Shown here in pieces: positions 1 through 64,000 of a stretch of DNA of 64,000 nt (the first letter of the stretch is position 1; every line of letters starts with the position of its first letter). The notes beneath the pieces are model-generated. The model did no database searches. It had not been told where the DNA came from and saw only the letters and a list, made by a program, of their open reading frames with translations. The position numbers and the translations under genes were made by a program. The stretch is taken from assembly GCF_963676685.1 (NCBI RefSeq), contig NC_092350.1, positions 18,600,001-18,664,000 of the forward strand. The letters are read 5' to 3'. Origin of the DNA: Mytilus edulis (taxonomy: Eukaryota).

Positions 1-271
1 TAAATGGGTTTCCCCACTGATTGGCATATGACACTCACAATACGGTTAAAAGTCTTTTGTGTTTCGTGATCAAAAGATTATCTCAGTCAAAAACATTCAT
101 GAAGTTATACCTATTTTTGCTATCAGATGTTACAAATTATTGTTGCAAATTAAACAAAAAAAGTCATATGATAAAATGTACCAGAGACATACAATACATT
201 ATATGTCTCTGAATGTACTAAGTAAAAGCAATAATTAAAATTGGAGAATACGTTAGAGTGATATCTCGATA

Positions 272-545
272 TTTGGCGGGAGTTTAATAGTTACTTCCCT
301 TTCTAAGTAACTCCGCCCACGAACAGGTGCCCTCAAATGTAAATAAACAACGCGCCAAAAAACACAATGACCAAACGATGATTCGACTGTACTATATTGA
401 AATTAACATACTCGAAACTTGGTGAAAAAAAACACACATTAGAAAATACCTGAATTTTACTGATAGCATTACATTATTTTGCAGCTGAGGATATTTGAAT
501 TATTGTATTTCTGTCATTTCCGGCGGTTAAATTTGATTTTGAAAT
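272..545. promoter_or_regulatory. Probable promoter with E2F-like sites, GC box and CHR-like TTTGAA
   Basis: Locally CpG-rich. TTTGGCGGGA at 272-281, CCGCCC at ~313-318, CGCGCCAAAA at 351-360 (TTTTGGCGCG on the minus strand), TTTGAA at 494-499 and 538-543; just upstream of ATG 614. Confidence 0.45.
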
Positions 546-613
546 TGACAAGTCCTAAAATAGCAATGTATTGATGATCGTGATAACTGTGGAATCTTGT
601 TCAAGGAATAATA

Positions 614-642
614 ATGGAAAAGGCATCCCGCGCTATCAGAAG
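614..642 (+). CDS. BAR/Pil1-like gene coding exon 1
   Basis: ataATGG start, MEKASRAIR, donor AG|gtaaac. Phase 2 matches the next exon. Confidence 0.7.
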
Positions 643-3600
643 GTAAACATATTTGAGTTTTCCACAATATTAATCCGAATGGTAGAGTAAACTGAAGCAT
701 AAAAATGATATACTTGAAAGGGGTTGATCAGTTGATCTTCAGTGTCCGCATCTTTTTGTCGTCAGATAAATTAATTTTGTCTCTTTCCTGTAGATAGCAT
801 TTGTTCCAAAGGCACAAGAAGAGTGTATCCATTATGAGCATATATTTATAAAATCTCTTGTAGCTGATTTTCTTATGTTTCATACTGTAAACAGAAAATT
901 GAAGAAAAAGGGGGATGTGGTACTTCAGTGACTCCTTTTGTGGTAGGTGCAGATAACAGAAAATTAAAGAAAAAGGGGGATGTGGTACTTCAGTTACTCC
1001 TTTTGTGGTAGGGGCAGACACTTGTCTCATGTAGGGATGAACAGCTGATACACTTTTCATATATTATGAATACAGATTGTGGCTGATTCAGGTAGGGGTG
1101 AATGAGCATGGCAAGCAGGTACCCCCTTAAATTTTCAAAGCTTGGGTTGTCCTCTGTTAATAAATAAAAATAATTTGGATAATTTTTCCTCAAAAATATT
1201 TTTGCCATGCTCCGCTCTGAAAATTTTAGTTAGCTGCCCGCAACCTAAAATCCTGGATCCGCCTTCAACAGTGATTAAAAACAACATATTTTTTTTACAA
1301 ACGATAAAACTTTAATCTAATGGAGAATTTAACTAGATTTGAAAAATATCTAATGCCTCTTTGACCAGTGTAGTTTTAATCTGTTTAAGAAAATTTCTAC
1401 TAAACAATTCATGCAGTATTAAATTTTTAATTATAATCAACAACCTTAATAACATACATGTGTATTCCGAGACAACTAATCTAATCGTGGCACCCTTGTT
1501 ATTATGAGCATTTATAATGATTTGTAAAACTTGAAATTAAAGTTTACATGTATATTGTTCTTCACAACTACAAATGTATCATTAATTTTCTAGGATTATT
1601 CCTTCCAAAAATAATGAACTTTAATTTTAAACACACACTTAATAAAGCTGAAATTTCACTTATAGGAATATAGTATTTTGGAGGTGAGAACATTTGTTTT
1701 TTATGGCATATTAAATTCAGAATGTTTCCTGTTTGACCAAGTAAAAAAACTGTTTTGAAAAATACTAAATATATGCCTTCATTTGTACCTACCTGAGAAC
1801 TTAACATATTCATTTCAGCATGTTATGTAGAACACTAGTACTATGTACAGGGGTCAAATTTAAGCTTTTTAGTGCACTGGCCAGCCGGACCAGTGGACTT
1901 TAGATCTACTGGTCCGGCTCAAAATTTAATGGTCCTGCAAAAATGACATTCATTTGTTAAACCTCTAAAAGATATGACAGATGTTTAATTTTATTTTCCT
2001 CAGCTGCTTTCCTCTTCTTTATTCCAAAAATAGCACCCGCAATACCCTAAAAATAATTTCTCAGGTTTTTTTTTTGTAAACAAACCGAGATAGAGATGCA
2101 ATCATTTATTTTAACGAAAAATTTCTACTGGTCCGCCAGGCCACCAGCTGACAGAATCTACTGGACCGACACAAATTCTACTGGTCTCAGACCATCGGAC
2201 CAGCGCTAATTTCGAACCCTGACTATGTATTAATTTTCTGTGCCATACATTTGTATCAAATTGTATGGATATAAAACATAAAAGTTCTATTTGTTGTTAC
2301 CCCATCAAAATCATGATTATTTTTTTACCTTGAACATGTTGAAAGTCTAAAATTTACATCAAAATTTCCATGCATATTCATATGTTTAATCTGGGACTAT
2401 ATTATACTAATGGTCTGGAACATAGATTAGATATATCTGATTTATTGCATGTATTATACATTTTCTTTATAAAATTTCAATTCTGGTCCTGCTACAATGT
2501 AATCATGTAAGTCTCTATTTCTTTCTCTGCAATCTGTGATTCTTGTTTTACATGTATATAATGATATTATTCATTTGTGCAGACTTTATTATGCAGGAGT
2601 AAAATTGGCAAATTCTGTTGTTTTTTTTTGTTATTGTTTTATGTCACTTGTGGAATGTTAAAAAAAAAAAAACCATTATTCAGATTTTAATACAAATATA
2701 TATATGTTACTTGTACCTTGAGATTTTCTGTAATGTTTACTACAGGAAATAAGACATTGTAGAATTTAAATGAATTTCTAATTTAAATCAACCCTATAGT
2801 GAAGATTACTTTTTTTTTACACAAGTAGATAATAGATCTCCATTCAAAAGACATATTTCCTGTGAAGATTTTATCACATGCAGTGTTCAGAAACAATTCT
2901 TTTTATATTTTAAAACTTAATGATCACCTAATTAGGGTTTTCCTGCTGATAATGAAACAAAACATTGAATAAAACCCTGTCTGACCATGGAAATATTAAG
3001 CATTAAAATAAAGAGATCTGGTATTATTGTCAGTGAGACAACTATCGACCAAAGTTGAAATGAAGTGGATGTCAGCAATTATAGTCATATGTACATGTAA
3101 AGCCTCTGTTGACTCCCCATACTCAGTTTTAAGTTGTAGAGTCAGGCCAAAATTAAAAATATGTTTGTTTCCCCTCCCCCACCCGGGTCAAAAATAAGCC
3201 CCCGGGCCAAAAAAAATTATTTTCCACAAAAAAATCGAAATTAATTTTTTCCTGAAAATATTTTTTTCCATTTTTGGAAAGTGCTTGAAAGCAGAAGGAT
3301 TGATAATCTAAATAAATACACTCAAATTGAGCACAAACAACTGATAAGTGGCCTGGACTGGACAAGTCAAACCATTCATGTGACCATGCTATGACAATCA
3401 CATCCAGTTAAAAAAAAAAAAAAAAAGAACCTGCCTTCCTGGTCTATTTACAAAGGGTAGACCCGGGGGAGGGGAAACAGACATTCTTTTAAATGTGGCC
3501 TCAGGTTTGAGTAAAAGGTGATTTGTGATACATGTATTTTTCATGAAACAGCAACCCAGAGACACAAGAACAACAACATCAAAGATACATGTTTCTAAAT

Positions 3601-6600
3601 GTGACTACAATGTATGTCAATGTAAACATACTCACTTTAATATCGTTGCTTATTTGTGATCCATTTTACATGTACATTGTACATGTGTGTATGCATTGTG
3701 ATATTGACAATATTAATTTTGGCCACGAGCATCACTGAAGAGACATGTATTGTCGAAATGCGCATCTGGTGCAAGAAAATTGATACTGTTAATTTTATTA
3801 ACAATCTGCATGATCTGACACCCAATTCTTCAGCAGAAATAATCAAAATCCAAAAGAATTATGGAGATCTATATAATGCTTGACTGCACAAAATGTACAA
3901 CTTTGAACACTCCACTGCTGAATATATTGCAGCTTTGCCTACATTACACATGTACATGTAAATGTGCACATATTTATAGCAGTTGTTTTTTCCTAAATTG
4001 CTTGTACATGTATATATATGTAATGTCTGTATATTTTAAAAGAAAAAGATGTAAGGTAACAATATAAATGCATACTGTTTTACACCACAAAATCTAATGA
4101 AAAAACCAGCATGTAAAAAAAGGCTCTGACTTTTACAAGTTATACATTTTGCAATGCCTTAGCCAGCTTAAAATACAGACTTGTACATTTAAGTACTTAT
4201 GTTTGTATAACTTCAATCATTAAATTTTTTGTGAAAGAAAGTTGCTGAACTTTAACTGCTGACCTTTACTTTATCTTGCCAGTTTTTGGAAGGTCAAATT
4301 GATGACCTTTAAAGGTCATATCTTCTGGCTAGGTGGAGACAACCTGCAGCAATGACTTAAAGAGATCAAATGAGATGAAATAAATACATGTACCAGATAC
4401 TAACAATTATATATTAAATCCAATGCTTTAACTACAAAATGCACTACATTGTACCTTACTAAGTACAGATGGATTTATAAATGGTTATTGCATTTACTTA
4501 CAAAACAAAATAATATTTATTTTTTACAGGAGTGGAACAAAGTTAATGTCCAGTCTTGGAGATGGAACTAATTCTGATATGAATGTTATGATCTCAGAAG
4601 TGAAAAATTTAAGAAATTCTATTAAATCACAAATAAATGCAGAAACTTCCGGTAAATATATTTTTGTACTTTATTTTGTGTTTCGTATACTACATACATG
4701 TACATAGATATAAATGTATCTGCGTTTGTGAACAATGGGTCATCTATTTCCTAGAATTGTATACTTAACATGCTGAAGGGTCAACCTTATATAAACAAAA
4801 CTCCTTTAAAGATGTCCCCCCCCCCTATCTTTTTTATGATAGATCACATTGCCATTATGCTAAAAAGGTCAATGTTGAGAACATGAGAAATTTAAAACTC
4901 CAACAATATTTCGATCCTTTTATACTTATTTCATCTAAATGCTTAGAATATACATTGTAGTTAATGAGAATTTTCTTTTTTCTACAGTGCATGTAGATAT
5001 GAAATTTAAGTTAATTTTTAATGAATTTTATCGTTATTTATATACTGTTACAATGTACATTTAATTTGTGCATGTACAAAATGCATTTCCTTTTTGATCA
5101 AAAACTTTAAAAATTCTACTTATTTATTCATTCCTGGTTTTAAAATGCTCAAGTCTGAGAATACCTGATGAAAGTAAATCCAGAAAAGCCTTTCATATGC
5201 ATAAAGTTTATAAAGTTTAGTGACCCATCATTTTAAGACACTTAAATGAATCAGTCCTAGTAGGATTATAAATATTGCTTGAGGACGTACCACCTCTCTA
5301 ATGAGATTATAGGATTTTCTTAAATCTAATCCCAAGATTTACCGTTATATGACCTATAAATTGTAAAAGGAGAACCCTGTTACTATGTGAAATTCTTCAT
5401 CAGATTTTCGGAGAAAATGGGAAATCAAATATTAATCAATGTGTCATTAAGACATTCTGTTACATGTGCCTTGGGGCAAAGTACTCTAAAGAGTGTTAAA
5501 TTTGTTTAAAAGAAATGCTGTTTCTTATTTTCATTATATTTTTTATCTTAGATTCCAAACGTTACAGATTTTTAAACATGATTAAATAATACAAAAAAAA
5601 GCCACTGTTATCATGGTTATGGCCCATATTGACAGAATAGTAAACATTGACCGCCTTGGTAAAAAGATTGCTAATAATGATTTCATCATTGGCTCTTTTG
5701 TTGCAATAGTTTAATATCTGTTACAAAAATTACAATGTATAGCTGAATATAGCATTTTAACAGCTGAATAATTTTAAGATAACATAACAATGTGTTAAGT
5801 GAAGCAAGGAGATGTTTAAAATGTTTTGCGTGTGTACAAAATTTATCATGTTAGTATATAACTAGCAGTATTGACACACCACTAAAAATGTGTCATCTTT
5901 TAAAATATCTACAAAAAACTTTGTTTACATGTAAAATAGCTTTTATTTGTATATTTTACTGAATACGGCCAATAAATAATTGCTTTGAAGTCAATTGTTT
6001 CCCAGAAATCACATAAATTCATTATAAAAGTATGCTGCGTTTTATAAGTTTAAGAAAAAGGTCCTAATTGAAATTCATTGATACAGACAATTCCAACTAC
6101 AGTGTATCTCATGTAAGGTTAGAACAATCTTTTAGGCAAAAAAAATGGAAAATGGATGAGTGTAACACACATCAATATTTTTTTAATCTGTACCTGTTTT
6201 GTTGTTTGTACTATTTCTGATTGTAAAAAAGGAAGGCAGTTTTCAAACTTAGTCAAGATCTGCCTAAATGATAGATGTCACCCAATATGACATCAAGATA
6301 AAATTTCCAAATTAACTTTGTTTTAGCATCACAAGACATGTTAAGATGGTCAGCTAATGAAGAAAACAGAGCAATACAGGTAAGATTGATACAGTTTGTT
6401 TGAATTCAGATATTTTTATGCTAAATTTTGATACAATGTAACAAATGTATATAACTGTCCATATTCAAAAGACTAAATTTGACTGAACATAGTAGATGTG
6501 GCTAAATCTTTCTAAGTTGCATTTTAAAATCACCTCTTTAAACATGTACTTGTTAGCAATTTTGGCTGAGAAATTTGCAAAGATAAATTTCAATAGTTAA

Positions 6601-9600
6601 AGAGGAGGGACAGGCACAACGTTTCACTTTGTTTACTCCCTTGTTTTACCCAATAATTTTCCGTAAAAAAATACATGTCATTTGCATGTACATGTATAAA
6701 GCCAGAACTTGGCAGTAATTTTTCATGAATTCCTCCTTGTTTTCCTGTTTTGTCAGTTATGTTAGACTCTCCATATACATCATAAAATACATTATTCAAA
6801 ATTAAATGGAACACTGGAGTAGCATTAATAATAAGAGAGAGAAAACATTATATAATAATAACAATTTATTAAGAAACTTGGACTTTTGAATTTTCAGGAT
6901 GTTTGTAATCATATATCAGAGTTAAATCTCCAATGGACTGAAGCTCAAAGGGAACTAAATGGTGAGTTTTATTTTATATGTATTAATTCATTCAATTAAT
7001 TCATGAAAATATTTTCTCAACTAATGGATGTTTCAAGTGTGTTGCATTTCTGTCAAAATTACTTCCGTTCATATGTTAAGCCATTGGTTGAAAAAAAGGA
7101 TAATGCTATATTGCACAAAGTATTGGCAAATTAAATTCTTAAAATTGATATTCAGCACTGCTGTTGTTAGGAAATTATAATTAAGTACTTACGAAACAAA
7201 TATCATTTCTAGTTAATTCAGCAAAATGACACTCACAAAGACGCTTGTTGAACCTTTATAGAGTATACTTAGGGATACAGGTGACCCCCTCTATTTGGTA
7301 AATGATGTCACAAAGACGCACACAATTGACAAACTTTACCTGTGAAGACATAACTTGATAGTGGACTTAATATTAGCCTCTACAAGACTTTTTAGTTTTG
7401 ATTCTCCCTTCAACCTCTTTTTTGCATTATAGATTTACATGTGATATATTTTGTACAGATAATTTAAAGGACTACATGAAGATGTTGGAGCTGGTCTTAG
7501 AAGGAGAAAAACATGTCAAAGAAGCAAAAAATAATCTGGTAAAATATTCAAAGTTGTTTAAGTCCACAACATGAATGGTTCTTTGTCATATTTCCTTGTC
7601 AATATATATATGTACATGTCAGCATGTTCCATGAACAGCCATTCTGCTCATTATGATATAATTTAGTTAGAGATGTGGATTTTTATCAAATTTAATTAAA
7701 ACAGCACTCCAATAGATATAAGAAGAAGTGGTACATATGAGTGCTAATGATATAACTCTCCATCCAAGTCAAGATTTGTAAAAGTAAACCATTATAGGTT
7801 GTCTTTTTCTCAAAAACTGATTGTGCTATATCAATGATTTTTAATTGTTACAATTCTAATACATTTAAATGCAGTTCAAATTAATTTATGCATACATGGA
7901 GTTGTAATTTAATGTGTAGCTCAAACTCCATTTAAAACTCAGTCAAAATAAGTAGCTTGTCATTCTTTATTGACTTTCAGATTATTATTTTTGTTGCATT
8001 TTAAAGTGTATTTTAAAAATATATACAAGATGCAAGATCTATGTATGTTTTTGCATTATTGCACATTACTTAAGAAATTCATTTGTAACAATAAGAGTAC
8101 AATTACTATTTTTTACCTGTCAAAAAATGGGTCATTTAATCATAAGACTTTTTTATAGCCTTATTGATAAACAATAAAACAAAAAGTCTATTTAATAACT
8201 AATTTAAATGCTTATTCAATTATACTAATGATTGGCATTTGGCCTATAATGAAACGGGAATTTTCATTATTTAGACACTTTATAAATAAAGATATAGTAA
8301 TTGTTTAACACTTTCAAAAGTAATGATTATATATAATTAGTAATTTACAAAATTAGAATTATTATATCTGGAACGATAAATCCCCTTGTTTTATCAATAT
8401 GGAAGAATTCAAAGTATTTTAGAAATGTCAATATTTTGAATGTAAACTGAATTTTGATCTCGTTTTTATAAAGTGAAGTGAAAATTCTAAATCAAGAACT
8501 TAAAAAATTCCAATAAAACATTTGAGGGATGTCAAAATTGTACACAAGTTCATTTAGGAAAGTCATATGAAATATATATATATATATATATATTAAATGA
8601 CTGAATAAATAGTCAACGATAAATCTTACGGGGCGATGGATCATATAATTATGATTCAGTACACTTGTTATATATATATATATATATACATGTTATACTG
8701 ATTATTAGAATCTGGAAAATTATAATTATGAATTCTGTAAAATTGATAAGAAATGTAAGATGAAAACTAACCCAAATTAGGAGGGTCAGCCATGTATGCA
8801 TGGTTTAAAGCTGTGAAAAGGGGGGGGGGGGGGGTGGGGGTTAGTTCATTTTGAAATATCAGTGGAAGTAAAATTAACCTTAGCTATGCACCATGGCTAA
8901 CCCTATTTAGCTTTCATTAGACATTACTTATCAGTTTTCAAGAAGTGTGAGCCAGGATCCACAGCAACAGTTTATAAGCCCCATCTTTGATAGAAAGGGC
9001 ATTAGGTTTTCTGATAAGTACATTTGTTCCTCATCAAGTAGAAGATTTTGGTAAAGGTAGCTTAAAATTGAGCACATTTCTGTATTAGGATGTAAGTTTA
9101 TAAATTTTAGATCAAATTGCGGTATTAACCATGATTTCAAAGTTCAGTGAACATGGAAATGTGCGGGCAAAAGTATTATTTTTAATAACCTTATGTTCTA
9201 TGTGATGTATATCCTCTCAGAGCAGTGTTCACCCATATATTTTTGGTTTGTTTTTGTTGCTAGTTCTTTGATTAACAGAGTATTTTGTAGTCTTTTATCT
9301 CTTTGTATTTCTTTCTTTTGAGTCTTTTGCAATGGCCTTGCATAATTCAAATAATACCAAAAACATAGCTTCACCTTTGTTGAAATCATTGTATTGAACC
9401 ATAAACCTATCTTTTTTTTAAGGATAATTGTGAAAATAAAGAAAAAGATTACCAGAAAAAGTTGAAGAAAACATGTAAGGTAAAGTATGAATTTGATTTA
9501 ATATGACCCTTAAAAATGGGGCTTTTATGGTACATCATGAGAATCTCTCATCATGTGAAGTTCCCCCTATTTCAAATTGATTAAAAAATATTTACTAGTC

Positions 9601-12600
9601 AGGATTTTCTGTCAAGAAGAACTAAATGTCAGAACTTTTACAATTTTGATGTAAGAGAGATTTAATTCAGGAGTATATTTGTTTATCAGGTTTGATACAA
9701 ATTCGAATAGTAGTTTTAACACAATGAAATACTTTCTGAATAACAGGTCTTCATACACATTAAAGGACATTTTATTTCATGTTAGATGATGATCTCCAGT
9801 TGTATTATCTTATATGTTTTAATCAGTCTTAAAAGAAACTTTATGAGAGGCCTACCAAATTTGTGCAATTTATTATATAAAAAGACTTCTGATATATGCT
9901 GTGGAGGCCTAAAAAGGGGAAGTTAAAAACTGTTTGTTGTTGGATTTCATGGAGCATGTATTGAATTGGACAGTTAAATGTTTTCAAAGGGCAAATTTTG
10001 TAGTAATGATTAAATGTTTTACATATTAAGCTAAAAGCTGTGCAATTTTCTTAAATATTTTTATGGATTATGTCAGGAAAAAGTAATATATATTATACTT
10101 AAAATTTTAGTATTAGATCTGGAAAGATAACTAATTAAATTCTTTTTTGAAGAAAAAAATGACAAATAAGGCCCACACTGTGTCACACAAGTTGCTACAT
10201 AACAAAATAGAACTATTTTTTTTACATTCTTTTATACAACTGAATAATCTGAGTTATCTCCCCTCTTACAATGCAACTTTAATAGATAGAAATCAGCCAC
10301 AAAATTCTCTTCTTTAAAGAAAAAGGGTATTATGAGATTGATGAATCTAGACATTCAAACATGTTAAATATCATCTGATAAAAAAATGTGAGTTCAATTA
10401 TGATATATTTTGTAGAAGGGTTCTGTGGAGGAGAGAATGTCCTTTGAATCAAAAGTTACACAGGCACAGAAATCAAGAGATGTGGCTTTGTTAGAAGGTT
10501 AGTTTATGTTAATTATCCATATTGTATTTTTAAAAAGGCTATTTATATATAAATGTGAATTTATGGTTTAAAAACATTGTAAATAATAGTCATTTAAATT
10601 TTATATTGTTTTTCCCTTTTCTGTTCTTCAGTCAACTTGAATCATCACATCATCAAAATTTGTAACATTTACGTGTCCATTATGGCCAAAATTGATCTGT
10701 TAATATAAAGTCATTTTAACATCTAGTACAACAAAATCTGAGACAATCTGGTTTGAAATATATATAAAAATATTGACATACATGTAGGTTTAAAAATCAA
10801 TTTATTCATAAACAATACATGATACAGTTACAAAAAATGAGGGGTTTGAATGCATTTTACTCCAGATGTGTTTTAACTCTGTGTCCTTTCTTTTCAGTTT
10901 GTGAAAAAGTGAGAGAAAATGAAGCAGTTAAAATGATACGTCTGAAGGAAGGTTTGACAAAAATTTCTGAAGCCTATATGATGATGGGAAAAAAATGTTC
11001 AATACTGTTTGAGGCTGAAAGGGTAAGAGAACCTAGAATTAATATCCCCTATATATACATTTGAAAAAATATGTGCTTCTTTATGATTTTTTCTCCTTTT
11101 TTTTTAAATGAATAGCAATTTTTTTATGCCCTACCTACGATAGCAGTGGGGCATTATGTTTTCTGGTCTGTGTGTGCGTCCGTTCGTCCTGTTTCAGGTT
11201 AAAGTTTTTGGTCAAGCTAGTTTTTGATGAAGTTAAAGTCCAATTAGCTTCAAACTTAGTACACATGTTCCCTATGATATGAACTTTTTGATGCCAAATT
11301 AGTTTTTTGACCTCAATTTCACGGTCCACTGAACATAGAAAATGATAGTGCAAGTGGGGCATCCATATACTGTGGACACATTCTTGTTCAATTAAATTTC
11401 CTAACAATCTTTTATTGATAGTTTTGAAAAGTTATGAACTTGGTTAAATATCAACATCTTGTTATCTGATTAGGAAATTAGTTGTTTCTGAGACTACTTC
11501 TCTTAGTTAACAATGATATATAATACTCTCCGAACAACAGATTTTTGTTTGGATCTGTACTAGGGGGAAATGTTTTACACACTTCTTTACACTTTTTATA
11601 ACCACTAAAATATTTTTAGTATTTGGACATTCAAATTTCATTTTCATGACGATGTTATCTAAATAAATACATGTGGAATAATGTATCCCATTAAATTGGC
11701 AACACTCAATATTGCAGAGTTTACATAGTATGTACAATTATACCTATTTCAGGATGTTGCTAACCTGATACCTGATGTACATGGACAGAATCTGGAAGAA
11801 ATTAAATATACAGGTTTGTAAATATTTAAAACATGTGTATACTATAGTGTTCTTGATATTTATGTAGATTCAAGGTCTTTAGAGTTTTTCTGCAAAGTTG
11901 GCTTTCTTGCCATCGTCTCTAAGATTGAGCTCAATGGTTGACATAAAATTTATCACACAAAGAATATTAACCATCAATAGACATAAGTTTTTAAGAATCT
12001 ATTATCTTTGTTTAAAATCTTATTTACATCAACATTAGCTGAACCTTTTATTTAGAAATTTAGAGATTTGCTAAACCATTCAGGTGTTATAAGATATATA
12101 AAACATTTAAATCTGTTGAGTTTAACAATATTTTATTTAAGAATTGAATGCTTCTTTTTGTAACTTCATTGGGGTGTAAAAGCGTTGACTGAAGTACATT
12201 TTGTATGAAGCGCGGAAGCACTTCATTCTAAAAATGTGTGCACGGTCAACGCTTTTACAACCCTATTAAGTTACAAAAAGAAGCTTCAATACTTACAATT
12301 ACATTTTTTAGCTTTGATCATGAAAACACAAATTTTATATTTTTTTATTTAATTCACCTGTGCACTTTATTGTGGGACCATGTGTTATCATGAATGACAA
12401 GTTTTATTGAGAAATGCAATTGCTTAATTGCTTAAGGAATAACACATGATGTGCAGTTAGCCAATCAGAATAAAATACTATAATGAAACATACATCTAAT
12501 GTAATTATTATGAATTATACAAGTAAATTTTATATACACATTCACAAATAGAATTCAGAAACAAGCTACAAGTGCTTCTTGCACTGTTCTTTTTCTAAGT

Positions 12601-13624
12601 GTGTACCATTTTGGTATACATATCAACCTAGCTTTTTCCTCATTTTTCCCAGGGATTCTTACACAATGTGAAATTTTACTCTTTACTGTATTGTATATGA
12701 ATTCATGACTTATTGATATGCATTATTCCTTTCAGGTGCACTCCATTCCCAAGCATTTGTACAGAGAGCTAAAGAGAAAGTCCAAGCATGTGAAGTTAAA
12801 CCACTGAGAAGATCATCCAGTCTTCCTAGACAGTCCCAGTTATGTCGAGATAGATCCTCACCTTATGAAACCCCTGAACAGTCACCAAAAAAAGCGTCCT
12901 CTTGTGACTCACCAAGCAAGTCATCAATAAGTGGCTCACCGAGCAAGTCATCAATAAGTGACTCACCAAGCAAGTCATCTATGAGTGACTCACCTAGTAA
13001 ATCCTCAATGTATGGTAAGTCTGGGCCTTAAAAAACACAGGACATATTTACAATTTGAAAATAACTTTGTTTTGATTCTGCTACAAAAAATATCTCTATG
13101 TTAATTATCAACTGATGAAGAAAAAAATAGCATATACAAAGCAATAGGGGGACATTTTATAATGTGTATCAAATTGGTGTACAGTTCACTTAATTGATTT
13201 AATCATAAATTCAGACATTTCCTAGGTTGAATGCTAATTATTTTTGAAAATATGATACAAAACAAGTACATGCTTCAAAACTATTTGACCCATATAGGTA
13301 ATGGTACAAGTTTTTAAAGGAGAAACAAATGGCAGGGTTTTTTCTTTTTTTTATACTGATAATTTGGTAAAATTGTTTAGTCAATCAGCTTCAGCAGTAG
13401 AATTGTAAATTTGATCCAATCAAGATTATTGGTGTTCATCACTTTTAAATAAATTTTTCTCCTTTATTTTTACAGAGCAAGATTCTGATCCACCACCATA
13501 CCACACAGTCTATCCCAGTATCTATCCAAGTCTACACTTCATCACCAGTAACCGTGACTACAGTCAGAACCAATCAGATCACAGTAACAACTCTTCACCA
13601 GAGACCAGCATTTGTAGAAAGTAA
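614..13624 (+). CDS. Spliced 11-exon gene, 366-aa BAR-domain protein resembling eisosome Pil1/Lsp1, with Ser/Pro-rich C-terminal tail
   Basis: Exons 614-642, 4530-4651, 6327-6379, 6898-6961, 7459-7538, 9423-9479, 10416-10497, 10898-11022, 11753-11813, 12736-13014, 13476-13624. All introns are GT-AG, phases are consistent, total 1101 nt, no internal stop. Protein: MEKASRAIRRSGTKLMSSLGDGTNSDMNVMISEVKNLRNSIKSQINAETSASQDMLRWSANEENRAIQDVCNHISELNLQWTEAQRELNDNLKDYMKMLELVLEGEKHVKEAKNNLDNCENKEKDYQKKLKKTCKKGSVEERMSFESKVTQAQKSRDVALLEVCEKVRENEAVKMIRLKEGLTKISEAYMMMGKKCSILFEAERDVANLIPDVHGQNLEEIKYTGALHSQAFVQRAKEKVQACEV...SICRK*. The gene structure is high confidence; the family call is moderate. Confidence 0.85.
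890..1019. repeat. 65-bp tandem duplication (2 copies) in intron 1
   Basis: aacagaaaatt(g/a)aagaaaaagggggatgtggtacttcagt(g/t)actccttttgtggtagg occurs at 890 and 955. Confidence 0.9.
1848..2221. mobile_element. hAT-type MITE with 8-bp TSD
   Basis: Termini CAGGGGTCAAATTTA ... TAATTTCGAACCCTG, perfect flanking duplication ACTATGTA (1840-1847 and 2222-2229), repeated subterminal ctactggtcc motifs. Confidence 0.85.
3145..3500. mobile_element. MITE, PIF/Harbinger-like (3-bp TCA TSD)
   Basis: ~40-bp imperfect TIRs GGCCAAAATTAAAAATATGTTTGTTTCCCCTCCCC / GGGGAGGGGAAACAGACATTCTTTTAAATGTGGCC, flanked by TCA on both sides. Confidence 0.75.
4530..4651 (+). CDS. BAR/Pil1-like gene coding exon 2
   Basis: tttttacag acceptor, open frame SGTKLMSSLG...NAETS, gtaaat donor. 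Confidence 0.85.
6327..6379 (+). CDS. BAR/Pil1-like gene coding exon 3
   Basis: ttttag acceptor, ASQDMLRWSANEENRAIQ, CAG|gtaaga donor. Confidence 0.85.
6898..6961 (+). CDS. BAR/Pil1-like gene coding exon 4
   Basis: ttttcag acceptor, DVCNHISELNLQWTEAQRELN, gtgagt donor. Confidence 0.85.
7055..7350 (+). repeat. Dispersed repeat, copy 1 (second copy at ~16005-16250)
   Basis: Shared blocks acttccgttc.tatgttaa, atattgcacaaa, ggcaaattaaattctta.aattgatattcagcactgct and tggtaaatga.gtca. Confidence 0.75.
7459..7538 (+). CDS. BAR/Pil1-like gene coding exon 5
   Basis: ttgtacag acceptor, DNLKDYMKMLELVLEGEKHVKEAKNNL, gtaaaa donor. Confidence 0.85.
9423..9479 (+). CDS. BAR/Pil1-like gene coding exon 6
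   Basis: poly-T/aag acceptor, DNCENKEKDYQKKLKKTCK, AAG|gtaaag donor. Confidence 0.8.
10416..10497 (+). CDS. BAR/Pil1-like gene coding exon 7
   Basis: ttttgtag acceptor, KGSVEERMSFESKVTQAQKSRDVALLE, gttagt donor. Confidence 0.85.
10898..11022 (+). CDS. BAR/Pil1-like gene coding exon 8
   Basis: ttttcag acceptor, VCEKVRENEAVKMIRLKEGL...FEAER (inside ORF-track 10819..11064), gtaaga donor. Confidence 0.9.
11120..11390 (+). mobile_element. Helentron-associated (HINE/pearl-like) non-autonomous element
   Basis: T-run start, 5' stem-loop atgccc...gggcat, short gtcc/gttc microsatellite, 3' ggggcatcc plus hairpin ending ttcttgtt. This architecture is typical of bivalve HINEs. Confidence 0.55.
11753..11813 (+). 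CDS. BAR/Pil1-like gene coding exon 9
   Basis: tttcag acceptor, DVANLIPDVHGQNLEEIKYT, CAG|gtttgt donor. Confidence 0.85.
12137..12510. mobile_element. MITE-like repeat with long internal hairpin
   Basis: Inverted repeat aagaattgaatgcttctttttgtaact...gtaaaagcgttgac / gtcaacgcttttac...agttacaaaaagaagcttcaatactt spanning ~12139-12295. Confidence 0.6.
12736..13014 (+). CDS. BAR/Pil1-like gene coding exon 10
   Basis: ctttcag acceptor, GALHSQAFVQRAKEKV...DSPSKSSMY, gtaagt donor. Confidence 0.9.
12906..13013 (+). repeat. Coding 27-bp minisatellite, 4 copies, (D/G)SPSKSS(I/M)(S/Y)
   Basis: GACTCACCAAGCAAGTCATCAATAAGT-like unit x4, in frame in exon 10. Confidence 0.95.
13476..13624 (+). CDS. BAR/Pil1-like gene terminal coding exon 11
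   Basis: ttttacag acceptor, EQDSDPPPYHTVYPSIYPSL...SICRK then TAA. Confidence 0.85.
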
Positions 13625-14230
13625 ATGGACAAAAGAAAGATAATTCAAATTGGTGCTAATATTAGAATGTAGATTATTATAGCTTGTTTTTTCTAAGATA
13701 CAAATGTACTGCTCTCATGCACTGACATGATGTTTATTTTAAAATTGTTTGTAAGCTGATAAAGGCTAGGCACTTAACAAAGTAGCCATTATAATAATTT
13801 GGTGTAAAGTTCATTGTATGAAAATAAGACATATAAAGACATAGTATTATGCTTGTTAATCCTTGAAAACATTGTAGTTTTTAGCTGTCATTGTTAATCC
13901 TTGATGAATTTTTTGCTTTTGTGTATTGCTTTGGACAACCAGTTATTCATATCCCATTGAAATAAATATCTTTAGATGCTTTAGTAGAAGCAAAGTATGA
14001 GTATCTTGGAATGGACAACTTTTTCATATGAATAAAGCAAAGAAAATTCTTAAAAGAAATTAAATAAATAAACTCACTGTTATGAATTATAAAGTTCACA
14101 ACAAAAGAATTTCGATTTTTTTGTTGTTGTTTTCACTTATTCTGCTATGAATTGAATTATTAAAGCCATCAAGTTTAAGATCTGTGTTTGCTTAAATTAT
14201 ACAGGTTGATAGAGGAATCGTTAAAGGCAA

Positions 14231-14816
14231 AGGAGTAAGTTCGGAAAGGGCCATATTTGGCCCCAATTATAAAGTTCATAGTTATAAGACAATAATCTTT
14301 TTAAGTTGCCTTAAAGACATGTGAGAAAGTTAAACAGGACTATTTTTGTCAAATTTTAATTCTAACACGTTGATTTTTACATCCCAAAAAGGTCAAGATA
14401 AGGGATTTTGGTGAAATGTGATAAAATCAGCTGGATTTCAACCAAATCAAGGACCAGGAAACAGAGCGCAGGCGTCGACAAACTTAATTTTCAAATAAGA
14501 CATGTTAAATGTCTTCACAAACATTATTTTAAAAGATCTTTGTTGTCGACGTATGCGCTCTATGTTTCCTGTCCAATAATCTATGGAAATTTAACCATTT
14601 TCATTGATTTTTTCGTGAAAAATCAATATGAGCATGATGAGTACAACTTGTGACGTCATAATGAAATGCAGAAACGTAAAATTTTCAACAAAATGGCTTA
14701 TTTCCTATCTAGTCATTGTATTAGCTATAATTTATTGTGATATTGGTCAATAAATCCGAATTTGAAATTTACACTCAAAAAGGGGGCCATTTTAGGACCT
14801 TACCGAACATACTCCT
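14231..14816. mobile_element. Non-autonomous DNA transposon (MITE), possibly Kolobok-like
   Basis: TIRs AGGAGTAAGTTCGGAAAGGGCC / GGACCTTACCGAACATACTCCT. TTAA lies on the right flank; the left flank is degenerate. Confidence 0.65.
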
Positions 14817-16004
14817 TTAAGACCACCATTTGTCTTATTATTTTTAAATTATTAGTGTACAAACTTTTTTTTAATTTTGTCAAGTTGACTTCTTGGTGAG
14901 GCAAATTTTAGATCATGATTTGTCCTATTATTTTAAAATTGTTATTGCGTAAACATTTTTTTACAATTTAGTCAAGTTGACTTACTTCTTAGATGCATGC
15001 ATACTTTGTTATATTTTTTATGTGATATATTTTTTATTCCTTTCCTACCATACATAGTAATTGTATCTGGATACAGTTTGGTAACAGGAGATTACCATGA
15101 AGTTGTGGTCACATGATCTTGAAGTACAGTACATATAAAGTTTATTTTCATATGCATTTTGAGAATATTTCAATTTTTGGTTTTAACCAAGTTTTCATGG
15201 TTAACTAAACATGAAATTGTAATGTTGTGAGTGGTCCATTGTGTCTTATGGACACATATCCTTGCTTATTGCATGCAATGAATTTTGTTTAAGGGTAGAC
15301 ATAGTCAATCTTTTATTTTAAAACAGCTATGACACACCAATGAAATTATAAAAAGCTTAATGATTTATAAGATAGAATAGCTAGACCATCCATAATATAT
15401 TCAAACAATACAGTATATATATATAACATATATGACTAATTTTACCATATTATAGACAACACCTTTATATTCTGGTATTTTTTTACTAGATGTTTCAGTA
15501 TGTGGATTTTTCTCCGTTTCTCCTGTGATGTCAAAATTTTACAGGAACTTCTGTGATGTCCAGTTATGGTGGACAGATAGCGGGAAGTTGTATCCAGAAA
15601 GTTTAATATAGAGTAACAGTTTATATTCATTAATATTCATTATATTTAAATAATGCATGAAAAATAACCCCAAAATCTATGTCTTCATTTTGTATGTGAA
15701 TATATATATGTTTTCAGTCAAACATATGCTAATTGGCCTATCAGTGATGATTGATTATAATCTTTTCAAAAATATGATGAAAACTAGTTTTTATTAGTTC
15801 TCTATTTCCTAGGTAAGGAAAACATTTAATGTCTAAAATACTATTTAAAAAAATATGATTTGACAACAAAAGATTCAAATCATTAATGCACAAATTGTAC
15901 TAGTATGATTTGAAAGGATTTGTACAATAGACAACTTTCGAGTTTGATGTATATCTGTCAAAAACTTTGGTTTTAGTGAACATCATTCAAGCGTTTAGGG
16001 GTGT

Positions 16005-16250
16005 CGTCACTTCCGTTCCTATGTTAAACGATGGGTTGAAAAAACTATAGTGCTATATTGCACAAATTATTCGGCAAATTAAATTCTTATAATTGATATT
16101 CAGCACTGCTTTTATTAGAGAATAGTGATAACGTACTTACAGAACAAATATTATTTCTAGTTTATCCTGCATAATGACAATCATGTCTGGTAAATGACGT
16201 CATAAAGGCGCGCATAATTGACAGAGTTTTTTTCCAGTGAAGGACAAACT
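16005..16250 (+). repeat. Dispersed repeat, copy 2 (homologous to 7055-7350)
   Basis: Same conserved blocks as copy 1. Confidence 0.75.
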
Positions 16251-17879
16251 CAAAAGTCGTCTATTCAATCAAGTCTTCAAATAAAAAGTCGAATTTAAAC
16301 ATTGATAGAGCATTTTGCACTTAAACTTCTGGTGAAATAAAAGATATTTCCAGATGCAAATTATACTTTATTATATCTGTATCAAACGTTTTAGTTGTAT
16401 TCAGTTTATAGAAAGACAGATACATGTTGTATTTATATTTAATTTGTATAAGCTAGTCAAAGGAGCAAGACATTTTTTTATATTACTTTTACTAATATTT
16501 CTTTATTTTGAAATATATTCTTTTCTATCACCTCTTTAACTCATATGCTAGTCATAACATTGTGTAATATTTAGTAAATGTTTATATGTCACATTTTGCA
16601 TGTGTTCATCTGTGAACGTAAATGTGTGTTCTTTGTAAAATTTCTATACACCGTAGTTGTTTATTTGTCACATTTGTGTACATGTTCATCTGTAAGTGTG
16701 TTCTTTGTAAAACTTTTATACACAGTAGTTTGTAAATAGTTATGTGCACAAAAGCACCTTTTGATAGCAATATTTCATTTCTTATTCTTTTTAAGATTTT
16801 TTTAATAAATTCTTGATACTATTATGTTTTGTTATGATTATATTAAGTGCACAAGGTATTATCAACCCAATAATGGATTAAGGATGTACTAAGGTGAAAT
16901 TTGAAAAAATCAAGAACTTAAAATTTATACTATAAGTCGAAAGAGCATCAGTTAAGGAACAAGATAAACTAAAAATATTGATAGGTTATGGAGCTCCTTT
17001 TGAGATATTTTGGTTTTAAAAAATGATGGGAAAAGGCTGACTTCGATTTTAACCTTACATTTGCATTGGTATTATTTGGGTCTCAAATAGAAAGAAATGA
17101 AAAGAATTTGTCTAAATTTTGGAAAATGACTTTTATGAAAAGAAAAATGGGTTTATGAGGCAAAATATTTTACCCTGTATCAATGGGGAAAAAACTGCAC
17201 CATCCCCAATTACCTTGAGTTGAAAAAATATCGGAAATTTTTGTCTCAACTTGAAAGACTCAAAAAGCCAAACTTAAGAAGGCTGTTTCCAAGAGAAGCA
17301 CCATACTAAAGTTGTTACATGTTGTGATTGGGTTAGTATATGGCAAACCACTAATTGTGAATAAATGATACAAATCATACATCTTTAACAGGGTCAATGG
17401 TAGTATTTAGTATTGTTGCTATTTTAATTTCAACATTTGCTTTATCTTAACTACAAAAAAGCGAGACATATCTCTGTGCTAACAGTTTATTTGTAACCAG
17501 GATTTGCTTTTGCTCAATCTTTTTATGTCTGTTGAACAGGGGTATACTATTGTTGCCTTTATTTACATAAATCTTTTTTGAAACTTCACAAGTCTGCATT
17601 CTCGAAATGGTTAGTCGACACCTTATTAGAGTAGTTCCCTTTGATGAAGATATGTACAATTGATAGCGTGTTTGTCTTATATCATAAACCATATAATAGA
17701 TCGATAGAAATTTAAATTAGCATGCTTGAAGATTTTGATTTGATATTCGATCATAAAAGAGTAAACCATATTAACACCAGTGCAAGTTATTTATCAAGTT
17801 AGTTGTTCCAGTGCAATGAATTTTTAACTGGTAGGGGAATATTTATTGCCATGCAATACTATCAGAATGCTTGTTTCAG

Positions 17880-18700
17880 TTGTTTTGTTGCTGAAAATAC
17901 AGTACTCCCTAATTATGAGTTATAGTCCTTATCTCCGATACTATAAGCAATAGGTCAACTATAGAAAGATGTACATGTTGGACTGGCAGGTTACATCTGA
18001 ACTTTACCTCATTTTCATGGTTCATTTGTCAATGTAGAGTTTTTGTGGTCTGGTCAGTTAACCGGATACTATAAGCAAAATATTATCTGTATTTGGTGTG
18101 TGGAATGATTAAGGTGTACATGTCTGTTTAACTGGTTTCACCTGACCTTGACTCTTTATTTATTCATTGAACAATGTTGTAGGTTTTTTTTTCTGCTTTG
18201 GATTTGTCTTTGATACTATAAGCCTTAGAGACATTATATTTGATATATATTATTGAACGATTTCGGTAGACATTTTCTCGTTTAAATTGTTTTACTTTGT
18301 CATTTCGGAACCTTTTAAAGATGACTATGCGGTATGGGCTTTGCTCATTGTTGAAAGCCGTACTGTGACTTATAGTTGTTAATTTCTGTGTCATTTTGGT
18401 CACTTGTGGAGAGTTGTCTCATTGGCAATGGTACATCTTTTTATATGTCTGTCAGTGTCTGTCCATGCATATAGCAAATAACTGTAAGCCATTGGTTAAC
18501 TATATTTGTTGTGAGGAATGATTATAAGATGTCTGTCTGGTAATGTTCATCAGACCTTAACCTCATTTTCATGATTATTGGTTTAGTCTATGTTCACAAG
18601 CAGGCTTCTTTCTCTGGCCATTTGGCTTACAGTGTGTGGAATGTGGAATTGAGTACTAGTGTATGCAATTTCAAACTTTATTTGGTGTATGTTATGAAAT
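17880..18700 (+). repeat. Degenerate tandem-repeat core (HINE-like) interrupted by a SINE-like repeat at ~18265-18445
   Basis: Recurring gatactataagc...tgtacatgt...gacctt.acctcattttcatg units. The insert ends ggagagttgtctcattggca, as also seen at ~28565-28585. Confidence 0.5.
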
Positions 18701-19577
18701 TTTATTTGATCAAGTGAAGACTTTTCAGCATGTGCAGTCTTTGTCATTTTAGTTGCATTTTATTAAGTTAATTATTTGTAAGTATGAATAAAGTGCCTTC
18801 GCAAAGAATTAAAATCTGACAATGTCAACCATATTGAAATTCCAAATATTTCACAGAGGCTAGTTTAACTATTCTTGCTTTTGTCTCTCACAGACACTAG
18901 ATATTGATACTCCAAAATAGAAAACAATGGACGTCTCTTCCCTCACAGCTCTTAAGCTATTCGATTAGTAAAATCCAATGAGATCATTTAAGTGAATTCT
19001 TTTCTTAAACCTCAATGAAATAGTACAGAAATCATGCAGATTGATTGCAACACTCTGTACGTTACAAACCCTTGGGCAAAAATCCGATATCTGTCCCTCA
19101 AGCATGCCCTTACTCTTTTAGTGTCGGACAAAATCACACCCCTTCATGCTTAGCATCCAAATATTGCATTAATTGTAAGTTTGTTCTCGCCTTATTTATT
19201 CATAAACTAATTGTCACTGGACGTTTATCTAAGATAAATCAGTCGATCAAATCGAAATGCCATACTAAAGAGACAGGGGACACTTAGTATCAACAGATGG
19301 AACAATTGAATTTGAATAAGATCTTCCCCTTTTCGTTGGGAAAACGATAGGCTGAAACAGTTGTTCAGTGACATAAAAACACACACAAAACTTTCATGTA
19401 GTAAGCAGTAAGTTGAAGCAGTTGAGACTGATTATTTTCTGAACTGTACAACGTCAAGAATATGGAAGTTGTTTTCCGTTCGTTCGGTTGGTTGATATTG
19501 TCGCAGATTTGATTTTGTCATGTTGTGTGAAAAGTACCCCTAGCTGCTATTATGATATGGAAACAAAGTGATGCCAC

Positions 19578-19945
19578 ACCAGGCAGAAGCTAGCGAACAA
19601 TAGCTAGCGAACAATAAGCCAGCGAACAATAAGGCGATATATCGAGAAACCAAAAAACACAATAAGACAACAACGGCCGTTAAATAAAAAAATATTTAAA
19701 AAGGCAGAAAATCAGTTAAAATATAGCAATTTAAACTCAATTTTGAAATGGTTTTTATCCAATCTATTGATTTAACAAGTCGCATAACTTTTTAGGCTAA
19801 TATTCAGTACCACAATAACTATGCATCTATCAACGGATTATTTGTAGGTGTAGGGCCACCTATGCACCCTCTTCAATTTAGAACGTATGTAAAAGTAGTC
19901 CTACCCTGTAAAATATAGCACCTTTTATGTCATTGTTTAATCTAC
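19578..19945 (+). repeat. Left outer TIR domain (~370 bp) of the foldback element
   Basis: Near-identical reverse complement of 37731-38101; contains three (G)CTAGCGAACAATA-type short repeats. Confidence 0.9.
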
Positions 19946-22900
19946 AGCTCAAAATTTGAAAAAAATGTCAAAAAATTAGGAGGGTCGGCCTATTCCAGGG
20001 CTTCTAGAGAAAAATAATGAGGGGTGTCACGGGGAATGACTATACAGGTCTTGTAGAGGAGAAACAGGCGCTTCTTTTGCGCTAGTTATCGAAGGGCGCT
20101 ATGTTCAAAAATCTGAAACTAGAGCTCAAAATTTGAAAAAAATGTCAAAAAATTAGGGGGGTCGGCCTATTCTAGGACTTCTAGAGAAAAATAATGAGGG
20201 GTGTCACGGGGTATGACTATATAGGTCTTGTAGAGGAGGAACAGGCGCTTCTTTTGCACTAGGTATCGAACGGTGCTATGTTCAAAAATCTGAAACTAGA
20301 GCTCAAAATTCGAAAAAAATGTCCAAAAAATGGGGGTAGGGTCGGCCTATTCCAGGAGTTCTAGAGAAAAATAATGAGGGGTGTCACGGGGTATGACTAT
20401 ATTGGTCATGTAGAAGAGAAATAGAAGCTTCTTTTGCGCTAGGTATCAAAGGGCGCTATGTTCAAAAATCTGAAACTAGAGCTCAAAATTTGAAAAAAAT
20501 GTCAAAAAATTAGGGGGGTCGGCCTATTCCAGGGCTTCTAGAGAAATATAATGAGGGATGTCACGGGGTATGACTATATAGGTCTTGTAGAGGAGAAACA
20601 AGCGCTTCTTTTGCGCTAGGTATCAAAGGGCGCTATTTTCAAAAATCTGAAACTAGAGCTCAAAATTTGAAAAAAATGTCAAAAAATTAGGGGGGTCGGC
20701 CTTTTCTAGGACTTCTAGAGAAAAATAATGAGGGGTGTCACGGGAAATGACTATATAGGTCTTGTAGAGGAGAAACAGGCGCTTCTTTTGCGCTAGGTAT
20801 CGAAGGGCGCTATGTTCAAAAATCTGAAACTAGAGCTCAAAATTTGAAAAAAATGTCAAAAAATTAGGGGGGTCGGCCTATTCTAGGACTTCTAGAGAAA
20901 AATAATGAGGGGTGTCACGGGGTATGACTATATAGGTCTTGTAGGAGAGGAACAGGCGCTTCTTTTGCACTAGGTATCGAACGGTGCTATGTTCAAAAAT
21001 CTGAAACTAGAGCTCAAAATTCGAAAAAAATGTCCAAAAAAATGGGGGTAGGGTCGGCCTATTCCAGGAGTTCTAGAGAAAAATAATGAGGGGTGTCACG
21101 GGGTATGACAATATAGGTCTTGTAGAAGAGAAACAGGCGCTTCTTTTGCGCTAGGTATCAAAGGGCGCTATGTTCAAAAATCTGAAACTAGAGCTCAAAA
21201 TTTGAAAAAAATGTCAAAAAATTAGGGGGGGTCGCCCTATTCCAGGGCTTCTAGAGAAAAATAATGAGAGGTGTCACGGGGAATGACTATATAGGTCTTG
21301 TAGAGGAGAAACAGGCGCTTCTTTTGCGCTAGGTATCAAAGGGCGCTATGTTCAAAAATCTGAAACTAGAGCTCAAAATTTGAAAAAAATGTCAAAAAAT
21401 TAGGGGGGTCGGCCTTTTCTAGGACTTCTAGAGAAAAATAATGAGGGGTGTCACGGGGAATGACTATATAGGTCTTGTAGAGGAGAAACAGGCGCTTCTT
21501 TTGCGTAAGGTATCGAAGGGCGCTATGTTCAAAAATCTGAAACTAGAGCTCAAAATTTGAAAAAAATGTCAAAAAATTAGGGGGGTCGTCCTATTCTAGG
21601 ACTTCTACAGAAAAAATAATGAGGGGTGTCACGGGGTATGACTATATAGGTCTTGTAGAGGAGGAACAGGCGTTTCTTTTGCACTAGGTATCGAACGGTG
21701 CTATGTTCAAAAATCTGAAACTAGAGCTCAAAATTTGAAAAAAATGTCAAAAAATTAGGGGGGTTGGCCTATTCCAGGGCTTCTAGAGAAAAATAATGAG
21801 GGGTGTCACGGGGTATGACTATATAGGTCTTGTAGAGGAGAAACAGGCGCTTCTTTTGCGCTAGGTATCGAAGGGCGCTATGTTCAAAAATCTGAAACTA
21901 GAGCTCAAAATTTGAAAAAAAATGTCAAAAAATTAGGGGGGTCGGCCTATTCCAGGGCTTCTAGAAAAAATAATGAGAGGTGTCACGGGGAATGACTATA
22001 TAGGTCTTGTAGAGGAGAAACAGGCGCTTCTTTTGCGCTAGGTATCGAAGGGCGCTATGTTCAAAAATCTGAAACTAGAGCTCAAAATTTGAAAAAATGT
22101 CAAAAAATTAGGGGGGTCGGCCTTTTCTAGGACTTCTAGAGAAAAATAATGAGGGGTGTCACGGGGAATGACTATATAGGTCTTGTAGAGGAGAAACAGG
22201 CGCTTCTTTTGCGTAAGGTATCGAAGAGCGCTATGTTCAAAAATCTGAAACTAGAGCTCAAAATTTGAAAAAAATGTCAAAAAATTAGGGGGGTCGTCCT
22301 ATTCTAGGACTTCTACAGAAAAATAATGAGGGGTGTCACGGGGTATGACTATATAGGTCTTGTAGAGGAGGAACAGGCGTTTCTTTTGCACTAGGTATCG
22401 AACGGTGCTATGTTCAAAAATCTGAAACTAGAGCTCAAAATTTGAAAAAAATGTCAAAAAATTAGGGGGGTTGGCCTATTCCAGGGCTTCTAGAGAAAAA
22501 TAATGAGGGGTGTCACGGGGTATGACTATATAGGTCTTGTAGAGGAGAAACAGGCGCTTCTTTTGCGCTAGGTATCGAAGGGCGCTATGTTCAAAAATCT
22601 GAAACTAGAGCTCAAAATTTGAAAAAAATGTCAAAAAATTAGGGGGGTCGGCCTATTCCAGGACTTCTAGAGAAAAATAATGAGGGGTGTCACGGGGAAT
22701 GACTATATAGGTCTTGTAGAGGAGAAACAGGCGCTTCTTTTGCGTTAGGTATCGAAGGGCGCTATGTTCAAAAATCTGAAACTAGAGCTCAAAATTTGAA
22801 AAAAATGTCAAAAAATTAGGGGGGTCGGCCTTTTCTAGGACTTCTACAGAAAAATAATGAGGGGTGTCACGGGGAATGACTATATAGGTCTTGTAGAGTA

Positions 22901-24598
22901 GAAACAGGCGCTTCTTTTGCGCTAGGTATCGAAGGGCGCTATGTTCAAAAATCTGAAACTAGAGCTCAAAATTTGAAAAAAATGTCAAAAAATTAAGGGG
23001 GTCGGCCTAATTTAGGACTTCTAGAGTAAAATAATGAGGGGTGTCACGGGGTATGACTATATAGGTCTTGTAGAGGAGAAACAGGCGCTTCTTATGCGCT
23101 AGGTATCGAAGGGCGCTATGTTCAAAAATCTGAAACTAGAGCTCAAAATTTGAAAAAAATGTCAAAAAATTAGGGGGGTCGGCCTATTCCAGGGCTTCTA
23201 GAGAAAAATAATGAGGGTTGTCACGTGGAATGACTATATAGGTCTTGTAGAGGAGAAACAGGCGATTCTTTTGCGCTAGTTATCGAAGGGCGCTATGTTC
23301 AAAAATCTGAAACTAGAGCTCAAAATTTGAACAAAATGTCAAAAAATTAGGGGGGTCGGCCTATTCTAGGACTTCTAGAGAAAAATAATGAGAGGTGTCA
23401 CGGGGAATGACTATAAAGGTCTTGTAGAGGATAAACAGGCGCTTCTTTTGCGCTAGGTATCGTAGGGCGCTATTTTCAAAAATCTGAAACTAGAGCTCAA
23501 AATTCGAAAAAAATGTCCAAAAAATTGGGGTAAGGTGTGCCTATTCCCGGAGTTCTAGAGAAAAATAATGAGGGGTGTCACGGCGTATGACTATATAGGT
23601 CTTGTAGAGGAGAAACAGGCGCTGCTTTGGCACTAGGTATCGATGGGCGCTATGTTCAAAAATCTGAAACTAGAGCTCAAAATTTGAAAAAAATGTCAAA
23701 AAATTAGGGGGTCGGCCTATTCCAGGGCTTCTAGAGAAAAATAATGAGGGGTGTCACGGGGAATGCCTATATAGGTCTTGTAGAGGAGAAACAGGCGCTT
23801 CTTTTGCACTAGCTATCGAAGGGCGCTATGTCAAAAATCTGAAACTAGAGCTCAAAATTCGAAAAAAAATGTCCAAAAAATGGGTGTAGGGTCGGCCTAT
23901 TCCAGGAGTTCTAGAGAAAAATAATGAGGGGTGTCACGGGGTATGACTATATAGGTCTTGTAGAAGAGAAACAGGTGCTTCTTTTGCGCTAGGTATCAAA
24001 GGGTGCTATGTTCAAAAATCTGAAACTAGAGCTCAAAATTTGAAAAAAATGTCAAAAAATTAGGGGGGTCGGCCTATTCCAGGGCTTCTAGAGAAAAATA
24101 ATGAGGGATGTCACGGGGTATGACTATATAGGTCTTGTAGAGGAGAAACAGGCGCTTCTTTTGCGCTAGGTATCGAAGGGCGCTATTTCAGAAATCTGAA
24201 ACTAGAGCTCAAAATTTGAAAAAAATGTAAAAAAATTAGGGGGGTCGGCCTTTTCTAGGACTTCTAGAGAAAAATAATGAGGAATGTCACAGGAAATGAC
24301 TATATAGGTCTTGTAGAGGAGAAACAGGCGCTTCTTTTGCGCTAGTGTCGAAGGGCGCTATGTTCAAAAATCTGAAACTAGAGCTCAAAATTAAAAAAAA
24401 ATGTCAAAAAATTAGGGGGTCGGCCTATTCTAGGACTTCTAGAGAAAAATAATGAGGGTTGTCACGGCGTATGACTATATAGGTCTTGTAGAGGAGGAAC
24501 AGGCGCTTCTTTTGCACTAGGTATCGAACGGTGCTATGTTCAAAAATCTGAAACTAGAGCTCAAAATTTGAACAAAATGTCAAAAAATTAGGGGGGTC
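19945..24598 (+). repeat. Satellite array, 177-181-bp monomer, about 26 copies (left arm)
   Basis: GAGCTC recurs at 20122, 20299, 20479, 20656, 20833, 21010, 21191 and onward; monomers also carry TCTAGA. Confidence 0.98.
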
Positions 24599-25095
24599 AC
24601 CCAGCAGCGGCATAACAAAAAAAAACTCATCATAAATACCAGACGCGAGTTTCGTCTACAAAAGACTCATTAGTGACGCTCGAATCAAAATAATGGTTGA
24701 AAGGCCAAAATAAAGGACGAAGTTGAAGATCATTGAGAACCAAACATTCCTAGCAGTTTTGCCAAATACAGGTAAGACAGTTTATTCCTGGTGTAGAAAA
24801 ACCTTAGTTTTTTTCAAAAATTCAAAGCGGTGTTAATTTATAAGATTATATTAATGATAAGCCAAGTCAACACACAAGTGCCAACTACTGGGATGGTGAT
24901 ACCCTCGGGGAAATAAATCTTTACCAGCAGTGGCATCGACTCAGAGGTTGCATTTTAAGTTTTAACTCATCATAGATACCAGTATTTTAATTTTATATTT
25001 ACGCCAGACGCGCGTTTCGTCTACAATATATCAGTGAATGTCCTGTGAAGGGAAAACAGGCGCATCGTTTGCGTAAGACTTCAAAAGGTGCTATG
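24598..25095 (+). repeat. Left inner inverted-repeat domain (dispersed repeat plus degenerate satellite monomer)
   Basis: Reverse complement of ~28610-29097. Confidence 0.9.
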
Positions 25096-25249
25096 TTCAA
25101 TTTTGTCGAAAGGAACTAAAAAAAAATAAAAACTGAACTGTCAGACAAGAACGCGAAAACAAAAAAAAAACCACCAACATATCAGAGTCAGTAAAAACTA
25201 ATTTTCAAAATCTTGTCATATAAAGTCATAATTTCCCCATCCGAATAAC

Positions 25250-25803
25250 ATGATAAAAGAGTTTGTAAAATGTGTTATGTAAATACTGATAAAAAGAATG
25301 CTGATTACTGGCTGATTTTCTTTTTCAAGGGTATGTCGAAAAGAAAACGACGAAGATGAAAGAACTTTAGTGCGAATACCAGCTGGTATATAACCTAAAG
25401 TTCCATATACACTTACATACTTAATAGACAGTCTACTTTTTATTCTTTCAAAAGTTTTTTTCATATCGGAGGTTTTGTACCAGATAACCAAAATCAGCAA
25501 AGAATACTGCATTGTTAAAAAAGTATGATAGTAAAACTACAAACAGACCAGTTATCTTTATCAATGACAATACAAGCGCCACAACCTTAAAGACGGTATA
25601 AGTACCCTCGTCCACGTGCGGGTGTTGTCTGATAAAAATAGATGTACATGTATACACATGGAAAAAAGTATTTTGTAAAATGTGTTATGTAAATACTGAT
25701 AAAAAATGCTGATTACTGGCTGATTTTCTTTTTCAAGGGTATGTCGAAAAGAAAACGACGAAGATAAAAAACTTTAGTGCGATTGCCAACTGGTATATAA
25801 CCA
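25250..25803. repeat. ~145-bp direct repeat (25250-25395 and 25657-25803)
   Basis: tttgtaaaatgtgttatgtaaatactgataaaaa...tggtatataacc occurs twice, ~410 bp apart. Confidence 0.9.
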
Positions 25804-26039
25804 AATTGGAATTGAAATTAAAAAAACACTCTTTATTTTTTTATGATATAATTTGTTAAAATAGAACTAGTTAAACACTATTTAAATATCACCTGAGTTT
25901 GATCAATAATTATCGACTCGATAAGTTCTTATCTGCACATGCAGCTACTGTACCCGTACACAGCAAAACATGTGTTTTTATCCTCATTGTTTTCAACACT
26001 TTAAATAACCAAGTTTATAAAGTTATGTGATTGACACCT

Positions 26040-26750
26040 TGAAATAGGTCCTCCACAACTCTTAACCGCAGCAAGATGGTAGATTATCAGCATGAGAGAG
26101 GCAGGAATGTCGCTGTGACAATTGCACGTATTGTCGTTCAGCACTTTTCCACTATTAGTCGTTTAGAGAATAAAAATCAGGCAATACACGATATAAAACA
26201 CTATCCGAGACCAAAAAGACCCCCTATGCCACCTGCTATGGAAAATCAAGCATGATGAAGCTTAGTCAGAAAGAAACCCATTGCATACAATACAATCCTG
26301 AAAAGAGAGGGGTGGGCATACAGGAGCCTTTTAACAATAATTGTTCGAGATTGAATCATCCCTTCTGGTTATTGTGCGATAAGACCATTTCAGGGACGTT
26401 TGCTTACGAACAGACACACAGTTATCCGTATTCAATGTAGTGCAGAGCTCGCCAAAATTGGAAATAAGCATCGTGGAGGATGATCCATTGTTCAAATGGA
26501 ATTCTGTTTATCTTCCTTGGTCCAATCATAGCCCGGATTTGAACCATATCAAGGATGTATGGGACACTATTGGGCGTAATTTGCACAAAAGGACACCCCA
26601 GTCCAAACACGTGATGAAATAAACAATGCCCTTCATCAGAAATGGTTGCTGCTACCTAAGCAACAAATTAGTCGATTTATGGCAGAAATCATAAGACGTT
26701 AAGTGGCGGTTGACCGTTTAAATGGAGACTGCGCACGAAGTGCTATTTCT
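26040..26750 (+). pseudogene. Decayed Tc1/mariner transposase, copy 1 (internally deleted)
   Basis: HTH-like N-terminal remnant (MREAGMSL) and LPWSNHSPDLNHIKDVWDTIGR, matching the Tc1 WPxxSPDLNPIE.W motif; frameshifts and stops. Confidence 0.8.
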
Positions 26751-27429
26751 TTGGCGTATAACGATTAACCATGATGTGAACAATCATCTTAAGATTAATT
26801 TTGAAATGTCTGACATTGTAAAGTTCGACTACAGTAAAAGTTGTAAAATGCAGTTTTTTGTACAAAAAAACACCTCATTTTGTTTTTAGAATTGTGGTTA
26901 GATAAATATTTTTTTTTTCAAACATTTTTTGTTCGTTAAAATGCCAATGTTTTCATAAACTATGTTTCAATATTATTTTACAAATATTTTATCATATTCC
27001 ATCCAAAATAAAGGCTGATTATTCAAGTTTTAAAAAATCAATATTTTGCAATACTTTTTTCCATGTGTATATATAAAAAAAGAAACATTACTTTGCTTTT
27101 TAAGTAAAATATATTTAATATATTGGTTTGTAATATTTTCACGATTAATAAAGGCAACAGTAGTATACCGCTGTTCAAAACTCATAAATCCATGGACAAA
27201 AACAAAATCGGGGTAACAAACTAAAACCGAGGGAAACGCATTAAATATAAGAGGAGAACAACGACACAACACCGAAACGCAACACACACAGAAACGGACC
27301 AAGCAAAACTAATGACCTGAATAATCTATTCATGATCATTTAGTATTTTCTTTTAAATTCGAAGATAACTTTACGCCATTTTCCGATTTCAAACAAATAC
27401 GCATTTTTTCAACCATTTACCTTTATAGA

Positions 27430-28212
27430 GATGGAACTGAGTTGTCCTTTTGATCATTAAATGTATCGAGCACTATTCAATGTCTCTAGAATGACTTTGA
27501 AAGGCGCTAAAGACTCGTCTTAGAGATACTGGTACAACATTTTAACGTCCCCGAGGTTGCAACTCACGCGAAACGAAGTTATGTGAAGATTGGCAAATCC
27601 GCATTATTTATCTCCGTAATCGATTTGAAGAAACTCATGGAAGAAACAAAAATAGGCTATATGCGCAAACAGTTTGTAACCGACTTCATCTGGGCAGCCT
27701 AAGAGCTCGTCGTTCGTTGAAGTGATCTATCCTTACGCAGAATCGAAGGATGTCGCGAGTTGAATGGAGAGGGTACGGATTCGATGACATAGACTAACAT
27801 GGAGACTAATCCTTTTTACCGCTGAATCGAAATTCAACTTGACATTTATCGATGACAGAGACATGGTCTGCCGCAGGTACAAGGCATGCTTTTTGATGCG
27901 TGCGTACAGGAAACAAATTGGCTTTAGGGTGGCGAATTAATGGTATGGGATGGATAACCTACCAGGAACGCCCCGATCTGACAATTAGTGAAGGAAACCT
28001 AAATGCAAAAAGGGAATAGGAACGAAATTCTGGCTCCACTAGTTCTCCCGTTTCTCCGAAGGCATCGTTAAACTACATTTTAAACAGAAAACGCCCGTTG
28101 TAAACACATTTTAATGAATTTTGGAGAATAATCGCATTCGAGTGTTGTCGTGGCCAGTATTGTCTTCAGATTATCGCCAATGGGACATCTTTGGGACGAA
28201 CTTGGACGACTC
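27430..28212 (+). pseudogene. Decayed Tc1/mariner transposase, copy 2
   Basis: Remnant motifs LFTAESKFNL (FTDES), GGELMVWDG (GGSVMVWG), NAR (QDNAxPH) and VLSWPVLSSD..PMGHLWDELGR; multiple frameshifts. Confidence 0.8.
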
Positions 28213-28219
28213 ACCAAAA

Positions 28220-28608
28220 AGATATTTTATCGTGTGTTTTTCTATGTTGTGATGTTATGCTATTGTTTCAGAAAAAGGGAGAAGGTTTGGATCCATTAAA
28301 ACGTTTAATCCCGCTGCAAATGTTTGCACCTGTCCTAAGTTAGGAATCTGATGTACAGTAGTTGTCGTTTGTTTGTGTAATATATACGTGTTTCTCGTTT
28401 CTCGTTTTGCTTATATAGATTAAACCGTTGGTTTTCCCGTTTGAATGGTTTTACACTAGTAATGTTGGGGCTCTTTATAGCTTGTTGTTCGGTGTGAGCC
28501 AAGGCTCCGTGTTGAAGGCCGTACTTTAACCTATAATGGTTTACTTTTTAAATTGTTATTTGGATGGAGAGTTGTCTCATTGGCACTCACACCACATCTT
28601 CCTTTTTC
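28220..28608 (+). mobile_element. SINE-like dispersed repeat
   Basis: 3' end tggatggagagttgtctcattggcactcacaccacatcttcc is shared with ~18405-18440 and, on the reverse strand, ~7720-7770. Confidence 0.6.
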
Positions 28609-28609
28609 T

Positions 28610-29097
28610 ATAGCACCCTTTAAAGTCTTACGCAAACGATGCGCCTGTTTTCCCTTCACAGGACATTCACTGATATATTGTAGACGAAATGCGCGTCTGG
28701 CGTAAATATAAAATTTAAATACTGGTATCTATGATGAGTTAAAACTTAAAATACAACCACTGAGTCGACGCCATTGCTGGTAGAGATTTATTTCCCCGAG
28801 GGTATCACCAGCCCAGTAGTCAGCACTTGTGTTGACTTGGCTTATCATTGATATAATCTTATAAATTAACACCGTTTTAAATTTTTGAAAAAAACTAAGG
28901 TTTTTCTACACCAGGAATGCCTTACCTGTATTTTGCAAAACTACTAGGAATGTTATGTTCTCAATGTTCTTCAACTTCGTCCTTTATTTTGGCCTTTCAA
29001 TCATTATTTTGATTCGAGCGTCACTAATGAGTCTTTGTAGATAAAACGCGCGTCTGGTATTTATGATGAGTTTTTTTGTGTTATTCCGCTACTGGAT
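28610..29097 (-). repeat. Right inner inverted-repeat domain
   Basis: Reverse complement of 24598-25095. Confidence 0.9.
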
Positions 29098-32000
29098 GAC
29101 CCCCCTTATTTTTTGCCTTTTTTTTTAAATTTTGAGCTCTAGTTTCAGATTTTTGAACAAAGTGCCCTTCGATACCTAGCGCAAAAGAAGCGCCTGTTTC
29201 GCCTCTACAAGACCTATATAGTCATTCCCCGTGACACCCCTCATTATTTTTCTCTAGAAGCCCTGGAATAGGCCGACCCTCCTAATTTTTTGACATTTTT
29301 TTTCAAATTTTGAGCTCTAGTTTCAGATTTTTGAACATAGCGACCTTCGATACCTAGCGCAAAAGAAACGACTGTTTTTCTTCTACAAGACCTATATAGT
29401 CCTACCCCGTGACACCCCTCATTATTTTTCTCTAGAAGCCCTGGAATAGGCCGACCCTCCTAATTTTTTGACATTTTTTTTCAAATTTTGAGCTCTAGTT
29501 TCAGATTTTTGAACATAGCGGCCTTCGATACCTAGCGCAAAAGAAACGACTGTTTCTCTTCTACAAGACCTATATAGTCATACCCCGTGACACCCCTCAT
29601 TATTTTTCTCTAGAACTCCTGGAATAGGCCGACCCTACCCCCATTTTTTTGACATTTTTTTCGAACTTTGAGCTCTAGTTTCAGATCTTTGAACATAGCG
29701 CCCTTCGATTCCTAGTGCTAAAGAAGCGCCTGTTTCTCCTCTACAAGACCTATATAGTCATACCCCGTGACACCCCTCATTATTTTTCTCTAGAAGTCCT
29801 AGAATAGGCCGACCCCCCTATTTTTTTGACATTTTTTTCAAATTTTGAGCTCTAGTTTCAGATTTTTGAACATAGCGCCCTTTGATACCTAGCGCAAAAG
29901 AAGCGCCTGTTTCCCCTCTACAAGACCTATATAGTCATACCCCGTGACATCCCTCATTATTTTTCTCTAGAACTCCTGGAATAGGCCGACCCTACCCCCA
30001 TTTTTTGGACATTTTTTTCGAATTTTGAGCTCTAGTTTCAGATTTTTGAACATAGCGCCCTTCGATACCTAGCGCAAAAGAAGCGGCTGTTTCCCCTCTA
30101 CAAGACCTATATAGTCATACCCCGTGACATCCCTCATTATTTTTCTCTAGAACTCCTGGAAAAGGCCGACCCTACCCCCATTTTTTGGATTTTTTTTTTC
30201 GAATTTTGAGCTGTAGTTTCAGATTTTTGAACAAAGCGCCCTTCGATACCTAGTGCAAAAGAAGCGCATGTTTCTCCTCTACAAGACCTATATAGTCATA
30301 CCCCGTGACACCCTTCATTATTTTTCTCTAGAAGTCCTAGAATAGGCTGACCCCCCTAATTTTTTGACATTTTTTTCGAATTTTGAGCTTTAGTTTCAGA
30401 TTTTTGAACATAGCACCCTTCGATACCTAGTGCAAAAGAAGCGCCTGTTTCTCCTCTACAAGACCTATATAGTCATACCCCGTGACACCCCTCATTATTT
30501 TTCTCTAGAAGTCCTAGAATAGGCCGACCCCTCTAATTTTTTGACATTTTTTTCAAATTTTGAGCTCTAGTTTCAGATTTTTGAACATAGCGCCCTTCGA
30601 TACCTAGCGCAAAAGAAGCGCCTGTTTCTGCTCTACAAGACTTATATAGTCATTCCCCGTGACACCCCTCATTATTTTTCTCTAGAAGCCCTGGAATAGG
30701 CCGACCCTCCTAATTTTTTGACATTTTTTTCAAATTTTGAGCTCTAGTTTCAGATTTTTGAACATAGCGCCCTTCGATACCTAGTGCAAAAGAAGCGCCT
30801 GTTTCTCTTCTACAAGACCTATATAGTTATACCCCGTGACACCCCTCATTATTTTTCTCTAGAAGTCCTGGAAAAGGCCGACCCCCCTAATTTTTTGACA
30901 TTTTTTTCAAATTTTGAGCTCTAGTTTCAGATTTTTGAACATATCACCCTTCGATACCTAGCGCAAAAGAAGCGCCTGTTTCTCCTCCTCAAGACCTATA
31001 TAGTCATACCCCGTGACACCCCTCATTATTTTTCTCTAGAAGCCCTGGAATAGGCCGACCCCCCTAATTTTTTGACATTTTTTTCAAATTTTGAGCTCTA
31101 GTTTCAGATCTTTGAACATAGCGCCCTTCGATTCCTAGTGCTAAAGAAGCGCCTGTTTCTCCTCTACAAGACCTATATAGTCATACCCCGTGACACCCCT
31201 CATTATTTTTCTCTAGAAGTCCTAGAATAGGCCGACCCCCCTATTTTTTTGACATTTTTTTCAAATTTTGAGCTCTAGTTTCAGATTTTTGAACATAGCG
31301 CCCTTCGATACCTAGCGCAAAAGAAGCGCCTGTTTCCCCTCTACAAGACCTATATAGTCATACCCCGTGACATCCCTCATTATTTTTCTCTAGAACTCCT
31401 GGAATAGGCCGACCCTACCCCCATTTTTTGGATTTTTTTTTCGAATTTTGAGCTGTAGTTTCAGATTTTTGAACAAAGCGCCCTTCGATACATAGTGCAA
31501 AAGAAGCGCATGTTTCTCCTCTACAAGACCTATATAGTCATACCCCGTGACACCCTTCATTATTTTTCTCTAGAAGTCCTAGAATAGGCTGACCCCCCTA
31601 ATTTTTTGACATTTTTTTCGAATTTTGAGCTTTAGTTTCAGATTTTTGAACATAGCGCCCTTCGATACCTAGTGCAAAAGAAGCGCCTGTTTCCCCTCTA
31701 CAGGACCTATATAGTCATACCCCGTGACACCCCTCATTATTTTTCTCTAGAAGTCCTAGAATAGGCCGACCCCCCTAATGTTTTGACATTTTTTTCAAAT
31801 TTTGAGCTCTAGTTTCAGATTTTTGAACATAGCGCCCTTCGATACCTAGCGCAAAAGAAGCGCCTGTTTCTGCTCTACAAGACTTATATAGTCATTCCCC
31901 GTGACACCCCTCATTATTTTTCTCTAGAAGCCCTGGAATAGGCCGACCCTCCTAATTTTTTGACATTTTTTTTCAAATTTTGAGCTCTAGTTTCAGATTT

Positions 32001-32418
32001 TTGAACATAGCGCCCTTCGATACCTAGTGCAAAAGAAGCGCCTGTTTCTCTTCTACAAGACCTATATAGTTATACCCCGTGACACCCCTCATTATTTTTC
32101 TCTAGAAGTCCTGGAAAAGGCCGACCCCCCTAATTTTTTGACATTTTTTTCAAATTTTGAGCTCTAGTTTCAGATTTTTGAACATATCACCCTTCGATAC
32201 CTAGCGCAAAAGAAGCGCCTGTTTCTCCTCCTCAAGACCTATATAGTCATACCCCGTGACACCCCTCATTATTTTTCTCTAGAAGCCCTGGAATAGGCCG
32301 ACCCCCCTAATTTTTTGACATTTTTTTCAAATTTTGAGCTCTAGTTTCAGATTTTTGAACATAGCGCCCTTTGATACCTAGCGCAAAAGAAGCGCCTGTT
32401 TCTCTTCTTCAAGACCTA

Positions 32419-33147
32419 AAAAAAGACCTTCTTCAAAAAATAAAGATTGCATATTTTGGCTTTAACATTGATTCACTGATAGGGTCTTTGCATCGGAACT
32501 AAACACATTTATTTCTAAAAAAAAAAAAACAGTTGTTGGCATGACACGGGTTATGTTCTTCTCATATATTTTATGATAGTATGATACTAAACCCCTAACG
32601 GGAGGGATTGTACCTGATATTCATATGATGAAGACATAATCTTTCAATCAGTTTAATTGAGGTCTGGAGCTGGCTTGTCAGTTAACTGCTAGTAGTCTGT
32701 TGTTATTTATGTATTATTGTCATTTTATTTATTTTCTTTTGTTACATCTTTTGACATCAGACTCGGACTTCTCTTGAACTGAATTTTAATGTGCGTATTG
32801 TTATTCTTTTACTTTTCTACATTGGCTAGAGGTATAGGGGGAGGGTTGAGATCTCATAAACATGTTTAACCCCGCCGCAATTTTGCGCCTGTCCCAAGTC
32901 AGGAGCCTCTGGCCTTTGTTAGTCTTGTATGATTTTAAATTTTAGTTTCTTGTGTATAATTCGGAGTTTAGTATGACGTCCATTATCACTGTACTATTAT
33001 GCATATTTTAGGGGCCAGCTGAAGGACACCTACGGGTGCGGGAATCCTCGCTACATTGAAGACCCATTGGTTGCCTTCGGCTGTTGTTTGCTCTATGGTC
33101 GGGTGGTTGTCGCTTTGACATATTCACCATTTCCTTTCTCAATTTTA
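32419..33147 (+). mobile_element. ~730-bp SINE/non-LTR-like repeat inserted in the satellite, copy A
   Basis: Interrupts monomer aagaccta|tatagtc with a short (C)TA duplication; a diverged inverse copy lies at ~61016-61625. Confidence 0.8.
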
Positions 33148-34397
33148 CTATATAGTCATACCCCGTGACACCCCTCATTATTTTTCTCTAGAACTCCTGG
33201 AATAGGCCGACCCTACCCCCATTTTTTTGGACATTTTTTTCGAATTTTGAGCTCTAGTTTCAGATTTTTGAACATAGCGCCCTTCGATACATAGCGCAAA
33301 AGAAGCGCCTGTTTCCCGTCTACAAGACCTATATAGTCATACCCCGTGACATCCCTCATTATTTTTCTCTAGAACTCCTGGAATAGGCCGACCCTACCCC
33401 CATTTTTTGGATTTTTTTTTCGAATTTTGAGCTGTAGTTTCAGATTTTTGAACAAAGCGCCCTTCGATACATAGTGCAAAAGAAGCGCATGTTTCTCCTC
33501 TACAAGACCTATATAGTCATACCCCGTGACACCCTTCATTATTTTTCTCTAGAAGTCCTAGAATAGGCTGACCCCCCTAATTTTTTGACATTTTTTTCGA
33601 ATTTTGAGCTTTAGTTTCAGATTTTTGAACATAGCGCCCTTCGATACCTAGTGCAAAAGAAGCGCCTGTTTCCCCTCTTCAAGACCTATATAGTCATACC
33701 CCGTGACACCCCTCATTATTTTTCTCTAGAAGTCCTAGAATAGGCCGACCCCCCTAATGTTTTGACATTTTTTTCAAATTTTGAGCTCTAGTTTCAGATT
33801 TTTGAACATAGCGCCCTTCGATACCTAGCGCAAAAGAAGCGCCTGTTTCTGCTCTACAAGACTTATATAGTCATTCCCCGTGACACCCCTCATTATTTTT
33901 CTCTAGAAGCCCTGGAATAGGCCGACCCTCCTAATTTTTTGACATTTTTTTTCAAATTTTGAGCTCTAGTTTCAGATTTTTGAACATAGCGCCCTTCGAT
34001 ACCTAGTGCAAAAGAAGCGCCTGTTTCTCTTCTACAAGACCTATATAGTTATACCCCGTGACACCCCTCATTATTTTTCTCTAGAAGTCCTGGAAAAGGC
34101 CGACCCCCCTAATTTTTTGACATTTTTTTCAAATTTTGAGCTCTAGTTTCAGATTTTTGAACATATCACCCTTCGATACCTAGCGCAAAAGAAGCGCCTG
34201 TTTCTCCTCCTCAAGACCTATATAGTCATACCCCGTGACACCCCTCATTATTTTTCTCTAGAAGCCCTGGAATAGGCCGACCCCCCTAATTTTTTGACAT
34301 TTTTTTCAAATTTTGAGCTCTAGTTTCAGATTTTTGAACATAGCGCCCTTTGATACCTAGCGCAAAAGAAGCGCCTGTTTCTCTTCTTCAAGACCTA

Positions 34398-35126
34398 AAA
34401 AAAGACCTTCTTCAAAAAATAAAGATTGTATATTTTGGCTTTAACATTGATTCACTGATAGGGTCTTTGCATCGGAACTAAACACATTTATTTCTAAAAA
34501 AAAAAAAACAGTTGTTGGCATGACACGGGTTATGTTCTTCTCATATATTTTATGATAGTATGATACTAAACCCCTAACGGGAGGGATTGTACCTGATATT
34601 CATATGATGAAGACATAATCTTTCAATCAGTTTAATTGAGGTCTGGAGCTGGCTTGTCAGTTAACTGCTAGTAGTCTGTTGTTATTTATGTATTATTGTC
34701 ATTTTATTTATTTTCTTTTGTTACATCTTTTGACATCAGACTCGGACTTCTCTTGAACTGAATTTTAATGTGCGTATTGTTATTCTTTTACTTTTCTACA
34801 TTGGCTAGAGGTATAGGGGGAGGGTTGAGATCTCATAAACATGTTTAACCCCGCCGCAATTTTGCGCCTGTCCCAAGTCAGGAGCCTCTGGCCTTTGTTA
34901 GTCTTGTATGATTTTAAATTTTAGTTTCTTGTGTATAATTCGGAGTTTAGTATGACGTCCATTATCACTGTACTATTATGCATATTTTAGGGGCCAGCTG
35001 AAGGACACCTACGGGTGCGGGAATCCTCGCTACATTGAAGACCCATTGGTTGCCTTCGGCTGTTGTTTGCTCTATGGTCGGGTGGTTGTCGCTTTGACAT
35101 ATTCACCATTTCCTTTCTCAATTTTA
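34398..35126 (+). mobile_element. ~730-bp insertion, copy B (arose by 1979-bp tandem duplication)
   Basis: Virtually identical to copy A with identical junctions, offset by 1979 bp. Confidence 0.85.
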
Positions 35127-37730
35127 CTATATAGTCATACCCCGTGACACCCCTCATTATTTTTCTCTAGAACTCCTGGAATAGGCCGACCCTACCCCCA
35201 TTTTTTTGGACATTTTTTTCGAATTTTGAGCTCTAGTTTCAGATTTTTGAACATAGCGCCCTTCGATACCTAGCGCAAAAGAAGCGCCTGTTTCCCCTCT
35301 ACAAGACCTATATAGTCATACCCCGTGACATCCCTCATTATTTTTCTCTATAACTCCTGGAATAGGCCGACCCTACCCCCATTTTTTGGACATTTTTTTC
35401 GAATTTTTAGCTCTAGTTTCAGATTTTTGAACATAGCGCCCTTCGATACCTAGCGCAAAAGAAGCGCCTGTTTCTCCTCTACAAGACCTATATAGTCATA
35501 CCCCGTGACATCCCTCATTATTTTTCTCTATAACTCCTGGAATAGGCCGACCCTACCCCCATTTTTTGGACATTTTTTTCGAATTTTTAGCTCTAGTTTC
35601 AGATTTTTGAACATAGCGCCCTTCGATACCTAGTGCAAAAGAAGCGCCTGTTTCTCCTCTACAAGACCTATATAGTCATACCCCGTGACACCCCTCATTA
35701 TTTTTCTCTAGAAGTCCTAGAATAGGGCGACCCCCCTAATTTTTTGACATTTTTTTCGAATTTTGAGCTCTAGTTTCAGATTTTTGAACATAGCGCCCTT
35801 TGATACCTAGCGCAAAAGAAGCGCCTGTTTCTCCTCTACAAGACCTATATAGTCATTCCCCGTGACACTCCTCATTATTTTTCTCTAGAAGTCCTAGAAT
35901 AGGCCGACCCCCCTAATTTTTTGACATTTTTTTCAAATTCTGAGCTCTAGTTTCAGATTTTTGAACATAGCGCCCTTCGATACCTAGCGCAAAAGAAGCG
36001 CCTATTTCTCCTCTACAAGACCTATATAGTCATTCCCCGTGACACCCCTCATTATTTTTCTCTATAACTCCTGGAATAGGCCGACCCTACCCCCATTTTT
36101 TGGACATTTTTTTCGAATTTTGAGCTCTAGTTTCAGATTTTTGAACATAGCGCCCTTCGATACCTAGCGCAAAAGAAGCGCCTGTTTCTCCTCTACAAGA
36201 CCTATATAGTCATACCCCGTGACATCCCTCATTATTTTTCTCTATAACTCCTGGAATAGGCCGACCCTACCCCCATTTTTTGGACATTTTTTTCGAATTT
36301 TTAGCTCTAGTTTCAGATTTTTGAACATAGCGCCCTTCGATACCTAGTGCAAAAGAAGCGCCTGTTTCTCCTCTACAAGACCTATATAGTCATACCCCGT
36401 GACACCCCTCATTATTTTTCTCTAGAAGTCCTAGAATAGGGCGACCCCCCTAATTTTTTGACATTTTTTTCGAATTTTGAGCTCTAGTTTCAGATTTTTG
36501 AACATAGCGCCCTTCGATACCTAGCGCAAAAGAAGCGCCTGTTTCTCCTCTACAAGACCTATATAGTCATTCCCCGTGACACTCCTCATTATTTTTCTCT
36601 AGAAGTCCTAGAATAGGCCGACCCCCCTAATTTTTTGACATTTTTTTCAAATTTTGAGCTCTAGTTTCAGATTTTTGAACATAGCGCCCTTCGATACCTA
36701 GCGCAAAAGAAGCGCCTATTTCTCCTCTACAAGACCTATATAGTCATTCCCCGTGACACCCCTCATTATTTTTCTCTAGAAGTCCTAGAATAGGCCGACC
36801 CCCCTAATTTTTTGACATTTTTTTCAAATTTTGAGCTCTAGTTTCAGATTTTTGAACATAGCGCCCTTCGATACCTAGCGCAAAAGAAGCGCCTATTTCT
36901 CCTCTACAAGACCTATATAGTCATTCCCCGTGACACCCCTCATTATTTTTCTCTATAACTCCTGGAATAGGCCGACCCTACCCCCATTTTTTGGACATTT
37001 TTTTCGAATTTTGAGCTCTAGTTTCAGATTTTTGAACATAGCGCCCTTCGATACCTAGCGCAAAAGAAGCGCCTGTTTCTCCTCTACAAGACCTATATAG
37101 TCATACCCCGTGACATCCCTCATTATTTTTTTCTATAACTCCTGGAATAGGCCGACCCTACCCCCATTTTTTGGACATTTTTTTCGAATTTTTAGCTCTA
37201 GTTTCAGATTTTTGAACATAGCGCCCTTCGATACCTAGTGCAAAAGAAGCGCCTGTTTCTCCTCTACAAGACCTATATAGTCATACCCCGTGACACCCCT
37301 CATTATTTTTCTCTAGAAGTCCTAGAATAGGGCGACCCCCCTAATTTTTTGACATTTTTTTCGAATTTTGAGCTCTAGTTTCAGATTTTTGAACATAGCG
37401 CCCTTCGATACCTAGCGCAAAAGAAGCGCCTGTTTCTCCTCTACAAGACCTATATAGTCATTCCCCGTGACACCCCTCATTATTTTTCTCTAGAAGTCCT
37501 AGAATAGGCCGACCCCCCTAATTTTTTGACATTTTTTTCAAATTTTGAGCTCTAGTTTCAGATTTTTGAACATAGCGCCCTTCGATACCTAGCGCAAAAG
37601 AAGCGCCTATTTCTCCTCTACAAGACCTATATAGTCATTCCCCGTGACACCCCTCATTATTTTTCTCTAGAAGCCCTAAAATAGGCCAACCCTCCTAATT
37701 TTTTGACATTTTTTCAAATTTTGAGCTCTA

Positions 37731-38101
37731 GATTAAACAATGACATAAAAGGTGCTATATTTTACAGGGTAGGACTACTTTTACATACGTTCTAAATTGA
37801 AGAGGGTGCATATATATAGGTGGCCCTACACCTACAAATAATCCGTTGATAGGTGCATAGTTATTGTGGTACTGAATATTAGCTTAAAAAGCTATTGGAC
37901 TTGTTAAATCAATAGATTGGATAAAAACCATTTCAAAATTGAGTTTAAATTGCTATATTTTAACTGATTTTCTGCCTTTTGAAATATTTTTTTATATAAC
38001 GGCCGTTGTTGTCTGATTCTGTTTTTTGGTTTCTCGATATATCGCCTTATTGTTCGCTGGCTTATTGTTCGCTAGCTATTGTTCGCTAGCTTCTGCCTGG
38101 T
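37731..38101 (-). repeat. Right outer TIR domain of the foldback element
   Basis: Reverse complement of 19578-19945. Confidence 0.9.
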
Positions 38102-38918
38102 AGATGCCACTTGGATATAACCCATAATAAAACCACTTTTGGTTTCAATCAATTTTAGAATTATATTTCTGAAAGTGTTAGAAAGAAATAGTATGCCTAA
38201 AACTTGGATATTTTGGTTCTGTACTTTTAAGCATGAGTTGATATCTCGAATGTCCAGCGATTATTGTTGAATCTTTTACAGATTTGTCTATGAATCTTTT
38301 CAATTAGATAATATTTGACAGTTGTTGCATCACATGTACGTGTTTGAATGCAGCTTCATACATTTTGCATTTTTTAGTCTGATATTTATTGCCAGAGTTG
38401 TCATCAACAATCAATCTAGAATTCTGAAAGAAAGCAAGCAGTAAAATTTGTTTTATCACTACTATGTTAATGTTTGTGTATGCATAAACCAATTGTTCAA
38501 AGTGGAAAAGATTTATATCCTGATAGGTCATCAAAGATAAACATATATATATTTTTTATCATCTTTCTGCATTTGATTCCAGAAAAAAATCTATGAGACA
38601 TATGTAGGCCTATTGTAAATTTTACGTAATGTTCACGATTTAAGAGTGATTTTTAACGTTAATTTTTTGCGAAGTGATAGGCTACACGGTACTGACGAAT
38701 TATCAGTTGAATAAGTTCTCAAATTTCATTTATAGCATACTATAAAGTCTATCCAAATCACAAAAAAGTATAAAATAAACAATTACCAATGTGTGGATTA
38801 GATAAACATGTCAGCATTTCATTGCGTAGGAGAAAAATGAGTTTGAAAATCGGGAAATGTTTGATTATATAGGAGTATATATTAACTCACCGTTTTACGG
38901 GTGACACCCTACCTTTAA

Positions 38919-39056
38919 CAGTGGCGGATCCAGAACTTTTCTTAAAAGGGGGGGGGGGCTCCAGTCATGCTTCAATGATTCCCTATATAATCAACCAAAT
39001 TTTTCCCACGAAAGGGGGGAGGGCCCAAGCCCCCCCCCCCCCTGGACCCACCTATG
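38919..39056 (+). mobile_element. Small GC-rich MITE (CAGTGGCGGATC terminus)
   Basis: Same family as 40405-40564, in opposite orientation. Confidence 0.6.
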
Positions 39057-40404
39057 TTTAAATAACAAATACTTCATCTTCCGTATGTTGTAAAAACGAG
39101 AAATGTGTAACCAAGGTGAATATACAACGAAAATAGACAGACAACAGTCTTGCATGTTTGTTTGTGACTTGTAAACTAAGAAGCTTAGAGTATTGTGTAA
39201 AATCTTTGCAGATGACACAATAAACTAAAATTTCTATTCAGCTATATTATTTACTATATCGGGTGTCAGTGGTGACGCAGGATTTGCTTATCCTTCCGGA
39301 ACACCAGTTTTTTTGTTTGGGTTCGTGTTGCTCAGTTTTTAGCTACTCATATGAATCATTTTTTGGACTCTGTATTTCATTGTCATTCATTATTTTGCCC
39401 TGGTTGTGTCAGATTTGCTTTGACTCAATAGTCTTAAATTTCCCTTCTTATTCCGCCTCTTTAAAAAAAAGATGTTACGTATCGTTCCATCCGGCCAAAA
39501 AATAATAGTGGAAAAAGATATTCCTATTTTGGAATATTTGTCTGTCGGTATTTAATAAATTCGTCCATCGAATAAAACTTGTTTAGAGATATTTCTGTTG
39601 TCGTGTTTGGAAAAAAGCAAATAGCCGTTGTTTTAAATATGATACTGGACATTGTGTACGCGTACCTTTTCAAAAGTTATATACGTTAAACTACATTAAA
39701 TTATACATTATACTAAATAGTTCATAACATCAGGACTCGAGATAAGATGTTTACCAAGGTCAATTTGAATGCATGCATGTGATTATTGTGAATATAGAGA
39801 TTACACTTTTTCTTAAAGTTTGCATAGGTACATTGTGTCCGTATTTATTATTTTTTTTTTTCGAACATGTCTGTTAGTAAGCTTTTTCTTAGTTTACAGC
39901 TGTTGTATTTAAATAAAAACCAAATCGTTAAGTTTGATAGTAAAACTAGTTTTATTTTTTGGTTGCTAAATGTCCAGTGGGAAATATTTCACTAATATTT
40001 AGAACATACTAGTAGTCAAGCTGAAAAATTCAATTAACTGGTCTAAAATGTTTGTGAGATGGGAAGACTTTAACTGCAACTTAATAGAAGAGGAGTCAGA
40101 TGAGTGCATCTTTTTGTAGAAGCCTCCATATGCCATTCTTACTTAGATAGAGTATATTTCTTGGAATTAAGGAACGTTGTATGTTACATTGATTATATCT
40201 AGGCCTTCACTATAATAATCAAAACCAAAAACGGAAAGAACTACATAATTCGACGATGGAAAGAAATTCCAGACAAAAAAATATATATATATATATCTGC
40301 CTATGTGTAGTGACAACTGCAAATTATACCTTGTCCATCGGATTTCTTATATATATATATAAAACGTCTAAATAATAGTCAACGATTTTTCCCACGTGGG
40401 CGCT

Positions 40405-40564
40405 CAGAGGCGGATTTAGGGGGGGGGCAGGGGGCCCGGGCCCCCCCTTTTTGGGAAAAAATTTGGTTGCTTATATAGGGAATCATTGAAGCGTGACTGG
40501 AGCGGGCCCCCTCTTAGGTCAGTCAGTGGGCCCATACTTATGAAAATTTCTTGATCCGCCACTG
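40405..40564 (-). mobile_element. Small GC-rich MITE
   Basis: Termini CAGAGGCGGAT / ATCCGCCACTG, with GCGCT duplicated on both flanks. Confidence 0.7.
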
Positions 40565-40791
40565 GCGCTGGATCGTTACAAGTAACGATACATGTACACA
40601 ATAAAATAAATTATATAAACGCCTAAAAAGTGTACATAACAACACCAATAACATAAAAAGGAACTATAAATGTAATTATTTATAAATATTTCGGATAACA
40701 GATATCCTTCATCGGTATATATGATTGTGATGTTGAATGAATCAATTAATCTAAGTAGACTGATAATTTATAAGTGTGACCAAATATATTT

Positions 40792-42069
40792 TTAATGTAC
40801 GTTTTCATTCAGAAACCATTTACTTTCCTTTTTTCCATGCGTCAATTGTGGTTCCTGGTGGCGTTTTTTGACAAAATGATCATATAAATAAAAAGTATCT
40901 TCATGTTCGTCTTTGATGGATGCAGATGTTTCGTCTCGTTTGAAAGTCTTGGGAGAGCTATCCTTATCATCGGGTGATCCGTTCGCCATGAAACCAACCG
41001 CTTCTATATCTTTTGATTTATATGAAATACAGTTAGGACTTGTTTTTTCATCTACATTATTTTCCATATGTATTGTGTCTTTATCATCAGATTTGTTTTT
41101 CAAGGACACCTTTACCTCTAATCGCTGGGCAAGTTTATCCATTTCTTTCATGATATCGGTCTTTAAATGATCTTTCCATCCTTTAGATTGATTTTTAATC
41201 AGACTTTCAAACGGATTTTTTTTGTTCTTTATAAAATCCATCAGTGACTGGTCCAACACGATATTAAACATCATGTTATCGGTTTCCTCATTTTCCGTCA
41301 CCTCGAACATTTTTCGCTGAGCGTGAATCGTTTTCTTGATTCTTTGGAGTGCAAAAAAGACCTGTTTAGCATTTCCATGGTATTTTGCGGTGGTAAGAAA
41401 TCTTTCATTCTGCACAATATTCTGCTTGAATCCGGACACGGTGTCTATTTGTTCTTGTAATGGTTTAACTTTAGACACAAATGTTTTAGAAACATCGGTT
41501 TTTATGTTAGGCTTCATCTTCTCTAGCTTGTCAATAGCTTTGTTAATACAGCATTCGGCTTCTGAAATAATTTTGTCTTTTTCTGCATTTATTCTTTCTA
41601 CCTGTTTTATTTTATTTTCTACTAATTCTGTCATTACTCTTTCTAAACAATTAAGATCTTTCTCCACTACTACATCGATGTTATCATCTGCTAACATCTC
41701 TACAACTTCATCTACAGATTTAATATTGAGACATTGACGGTGATTCTCTGCCAAACAGATAATGCAACACATCTCAGAATGGTCTAAACAAAAAACTTCG
41801 TAAAACTTCCCTGAATGTTCATCACAAGGTTCGTTCACCTGGTGGTCGGATATTTTTGGAAGTTTCTGACCCTCTGAAATTGTCACGACTGTGTGTGTTC
41901 CGGAATCTTTCAGACGGCTGTGAAAACTTTTCAGGCATCCATTGCACAACAACTCGTTACTATGCTGACACCACTTGATTGCTTTTACACGAGCTCCAAC
42001 ACGTGAACAAGGATCACAGTTGTAGATGATGTTATCCTTCGATTTTGAATCCATCATCGAAGAGAACAT
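40792..42069 (-). CDS. RING-less TRIM-like protein (B-box1, B-box2, coiled coil), 425 aa, intronless
   Basis: CDPC..WCQHS..LC..C..H B-box1, CDEH...FCLDH..CCIIC...H..C B-box2, heptad region; clear paralog of 59269-60762. Confidence 0.8.
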   Translation of the reverse strand: MFSSMMDSKSKDNIIYNCDPCSRVGARVKAIKWCQHSNELLCNGCLKSFHSRLKDSGTHTVVTISEGQKLPKISDHQVNEPCDEHSGKFYEVFCLDHSEMCCIICLAENHRQCLNIKSVDEVVEMLADDNIDVVVEKDLNCLERVMTELVENKIKQVERINAEKDKIISEAECCINKAIDKLEKMKPNIKTDVSKTFVSKVKPLQEQIDTVSGFKQNIVQNERFLTTAKYHGNAKQVFFALQRIKKTIHAQRKMFEVTENEETDNMMFNIVLDQSLMDFIKNKKNPFESLIKNQSKGWKDHLKTDIMKEMDKLAQRLEVKVSLKNKSDDKDTIHMENNVDEKTSPNCISYKSKDIEAVGFMANGSPDDKDSSPKTFKRDETSASIKDEHEDTFYLYDHFVKKRHQEPQLTHGKKESKWFLNENVH

Positions 42070-42313
42070 ACGATGATTGAAAGGTAGCTGACTTGGGGAT
42101 TTTCAGACTGCCTTGTTAGAATCTGGAACAGTGACAGACACTCTGCATACCAGGCAACAACAATATGTATTATGGTTGACCTTTTTTGCTTAAGTTTCAA
42201 TAAACGTTTACAAACACGCCTCACAATGGCTTGTACCTTGGATTTTTATACTCGTCCAAATATATTGAACAATCAAGTTTTGTAGCTGTTTTCCTGAACA
42301 CTGCATTCGCCAT
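42070..42313 (-). pseudogene. Decayed RING-finger coding segment of the TRIM paralog
   Basis: From ATG 42313: MANAVFRKTATKLDCSIYLDEYKNPRY, then a deletion/frameshift, then CEACL*TFIET*AKK...VCRVSVTVPDSNKAV*KSPSQLPFNHR. Aligns to the intact RING of the second copy. Confidence 0.9.
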
Positions 42314-43151
42314 TATCGAAGTACTTTCGTTTTGAATAAGGGAGATTATTTAAAATACACGTGTGCAAGATTGATTAAAAATCGTTTTCAACTGTTGGTT
42401 ATGATTAGAATTTCCCACTGAAAGTCATTTAAGATTCCGATGGCACTATGCATTGACATTTTAAAAAAACCATCCGTAGTGTAAAGCCATCTCTTTTTTT
42501 ATTGTTTGTAAATTAAGACAAATGTTTTTTTGTAAACCGACTATGTTGTATCTGCATAATTAATATTACATGGAATTAGATAAAAAAAAAAAACACACAC
42601 CAAAAAAAACAACATCATATTTTTATTTTTTTAAATATTTTTTTCAACCTAGGATTATTAGATTCCGACGGCAAGACATTGATAGGAAAGAAAATCTAGG
42701 CAACAACTTATTTTTTATTTTTTTTAGGTTTAGGTTTCTGCTTAAAACAGCAGCAATATGTTGATCACTACTTACAAATAATGGAGGTATGGTTAACGAT
42801 CAGTGACAGTATTTCATATTCATGATTATAAAACAAGTTATTTCATGACTGAATTTGCTAGATCTTTTGCTTAGCAGACGCTCAAGTTTCGGATTTCGAA
42901 TGTTTTATCTAACTTGCATGATTTCAAACAATTACATCATTTATCCTTCTGAGTACATTAGTAAATACATCTTGTTGATTTACCAGGGAAACGACAAATC
43001 CCATGTACTTTTAGGTGTCAGACCACCAATTAAAAATCCCTATATATGCCTTTAAAGTCTTCTAAGCGAGGGGGAAAAAAACTGACCTACGAACAGATGT
43101 ACTCCAAAAATAACCCCTGGTTTTCTGGAAATTTTAAATTATTATACTGTG

Positions 43152-43571
43152 AGTAGTATGAAATGGGGTCAGTCCCCCACCAAAACCCCACCGGAAGTCA
43201 CGTCACAGCTAAGCCTCTTAACTATGACGTAGTATCCGGTCTATAATCTCTTAATCCCCTTAACTGGTACTTAACATCCTGGTTATAATCCTCTTAACTG
43301 AAGTGGATTAATCTCTTAATCCTCTTAACTGCTACTTAACATCCGGGTTATAATCCTCTTAACTGAAGTGGATTAATCTCTTAATCTTCTTAACTTGTAC
43401 TTAACATCCTGGTTATAATCCTCTTAACTGAAGTGGATTAATCTCTTAATCTTCTTAACTTGTACTTAACATCCTGGTTAAAATCCGGTGGGGGAAAAAA
43501 TTAACGGACATGTTTTTTCGATCCCCCCTACCCTCCTACGTATTATCTTGTAAACGTGGCATACACGTTGA
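43152..43571 (+). repeat. Polinton left TIR, with an internal 65-bp tandem repeat (~3.7 copies)
   Basis: Reverse complement of 55881-56299; tacttaacatcc recurs at 43268, 43333, 43398 and 43463. Confidence 0.97.
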
Positions 43572-43700
43572 GACATGCACGTTAACATCCTAAAGTTTAA
43601 TCTTGTAAACGTATAATCTAAATGTAAAAAGTTTATAAACTAAGAAAAACGTTTACTATATAGCATACATCATTATAGTAATTTCATAAGAACAAACAGT

Positions 43701-44009
43701 ATGAATCTCCAAAATTTTAATATGTATACACTTTTAAGAGAAAGAGAACTAACAGGGAAGATCAGACGATCACGAAGAGATCCCAAAAAGACTGCAAATT
43801 TGATAAGGAACAGGGTTGATAAACTTCATCATGAAGAACTATCTCGGTGTCCAGTAGAAACATGGCTTCTGAAAAACGGTTACATTGTTTGTATTCTATA
43901 CAACTTTGAACACCACCCAGAGTTTATTGAAGATCTATATTTTTGTGGATGTTACTTTGATGCAGTGTTAGCAGACTACAAGTTTATGGATCCTGTCAAC
44001 TACCAATAA
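43701..44009 (+). CDS. Polinton small hypothetical protein, 102 aa
   Basis: ATG-initiated ORF downstream of the TIR, with TATA-like actatatag at ~43655. Confidence 0.6.
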   Translation: MNLQNFNMYTLLRERELTGKIRRSRRDPKKTANLIRNRVDKLHHEELSRCPVETWLLKNGYIVCILYNFEHHPEFIEDLYFCGCYFDAVLADYKFMDPVNYQ

Positions 44010-44365
44010 GAAAAAAATCCATGTATATCATTTACATGTGTACAACGGTCCTTTTAAGGACCAACAAATCATTCAAAAAGAGTCTATTATTGTTGTACAT
44101 GATCAGTTCGTTTTTCCTCTCCAACGAATACGAAATATCTACAAAAGGTTCACAACTTGTTTATTTTCGAAGAAAAGAAAACTAGATTGTACATTTTATT
44201 ACTTTCAATTGATAAACATACATTATTTCAACTAAAACAACAATATGATAACAAAAGTTTTCATATTGAACATTGGAAATTACATCTTCTTAATGAAATT
44301 CTACTATAAAATATAGACATATATATATATTTTGTGTATTTAAAAAAAAATCATTTTGAGTTAAC

Positions 44366-44596
44366 ATGTTAGAGAGGATGAGCACAGAAAACCTTCAAAC
44401 AAAGTGGTGTTTTTTCGGACAGAATGTACCAAAAGCAGAGATCGTGTATTTTTGTCAGATGATAATAGTTTTCATAATTGTTATTGCGGCAGTTGTTAAT
44501 TTATCAACACAAAATGGGAGTATAGAACTATGGGTTAGTTTATTAAGTGGTTGTACCGGTTACATTTTACCAAACCCTTCTATAAATAAAATATAA
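44366..44596 (+). CDS. Polinton small membrane protein, 76 aa (two hydrophobic segments)
   Basis: IVYFCQMIIVFIIVIAAVVNL and LWVSLLSGCTGYILPNP; TATA at ~44305; AATAAA overlaps the end of the ORF. Confidence 0.75.
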   Translation: MLERMSTENLQTKWCFFGQNVPKAEIVYFCQMIIVFIIVIAAVVNLSTQNGSIELWVSLLSGCTGYILPNPSINKI

Positions 44597-44756
44597 ATGA
44601 GATTCACATAAAAAGAAGGGAGGAAAAAAATGTTCGAGTAACCCTCCTTCTAACCACGTGACCGAAACGTTCACCATACGTTTCGTTTATCTCTTAATGA
44701 ATCATCATGAACAATTTAAGCCGCTACCACAACTATAAAAGCACACAGTTATATCA

Positions 44757-45017
44757 ATGGCACAGGCACAGGTTGATTTATCCAAAGAGGTGTACGGTTG
44801 TGACTTTGATCACTTGCATACTGATTTATTAAAGAAACAGATCGAGTGTTTAATTGATGAAACAACAAAAGTGGTGGTGAAGAAAAGAGGAAAACATACT
44901 CGAATACAGCTTGTTGTTAAAGGGAAAAAGATTCTGATCACTAAAGAAAATTGGACGAAACTGTGTTATCTAAAGGACAGCATCTTATTTCTTCATTCAT
45001 TTATAGACGAACACTGA
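44757..45017 (+). CDS. Polinton 86-aa protein, possible PC4-like ssDNA-binding fold
   Basis: TATAAAA at ~44734; KVVVKKRGKHTRIQL..KGKKILITKENWTKL resembles the PC4 beta-strand plus Kx(I)xLTxxxWxxL pattern. Confidence 0.6.
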   Translation: MAQAQVDLSKEVYGCDFDHLHTDLLKKQIECLIDETTKVVVKKRGKHTRIQLVVKGKKILITKENWTKLCYLKDSILFLHSFIDEH

Positions 45018-45024
45018 TAGTACA

Positions 45025-45429
45025 ATGGTGGCAATTAAAGTTGGTATGGAAAAAAGACTGCTTTCAACTATATTACTGTTTTCTTTTGCTGAATTATTGG
45101 ATGAAATGGTGCAACAATTATCAAAGAAGTTTTGTCAGGGATGCAAAGTGGAACATGGATCACAACATAGACACGAATGTTTGATGGATAGTGAACTAGA
45201 TAAACTCGAAAAACATTTTGATCAGGCGTTCTGTGAGTTTAAATACAGTCACATACTAGGAAAATACAGAGAGAATGTGAGAACATTGACCTTGGAAAAT
45301 AGTGTCGTTTTAAACTTTTTCATTCTTCATGTGTTGTTCATGGACACGCTTCGATCAGAAAAAATGAAAGTGAGTGTTTATAATTTAATGGAAAGGAAAT
45401 TAAAACTTGAAGGACGTTTCACACAGTAA
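45025..45429 (+). CDS. Polinton 134-aa protein with CxGCxxxHxSQxxHxC putative Zn-binding motif
   Basis: CQGCKVEHGSQHRHEC; AATAAA at ~45467. Confidence 0.75.
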   Translation: MVAIKVGMEKRLLSTILLFSFAELLDEMVQQLSKKFCQGCKVEHGSQHRHECLMDSELDKLEKHFDQAFCEFKYSHILGKYRENVRTLTLENSVVLNFFILHVLFMDTLRSEKMKVSVYNLMERKLKLEGRFTQ

Positions 45430-45559
45430 TATTGTATTTTGTGTAAATATATGTATATTTCATTGAATAAATTTATATTGATGTGGAATTTTTCGTTGTG
45501 TATTTATTTTCTGGTAAAGATATAAAATGTTATATCATTTCATAAGTTTTCGTATTCAT

Positions 45560-45752
45560 TCGTATATTTCCGTATGTATATATATTTCCGGTAGTATTCG
45601 GAAACATTCGTTTATTTCCGAATGTATAATTATTTCCGGTAGTAGTCGGAAACATTCGTTTATTTCCGAATGTAAAGTAATTTCCGATCATTTCCGGAAT
45701 CGTTCGTTGATATCTGCTTTTTCATTCCGGAATTATTGGGTTGATTCCGTAT
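45560..45752. repeat. TTCCG-rich repeat cluster (48-bp unit x2 plus degenerate copies)
   Basis: tatttccggtagta.tcggaaacattcgtttatttccgaatgta at 45583 and 45631; about 11 TTCCG/CGGAA cores. Confidence 0.85.
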
Positions 45753-46006
45753 TTTACTTCATTGGTTACATTTTATTGTGTACTTCATTTCTTTTTTCTG
45801 GTTATGTATTTTGTTTCTTTTTTCTTTCTTGATGGTGATGTATTTTGATTCTTGTTTCACTCTCTGGTGGTATATTTATTTGTGAAATAAAATAAACCAA
45901 AATAATTAGAAACATCAGTGTATAAAACAAACACATATCTCGAAAAATAAACACAACGACATAAGACAATTAAGGTGTAGACAACAAACAAACAAACAAA
46001 AAAACA

Positions 46007-46672
46007 ATGTGTGAAGACCAGGAGAAAGTGCTTTTACCATTTCAGTCACCGTGTTGTATACAAATAGTTGGACCTACTCAGTCAGGAAAAACCATGCTTA
46101 CATATAAAATACTAGCTCAATCTGAATACCTATTTACAAAAACACCAAAGAAAACCATTTATTGCTACTCTGCATATCAGGATTTGTTTTCAGAGATGGA
46201 GAGGAAAATTGAAAACATAACTTTTCACGAAGGTTTACCAACTAGTGAGGAAATTGATAAATGGTCAGAAAATAAAGAACATATGATTCTTTGTCTTGAT
46301 GATTTATTGTGTCAAGCTGCAAACTCTAGTGATGTTTTAAATCTTTTTACCGTTAAATCTCATCATTGTAACATATCAGTTTTGTTTTTGATGCAAAATC
46401 TTTTCCCTCCTGGAAAATGCATTCGTACTATTTCGTTAAATGCGACATACATAATCTGTCTTAAAAACCAACGTGACAAACACCAGTTATCAGTATTAGG
46501 AAGGCAGATTCTCCCAGGTCAATTAGACTATTTCATTTCAGCTTATGAAAAGGCAGTTTCTTTAATATATGGATATATTATTATTGATTTGTCAACACAC
46601 ACAGATAAAAAATATTTATTGAGAACAAAAATTTTCAAAGGAGAAGATCCAGTAATTTTCGTTCCGAAATGA
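46007..46672 (+). CDS. Polinton DNA-packaging ATPase (A32/FtsK-HerA-like), 221 aa
   Basis: Walker A GPTQSGKT, Walker B ILCLDD, SHHCNISV..LMQNLF, RTISLNATY. Confidence 0.95.
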   Translation: MCEDQEKVLLPFQSPCCIQIVGPTQSGKTMLTYKILAQSEYLFTKTPKKTIYCYSAYQDLFSEMERKIENITFHEGLPTSEEIDKWSENKEHMILCLDDLLCQAANSSDVLNLFTVKSHHCNISVLFLMQNLFPPGKCIRTISLNATYIICLKNQRDKHQLSVLGRQILPGQLDYFISAYEKAVSLIYGYIIIDLSTHTDKKYLLRTKIFKGEDPVIFVPK

Positions 46673-46983
46673 GTAAACAAGTTTTAGCCCATGTACATTT
46701 TTTATCACTTTTAATTTCATGTGAGGAAGAACAGAAAATTGCATTGTTGAAGACCATGAACGATAAACAATTTCAACTTTTAGTTGAATGTTTTTTAAAT
46801 GTGTTATGTGGGGTATTTCCGCTTAGTCAATCAGATAAAAAGAAACTCATGAGATATAAAAACATTATTCGGAAAATAACAGATAGAGAGACAACACGTA
46901 TTCAAAGAAAAAAATTGTTACTTAAATATCGTAACATTATTTCTATCATTGTTAAACCAATACTTGATACAATTTCAAAATGA
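46669..46983 (+). CDS. Conserved Polinton hypothetical protein, 104 aa, basic and helical
   Basis: ATGA overlap with the ATPase stop; LVECFLNVLCGVFPL...KKKLMRYKNIIRKI pattern typical of the ORF following the Polinton ATPase. Confidence 0.8.
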   Translation: MSKQVLAHVHFLSLLISCEEEQKIALLKTMNDKQFQLLVECFLNVLCGVFPLSQSDKKKLMRYKNIIRKITDRETTRIQRKKLLLKYRNIISIIVKPILDTISK

Positions 46984-47573
46984 CGAAAGAAATGATTCTT
47001 CTGCCAAAACATAGATATGAAAGTATTATACGAACAGAAAACACTGAAAGCGATAAACAAACTAGTGCTAAGGAAGAAATTTCACCCCAGGAGGATATTA
47101 AAACAGAAAAAGATAGTTCAGATGATTTGAACACTTTGATCGAGTTAACCATACCAGTGAAAAACAGAGAAAAGGCAAAAACACTATTGCAATTTCTTCA
47201 GAGTCAGTCTACAATAAGTTGGAACAAACAAGGAAAAGTTAAGATCAACAACGAAACTGTACCAAACTCTCATATTGTTGACTTATTGCGGGATGTTGTC
47301 ATTCCTTATGGATGCAAACAACTACCAAGTGGACATGAAATATTTTATGATTTTCTTAAAAATATTCACATACCTATGGGACTAATTTCAAATAGAATGA
47401 GAAAACAACTGGTTCAATCTGATATACAAACAACAGAGGAAAATGAACAATTAGCTGAAAGTGAACCAGAGAAAAATAAGAAGAGGAAGATTAATAAACT
47501 TTTTGTTAGGAGGGAACTCTCGAGACTGTTTGAAGAAAAACCTAAACTAAAATGGAAAAGATTCAAACTATAG
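46980..47573 (+). CDS. Conserved Polinton hypothetical protein, 197 aa
   Basis: ATGA overlap with the preceding stop; KAKTLLQFL...ISWNKQGKV.IN...VPNSHIVDLL motif; AATAAA at ~47621. Confidence 0.8.
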   Translation: MTKEMILLPKHRYESIIRTENTESDKQTSAKEEISPQEDIKTEKDSSDDLNTLIELTIPVKNREKAKTLLQFLQSQSTISWNKQGKVKINNETVPNSHIVDLLRDVVIPYGCKQLPSGHEIFYDFLKNIHIPMGLISNRMRKQLVQSDIQTTEENEQLAESEPEKNKKRKINKLFVRRELSRLFEEKPKLKWKRFKL

Positions 47574-47956
47574 CATCATTACTAATGAACAATTGATAAA
47601 ATATGTTATTTTCTATGTCAAAATAAAGATTGATAAAAAAGTGTTTTTTGGTTTTTCTTTAAATTTTATTTCCATGTTACAATTTAAAAACTAACTTGAG
47701 TTGTTCCATATACTTTAATGTAAAAAATAAATCATTAAAAAAAACAGCAGAAAAAAACAATAAAAAAAAACAACAACAAAAATACTTTCAATGTACAAAA
47801 AAAACATAATATATATTTTTTTTTCATTTTCAGGTACAACCCCAATATTATACACTTTGATTTGATAAAAAAAACCTATAAAAACTATTCTTATGATTAC
47901 TTTTAATAAGACTCTTGTAGTTGTTAGAAGTAACATCTTATCAAAATAACCTGAGT

Positions 47957-49093
47957 ATGAATGAGGAACTAGATTCTCTCCTGAGTAAATACTATTATGA
48001 CGTTGGAGGACCAGCTTCATATGCTTCTGCCGAAAAACTATATCACATTGTAAATGCAGAGGGCAAAAAAGTTGGAAGATATAAAATAAGACGGTGGTTA
48101 AATTCACAAGATAATTACAGTTTACAAAAAACACCTCGTCGTTCTTTTAAAAGAATAAGAGTTTACACTACGGGGATGAATAATTTGTGGGATGCTGATT
48201 TAATGGACCTAAAACAATTTTCAAAAGAAAATGAAAATTTCAAATACGTATTAGTTGTTGTTGATTGTTTTTCACGCTATCTTTGGTTACAACCATTGAA
48301 AAATAAAACGGGAGACGAAGTCACCTCTGCATTTAAAAAGATTTTCACTGAGGCAAAACCAGAAAAAATTCGAACAGATAAGGGACAAGAATTTCTAGCA
48401 AAAAAGACACAATCGTTATTTAAAAGTAACGGTGTCCGACATTTTTCGGCTCAAAATGAACTTCATGCAAATTATGCTGAAAGGGTCCTACAAACTATAA
48501 AGAATAAAATTTTTCGCTTTTTCACAAAGAATAGAACTCACAGATATATTAACAACTTGCAAAATTTTGCAAAAAGCTATAATGGTACTCCACATAGAAG
48601 TTTACAAAACATTGCACCTAAAGATGTTAATTCTGTCAACGAAAGTGATATCTGGGGGAAAATGTATTTAAGTAAAACAGAGAAGAAACCAAAAGAAATA
48701 AAAGTACAAACAAACAAAAAGAAACGGAGGAAAAAACAATTCAAATACAAAATCGGGTCTTTAGTTCGACTGTCAAATATTGCTCATATTTTTGATCGAT
48801 CCTATAGCCAAAGATGGACGGAAGAGATATTCAAAGTGGTGCAAAGATTCAGACAACAAAATATTGATCTTTACAGGCTTTCAAATATAAAAGGAGATGA
48901 ATTTATAAGGGGGACCTTTTATGATAGTGAGCTCCAAAGAGTAGAGAAAGATGAAAATAGTCTTTGGATAATTGAAAAAATTATAAAGAAAAGAAAAAGA
49001 CGAGGAAAAACTGAGTACTTGGTTCGTTTTCAAGGGTGGCCTCCTTCGTATGACGAATACATACCAGCAGAACAAATTCAATCTTTATCATAA
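47957..49093 (+). CDS. Retroviral-like (rve, DDE) integrase with C-terminal chromodomain
   Basis: WDADL (D), RTDKGQEF (D), AER (E), YNGTPHRSL; chromodomain WIIEKIIKKRKRRGKTEYLVRFQGWPPSYDEYIP; first ATG at 47957. Confidence 0.97.
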   Translation: MNEELDSLLSKYYYDVGGPASYASAEKLYHIVNAEGKKVGRYKIRRWLNSQDNYSLQKTPRRSFKRIRVYTTGMNNLWDADLMDLKQFSKENENFKYVLVVVDCFSRYLWLQPLKNKTGDEVTSAFKKIFTEAKPEKIRTDKGQEFLAKKTQSLFKSNGVRHFSAQNELHANYAERVLQTIKNKIFRFFTKNRTHRYINNLQNFAKSYNGTPHRSLQNIAPKDVNSVNESDIWGKMYLSKTEKKPKEIKVQTNKKKRRKKQFKYKIGSLVRLSNIAHIFDRSYSQRWTEEIFKVVQRFRQQNIDLYRLSNIKGDEFIRGTFYDSELQRVEKDENSLWIIEKIIKKRKRRGKTEYLVRFQGWPPSYDEYIPAEQIQSLS

Positions 49094-49518
49094 TGGAACA
49101 TATAATTTTCATTCGAAGTGATCAATCAGATGCATATTACCCTAATAATTCACCGTTTAAGTTCAAAGTGTGTTTAAATGAAGTTTTACAATTACAAGGT
49201 GAATGGAAACTGGGGATATTAGATTTTTACATTGATCAAAAAGTTACAAAAAAGAACAATCATCAATTATACTTGTTTTGTGATGTATGCAGTGGAGTAA
49301 ATGTTTTCCCTAATATACAATATTCACTTTTGAGAAGAATATTTCCCACGGATATGAGTACATGGAATTATATTTTTTCTTTTCCAATATATTTACCAGT
49401 AAAGAAAAACGAAATTCAAGTCTTAGAATTTCTTATAAAAGACGAACACGGAGAAAACGCTTCATTTTTGAAGAATAATTTGTCGTTTACACTACAATTT
49501 ATACCAAGCTTATTTTAG
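49093..49518 (+). CDS. Minor capsid (penton, PX-like single jelly-roll) protein, 141 aa
   Basis: IRSDQSDAYYPNNSPFKFKVCL...LQGEWKLGILDF N-terminal motif, LYLFCD, YLPV...I..LEFLIKDEHG C-terminal motif; TAATG overlap with the integrase. Confidence 0.85.
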   Translation: MEHIIFIRSDQSDAYYPNNSPFKFKVCLNEVLQLQGEWKLGILDFYIDQKVTKKNNHQLYLFCDVCSGVNVFPNIQYSLLRRIFPTDMSTWNYIFSFPIYLPVKKNEIQVLEFLIKDEHGENASFLKNNLSFTLQFIPSLF

Positions 49519-49525
49519 CGCAGAT

Positions 49526-49927
49526 ATGACAAATACTGATAAAATGTACATTCCTAATGTTAATCAATGGACAAGATATTATCAGAATGTAGTTAGTGGT
49601 CAATCAAATGCTTACGTAAATCATATGAAATCTGGATATAACAAAGGATCGCAATCGGGATCATTTATGATACCAATTTCGAATAAATCTTATCCAATTC
49701 GTGCAGAAAAAGAAAACAATTTTGTTGTGCGTTTAGTGTCACCTAGTGAACAAATTGTAAATCAAGCAAAAGAAGAGATAAAAATTGACGATGAGAGTAT
49801 AAATAAAACGGACAGAAAGAGAAAATATCATCATTCGCCACAAAGCAGAGGAGGTGAAAAGAAGCCGAAGAAATCGAAAAAAGATAAAACTGTTAAAAAA
49901 CATAAAGGGGATATATTTTCAACATAA
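49526..49927 (+). CDS. Putative virion core/DNA-binding protein, 133 aa
   Basis: Lies between the penton and MCP genes; WTRYYQ N-terminus, Lys/Arg-rich tail ending GDIFST; TAATG overlap with MCP. Confidence 0.75.
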   Translation: MTNTDKMYIPNVNQWTRYYQNVVSGQSNAYVNHMKSGYNKGSQSGSFMIPISNKSYPIRAEKENNFVVRLVSPSEQIVNQAKEEIKIDDESINKTDRKRKYHHSPQSRGGEKKPKKSKKDKTVKKHKGDIFST

Positions 49928-51240
49928 TGTCCTTGTTAACAAAAGAGAATTTTATTGAAGCACAACCGTCAGAGTTACAGATTTTTGAGATACCCCCATA
50001 CCAAGTAGGTGTTGAAAGTATAACATACGAGGAATGCAGACCTGTTAGTCAAATAACCGCTTACAATCCTATAGAATTCGATCTATGTGCAAACAATGGT
50101 ATGGACTATATTGATCTTAAAAGATCAAAACTATACGTGAAATTAAAAGTGAAAAAAGCAAATGGTGAGGATTTACAAGATGGCGATACGGTAGGACCTG
50201 TGAACTTATTTTTACAGTCGCTTTGGTCGCAATTGGATGTTTATATACAGGGACAAATGGTAACGTCTAGTAATACGTATTACCCGTATAAATGTATGAT
50301 GAAAACGTTACTGCAGTATGGCCAGGACGCAAAGAGTACACAATTATCTTCTAGTTTATACTTAAAAGATAGATATGGTCACATGGATGAAATATCGACA
50401 AACACTGGACTGTATGAACGCAGAAAATTTATTTCTAATTCAAAACCATTAGAAATGGAGGGACCAATTTTTTCCGATATCTTTGAGATGGATAGATACC
50501 TGTTAAATATGTTATCCCTTAAACTAAAACTATACCGCAACGATCCAAGTTTTTGTTTGATGTCTGGAGAAATTGATACCAACTACCATATTTCTTTGGA
50601 AGATGTCGTGATCAAGCTTTGCAAGATCAGACCTAACCCAGCTATAATTGTCGCTCATTCAGAAGCTTTAAAGACAACAAATGCTAAGTATCCTTTCACA
50701 AAAACTATGATGAAAAATTTTACAATCATGCAAGGAAGCACCTCGTTAATCGTAGAAAATGTTTTCCAAGATGTGAAACCGAAAAGTATTGTGCTCGGAT
50801 TGGTTTCTTCAACTGCTATGTCTGGAGCATATACAAAAAACCCATTCAACTTTATGAATTATGATTTAAAACAGGTGACTTTGTTTTGTGACGGAATACC
50901 AGTTGATGGCATACCACTCAAACTTGATTTCAACGAGAATAGTGGTGCAACGAACGTTTCCCCCTATGTAAAAATGTTCGAAACACGAGGAAAGTGGATG
51001 TTGGATACGGGGAATGAAATAACACGGGCTGAATTCAACAATGGATATACACTTCTATGCTTCAACTTAGAACCATTCTTTTCGGATACCAAATATCTTT
51101 CACTACTGAAGCAGGGAAAAATACGTTTGGAATGTCAGTTCGGTACGCCATTACCAGAAACAGCTGCCTTACTGATTTTAGCTGAAAACTATGGATACTT
51201 TGAAATAACTGAGAATCGACAAATAAAGATTGAACACTAA
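49927..51240 (+). CDS. Major capsid protein (PY, double jelly-roll), 437 aa
   Basis: SELQIFEIPPYQ, PIEF, YIDL..SKLYVKLKV, PVNLFLQSLWSQLDV, YPYK, NPFNF, F.NGYTL.CFNL motifs of the Polinton MCP. Confidence 0.93.
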   Translation: MSLLTKENFIEAQPSELQIFEIPPYQVGVESITYEECRPVSQITAYNPIEFDLCANNGMDYIDLKRSKLYVKLKVKKANGEDLQDGDTVGPVNLFLQSLWSQLDVYIQGQMVTSSNTYYPYKCMMKTLLQYGQDAKSTQLSSSLYLKDRYGHMDEISTNTGLYERRKFISNSKPLEMEGPIFSDIFEMDRYLLNMLSLKLKLYRNDPSFCLMSGEIDTNYHISLEDVVIKLCKIRPNPAIIVAHSEALKTTNAKYPFTKTMMKNFTIMQGSTSLIVENVFQDVKPKSIVLGLVSSTAMSGAYTKNPFNFMNYDLKQVTLFCDGIPVDGIPLKLDFNENSGATNVSPYVKMFETRGKWMLDTGNEITRAEFNNGYTLLCFNLEPFFSDTKYLSLLKQGKIRLECQFGTPLPETAALLILAENYGYFEITENRQIKIEH

Positions 51241-51912
51241 CATTCCCATGTAAATTGAACTTATCATGACTATAACTGTTTGTTTTTATTGTGTACATCT
51301 ATCTTTTTTGTAATGTGTGTTTTACTAATAAATATATTCAAATAAACGAAAACAAACAACTGCGTTCATTGATACATTATGTTTTATTTCAATCAGACAG
51401 GATGCAAAAAAAAAAAAACAGGAATAAAGAAAATATATATGTAAAAATACAATACATGAAAAAAGTAACCCAATTACCCTCAAACATACTAACGAAAACT
51501 ATATACACTAGTTTTAATAAAAAATATGATGCATCTACAATCTCCCTCACTATATGTAAAAATCATATTTAAATCACCACAAATTTTGATATACAAAAAA
51601 ATCCCCACTTCGTTCTCTTGTTATAAATACAAAAAGAAAAACCAAAACAAAACAAAACAAACAACCCCCCCCCCCAAAAAAAAAATTAATGAATATTTAA
51701 ATTTATAATTAAATACATATAAACAATAACCCTCAAATGAACAAATAATAACATCCCTCAATATATGTTAAATTAGTATTTAAATCACCACAAATCTTGA
51801 TTTAGAAAAAAAAAATTCAACAAAATAATATCACAAATACGAAATAGTTATAACAAATAGAAAATAACAAAGAAGATTTGAAATGTCTTTAAACGTTTTA
51901 CATGATGAATGT

Positions 51913-54900
51913 TTATATGTTATCTTTATGTCCAAAGGCTCTCGTTGTCACACCATCATTTAAAATCCATCTTTTATCATCAAAAGGAACTAATGATTTT
52001 TTATTAATAGTTTTGGAATATAAAACATGGTTTTCGCTTCTTATTATATTCATTTCAGAACGTGTAACAGTTTTATCGAAAAGACAATTTTTATACATTT
52101 CATGTTTAAGTTTTCTGGATGCAGTTTTTGTGACTCCTTTTGCAGTATGCTTTTCTCCACCTTCAAAAGAAAATGAATACATCTTCGATCTCAGTCCAAC
52201 AAATTCACTTATTGGGGTTCCACTTGTTTCATCCTTGAATTTGCCTATTACTTTTTTATTTTCGGTGTCATGTAAAAAATGTTCTGGTGGATAATCACTC
52301 GTATCGTACATATCTTGATATTGATGCATATCTTCATACACATCTTCCGTTTCAACGTGATATAAAAAGCTATCAGTATCAGAAAAACACACACGAATTT
52401 TATCACCATACAGAGATTTCATATGGTTATAATGGAAATCGTACATCAAAAACTTGGATAAGTCTAAAATGCAAAAACCTACATATATTGGTTGTTTCAT
52501 CAAAACATTCACACGTTTTTTCTCAACTGCCACCAAATGTTCGTTAAATATTTTGCAAGATGCGTAGGATGGTTTAGCTGTTTCTTTATTAAGTTTCTCT
52601 TCCGTGTGACAAAGTTTCACATCTTTATGCTTGCGTGTATTGAGGAGAGTCCGACCAAAAATTGAATTATTCATCAGCTTATATAAACATTTCTCAAATT
52701 CATTCTTTGCAATTTTCCTTTTTTCGGTGTTAAAGTCTATGTACTTCTTCAACCAGGGGCTTTGTTTAAACTTGAGTACTCTGTGTATCTTTTTGATCTT
52801 CATTCCTAACTCTACGTATAGTTGTAAGTTTCTATAATGCACTATGTATTTTTCCTTGTCGTATAGGTTAGGAACGAGTTTTTCAATCTTTGTTAAACAT
52901 TGTTTTCCAGTTAAATTTTGTAATAATTCCTTTGAATATGGAGATAAATGTTCTACTTGAATATGTTTTCTTTCTGGAGCTAAGGGAAAATCCGAATGAG
53001 AAGAATGAAGTGACGAAGGATATTCAAGGTCAACTTCGAAAATGTATCCGTCTGAACCGTCAGCTTTTAATTTTGTGATATCTAATTTTATTTTCTCCTC
53101 CTCGGTAAGCCAGTTGAAATGACCATACGGAAGACATTGAGACATGCTCCAACCATATAAATTATTTGCGTCTAAATAAGATAAATAGGAAGTAGGTTCA
53201 GTTGGTTCATACGTATCGAATAAGTATGGATTGTTTGCTTTAGCATATCGATGAAAAATACTAGATACACCGCCTCGTATTCCCTTCTCTACAAACAGCA
53301 TCATATCTATATCAGTGATTAAATCGAGTACAATTCCAGTTTTCTTCAGCATGGCACTCCAACTAAATCCGGGGGTGGTGAAATAATGACACGGATCCAA
53401 ATCATAGTCGTGTAAAGAAATGTCTCTAAATTTTTCAAAAACATCTGCCAAAAGAGCTACATCCATTTTAAGATACACATCGGAGTATTCCCCCAATGTT
53501 TTTACTTTCAGTTTGTCCCACACTGTTTGCGCAAATTGATAATCTTCATCAGATATGTGAGTGTCTCCTAATTTGTTAAAAAAATCTTCTTTGGATGGTA
53601 AACAAGGTTTTTCCAATTTCTGCTCGGTATCGACATAATCATAGGGGAATACTCCTTTTCGTAGCAATAGAGAAAATACATCTGGATCCGGAAAAGTTTT
53701 AGATAAGTAATTGAAATGTTTTTGTCCTTCGTCAGCTAGATTTTTTGTTAAAGTTGCCAGTGAACTGTTTAAAAATTGCAAAGAATCGATAAAGCGGAGA
53801 TTTCCTATAGAAAATGACATATATTTTTCTTTGTTGTGTGGAATAACAGTGATGTCTTGTTCCTTAAACTTTCCTATTTTACTCATGATGAGATTTGCAT
53901 CAAATCCTTTCAAATTATGAATAACAACAGGTATAAATTTCGGTATTTTGATCTGTAAATTGCAGTTATTACAAGAAATGCCACGAATGGACCCAGTCAC
54001 GTGATCGTGTTCCTTGACTTTGTAATTTTTGCTGCTGAAAGCTTTTTTACATACATAACATTTTTTGGCATATTTGTAGTCTAATTTATCATACTCAGTT
54101 ATTATCATTGGCTCGATGCGGCTAAGTATGTCTCTAATTTCTTTCTCCTCTTCAAGAAGATGACGGATAAAGTTCTCCACAACATCAGGTCCACGGTATA
54201 TGACGGGTGGTTTGTCGTATCGCTTATCAATTGACACTCTTTGATATCCAAAACTGTACGGTTCCATTTGTTGGTATGTAGTTGTACTTGACGTGTTTGG
54301 ATTCGGATGACAAGTATCGACTTTCCTTGTTAAACACTCAAAATCAGCATAGATTACAAACGGAATTCGGGCGGTTTTCGCATATTCTTTGAATTCCAGA
54401 ACTTCTCCCTCCTTGGGAAGTGTAATTTTCTGAAAATCAAATTTTCCACAGTCTGCTTTATGCCTCTCTAGTTTGCATTTATCAGTAAATCCTTGCAAGC
54501 AAAGATAACAAAAAAAATGTTCCTCACGATGTTTCTTTGTCCTCGATAAAAACCTGTTAAAGTTGTTTATCAGTACATAATGACTTTTGTTGTTTTCTTT
54601 TAAATATAATATATTCACATGATGACAGAAGGTTTTCTTTGTGATGTATAACGGGTAGATTTCTCCTTCTTCGTATCCAAAAATGTTAACTGAAATAGTG
54701 GTATTCTGTTTTTCGAATTGTGATATTTGAGATAACGGAGTGGGATACTCGATACCAGTCATGTTAACTGAGTTAACAAATGGAACATAATTCTCTACAT
54801 TTTCTGGATTTTGTTGAAAGTTATGCATACTGGAAAGAACAGTCCATAAAAAACATTTGTTGTCCAAGTTCTGAATGTTGAGTATACAGTTCGATCTTTT

Positions 54901-55815
54901 GAGTGATGTTGGTAGTTCTAAATAACTACCTCCTTTTAATGGTTTGTACTTTGTGACGCACAGATCAAGTTGTAAAACCTCTTCAAGTTGCCATCCACTC
55001 CCATTCTTGATGAATTCTTCGAAAGAAATGAATATTTTTTGAAATCCTTTATTCAACTCGTGAGGTATTTCACTAGCACCAGATTGTAAAATGGTACTCA
55101 CTTTAGTATTGAAATGCGGTTCAGCTTCGGCGTATTTGCCATCTGGTGAATATTTAATCATTCTTACATGTACACTCATATAAAACTTTATATTGTTTTT
55201 AAGTAGTCTGTCCTCTAATATTTGCGCAATATCCACTTGTTTTTCTTTGAAAAATAACATCAAGTCATATCTTTCTTCATTGTTGCTGGGTTGTAATTGA
55301 ATATTTTCCACACCATCGTTCAGAGCTGTTGTTGTTAACGATCTTTTCTCTCTTGCATTGCGTACTCGTTCCTCGGGAAGTTGGCCAACATCTTCTATCC
55401 TCTGGCGTTTACGTGGGGGTTGTATGTCGTCTTCCTTCTGTACGTTTTTCTTTACATCATGTTTTCTCTTCATATGTTTAGTTAAAACATCTTTTCTTTT
55501 CGTGGTGAAACCACAATGTTCACATTCATAGTTTATATTCGAATGGTTCTGTTGGTGTCGAATTAAATGATCTTTTCTTGCATACCTCATACCGCATGTT
55601 TGACACTCAAAATTTGATACATTATCTTCATTTGTTACACTGCCATCTTTTCCCATAGTAGATTGATCAAGTTGTTTTTCAGTTGGATTTTGCTGCTTTA
55701 CTGATTGTAAGACTGCATTAAAATCCTGCGCTGACAGTTGCTGTAACTTCTGTAACACATCTTGTGGAATAACTTTTACCAGTTGGTCAATCATGTGTTG
55801 GTTATAATTTTCCAT
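51913..55815 (-). CDS. polB: Protein-primed family B DNA polymerase (pPolB), 1300 aa, with two N-terminal C2H2 fingers, terminal-protein region, OTU-like domain and EndoVII/HNH insert
   Basis: Exonuclease motifs YADFEC, HNLKGFD, YLKMDV; polymerase motifs YLDANNLYG, KLMNNSIFG, SDTDS; C2H2 fingers CQTC..HQQNH and CEHC..HMKRKH; HNH-type CYVC...HDH..G..RG..CNNCN. Confidence 0.98.
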   Translation of the reverse strand: MENYNQHMIDQLVKVIPQDVLQKLQQLSAQDFNAVLQSVKQQNPTEKQLDQSTMGKDGSVTNEDNVSNFECQTCGMRYARKDHLIRHQQNHSNINYECEHCGFTTKRKDVLTKHMKRKHDVKKNVQKEDDIQPPRKRQRIEDVGQLPEERVRNAREKRSLTTTALNDGVENIQLQPSNNEERYDLMLFFKEKQVDIAQILEDRLLKNNIKFYMSVHVRMIKYSPDGKYAEAEPHFNTKVSTILQSGASEIPHELNKGFQKIFISFEEFIKNGSGWQLEEVLQLDLCVTKYKPLKGGSYLELPTSLKRSNCILNIQNLDNKCFLWTVLSSMHNFQQNPENVENYVPFVNSVNMTGIEYPTPLSQISQFEKQNTTISVNIFGYEEGEIYPLYITKKTFCHHVNILYLKENNKSHYVLINNFNRFLSRTKKHREEHFFCYLCLQGFTDKCKLERHKADCGKFDFQKITLPKEGEVLEFKEYAKTARIPFVIYADFECLTRKVDTCHPNPNTSSTTTYQQMEPYSFGYQRVSIDKRYDKPPVIYRGPDVVENFIRHLLEEEKEIRDILSRIEPMIITEYDKLDYKYAKKCYVCKKAFSSKNYKVKEHDHVTGSIRGISCNNCNLQIKIPKFIPVVIHNLKGFDANLIMSKIGKFKEQDITVIPHNKEKYMSFSIGNLRFIDSLQFLNSSLATLTKNLADEGQKHFNYLSKTFPDPDVFSLLLRKGVFPYDYVDTEQKLEKPCLPSKEDFFNKLGDTHISDEDYQFAQTVWDKLKVKTLGEYSDVYLKMDVALLADVFEKFRDISLHDYDLDPCHYFTTPGFSWSAMLKKTGIVLDLITDIDMMLFVEKGIRGGVSSIFHRYAKANNPYLFDTYEPTEPTSYLSYLDANNLYGWSMSQCLPYGHFNWLTEEEKIKLDITKLKADGSDGYIFEVDLEYPSSLHSSHSDFPLAPERKHIQVEHLSPYSKELLQNLTGKQCLTKIEKLVPNLYDKEKYIVHYRNLQLYVELGMKIKKIHRVLKFKQSPWLKKYIDFNTEKRKIAKNEFEKCLYKLMNNSIFGRTLLNTRKHKDVKLCHTEEKLNKETAKPSYASCKIFNEHLVAVEKKRVNVLMKQPIYVGFCILDLSKFLMYDFHYNHMKSLYGDKIRVCFSDTDSFLYHVETEDVYEDMHQYQDMYDTSDYPPEHFLHDTENKKVIGKFKDETSGTPISEFVGLRSKMYSFSFEGGEKHTAKGVTKTASRKLKHEMYKNCLFDKTVTRSEMNIIRSENHVLYSKTINKKSLVPFDDKRWILNDGVTTRAFGHKDNI

Positions 55816-55880
55816 ATTGAATGAATGATTGATACTAGTTTACATTGAATTATATACTAAGGAATGTAAACGTGGATAGT

Positions 55881-56299
55881 TCAACGTGTATACCACGTTT
55901 ACAAGATAATACGTAGGAGGGTAGGGGGGATTAAAAAACATGTCCGTTAATTTTTTCCCCCACCGGATTTTAACCAGGATGTTAAGTACAAGTTAAGAAG
56001 ATTAAGAGATTAATCCACTTCAGTTAAGAGGATTATAACCAGGATGTTAAGTACAAGTTAAGAAGATTAAGAGATTAATCCACTTCAGTTAAGAGGATTA
56101 TAACCCGGATGTTAAGTAGCAGTTAAGAGGATTAAGAGATTAATCCACTTCAGTTAAGAGGATTATAACCAGGATGTTAAGTACCAGTTAAGGGGATTAA
56201 GAGATTATAGACCGGATACTACGTCATAGTTAAAAGGCTTAGCTGTGACGTGACTTCCGGTGGGGTTTTGGTGGGGGACTGACCCCATTTCATACTACT
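55881..56299 (-). repeat. Polinton right TIR
   Basis: Reverse complement of 43152-43571, with only a few mismatches visible. Confidence 0.97.
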
Positions 56300-56631
56300 A
56301 CTGTGGAGCGCATTAATCCTTATTCTTAAATGAAAACTCATAAGACAAGTAAATTGTGGCTCAAAAATGTCTAAATATATTTCTCTTTCGACAAAAGTTT
56401 CATTTCTGCAAATTTGTTGGTAAGTTAAGTAAAAAACACTATTTTGTGTCAGAGTAGGGCTATTAAATTAAAGGGAGTAATTGGTGGTATGAAACTTTTA
56501 AAATCTGTTTGGAGGTTGTAATTGGTGGTGTGACACCTTTTAAAGTCTCATTTGGTCAACTTGTGGCCGGATGATAAAACATGTAACTTAGTATAAAAAA
56601 ATACCAATTATTTTTGATACAAAATATCGTT

Positions 56632-57171
56632 AAAAATTCGTAAGGGTTCCGCGGAACCCAGTGTCTCGCCTACTCTTTCTGTTAAACGCAAGCTCAATAA
56701 AAATCAGGGAATAATTCAATAAAATATAATAAATGTATAAAAACTTTAATTGCAGACTGAATGTAATGTTAACTGGAAGAAAACAAAATTTCCTTCTAGA
56801 TACTAGCTTTTGGTCATAAACAAGCTTCTGTCAAGTTGGATACAAATCCAAAATAATATAAGAAAGTTATTAAAATTTAAAAAAAAGTTTAACCACAGAG
56901 TGAATGTGTTGTTTCCTGGCAGAAAATCTAAGTCCATTTATAAGTAAAATACGGAATTACAAAATTTACTTCTGGATACTATCTTATGATCATAAACAAG
57001 CTTCTGTCCAAGTTTGGTAGAAATCCAGGACAGTTTAAGAAAGTTATTAAAATTTCAAAAACTTTAACCACAGAGTGAATATTTGTGGACGCCGCCGCCG
57101 ACAACGACGACGACGGAATGTAGGATCGCTTAGTCTCGCTTTTTCGACTAAAGTCGAAAGTTCGACAAAAA
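56632..57171 (-). mobile_element. HINE/pearl-like element with internal ~175-bp tandem repeats
   Basis: Palindrome gggttccgcggaaccc at one end, hairpin ttcgactaaagtcgaa and (GAC/GCC)n microsatellite at the other, repeated aaacaagcttctgtc...tttaaccacagagtgaat core. Confidence 0.65.
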
Positions 57172-57436
57172 TAAACGAAATATTGAAAAGTACATTGAAA
57201 CATGATTGTTATCATTATTTTTGGATTAGACTTTTGTCATTTATTAAGTCATGTGAACACCAAATAATTGGACGGTATTTTTTTTTTCTTATTATAGATT
57301 CATTCATTCAAGGTAGTTCCTCACATATTCAATAAATTATGATCAATTTTCAATGTTTTGTTGGTTTGATATCCTTATGAAGGTAAATCGATGGCTTACT
57401 TATTCCAGACGAACGCTAAGCATGCAGCAGAAGAGG

Positions 57437-57532
57437 TCACTGCCTCATCGATTTTATCTTCTATAAACATCTCAACAACTTTCTCTACAGTTTTGATATT
57501 TACACAATGGCGGTGATTCTCTGCCAAACAAA
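57437..57532 (-). pseudogene. 96-bp copy of TRIM coding sequence from 60114-60209
   Basis: Identical to 60114-60209 except for one visible mismatch (ctataaac versus ctacaaac). Confidence 0.9.
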
Positions 57533-58024
57533 AAAGAGTTTTTATTTAGACAAAAGTTTAAAGAGATAATATTGGCAACATGATCAGTGAGTGAACATGG
57601 GAGCTAAGCAGCAGAAGAGGTCAAAGTCAAATAAAATATTCTACTACGTTCTGCATATATTTTTTTAGAAAAATAAATATTATTAATATTTTAATGAATG
57701 TTGTTTCCCATTGTAAAAGAATAAGGATAGCGTCAGTCATTTCAGCATAAAACAAGAGGCTGTCAATATTAAAAGGCAATATCACCTGTCAGTAGTGAAA
57801 ACATGATCAAACATGTCTTCATGTCCGAAAAACAACATATCAAAATTCTCATAGAATAGGATCAAGCTGTCAAAGTTAACACTCAGAATGTCCACTCAAT
57901 CAACGGTCATAACTATAGAAGTAAAAATTGTCAAAATCGAACTTGTCTTCCACTTTGTCAGAATGTCAGTAACTAGCAATTTCCAGCTGAACGATTCTTA
58001 ATTTATTTCACGGAAACTCCTTAA

Positions 58025-58677
58025 GGTAGCAATAAACAGTTAAGAAAAAATACTAAAATTTGCCCTTATGAATTTTACCATCCCCTTTTCATTGCTTTCT
58101 TGCAATATCAAGCTTACTGTTTGTGTCATATATGGGCATAGGTATGTAATCAGAATCTTCCATAGATTTTATATCCAGTGTATAAAATGGTAAAATATAA
58201 TTTCTTTTTGGTGTATCCATGGCAACAATCTGCATTTATTTGTTATAAAATATTGCAAAAAAGGGGGGGGGGGAGATGTCACATATTTCCCCAAAATTTG
58301 GCTAAAAGTAGAATTTCAATCGCTTGAAGAAATACCTTTTCTGAAATTGTGTACAAATATCATTCAGCAAATCCAAAGTAAATCATATGTCTTTCATCTC
58401 ATTTTTTTGTAACTTCGCGTAGAAAAAGAGTGTTAGTAAACAGTACATTAATTTCTGGACCGATGGCCGGTCTAGCTATGAAAACACGGATTGTCAAAAC
58501 AGAAAACAGCCCATAAAACATGTAAAAAATAATCTTGATGAACTTATAAACCATCTTTGAAGGGTAAATTAGCACTCATCTGTCTAAAAATGAAATTTAT
58601 TACACAATAACTTTCCTATTTTAAAAATCCACAGGGGCCAAAATGCGAAACTAAACTCCTAACTGTGTATTGCTACC
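58025..58677. mobile_element. MITE with TAA target duplication (PIF/Harbinger- or Kolobok-like)
   Basis: TIRs GGTAGCAATAAACAGTTAAGA / TCCTAACTGTGTATTGCTACC, with TAA on both flanks. Confidence 0.75.
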
Positions 58678-59268
58678 TAAACCAGCTTTCCCCGCCGGAC
58701 GAACTACCCCAGATCTATTAACGGATTTGCATTGCGAATAACAAGGTTAAACTGTGGTAACATGATTACAATGTCCAGAGGGGCGCTTACTGAGTGAAAG
58801 GGATGAGTCGCTTATATATGTTACTTTTTCAAGTTTCATGATATATTGGCCGAGAGATTAAGATGAAATATATGACAAAGTCGTTGATAAATCATAAATA
58901 TCTGACTGAACTAATCAGATGTCGAGTTCTCCACAGTTATTAATGCATCAGCTATTTTTCAAATATGTTCATCTTTCAATGAAATACCATCGTAACAAAA
59001 AATTTGTTATTCAAAAAATGTTAAAGGGTGCAGGAAACCAGCGAGAATTTCATGGAATCATGCCCGTTCAATAATTAATGTGCCCTTCTGGCTCTTTTAA
59101 TAACAAATGGAACTTCGAATATGCGTATCTTATGAGTGTTATATCTGCCTATCTTATAAACAAAACAGAAAGGTGGAAAACTAAACTATCTATTTATTTC
59201 AATGAAAAAAGCAAAAACTACACAAAACTAGATCATGTGGCACTTTCAGTATAGTTTCTTTGTATGTT

Positions 59269-60762
59269 TTAATGCACATTTTGATTATTAAACCGTCTCT
59301 TTTCTCTCTTTCCACTTTTCCGTTCTGGTTTTTTGTCTGGTCTTGAATTCGGTTTGACTGAGTCTGAGTGCTCGGTTAAATGTGTTAAATCGTCTTCTAA
59401 AGTATCAGGTTTGCTATCCTCGTCTGCAATTTCTGATTCCATCACGAAAGCATTTGCTTCAATTGCTTCAGTTGATTCATAATCAATACAGCTCGGATTT
59501 ATGCCTGCCTTTAAATTATATTCCGTGTCTCTATTTTCAGATCTGTTTTGCAAAATCCCCTTTGTATCGAACCGCTCGGCAAGTAAATTCAGTTTTTTCA
59601 TGATTTCTGTCTTTGAAAGATCTTTCCACCCTTTAGTTTGCTTTCGATTCAGAATTTCAAACGGAATTTGTTTGTTCTTAATAAAGTTCAACAGTGACTG
59701 GTCTTGCACAAGTTCAAACATGTTGTTATCCGTTTCATCAGTAGCCGTCTCCTCGAACTTTTTTCGCTGAGTGTGTAGCGTTATCTTGATTTTTTGCAGA
59801 GTGAGAAATACTTTTTTAGCATTTCCTTGGTCTTTCACGTTGATAAGAAAGCTTTCGTTCTGCACAATACTTTCATTTAATCCAGAAAATATGTCTATTT
59901 GTTCTTGTATTGGTTTAATTTGAGACAAAAATGTTCTAGAAACATCGGTTTTTATTTCAGACTTCATTTTCTCTAGCTTGTCAATGGCTTCCTTGATGCA
60001 GCGATCAGATTCTGAAATTATTCTTTCTTTTTCAGCACTTATTTTTTCTATCTGTTTCTCTTTCTTTTTTATCAATTTTGTCATTACTCTATTTAAACAA
60101 TTAAGATCTTTGATCACTGCCTCATCGATTTTATCTTCTACAAACATCTCAACAACTTTCTCTACAGTTTTGATATTTACACAATGGCGGTGATTCTCTG
60201 CCAAACAAATAATGCAACACATTTCAGAATGGTCTAAACAAAACACTTCGTAAAACTTGTCCGTATGTTCATCACAAGGTTCATTTATATTATAGTCGGG
60301 TAGTTCGGGAAGTTTCTGACCCTCAGAAATTGTCATGACTTTGTGTGTTCCAGAATCTTTCAGACGGTTGTGGAAACTTTTTAGACATGTACTGCACAGC
60401 AACTCTTGACAGTGCTGACACCAATTCGTTGCTTTCACATCATCTCCAATACGTGCACAAGGATCACAGTTGTAGGTGATTTCCTCCTTCGAATTTGAAT
60501 CCATCATCGAAGAGAAGATACGATGATTGAAAGGTAACTGACTTGCAAAACTTGCAACGGACTTAGAATCTGGAACAGTGACAGACTCTCTGCATACCGG
60601 ACATACAAAAGCAGTTTTATTGTTAATCTTTTTTGCCGTAGTTTCAATATAAGTTTGCAAACACGCTTCACAATATGTGTGCGAACATGGCAAATACCTT
60701 GGTTTCTTAAACTCTTCTAAACATATTGAACAATCAAATAGTGTAGCTGTTTTCCTAGACAT
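59269..60762 (-). CDS. Intronless TRIM E3 ubiquitin ligase (RING, B-box1, B-box2, coiled coil), ~497 aa
   Basis: C3HC4 RING CSIC...LPCSHTYCEAC...CPVCR, LPFN linker, two B-boxes, coiled coil, low-complexity tail with no recognisable C-terminal domain; first in-frame ATG at 60762. Confidence 0.93.
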   Translation of the reverse strand: MSRKTATLFDCSICLEEFKKPRYLPCSHTYCEACLQTYIETTAKKINNKTAFVCPVCRESVTVPDSKSVASFASQLPFNHRIFSSMMDSNSKEEITYNCDPCARIGDDVKATNWCQHCQELLCSTCLKSFHNRLKDSGTHKVMTISEGQKLPELPDYNINEPCDEHTDKFYEVFCLDHSEMCCIICLAENHRHCVNIKTVEKVVEMFVEDKIDEAVIKDLNCLNRVMTKLIKKKEKQIEKISAEKERIISESDRCIKEAIDKLEKMKSEIKTDVSRTFLSQIKPIQEQIDIFSGLNESIVQNESFLINVKDQGNAKKVFLTLQKIKITLHTQRKKFEETATDETDNNMFELVQDQSLLNFIKNKQIPFEILNRKQTKGWKDLSKTEIMKKLNLLAERFDTKGILQNRSENRDTEYNLKAGINPSCIDYESTEAIEANAFVMESEIADEDSKPDTLEDDLTHLTEHSDSVKPNSRPDKKPERKSGKREKRRFNNQNVH

Positions 60763-61015
60763 GTCTGAGCACTGCTTGCACAATCGCCATTACCGAAGTA
60801 CTTTCGCTTTTACAAAATAACTAAGGGAGATTATTCAAATATGTATTTGTACACGTATTGATTAAAACTCATCAACTGTTTAAATTTGTTGTGGAAAATA
60901 TATGGCAAGCTGTTTTAATAGTACATTTATTTTCACTTCAAGATTTAACTCATATAATAGATAAGCTATCTATATAAGATCATATAACTGTGATCTTGGT
61001 TTTATAAGTTATCTT

Positions 61016-61625
61016 ATAAAACTGAGAATGGAAATGGCCGGAAATGTGTCAAACAGACAACAACCCGACCAAAGAGCGGAAAACAGCCGAAGGCCACCAA
61101 TGGGTCTTCAATACAGCGAGAAAATCGCCGCACACGGAGCGGCGTGTTTCAGCTGTCCCCTAAACAAAAATGTGTACTAGTGATAATGGACGTCATACTT
61201 AACTCCGAAATATATAAAAGAAACTTAAATGCTAAAACCATACAAGACTAACAAAGGCTAGAGGCTCCTGAATCAGGACAGGCACAAAAATGCGGGGTTA
61301 AACATGGTTTTTTTTAGATCTCAACCCTCCTTCTATAAGTCTAGCCAATGTTGAAAAAATAAACACACAACATTACGCATTAATATATAGTAAATCTCAG
61401 TTTAAAAGGAGTCCGAGTCCGATGGCAGAATAGGTATACAAAATTATGTTTTCATAATTTGAATATCAAGCATAATCCCTCCCGCTAGGGGTTTATTACC
61501 ATACCATCATAAAATATATGAGAAAAACATAACACATATCATGCCAACAACTAGTTTTTAGAATAAATGTGTTTGTTTCCGATGCAAAGATCCTATAAGT
61601 GAATCCATAGTAGATCCAAAATTTG
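61016..61625 (-). mobile_element. Diverged inverse copy of the 730-bp repeat found in the satellite
   Basis: ataaaactgagaatggaaatgg..aatgtgtcaaa...catacaagactaacaaaggc.agaggctcctga...ttccgatgcaaaga.cctat is the reverse complement of 32460-33147. Confidence 0.8.
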
Positions 61626-64000
61626 TCATCTTTTGAGGTTAATGCCGACATTTTTGTGCTTTGTAAAGAATATGACCATACAAGATTGGATGTGAAATAC
61701 CTGAACGTATAAATAAGATGTCTGCATGTTGATTAATATATATACGAATGATGTCCTTGTATCAATGATTCAATTTAGTTAATGTTTGACTAGTTTCACG
61801 GTGATATCGAAACCCCTGGTGTAAATATTTTTCAGTAATAGATTTTTTTTGCTAAAATCGAATAATCACTTTTATATAAATCGTACGGGGACAAACGTAC
61901 TTTTTGACGTCCCCCCCCCCCCCCCCCCCCCTTGGCATTTTGACCAGTCTCCCTCCCAGATAAAAAATGATAGGTCCCTTATAAAATCCCCAGAATTCGC
62001 ACGCGTAAGATAATACACTACCTAATTACACATCAAATCATATCTTCCGCCGTATTGTACATTCTTCTGATGTCGACTTGTATTACATACTATTGTTTCT
62101 GTGAATAGAAATAGCTGTAAAAAAAACCCAAAGAGATGTATTCGAATTAAAAAAAACTGTTATTTCCAATAATTCCGTCCCATAATAAAATGCGGTAAAA
62201 CACTTGTTTTTTTTTTTAGTTATTATTATTACAAATAAAAGAGATATATATGCAATTACTATCATTGCGACAGCAACCTAACGGTACAAAAAATATATAT
62301 AAAACTCATCTGAATAGAAAAATAGACGAGACAACATGTCAAGCACCAAAAATCGAATCTAAAATGTTGAGAATTTATCCGAGACTATATTTAAGATCTG
62401 ATATATATATATATGAGCACCAAATTCTCTTATTGGCAGCAGGTACTTGAGGACAGGACTATTTTGATTTGCCGTACCCCTTTTTACCTTTTAATTTTAA
62501 ATATTTTCAAGTTTTCTTTGTTAGTCTTACATAGATAATATATACTAGAAATCATATGTGTTTACTATATTAACTATATCAATTGCTAGTGTTAAAACTG
62601 TCCAAAGGGAGCACTGATAATATACATACTTAAAATTGAGAATGGAAATAGGGAATATGTCAGAGACAAAAACCCGATCAAACAGCCGAAGGCCACTTGC
62701 ATGCATATACTAGAAAAAAAATTGTTGCCCAAAAGCAATAACTAATATGAAATATATCTTTTAATAAATGTAGGCATGAGATTGCTGACATTGTTTTACC
62801 TCACATATTTCTTTTTACAAGCGGTGTAGTCTTGGCGGCCTGTTAAAAAAACCTAGTAGTTTCAAGGTATGCACTCTTCCAAGATCTTACTTATATCAGC
62901 CTTTGTTATAAACATAAAAAAAAATTGACAATAAATGTAGGTACGAGGGGGCTTACAATGTAATGTTCAATATAAAGTTAATTCAAAGATGCATGACTGC
63001 GTTGATTTTTGAACTCACCAAAGATGTTGCAGATATAAATTAAGCCTATGATATAAATTTAATAAAAATCCTACCAGAAATGTAGGTGTGACAGCTTTAC
63101 AATGCAATTTTCTATATAATTAATATCTCCATGATGCAGAACTCTTTTGGAAAAAAATGATCGGCACTAGTTTTGGAACTATTCAAGACATTACCCATAT
63201 TATAACCTTTGATATAGATTTCATAAATATTTTGCAACATTCACAGGCACTTGTCTCAGAAAAAAAAGTGTTATATTAAGGTATATAGGGGAAACAATTC
63301 TGAGACAAGTACCTGTGGGGAAATAAAATTTTGAATAAAATTTACATTTCCAAGGAACATTACTCTTAAAAATAACCAATGCTGAAAACGTGCGGGGACA
63401 ATACAATTTGTTTACTATCAATTTCTAGTTTACTATCCACAGAGGAATCACTATAAATCATTGAAAAACAACATTGAGTTTACACCAAGAAGGTTTTCGA
63501 TAAATTCGTCTTGGCTTGTGTAATGGTTAAAGAATGCGCAATCTTACAACCCCTCACACCCGAAACATTGATAAGACGTCCCTTAAAGATACATATACAA
63601 AAATGTATAAAGATGACTATATTTTTTAATATCTTATTTTGAAAGAGGAATAATAAATATCATGAATTTTGATTACATTAAAAAAATCAATCTAACATAA
63701 AGTTTAAAACAATCCTTGATATATAAACGTTTGTTTACCTAACATACTAAAGAAAAATACATTCTCCTTCTAAACATTCCAAAATTATTACATCTTAATT
63801 GCACATCGTTTGAGAACGCAAGGTAAACAGTTGATCATTCTGTTATTTTTAGTATCTCCCTACTACATTTGGATCTGAGTTTCTGATAATAATTCTCTCA
63901 TCTTCTACCACTAATTAAACAAAAAGCAAACGTGCGTGTTTGTGAAACACTTGCAGAAATCACGTTCAACTAACCGGATGCAGAAAGCAGACGATAGTTT

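What the first reader, a model, noticed from the sequence alone, without database searches (positions are those of the whole stretch)
19569..38110. 18.5-kb foldback transposon whose inverted arms are satellite DNA arrays
Seen: the layout is TSD, 370-bp TIR, ~26 satellite monomers, 500-bp inner IR, 3.5-kb loop, inner IR, ~40 inverted monomers, TIR, TSD. The flanks TGATGCCAC/AGATGCCAC indicate that the whole unit inserted as one piece. Established: Drosophila FB and some MULEs have modular, tandem-repeat-rich inverted arms of unequal length and 9-bp TSDs, whereas bivalve satellites are mostly linked to Helentron/HINE elements with a single central array. Inference: this is a different vehicle that spreads paired, head-to-head arrays of nucleosome-sized (177-181 bp) satellite into gene-rich DNA. 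It has no transposase of its own and would need mobilisation in trans.
Basis: partly seen in the sequence, partly recalled or inferred. Interest (0 to 1): 0.87.

Follow-up and report, generated by a model that had tools for sequence, protein, structure and literature searches.

The report
Mussel foldback transposon carrying satellite arrays
This 18.5-kb stretch is one of about 85 young copies of a gene-less "foldback" jumping element in a mussel genome; its two long inverted arms hold essentially all of one 177-bp satellite DNA, an arrangement already known from the fly element Tetris but much larger here.

Summary
The layout is 9-bp target duplication (8 of 9 letters match), 367-bp terminal inverted repeat, 26 and 40 monomers of a 177-bp satellite in opposite orientation, a 496-bp inner inverted repeat, and a 3.5-kb centre.

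It is not an assembly artefact. The genome holds 171 such termini, or about 85 elements. I listed 37 clean +/- pairs of 3-45 kb on many chromosomes. Eleven of 13 pairs checked have exact 9-bp target duplications. Terminal repeats are 99.5-100% identical to their consensus.

A monomer-specific word occurs 4,702 times genome-wide, about 82 elements' worth. So essentially all of this satellite is carried by the family.

None of nine sequenced copies has an ORF over 151 aa or a Pfam domain in its centre. The 13-nt terminus is shared with no other family. The transposase partner is therefore unidentified. Mutator/Foldback is inferred from the 9-bp duplication and the foldback plan only.

A contig from another species label stops exactly at the element's first base, which suggests an empty site there.

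The domain plan equals that of Drosophila Tetris. I file it as a new member of a known kind, apparently undescribed in bivalves. The scan had noted other foldback families in this genome, but not this one.

The parts
19569..19577 (.). Left copy of the 9-bp target site duplication (TGATGCCAC)
   Evidence: It abuts the first base of the terminal repeat. Other copies have exact 9-bp duplications.
19578..19944 (+). Left terminal inverted repeat, the 'flanking domain' (367 bp), starting ACCAGGCAGAAG
   Evidence: pairs with 38101-37729. (40 scored genomic matches at 99-100%). (99.7% to the family consensus).
19587..19633 (+). Three tandem 15-bp subterminal repeats inside the terminal repeat; candidate transposase-binding sites (inferred)
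   Evidence: period 15, 3.2 copies. Mirrored at 38046-38092. Present in the consensus of all 18 terminal repeats.
19942..24598 (+). Left satellite array: 26 monomers of 177-181 bp plus a 44-48-bp partial monomer ('outer domain', arm type A)
24599..25094 (+). Inner domain of arm A (496 bp), inverted repeat partner of 28610-29095
   Evidence: 98-99.6% identical to the A-arm inner domains of other copies.
25095..28609 (.). Middle domain, non-coding, an internally deleted version. The deletion junction is at 28222|28223 with GA microhomology, and about 4.9 kb present in other copies is missing.
   Evidence: (junction unique in the genome). (intact marker in 46 places).
28610..29097 (-). Inner domain of arm B, inverted, about 93% identical to arm A
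29098..37731 (-). Right satellite array: 40 inverted monomers plus a partial one (arm type B), including a copy-specific 1,979-bp segmental duplication
32419..33147 (.). Nested insertion of a young ~707-bp dispersed repeat inside a monomer (first of two duplicated copies)
   Evidence: (at least 323 candidate places, 99% identity).
34398..35126 (.). Second copy of the same nested insertion. It is 99.9% identical, at the same monomer position, and was duplicated together with seven monomers.
37729..38101 (-). Right terminal inverted repeat. It is unusually diverged: 8 substitutions plus a 6-bp insertion against the consensus.
   Evidence: (the variant occurs only here).
38102..38110 (.). Right copy of the target site duplication (AGATGCCAC; one mismatch to the left copy)

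Best explanation
The stretch is one copy of a young family of about 85 non-autonomous foldback DNA transposons in a mussel genome.

Each copy has the same plan:
- a 367-bp terminal inverted repeat with three 15-bp subterminal repeats;
- an array of 10-50 monomers of a 177-bp satellite;
- an inner domain of 496 bp, extending about 1.8 kb further in full copies;
- a non-coding middle domain;
- the same parts again, inverted.

Shown:
- The whole unit inserts as one piece and makes a 9-bp target duplication.
- The copies are dispersed and nearly identical.
- The satellite exists essentially only inside these elements.
- The arrays change length in each copy by local multi-monomer duplications, while their outer and inner edges stay orthologous.
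- No sampled copy encodes a protein.

Inferred:
- A transposase supplied in trans binds the terminal and subterminal repeats and moves the element by cut-and-paste.
- That enzyme most likely belongs to the Mutator/Foldback (Phantom-like) superfamily. The grounds are that foldback elements with 9-bp duplications usually do, and that the genome holds many open MULE-domain frames.
- Pairing of the long arms brings the two ends together despite 12-30 kb of length.

The window copy is an older, internally deleted derivative.
For: Structure.

Family size and dispersal:
- 1,115 first-look candidates; the 40 scored are 99-100% identical and lie in +/- pairs.
- 76 + 95 = 171 termini against 0 for the control pattern, with 37 clean pairs of 3.0-44.6 kb among the first 100 listed.

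Whole-unit insertion: searches give exact 9-bp duplications in 11 of 13 pairs, including elements of 25-30 kb. The window copy has 8 of 9.

Satellite confined to the family: the monomer word occurs 4,702 times genome-wide, in balanced orientation (2,440 / 2,262). My nine elements hold 516, or 57 each. That makes about 82 elements' worth.

Youth:
- Terminal repeats are 99.5-100% identical to their consensus.
- Inner domains differ by 0.6-2.7% between copies.

Non-autonomy:
- No ORF over 151 aa in nine centres.
- No Pfam hit.
- The same non-coding middle-domain marker sits in 46 places. Those I could compare lie inside or beside known termini.

Array dynamics.

Possible transposase sources in trans: 142 MULE-domain matches, many in open frames of 400-500 aa.

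Reality of the left junction: Logan contigs of two runs (X15, X16) read from the single-copy flank 28 and 20 letters into the terminal repeat without a difference. A 497-nt contig of another species label (X6) matches 19199-19577 and departs exactly at the last flank base, with 118 further letters.

Literature:
- Tetris has the same domain plan, 8-10-bp duplications and no transposase (PMC4079207).
- Tm1 is a Mutator/Foldback family with 9-bp duplications and a Phantom-like transposase (PMC3169594).
- MULEs are present in all bivalves surveyed, while Merlin is rare in them (PMC10294476).
Against: - No transposase was tied to the family. None of the 142 MULE-domain matches lies inside the 37 known element intervals. 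The nearest is 748 bp outside one element's right end.
- The 13-nt terminus occurs in no other family (4 hits against 3 for the control). So no autonomous relative with the same ends was detected.
- Superfamily assignment from duplication length alone is weak.
- The junction contigs reach fewer than 31 letters into the repeat, below the reads tool's own criterion for bridging.
- The letters of the X6 loose end were not shown, so the empty site is probable, not proven.
- How much of each array was present at the time of insertion is known only for the outer 5-8 monomers.
Confidence: 0.8

Rival explanations
1. It is the same foldback transposon family, but mobilised by a transposase that is not Mutator/Foldback. 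Candidates are an atypical hAT, P or Merlin enzyme, or an undescribed superfamily that makes 9-bp duplications.
For: No MULE-domain match lies inside any known element interval. No related autonomous element shares the terminus. The foldback shape has arisen independently in other superfamilies, for example Galileo in the P superfamily, as stated in PMC4079207.
Against: The 9-bp duplication is consistent: 11 exact of 13. hAT and P elements typically give 8 bp and Galileo 7 bp (established knowledge). Merlin is rare in bivalves (PMC10294476). Foldback families with 9-bp duplications that have a known enzyme, FB and Tm1, are Mutator-type (PMC3169594).
Confidence: 0.2
2. The family is not wholly non-autonomous. 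One of the roughly 76 copies not read here carries the transposase gene in its middle domain, as FB4 does among Drosophila FB elements.
For: Only 9 copies were read. Element lengths reach 44.6 kb. The intact middle-domain marker is found in only 46 of about 85 copies, so about 39 copies have some other centre. The terminus is exclusive to the family, which is what one would expect if the master is a member.
Against: Nine of nine copies lack any ORF over 151 aa. No MULE-domain match falls within the 37 known intervals, though only 150 of 335 candidates were scored and only one protein family was tried.
Confidence: 0.15
3. It is an assembly artefact or a local inverted duplication of a satellite array, not a mobile element.
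For: Long near-palindromes are a known failure mode of assemblers. No long read spanning the whole element was available.
Against: The same plan appears at 37 or more separate loci on many chromosomes, with different single-copy flanks and exact 9-bp duplications. The arms are not mirror copies: the inner domains differ by 7% and the arrays differ in length and monomer order. Independent contigs reach into the left junction.
Confidence: 0.01
4. Each arm (terminal repeat + array + inner domain) is an independent one-ended unit, and the foldback is two such units that landed head to head.
For: Termini are unbalanced (76 forward, 95 reverse), and about 28 of the first 100 listed lack a listed partner.
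Against: The 9-bp duplications flank the pair, not each arm. The two arm types A and B, and the same middle domain, recur together in copy after copy. Unpaired termini are expected from one-mismatch partners that were not listed, from haplotigs such as C2333, and from contig ends.
Confidence: 0.03

Closest known systems
Tetris, foldback transposon of Drosophila virilis / D. americana (Dias et al. 2014, PMC4079207)
   Same: The domain plan is the same: flanking domain, outer domain of roughly nucleosome-length tandem repeats (220 bp there, 177 bp here), inner domain, and a non-coding middle domain. Duplications are 8-10 bp. No transposase is present and the partner is unknown. Repeat number varies between copies and alleles.
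   Different: Tetris has only three structurally complete copies, with about three to four repeats per arm. Its repeats also form separate satellite arrays of up to 66 copies, and its authors suggest that long arrays disable transposition. Here about 85 complete copies carry 10-50 monomers per arm with intact ends and duplications, and no free-standing arrays were detected in the assembly. Tetris's repeat shares 37 bp with its flanking domain; here no similarity was found. Sequence relatedness to Tetris was not tested.
Drosophila melanogaster FB (Foldback) elements and nematode Tm1 (PMC3169594)
   Same: Long composite inverted arms built of tandem repeats, variable and unequal arm lengths, 9-bp target duplications, and mostly non-coding copies.
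   Different: FB arm repeats are short (tens of bp, from my own knowledge) and Tm1 arms are short composite motifs. Some FB and Tm1 copies encode a Mutator/Phantom-type transposase; none was found here. Arms here are 3-11 kb of 177-bp satellite plus unique domains.
Helentron/HINE-type non-autonomous elements carrying satellite-like arrays in oysters and other bivalves (pearl, CvA, MgE, DTC84; PMC7492417, PMC3879986)
   Same: A mobile element disperses short satellite arrays through euchromatin of a bivalve genome.
   Different: Those elements carry one central array, have no long terminal inverted repeats and make no 9-bp duplication, being rolling-circle type. Here there are two inverted arrays, 367-bp terminal inverted repeats and 9-bp duplications.
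Galileo of Drosophila buzzatii (P superfamily foldback-like element)
   Same: Very long inverted arms containing internal tandem repeats. The repeats are proposed to act as extra transposase-binding sites (as cited in PMC4079207).
   Different: Galileo gives 7-bp duplications and encodes a P-type THAP transposase in its full copies (established knowledge). Here duplications are 9 bp and there is no coding copy.

Membership tests
Foldback-type transposons (structural class: FB, Tetris, Tm1, TU) | Long terminal inverted arms with a modular make-up that includes tandem repeats | tested here: met
   367-bp flanking domain + 177-bp array + inner domain on both sides, in 9 of 9 copies.
Foldback-type transposons (structural class: FB, Tetris, Tm1, TU) | Arm length variable between copies and unequal within a copy | tested here: met
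   10 to 50 monomers per arm. The window copy has 26 against 40.
Foldback-type transposons (structural class: FB, Tetris, Tm1, TU) | Target site duplication of about 9 bp flanking the whole unit | tested here: met
   11 of 13 pairs are exact at 9 bp, one has 8 of 9, and one has 6 of 9.
Foldback-type transposons (structural class: FB, Tetris, Tm1, TU) | Multiple dispersed copies with insertion polymorphism (mobility) | tested here: met
   171 termini across the chromosome-scale contigs listed. Flanks are single-copy. There is a probable empty site in run X6, though its letters were not seen.
Tetris-like domain plan | Order flanking domain - tandem-repeat outer domain - inner domain - non-coding middle domain | tested here: met
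   compared with the description in PMC4079207.
Tetris-like domain plan | Sequence homology to Tetris / DAIBAM | not tested
Homology between a fly and a mussel element is not expected.
Mutator / MULE superfamily (including Foldback and Phantom) | A DDE transposase with a MULE domain encoded by an autonomous member that shares the termini | tested here: inconclusive
   None in nine copies. None of 142 MULE-domain matches lies inside the 37 known intervals. The terminus is shared with no other family. About 76 copies were not read.
Mutator / MULE superfamily (including Foldback and Phantom) | Target duplication of 9-11 bp | tested here: met
   9 bp.
Helentron / HINE satellite carriers of bivalves | No terminal inverted repeats of this length, no target duplication, a single central array | tested here: not met
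   367-bp terminal inverted repeats, 9-bp duplications and two inverted arrays.
hAT superfamily | 8-bp target duplication | tested here: not met
   In each of the 11 exact pairs the matching suffix and prefix is 9 bp, not 8.

The most novel reading that the evidence does not exclude
The most novel reading not excluded is that long satellite arrays are no burden here but part of what makes the element mobile and persistent.

In one version the arrays act as the pairing device, or as an extended transposase-binding surface, that lets a 12-30-kb unit transpose efficiently. In another version the ends are regenerated from one another through the foldback. This would explain why the outer 367 bp of the two arms are 99-100% alike while the inner domains of the same arms are 7% apart.

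If so, the family would be a natural system in which a satellite owes its whole existence and spread to transposition. That contradicts the published suggestion that long arrays disable foldback elements.
Probability: 0.12. Interest if true: 0.8.

Novelty: new member of a known kind. Interest (0 to 1): 0.55.

Why it matters
**Satellite origin.** This is a clean natural case for the question of how satellite DNA is born and dispersed. One 177-bp satellite, about 4,700 monomers, appears to live entirely inside about 85 recently mobile foldback elements. Array turnover can therefore be read copy by copy against a dated backbone.

**Arrays and mobility.** Arrays of many kilobases coexist with intact ends and perfect target duplications. 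The Tetris authors suspected that this could not happen.

**Bivalve genomes.** It adds a second, mechanistically different carrier of satellite arrays beside the Helentron-type elements.

**Genome stability.** It places about 85 near-palindromes of 12-45 kb in the genome, which are candidate hot spots for rearrangement.

**Practical use.** The insertions should be good presence/absence markers within the Mytilus species complex.

Tried and rejected
**Autonomous copy**
- ORF scans of nine centres found nothing over 151 aa.
- Pfam on the seven longest centre ORFs found nothing.
- A MULE domain search of the whole genome gave 142 matches. None lies inside the 37 known intervals, and one lies 748 bp outside an element on C10.
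- A search for the 13-nt terminus followed by a different letter gave 4 hits, equal to the control. So no sister family with the same ends exists.

**Empty site inside the assembly.** Both flanks are single-copy, so no haplotig carries an empty site.

**Further copies.** The 3.0-kb mini-copy on C7, the 44.6-kb copy on C8 and the MULE-adjacent copy on C10 could therefore not be read.

**Is the window's diverged right terminal repeat a subfamily?** No. The variant is private to this copy.

**Did the window's internally deleted form spread?** No. The junction is unique.

**Do the flanking domain and the monomer share sequence, as in Tetris?** No hit at word size 7.

**Other searches**
- Rfam over the window found nothing inside the element.
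- Earlier notes of this scan held nothing for this family, by sequence or by words. Other foldback families with 4-bp and 7-bp duplications were noted in the same genome.
It was redone from files.
- A BLAST identity filter for shared array blocks failed and was replaced by a monomer-diagonal count.

**Reads.** Only Logan contigs were on offer, so no long read spans the element.
Full report
**1. Checking the observation**

Tandem Repeats Finder reports a 177-bp array at 19942-24598 (26.3 copies, 92% matches). It reports the same unit, inverted, at 29098-37731. The inverted-repeat search returns 818 arm pairs between the two arrays. GC skew flips from +0.30 to -0.27 between them.

BLAST of the non-satellite parts gives two inverted pairs:
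- An outer pair, 19578-19944 against 38101-37729 (373 columns, 96.0%).
- An inner pair whose non-satellite part is 24599-25094 against 29095-28610 (about 93%).

The loop between them is 25095-28609, 3,515 bp.

The flanks read TGATGCCAC before the first base and AGATGCCAC after the last.

One thing was missed. Two 729-bp inserts interrupt the right array at 32419-33147 and 34398-35126. They are 99.9% identical and sit at the same monomer position.

**2. It is a family, not a one-off**

The window is C7:18600001-18664000 of a 1.37-Gb assembly of 2,368 contigs. Earlier notes of this scan call the genome a blue mussel. I did not verify that.

The 367-bp terminal repeat has 1,115 first-look candidates. 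All 40 that were scored are 99-100% identical and lie in +/- pairs 12-44 kb apart. The first 24 letters of the terminus, with up to one mismatch, occur 76 times forward and 95 times in reverse. The control pattern gives 0. That makes about 85 elements. Among the first 100 places listed I count 37 clean +/- pairs of 3.0 to 44.6 kb on contigs C1 and C3-C12 (the listing stops within C12), most of them 17-32 kb.

I fetched eight further complete copies.

**3. Whole-unit insertion**

The letters outside the termini differ from locus to locus right up to the first base. Of 13 pairs with both ends in hand:
- 11 have an exact 9-bp direct repeat, including elements of 25-30 kb.
- The window copy has 8 of 9.
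- One copy on C4 has 6 of 9, in a way that looks like a 3-bp loss beside the right end.

No target consensus is evident. A 9-letter match has a chance probability of about 4e-6 per pair. Both flanks of the window copy are single-copy in the genome.

**4. Common anatomy**

- A 367-bp flanking domain that begins ACCAGGCAGAAG and holds three 15-bp tandem repeats.
- An array of 10-50 monomers that always starts at the same junction. In the eight copies that keep their inner domains it ends 44-48 bp into a monomer.
- A 496-bp inner domain. In full copies the inverted repeat continues for about 1.8 kb further.
- A middle domain of about 4 kb.

The two arms are of two types. Types A and B differ by about 7% in the inner domains within every copy. 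The same arm type differs by only 0.6-2.7% between copies. So the asymmetry predates the burst of copies.

Some copies depart from the A/B pattern. One is A/A and one looks B/B. One copy on C9 has lost its inner and middle domains but keeps an exact duplication.

The window copy lacks about 4.9 kb of the middle and of the inner part of arm B. The junction, at 28222|28223, has a 2-bp microhomology and is unique in the genome. The deletion therefore arose at this locus, or at least did not spread. A marker of the intact middle domain occurs 46 times, once per locus. Those I could compare lie inside or beside known termini.

**5. No coding capacity**

No centre has a stop-free frame over 151 aa. 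The seven longest have no Pfam match. Rfam finds nothing inside the element.

**6. The satellite**

I extracted 528 complete monomers from nine elements. Their consensus is 177 bp with 42% G+C. Mean pairwise difference is 6.2%. It is about the same within an arm (6.0%), between the arms of one element (6.3%) and between elements (6.2%). The variant library is therefore older than the burst, and the arms do not homogenise each other.

Evidence on how the arrays evolve:
- The first monomer is position-specific in nearly all arms.
- B arms share an outer block of eight variant classes in the same order. At three or fewer differences per monomer, the longest orthologous run is five monomers, against a background of 0.9% for a single pair.
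- The innermost monomer is specific to the arm type.
- Between the edges, each copy has its own multi-monomer duplications. The window's right arm has a six-monomer unit three times, and two of these carry the nested 729-bp insert (a 1,979-bp duplication).

This is the classic edge-conserved, centre-turnover pattern of unequal exchange or slippage. It runs faster than point substitution.

A monomer-specific 22-letter word, with up to one mismatch, occurs 516 times in my nine elements. It occurs 4,702 times in the genome, 2,440 forward and 2,262 in reverse, against a control of 1. At 57 per element that is about 82 elements' worth, close to the roughly 85 counted from termini. Within the assembly, then, the satellite lives essentially only in this family, as paired head-to-head arrays. 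Unassembled blocks cannot be excluded.

No similarity links the flanking domain to the monomer.

**7. Age and the odd right end**

Seventeen of 18 terminal repeats are 99.5-100% identical to their consensus. The window's right one is 96.3%, with eight substitutions and a 6-bp insertion, and the variant is private. The window copy's inner domains are 1.1-2.3% from those of the other copies (excluding the atypical C7:51.69 Mb copy). This fits a somewhat older copy and also fits the single mismatch in its duplication.

One thing stays unexplained. Flanking domains are in general less diverged than inner domains, and left and right flanking domains are alike while inner domains are 7% apart.

**8. 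Reads**

Only Logan contigs were available. In two runs of one species label (X15, X16), contigs of single-copy depth run from the flank 28 and 20 letters into the terminal repeat without a difference. A 31-mer assembly cannot go further than that into a 171-copy repeat. It is, however, below the tool's 31-letter rule for bridging.

In a run of another label (X6), a 497-nt contig at the local single-copy depth matches 19199-19577. It stops exactly at the last flank base, with 118 more letters that do not fit the repeat. This is what an empty site would look like, but the letters were not shown, so I rate it probable and not proven.

The terminal repeat and the monomer are at high depth in all four runs. 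The family is therefore shared by at least three species labels.

**9. The transposase**

The genome has at least 142 MULE-domain matches, many in open frames of 400-500 aa. Enzymes of the expected kind are thus available in trans. None lies inside the 37 known intervals. One lies 748 bp beyond the right end of the copy at C10:59925928-59944865. I estimate the chance of such an adjacency at roughly 0.03-0.04, and I could not read the region.

The 13-nt terminus followed by any other letter occurs four times, as often as the control. So no other family shares these ends.

The superfamily is an inference from three things:
- the 9-bp duplication;
- the foldback plan;
- the literature: Tetris is assigned to Mutator on the same grounds, Tm1 has a Phantom-like enzyme, and MULEs are general in bivalves while Merlin is rare.

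**10. Comparison with what is known**

The plan is that of Tetris, domain for domain, with 8-10-bp duplications and no transposase. The differences are of scale and state:
- About 85 intact copies against three.
- 10-50 monomers per arm against a few.
- No free-standing arrays in the assembly against arrays of up to 66 copies.
- Intact ends and duplications in spite of long arrays, where the Tetris authors suggest that long arrays disable the element.

The Helentron-type carriers of oyster satellites differ in every defining feature. Full-text searches for foldback elements or satellitomes in Mytilus found no description of this family. The library is incomplete, and Repbase and Dfam could not be consulted.

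**11. Verdict**

I file it as a new member of a known kind, a Tetris-like foldback transposon, notable for its size, copy number, youth and monopoly of its satellite. The step from 'foldback with 9-bp duplications' to 'Mutator superfamily' remains untested.

Noticed in passing
window 32419-33147 and 34398-35126: The nested 729-bp inserts are copies of a ~707-bp dispersed repeat. That repeat has at least 323 candidate places, and the scored ones are 99% identical, so it is a very young high-copy element of unknown type. The first 22 letters of each insert are not part of the repeat. The insertion site shows a 3-bp CTA repeat.
   Followed up: partly
L031:4875-6343 (copy at C9:88.07 Mb): A different 1,469-bp insertion sits within one base of the same monomer position as the window's nested insert. 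It is flanked by a TA repeat. This may be a preferred target inside the monomer (…ACTATATAGGTC…).
   Followed up: no
L031:8109-10000 + L032:1-155 (copy at C9:88.07 Mb): This 12.4-kb copy has no inner or middle domain. Between its arrays lie 2 kb of a low-complexity repeat that translates as TNQP runs. It still has an exact 9-bp duplication.
   Followed up: no
G000:C10:59945613-59945906: A MULE-domain match (E 1.6e-8, open frame 191 aa) lies 748 bp outside the right terminus of the family copy at C10:59925928-59944865. My estimate of the chance of such an adjacency is about 0.03-0.04. The region could not be fetched.
   Followed up: no
G000:C7:50023534-50026517: Two perfect termini in +/- orientation lie only 2,984 bp apart. 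This is a mini-version of the element with about 2.2 kb between the terminal repeats. It was not read.
   Followed up: no
window 37729-38101: The right terminal repeat of the window copy carries 8 substitutions and a 6-bp TATATA insertion that occur nowhere else in the genome. The left one differs from the consensus at one position. The asymmetry is unexplained.
   Followed up: partly
window 51913-55815 (-): An uninterrupted 1,300-aa ORF with C2H2 zinc fingers and a recombination endonuclease VII domain. It is probably the protein of another large mobile element.
   Followed up: no
window 46007-51240 (+): A run of ORFs with an integrase core and a chromodomain. It looks like a Gypsy-type LTR retrotransposon, apparently split over several frames.
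   Followed up: no
window 44042-44087 (+): An Rfam histone 3' UTR stem-loop (36.3 bits, gathering score 34) about 6 kb downstream of the element. The Tm1 foldback family of nematodes includes members with a histone-hairpin motif. No link is shown here.
   Followed up: no
window 40792-42069 (-) and 59269-60783 (-): ORFs with a B-box (425 aa) and with a RING plus B-box (504 aa). These are TRIM-like genes and are the nearest host genes to the element.
   Followed up: no
window 18304-18471: A short stretch about 1.1 kb left of the element has summed contig depth above one million in all four runs laid. This indicates an extremely abundant short repeat (SINE- or MITE-like).
   Followed up: no
L033/L034 (copy at C7:51.69 Mb): This copy has A-type inner domains on both arms. 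Its two A segments are 2.9% apart, and one of them is 4.1-4.5% from all other copies. This looks like a mosaic, perhaps from conversion between arms or between elements.
   Followed up: no

What the first reader, a model, noticed from the sequence alone, without database searches (positions are those of the whole stretch)
43152..56299. Compact, young, capsid-encoding Polinton with no adenain maturation protease
Seen: perfect TSD, near-identical TIRs and all core ORFs unbroken. However, none of the ORFs resembles the adenovirus-type cysteine protease, and the remaining gaps (45430-46000, 47575-47950, 51240-51910) are AT-rich non-coding DNA. The penton is minimal (141 aa), and the ORF before the MCP lacks the Gly-rich QxGxG amphipathic segment I would expect in protease-processed Polinton core proteins. 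Established: canonical animal Polintons are about 15-20 kb and encode the protease. Inference: a streamlined lineage with protease-independent (or OTU- or helper-dependent) virion maturation; coordinated loss of enzyme and substrate motifs argues against a simple deletion.
Basis: partly seen in the sequence, partly recalled or inferred. Interest (0 to 1): 0.75.

Follow-up and report, generated by a model that had tools for sequence, protein, structure and literature searches.

The report
Protease-less Polinton clade in mussels
A young, multi-copy virus-like transposon and its sister family have lost the capsid-maturation protease gene carried by their relatives in the same genome, and the predicted cut site in their core protein is gone too, while their capsid gene stays under purifying selection, so they likely build particles without that maturation step.

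Summary
Confirmed. Window 43152-56299 is a 13,148-bp Polinton with a 6-bp target duplication, 376-bp terminal repeats and open core genes. A profile of 12 Polinton proteases from the same genome finds no protease in it, in its 13 sister copies, or in 10 copies of two related families; 16 of 17 more distant elements carry one right behind the capsid gene. The protease-less families form one capsid clade (SH-aLRT 100) nested among protease-bearing ones, so this is most likely one old loss, not a deletion in this copy. The QxGG/QxGxG motif of the core protein (11 of 13 readable protease-bearing families; 99 of 134 database homologues) is absent in all three families. The capsid gene stayed under purifying selection (shared synonymous/replacement 28/5 versus private 14/19, p=7e-4) and folds as a double jelly-roll. 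Not supported: 'compact' and 'minimal penton' (both ordinary), or vOTU compensation. Protease-less Polintons with capsids are on record (4 of 72 in Krupovic 2014), and PLVs lack the protease, so this is a new variant. No particles shown. No earlier scan note on this was seen (8 of 33 word hits shown).

The parts
43146..43151 (.). left target-site duplication (ACTGTG)
43152..43527 (+). left terminal inverted repeat, starts AGTAGT, holds 65-bp tandem units
43701..44009 (+). 102-aa ORF of unknown function; homologue (42%) only seen in a family-B-type copy; not protease-like
44366..44596 (+). 76-aa hydrophobic (predicted membrane) protein; also in family B (70%) and in a protease-bearing element (49%)
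44757..45017 (+). 86-aa ORF conserved in family B (about 50%); function not tested
45025..45429 (+). 134-aa Cys/His ORF; a similar 145-aa ORF occurs in protease-bearing families
46007..46672 (+). A32/FtsK-like packaging ATPase, 221 aa
   Evidence: Pox_A32 E 9e-4, below Pfam's cut-off; 37-65% to other families
46669..46983 (+). 104-aa conserved protein, PM by position
   Evidence: name inferred from gene order in PMC8097293
46980..47573 (+). 197-aa conserved protein, PZ by position
   Evidence: name inferred from gene order
47957..49093 (+). retrovirus-type integrase with chromodomain, 378 aa
   Evidence: rve E 9e-14, Chromo E 7e-8
49093..49518 (+). minor capsid protein (penton), 141 aa, predicted single jelly-roll
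   Evidence: model pLDDT 94.7; Z 10.5-13.5 to capsid chains incl. mavirus penton
49526..49927 (+). basic core protein (PW by position), 133 aa, lacking the QxGG/QxGxG motif of relatives
49927..51240 (+). major capsid protein, 437 aa, predicted double jelly-roll, under purifying selection
51241..51912 (.). AT-rich spacer with a 211-bp-spaced duplication, at the position where relatives carry the protease gene; no remnant found
51913..55815 (-). protein-primed DNA polymerase B, 1300 aa, with zinc fingers, vOTU Cys/His motifs and an endonuclease-VII-like insert
   Evidence: Pfam gave no polymerase family hit at E<=0.1, the call rests on motifs and 41-76% identity to other families
55924..56299 (-). 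right terminal inverted repeat, ends ACTACT
56300..56305 (.). right target-site duplication (ACTGTG)

Best explanation
This is a recently inserted, self-copying Polinton whose lineage lacks the adenovirus-type maturation protease gene and the QxGG motif of its core protein, and which likely still packages its DNA in a double jelly-roll particle with an uncut core protein. Shown: the gene is missing from the slot behind the capsid gene in three related families, the motif is missing in the same families, and capsid, penton, ATPase and core genes have been kept under selection since the families split. Inferred: the gene was lost once on the stem of the clade; the motif was the protease's cut site and decayed once unused; the polymerase copies the element from its protein-primed ends (its vOTU domain would still free the terminal protein, as proposed for all Polintons); the integrase inserts it with a 6-bp duplication; the ATPase fills the capsid; and uncoating would rely on something other than proteolytic priming, as in Polinton-like viruses, which lack the protease.
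For: Protease absent from 14 of 14 family-A, 9 of 9 family-B and 1 of 1 family-C copies, present behind the capsid gene in 16 of 17 more distant elements. Capsid tree: A, B and 9 further database clusters (P0004, P0006-P0010, P0012, P0013, P0015; P0005 is family B) form one clade, SH-aLRT 100, inside protease-bearing families; ATPase, integrase and PM trees also pair A with B at 95-99. In the polymerase-bearing B copy only 303 bp separate capsid and polymerase genes, too short for a 155-170-aa protease. Motif: strict QxGG/QxGxG in 11 of 13 readable protease-bearing families, near-variants in the other two, none in A, B, C (counted by eye from the printed sequences); 99 of 134 database homologues strict, 13 relaxed, 22 none. 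Selection: A versus B capsid dN 0.25 with saturated dS, penton 0.35/1.53, ATPase 0.31/1.72, core 0.50/2.56; among A copies capsid variants shared by two or more copies are 28 synonymous to 5 replacement, private ones 14 to 19 (p=7e-4). Folds intact: capsid Z 29.3 to a PBCV-1 capsid chain (rmsd 3.0, 362 aligned), penton Z 13.5 (rmsd 3.2, 135 aligned). Recent activity: 9 of 9 copies with both ends in hand have perfect, different target duplications and TIR identity 96.7-99.7%. Feasibility: PLVs lack the protease (PMC4642659, passages).
Against: No particle, protein or cleavage data. That QxGG is cut by this protease is inferred from its likeness to adenain sites in 10.1101/341131 (passages), not tested. 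The loss is one event, so enzyme-motif covariation has a sample size of one; P0187 and P0192 in the same core clade keep QxGG, P0298 resembles family A and keeps it, and other motif-less groups exist elsewhere in the tree, all without gene context. One protease-bearing family (O) lacks the strict motif. The selection test within family A is significant only for capsid and polymerase, 2 of 12 genes, and the shared variants may come largely from one diverged subfamily. The one raw-read RNA run gave 110 reads, mostly with the first mate on the + strand, so capsid expression is not shown. No free viral contig was found.
Confidence: 0.55

Rival explanations
1. The clade borrows the protease in trans from co-resident protease-bearing Polintons.
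For: Very young protease-bearing families share the genome: 21 capsid matches with an identical score in one family and 8 in another, each with a protease behind the capsid gene. Some database members of the clade keep QxGG. Family B has spawned polymerase-less copies, so trans-complementation occurs in this lineage.
Against: The only conserved candidate cut site found is gone in A, B and C; penton, PM and integrase show no such motif in any family scanned, and the ATPase only two unrelated chance-like matches. A borrowed enzyme would have no known substrate.
Confidence: 0.15
2. The particles are kept for use inside the cell or between neighbouring germ cells (protecting and delivering the replicated DNA to the integrase), with no infectious extracellular stage, which is why entry-priming cleavage became dispensable.
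For: No free viral contigs in viral or metagenome collections beyond one near-identical 3.7-kb metagenome contig; named near-identical proteins all come from one host genus; the core protein's basic tail is shorter than in most protease-bearing relatives.
Against: The collections hold few animal-virus contigs and also gave no protease-bearing relatives, so the blank says little; the clade has at least 8 further families at 60-68% capsid identity in unnamed assemblies, which fits spread between hosts.
Confidence: 0.2
3. Another protease took over: the polymerase's vOTU domain or a host enzyme cuts the structural proteins at new sites.
For: The vOTU Cys and His motifs are present in the window's polymerase; PMC11161782 section 8 proposes that vOTU is an active protease.
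Against: The Cys motif and the upstream Gly-rich linker look the same in 5 protease-bearing families printed, so nothing marks a new role; no new shared GG-type site appears in A and B structural proteins.
Confidence: 0.07
4. A hidden, spliced or very divergent protease is still encoded.
For: The 102-aa ORF has no known family; RNA depth was too low to exclude splicing.
Against: Profile searches through stops and hhalign are negative with strong controls; no splice joint among 110 RNA reads; the B spacer is 303 bp.
Confidence: 0.03

Closest known systems
Animal Mavericks/Polintons (class Polintoviricetes; vertebrate layout in PMC8097293)
   Same: pPolB, RVE integrase, ATPase, capsid, penton; order int-mcp-pw-Mcp and atp-pm-pz; (AGT)2//(ACT)2 ends; 6-bp duplication; TIR 376 bp against a reported mean of 402; length within the reported 12.7-24.6 kb.
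   Different: No pro gene at the end of the structural module, and no QxGG in the PW-position protein.
Protease-negative entries of Krupovic et al. 2014 Table S1 (PMC4028283): Polinton-1_DGr, Polinton1_SM, Polinton-N1_NV, Polinton-N1A_NV
   Same: Capsid, penton and ATPase present, protease not found: 4 of 72 listed elements.
   Different: Single reference sequences, not shown there to be clades, with no substrate or selection analysis in the passages and table seen; two look non-autonomous by their names (my reading). Their relation to this clade was not tested.
Polinton-like viruses (PLV, Aquintoviricetes; PMC4642659)
   Same: Minimal morphogenetic module of capsid, penton and ATPase without maturation protease: what this element likely works like.
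   Different: PLVs have a distinct capsid type and mostly no RVE integrase; this element has the integrase and a capsid nested among protease-bearing animal Polintons, so the likeness is convergent.
Adintoviruses (PMC8502044)
   Same: OTU-bearing pPolB, integrase, FtsK-like ATPase, hexon and penton.
   Different: That survey used adenain as its bait, so it could not collect this clade; adenain is absent here.

Membership tests
Polinton/Maverick | protein-primed family B polymerase | tested here: met
   1300-aa ORF with exonuclease and polymerase motifs (motif names recalled) and vOTU Cys/His motifs, 41-76% to other families; Pfam gave no polymerase-family hit at E<=0.1
Polinton/Maverick | retrovirus-type (RVE) integrase | tested here: met
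   rve E 9e-14
Polinton/Maverick | terminal inverted repeats, AGTAGT ends, 6-bp target duplication | tested here: met
   reference motif in PMC8097293 section 7
Polinton/Maverick | double jelly-roll capsid, single jelly-roll penton, packaging ATPase | tested here: met
   Z 29.3; Z 13.5; A32 E 9e-4, under the curated cut-off
Polinton/Maverick | cysteine maturation protease (typical, not universal: 74% of 72 elements in PMC4028283) | tested here: not met
   typical core gene but polymerase and integrase are the universal signatures, so membership stands
Polinton/Maverick | forms virions | not testable with these tools
Adintovirus as collected by Starrett et al. | adenain gene | tested here: not met
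Polinton-like viruses (PLV) | no maturation protease | tested here: met
Polinton-like viruses (PLV) | no RVE integrase (nearly all) | tested here: not met
Polinton-like viruses (PLV) | PLV-type capsid protein | tested here: inconclusive
   no PLV capsid was in the tree; the capsid is 32-48% identical to and nested among protease-bearing Polintons of the same genome

The most novel reading that the evidence does not exclude
An active animal polintovirus clade, spread over mussels and other unnamed hosts, that has reverted to a PLV-like protease-free virion: enzyme and cut site lost, capsid still selected, with its own polymerase-less satellite family and occasional extrachromosomal amplification (run X12). 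It would be a natural experiment on what the Polinton protease cuts and whether an animal-infecting double jelly-roll particle needs it.
Probability: 0.4. Interest if true: 0.7.

Novelty: new variant of a known kind. Interest (0 to 1): 0.5.

Why it matters
The conserved protease is one of the main arguments that Polintons make virions, and two large surveys used it as bait or filter (PMC8502044; 10.1101/2023.08.22.554363), so protease-less clades are under-counted by design. Here the comparison within one genome points to the likely substrate (the QxGG site of the PW-position core protein) and shows that capsid genes can stay under selection long after the enzyme is gone. It gives a direct biochemical test of Polinton maturation and a living example of the step from Polinton to PLV-like module that Yutin et al. 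left open.

Tried and rejected
Protease remnant in the spacer: none. Small size and small penton as signs of streamlining: rejected. Module swap at the protease slot: considered because of the ATPase tree, rejected since ATPase, integrase and capsid trees are compatible once unrooted. Rearrangement as the necessary cause: not needed, one protease-bearing element (C1:25.3 Mb) has the same capsid-versus-polymerase convergent layout. Second cut site in PZ: QxGG-like in 3 of 7 protease-bearing families, absent in A and B, too variable to use. Single-sequence search with the core protein found 1 cluster. Viral-contig scans gave 0 relatives; the metagenome scan gave 1 locus, 100% identical, 3.7 kb. 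ESM Atlas gave no usable hit for the 102-aa ORF or the core protein. RNA: 110 reads in X24, no joints, no support for expression; X15 covers spacers too and may be DNA. Empty-site evidence from the right flank was not readable because the flank is repetitive. The core-protein tree is a quick tree on 90 columns with 70 of 141 forks open; 16 of 150 hits not covering both anchors were dropped before the motif count. The capsid tree used 64 rows: 20 from this genome, all unfused hits P0004-P0017 and every third hit thereafter; 11 chimeric or partial hits were left out. Complex prediction was not used. Earlier scan notes: nothing by sequence or by the full word list; 8 of 33 word hits and 1 same-genome note were shown and concern other features.
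Full report
Observation. The element spans window 43152-56299 (13,148 bp). It begins AGTAGT, ends ACTACT and is flanked by ACTGTG on both sides. The terminal repeats are 376 bp and 99.2% identical. Twelve genes are open: four small ORFs, ATPase, two conserved ORFs (PM and PZ by position), integrase, penton, core protein (PW by position) and capsid on the + strand, and a 1300-aa polymerase on the - strand. The names PM, PZ and PW are inferred from the gene order in PMC8097293 section 7. The capsid model (pLDDT 84.5) matches double jelly-roll capsids (best Z 29.3, rmsd 3.0, 362 aligned); the penton model (pLDDT 94.7) matches capsid chains of PBCV-1, an adenovirus, Sputnik and the mavirus penton (Z 10.5-13.5).

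Is the protease really missing? A search of the host genome with the capsid gave 97 matches: 14 near-identical (family A), a group at about 57-74% (family B), one broken copy at 80-94% (family C) and many at 48% or less. One of the distant elements supplied a control protease, which with its relatives hits Pfam Peptidase_C5 (5 of 5). A profile of 12 such proteases found nothing at E<10 in the window's stop-to-stop fragments, and at best E 3.4 in loci of families A, B and C. With whole frames read through stops, the best non-control row was E 2.2 against 1e-33 and 3e-25 for two controls. hhalign of the 102-aa, 134-aa and 197-aa ORFs and the first 300 residues of the polymerase gave 0.1-0.5% probability, control 99%. 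The genome-wide protease search scored 150 of 245 candidates and listed none inside a family A, B or C element.

Sister copies and relatives. The 13 other family-A copies align at 96.9-99.8%; 11 run from capsid into polymerase, one of them across a private 3.8-kb insertion, and two are rearranged there. Each of the 13 has at least one stop, frameshift or interruption in the stretches fetched. Nine copies with both ends in hand are 12,758-13,657 bp with perfect and different target duplications. Of 27 other elements mapped, 16 of the 17 distant ones carry the protease behind the capsid gene; the exception (C11:45.16 Mb) has nothing Polinton-like after its capsid gene and its closest relative has the gene. 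None of 9 family-B copies or the family-C copy has it; one polymerase-bearing B copy was covered from end to end, and its capsid-polymerase spacer is 303 bp. In the capsid tree A, B and nine further database clusters form one clade (SH-aLRT 100) among protease-bearing families; ATPase, integrase and PM trees also join A and B. One loss on the stem is the simplest reading.

The substrate motif. In the core protein, between a conserved aromatic helix and an F-M-I-P-like strand, 11 of 13 readable protease-bearing families have QxGG or QxGxG and the other two a near-variant; families A, B and C have none, and the stretch is shorter, most of all in B. A profile search of 1.84 billion representatives gave 229 homologues; of the best 150, 134 cover both anchors, and 99 have the strict motif, 13 a relaxed one and 22 none (a first, cruder count left 50 unclassed). 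A, B, C and several database rows form a group with support 90, next to motif-bearing rows. Equal contig lengths suggest that three of these motif-poor core proteins lie with clade capsids (P0197/P0006 clusters, P0219/P0007 clusters, P0210/P0008), which is indirect. Against a tidy story: P0187 and P0192 in the same group keep QxGG, P0298 is close to family A by eye and keeps it, and two other motif-less groups exist. The motif resembles the adenain sites given in 10.1101/341131 (passages); that it is cut is inferred.

Selection. Between A and B synonymous sites are saturated or nearly so (dS 1.5 or more) while dN is 0.19-0.56 for all ten genes compared, 0.25 for the capsid. Among A copies, capsid variants shared by two or more copies are 28 synonymous to 5 replacement, private ones 14 to 19 including 2 stops (p=7e-4); the polymerase gives 80/46 versus 21/44 (p=6e-5); the other ten genes have too few variants and are not significant. 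So the structural genes were maintained long after the protease went.

What is ordinary. Pentons are 134-153 aa in 12 protease-bearing elements with a full-length ORF. Intact vertebrate Mavericks start at 12.7 kb, and Table S1 of PMC4028283 lists several 10-14-kb elements with all four virion genes. The vOTU Cys motif is shared with protease-bearing families.

Activity. RNA evidence is weak: 110 reads in one raw run, no splice joints. One low-coverage DNA run shows a relative excess of the element; contig depth is not a copy number and this is a lead only. No free viral contig was found.

Mechanism. Most likely (0.55) the lineage replicates and integrates like any Polinton and packages its DNA in a particle whose core protein is not cut. 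Shown are the gene loss, the motif loss and the selection; inferred are the particle, the role of the motif and protease-free uncoating. Rivals are particles used only inside or between cells (0.2), a borrowed protease (0.15), take-over by vOTU or a host enzyme (0.07) and a hidden protease (0.03).

What is known. PMC4028283 (passages; supplement 1 in full; its file S5 could not be read) found the protease in 74% of 72 Polintons, and lists four with capsid, penton and ATPase but no protease. PMC4642659 (passages) states that PLVs lack it and leaves open whether they are derived Polintons. 10.64898/2026.06.19.733378 (passages; supplements not seen and may list such elements) says most group 1 members have it and group 2 is variable. 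PMC8502044 (abstract, passages, section 8) and 10.1101/2023.08.22.554363 (passages) selected elements by the protease. PMC11161782 (passages, section 8), PMC8097293 (passages, section 7), 10.64898/2026.10.13.758929 (passages) and PMC11296320 (passages) gave background. Nine searches (mostly listings and abstract starts) showed no paper on a protease-less animal Polinton clade or on this motif; the library lacks most subscription papers, and repeat databases were not searched.

Verdict. It is a new variant of a known kind, with isolated precedents. Interest 0.5; 0.7 if protease-free infectious particles are shown.

Noticed in passing
G000:C12:57744368-57755716, C7:6967249-6978069, C8:21143495-21152809 and four more (L057-L062, L065-L068, L133-L136): A polymerase-less derivative of family B, 7 copies, 9-11 kb where uninterrupted, with terminal inverted repeats of about 2 kb that include PZ, PM and the end of the ATPase gene; it keeps integrase, penton, core, capsid and one whole ATPase. 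Perfect target duplications in 3 of 4 copies with both ends matched. Looks like a capsid-keeping non-autonomous family made by copying one arm onto the other end.
   Followed up: partly
G000:C11:61900910-61917460 (L063, L064, L142) versus window 43152-56299: Polymerase-bearing family B has the same three gene blocks as family A in circularly permuted order (structural block, polymerase, accessory-ATPase block), with unrelated terminal repeats.
   Followed up: partly
window 46196-55850 and 56210-56299, runs X12 and X22: In X12 the element's contigs have word depth 46-101 and the terminus 142 while single-copy host flank is unassembled; X22, recorded as the same sample and with deeper host repeats, has depth 0 at the terminus and none of the words. 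Scaled by hand to a host repeat at 61072, X12 has about 13 times the terminus depth of X1 and X11. Contig depth is no copy number; a lead for amplification or for different individuals only.
   Followed up: partly
window 49927-55815 in sister copies L036, L042, L044, L048, L056: The capsid-polymerase half is about 97.3-97.7% identical in these copies while the left half is 97-99%; shared variants cluster in capsid and polymerase, suggesting a recombinant subfamily.
   Followed up: no
G000, C1:72449977 and 20 more places; C5:5026208 and about 7 more: Two very young protease-bearing Polinton families: 21 capsid matches with identical score, and about 8 near-identical ones.
   Followed up: no
L069:4913-5233 and relatives: Several protease-bearing families carry a BIR (inhibitor of apoptosis) gene, E 6e-23; none was matched in families A or B.
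   Followed up: no
window 40792-42069 (-) and 59272-60762 (-): The element sits between two single-ORF B-box/RING (TRIM-like) host genes that share a 78%-identical stretch.
   Followed up: no
G000 matches, e.g. C10:34609612, C8:82380517, C5:77540871: Many weaker protease-like matches lie in open frames of 400-670 aa and are not next to a capsid match; their elements were not examined.
   Followed up: no
database proteins P0220, P0229, P0239, P0249, P0259, P0264 and P0272, P0278, P0286: Two further groups of core proteins without the strict motif, apart from this clade (support 95 and 97): candidates for independent protease losses.
   Followed up: no
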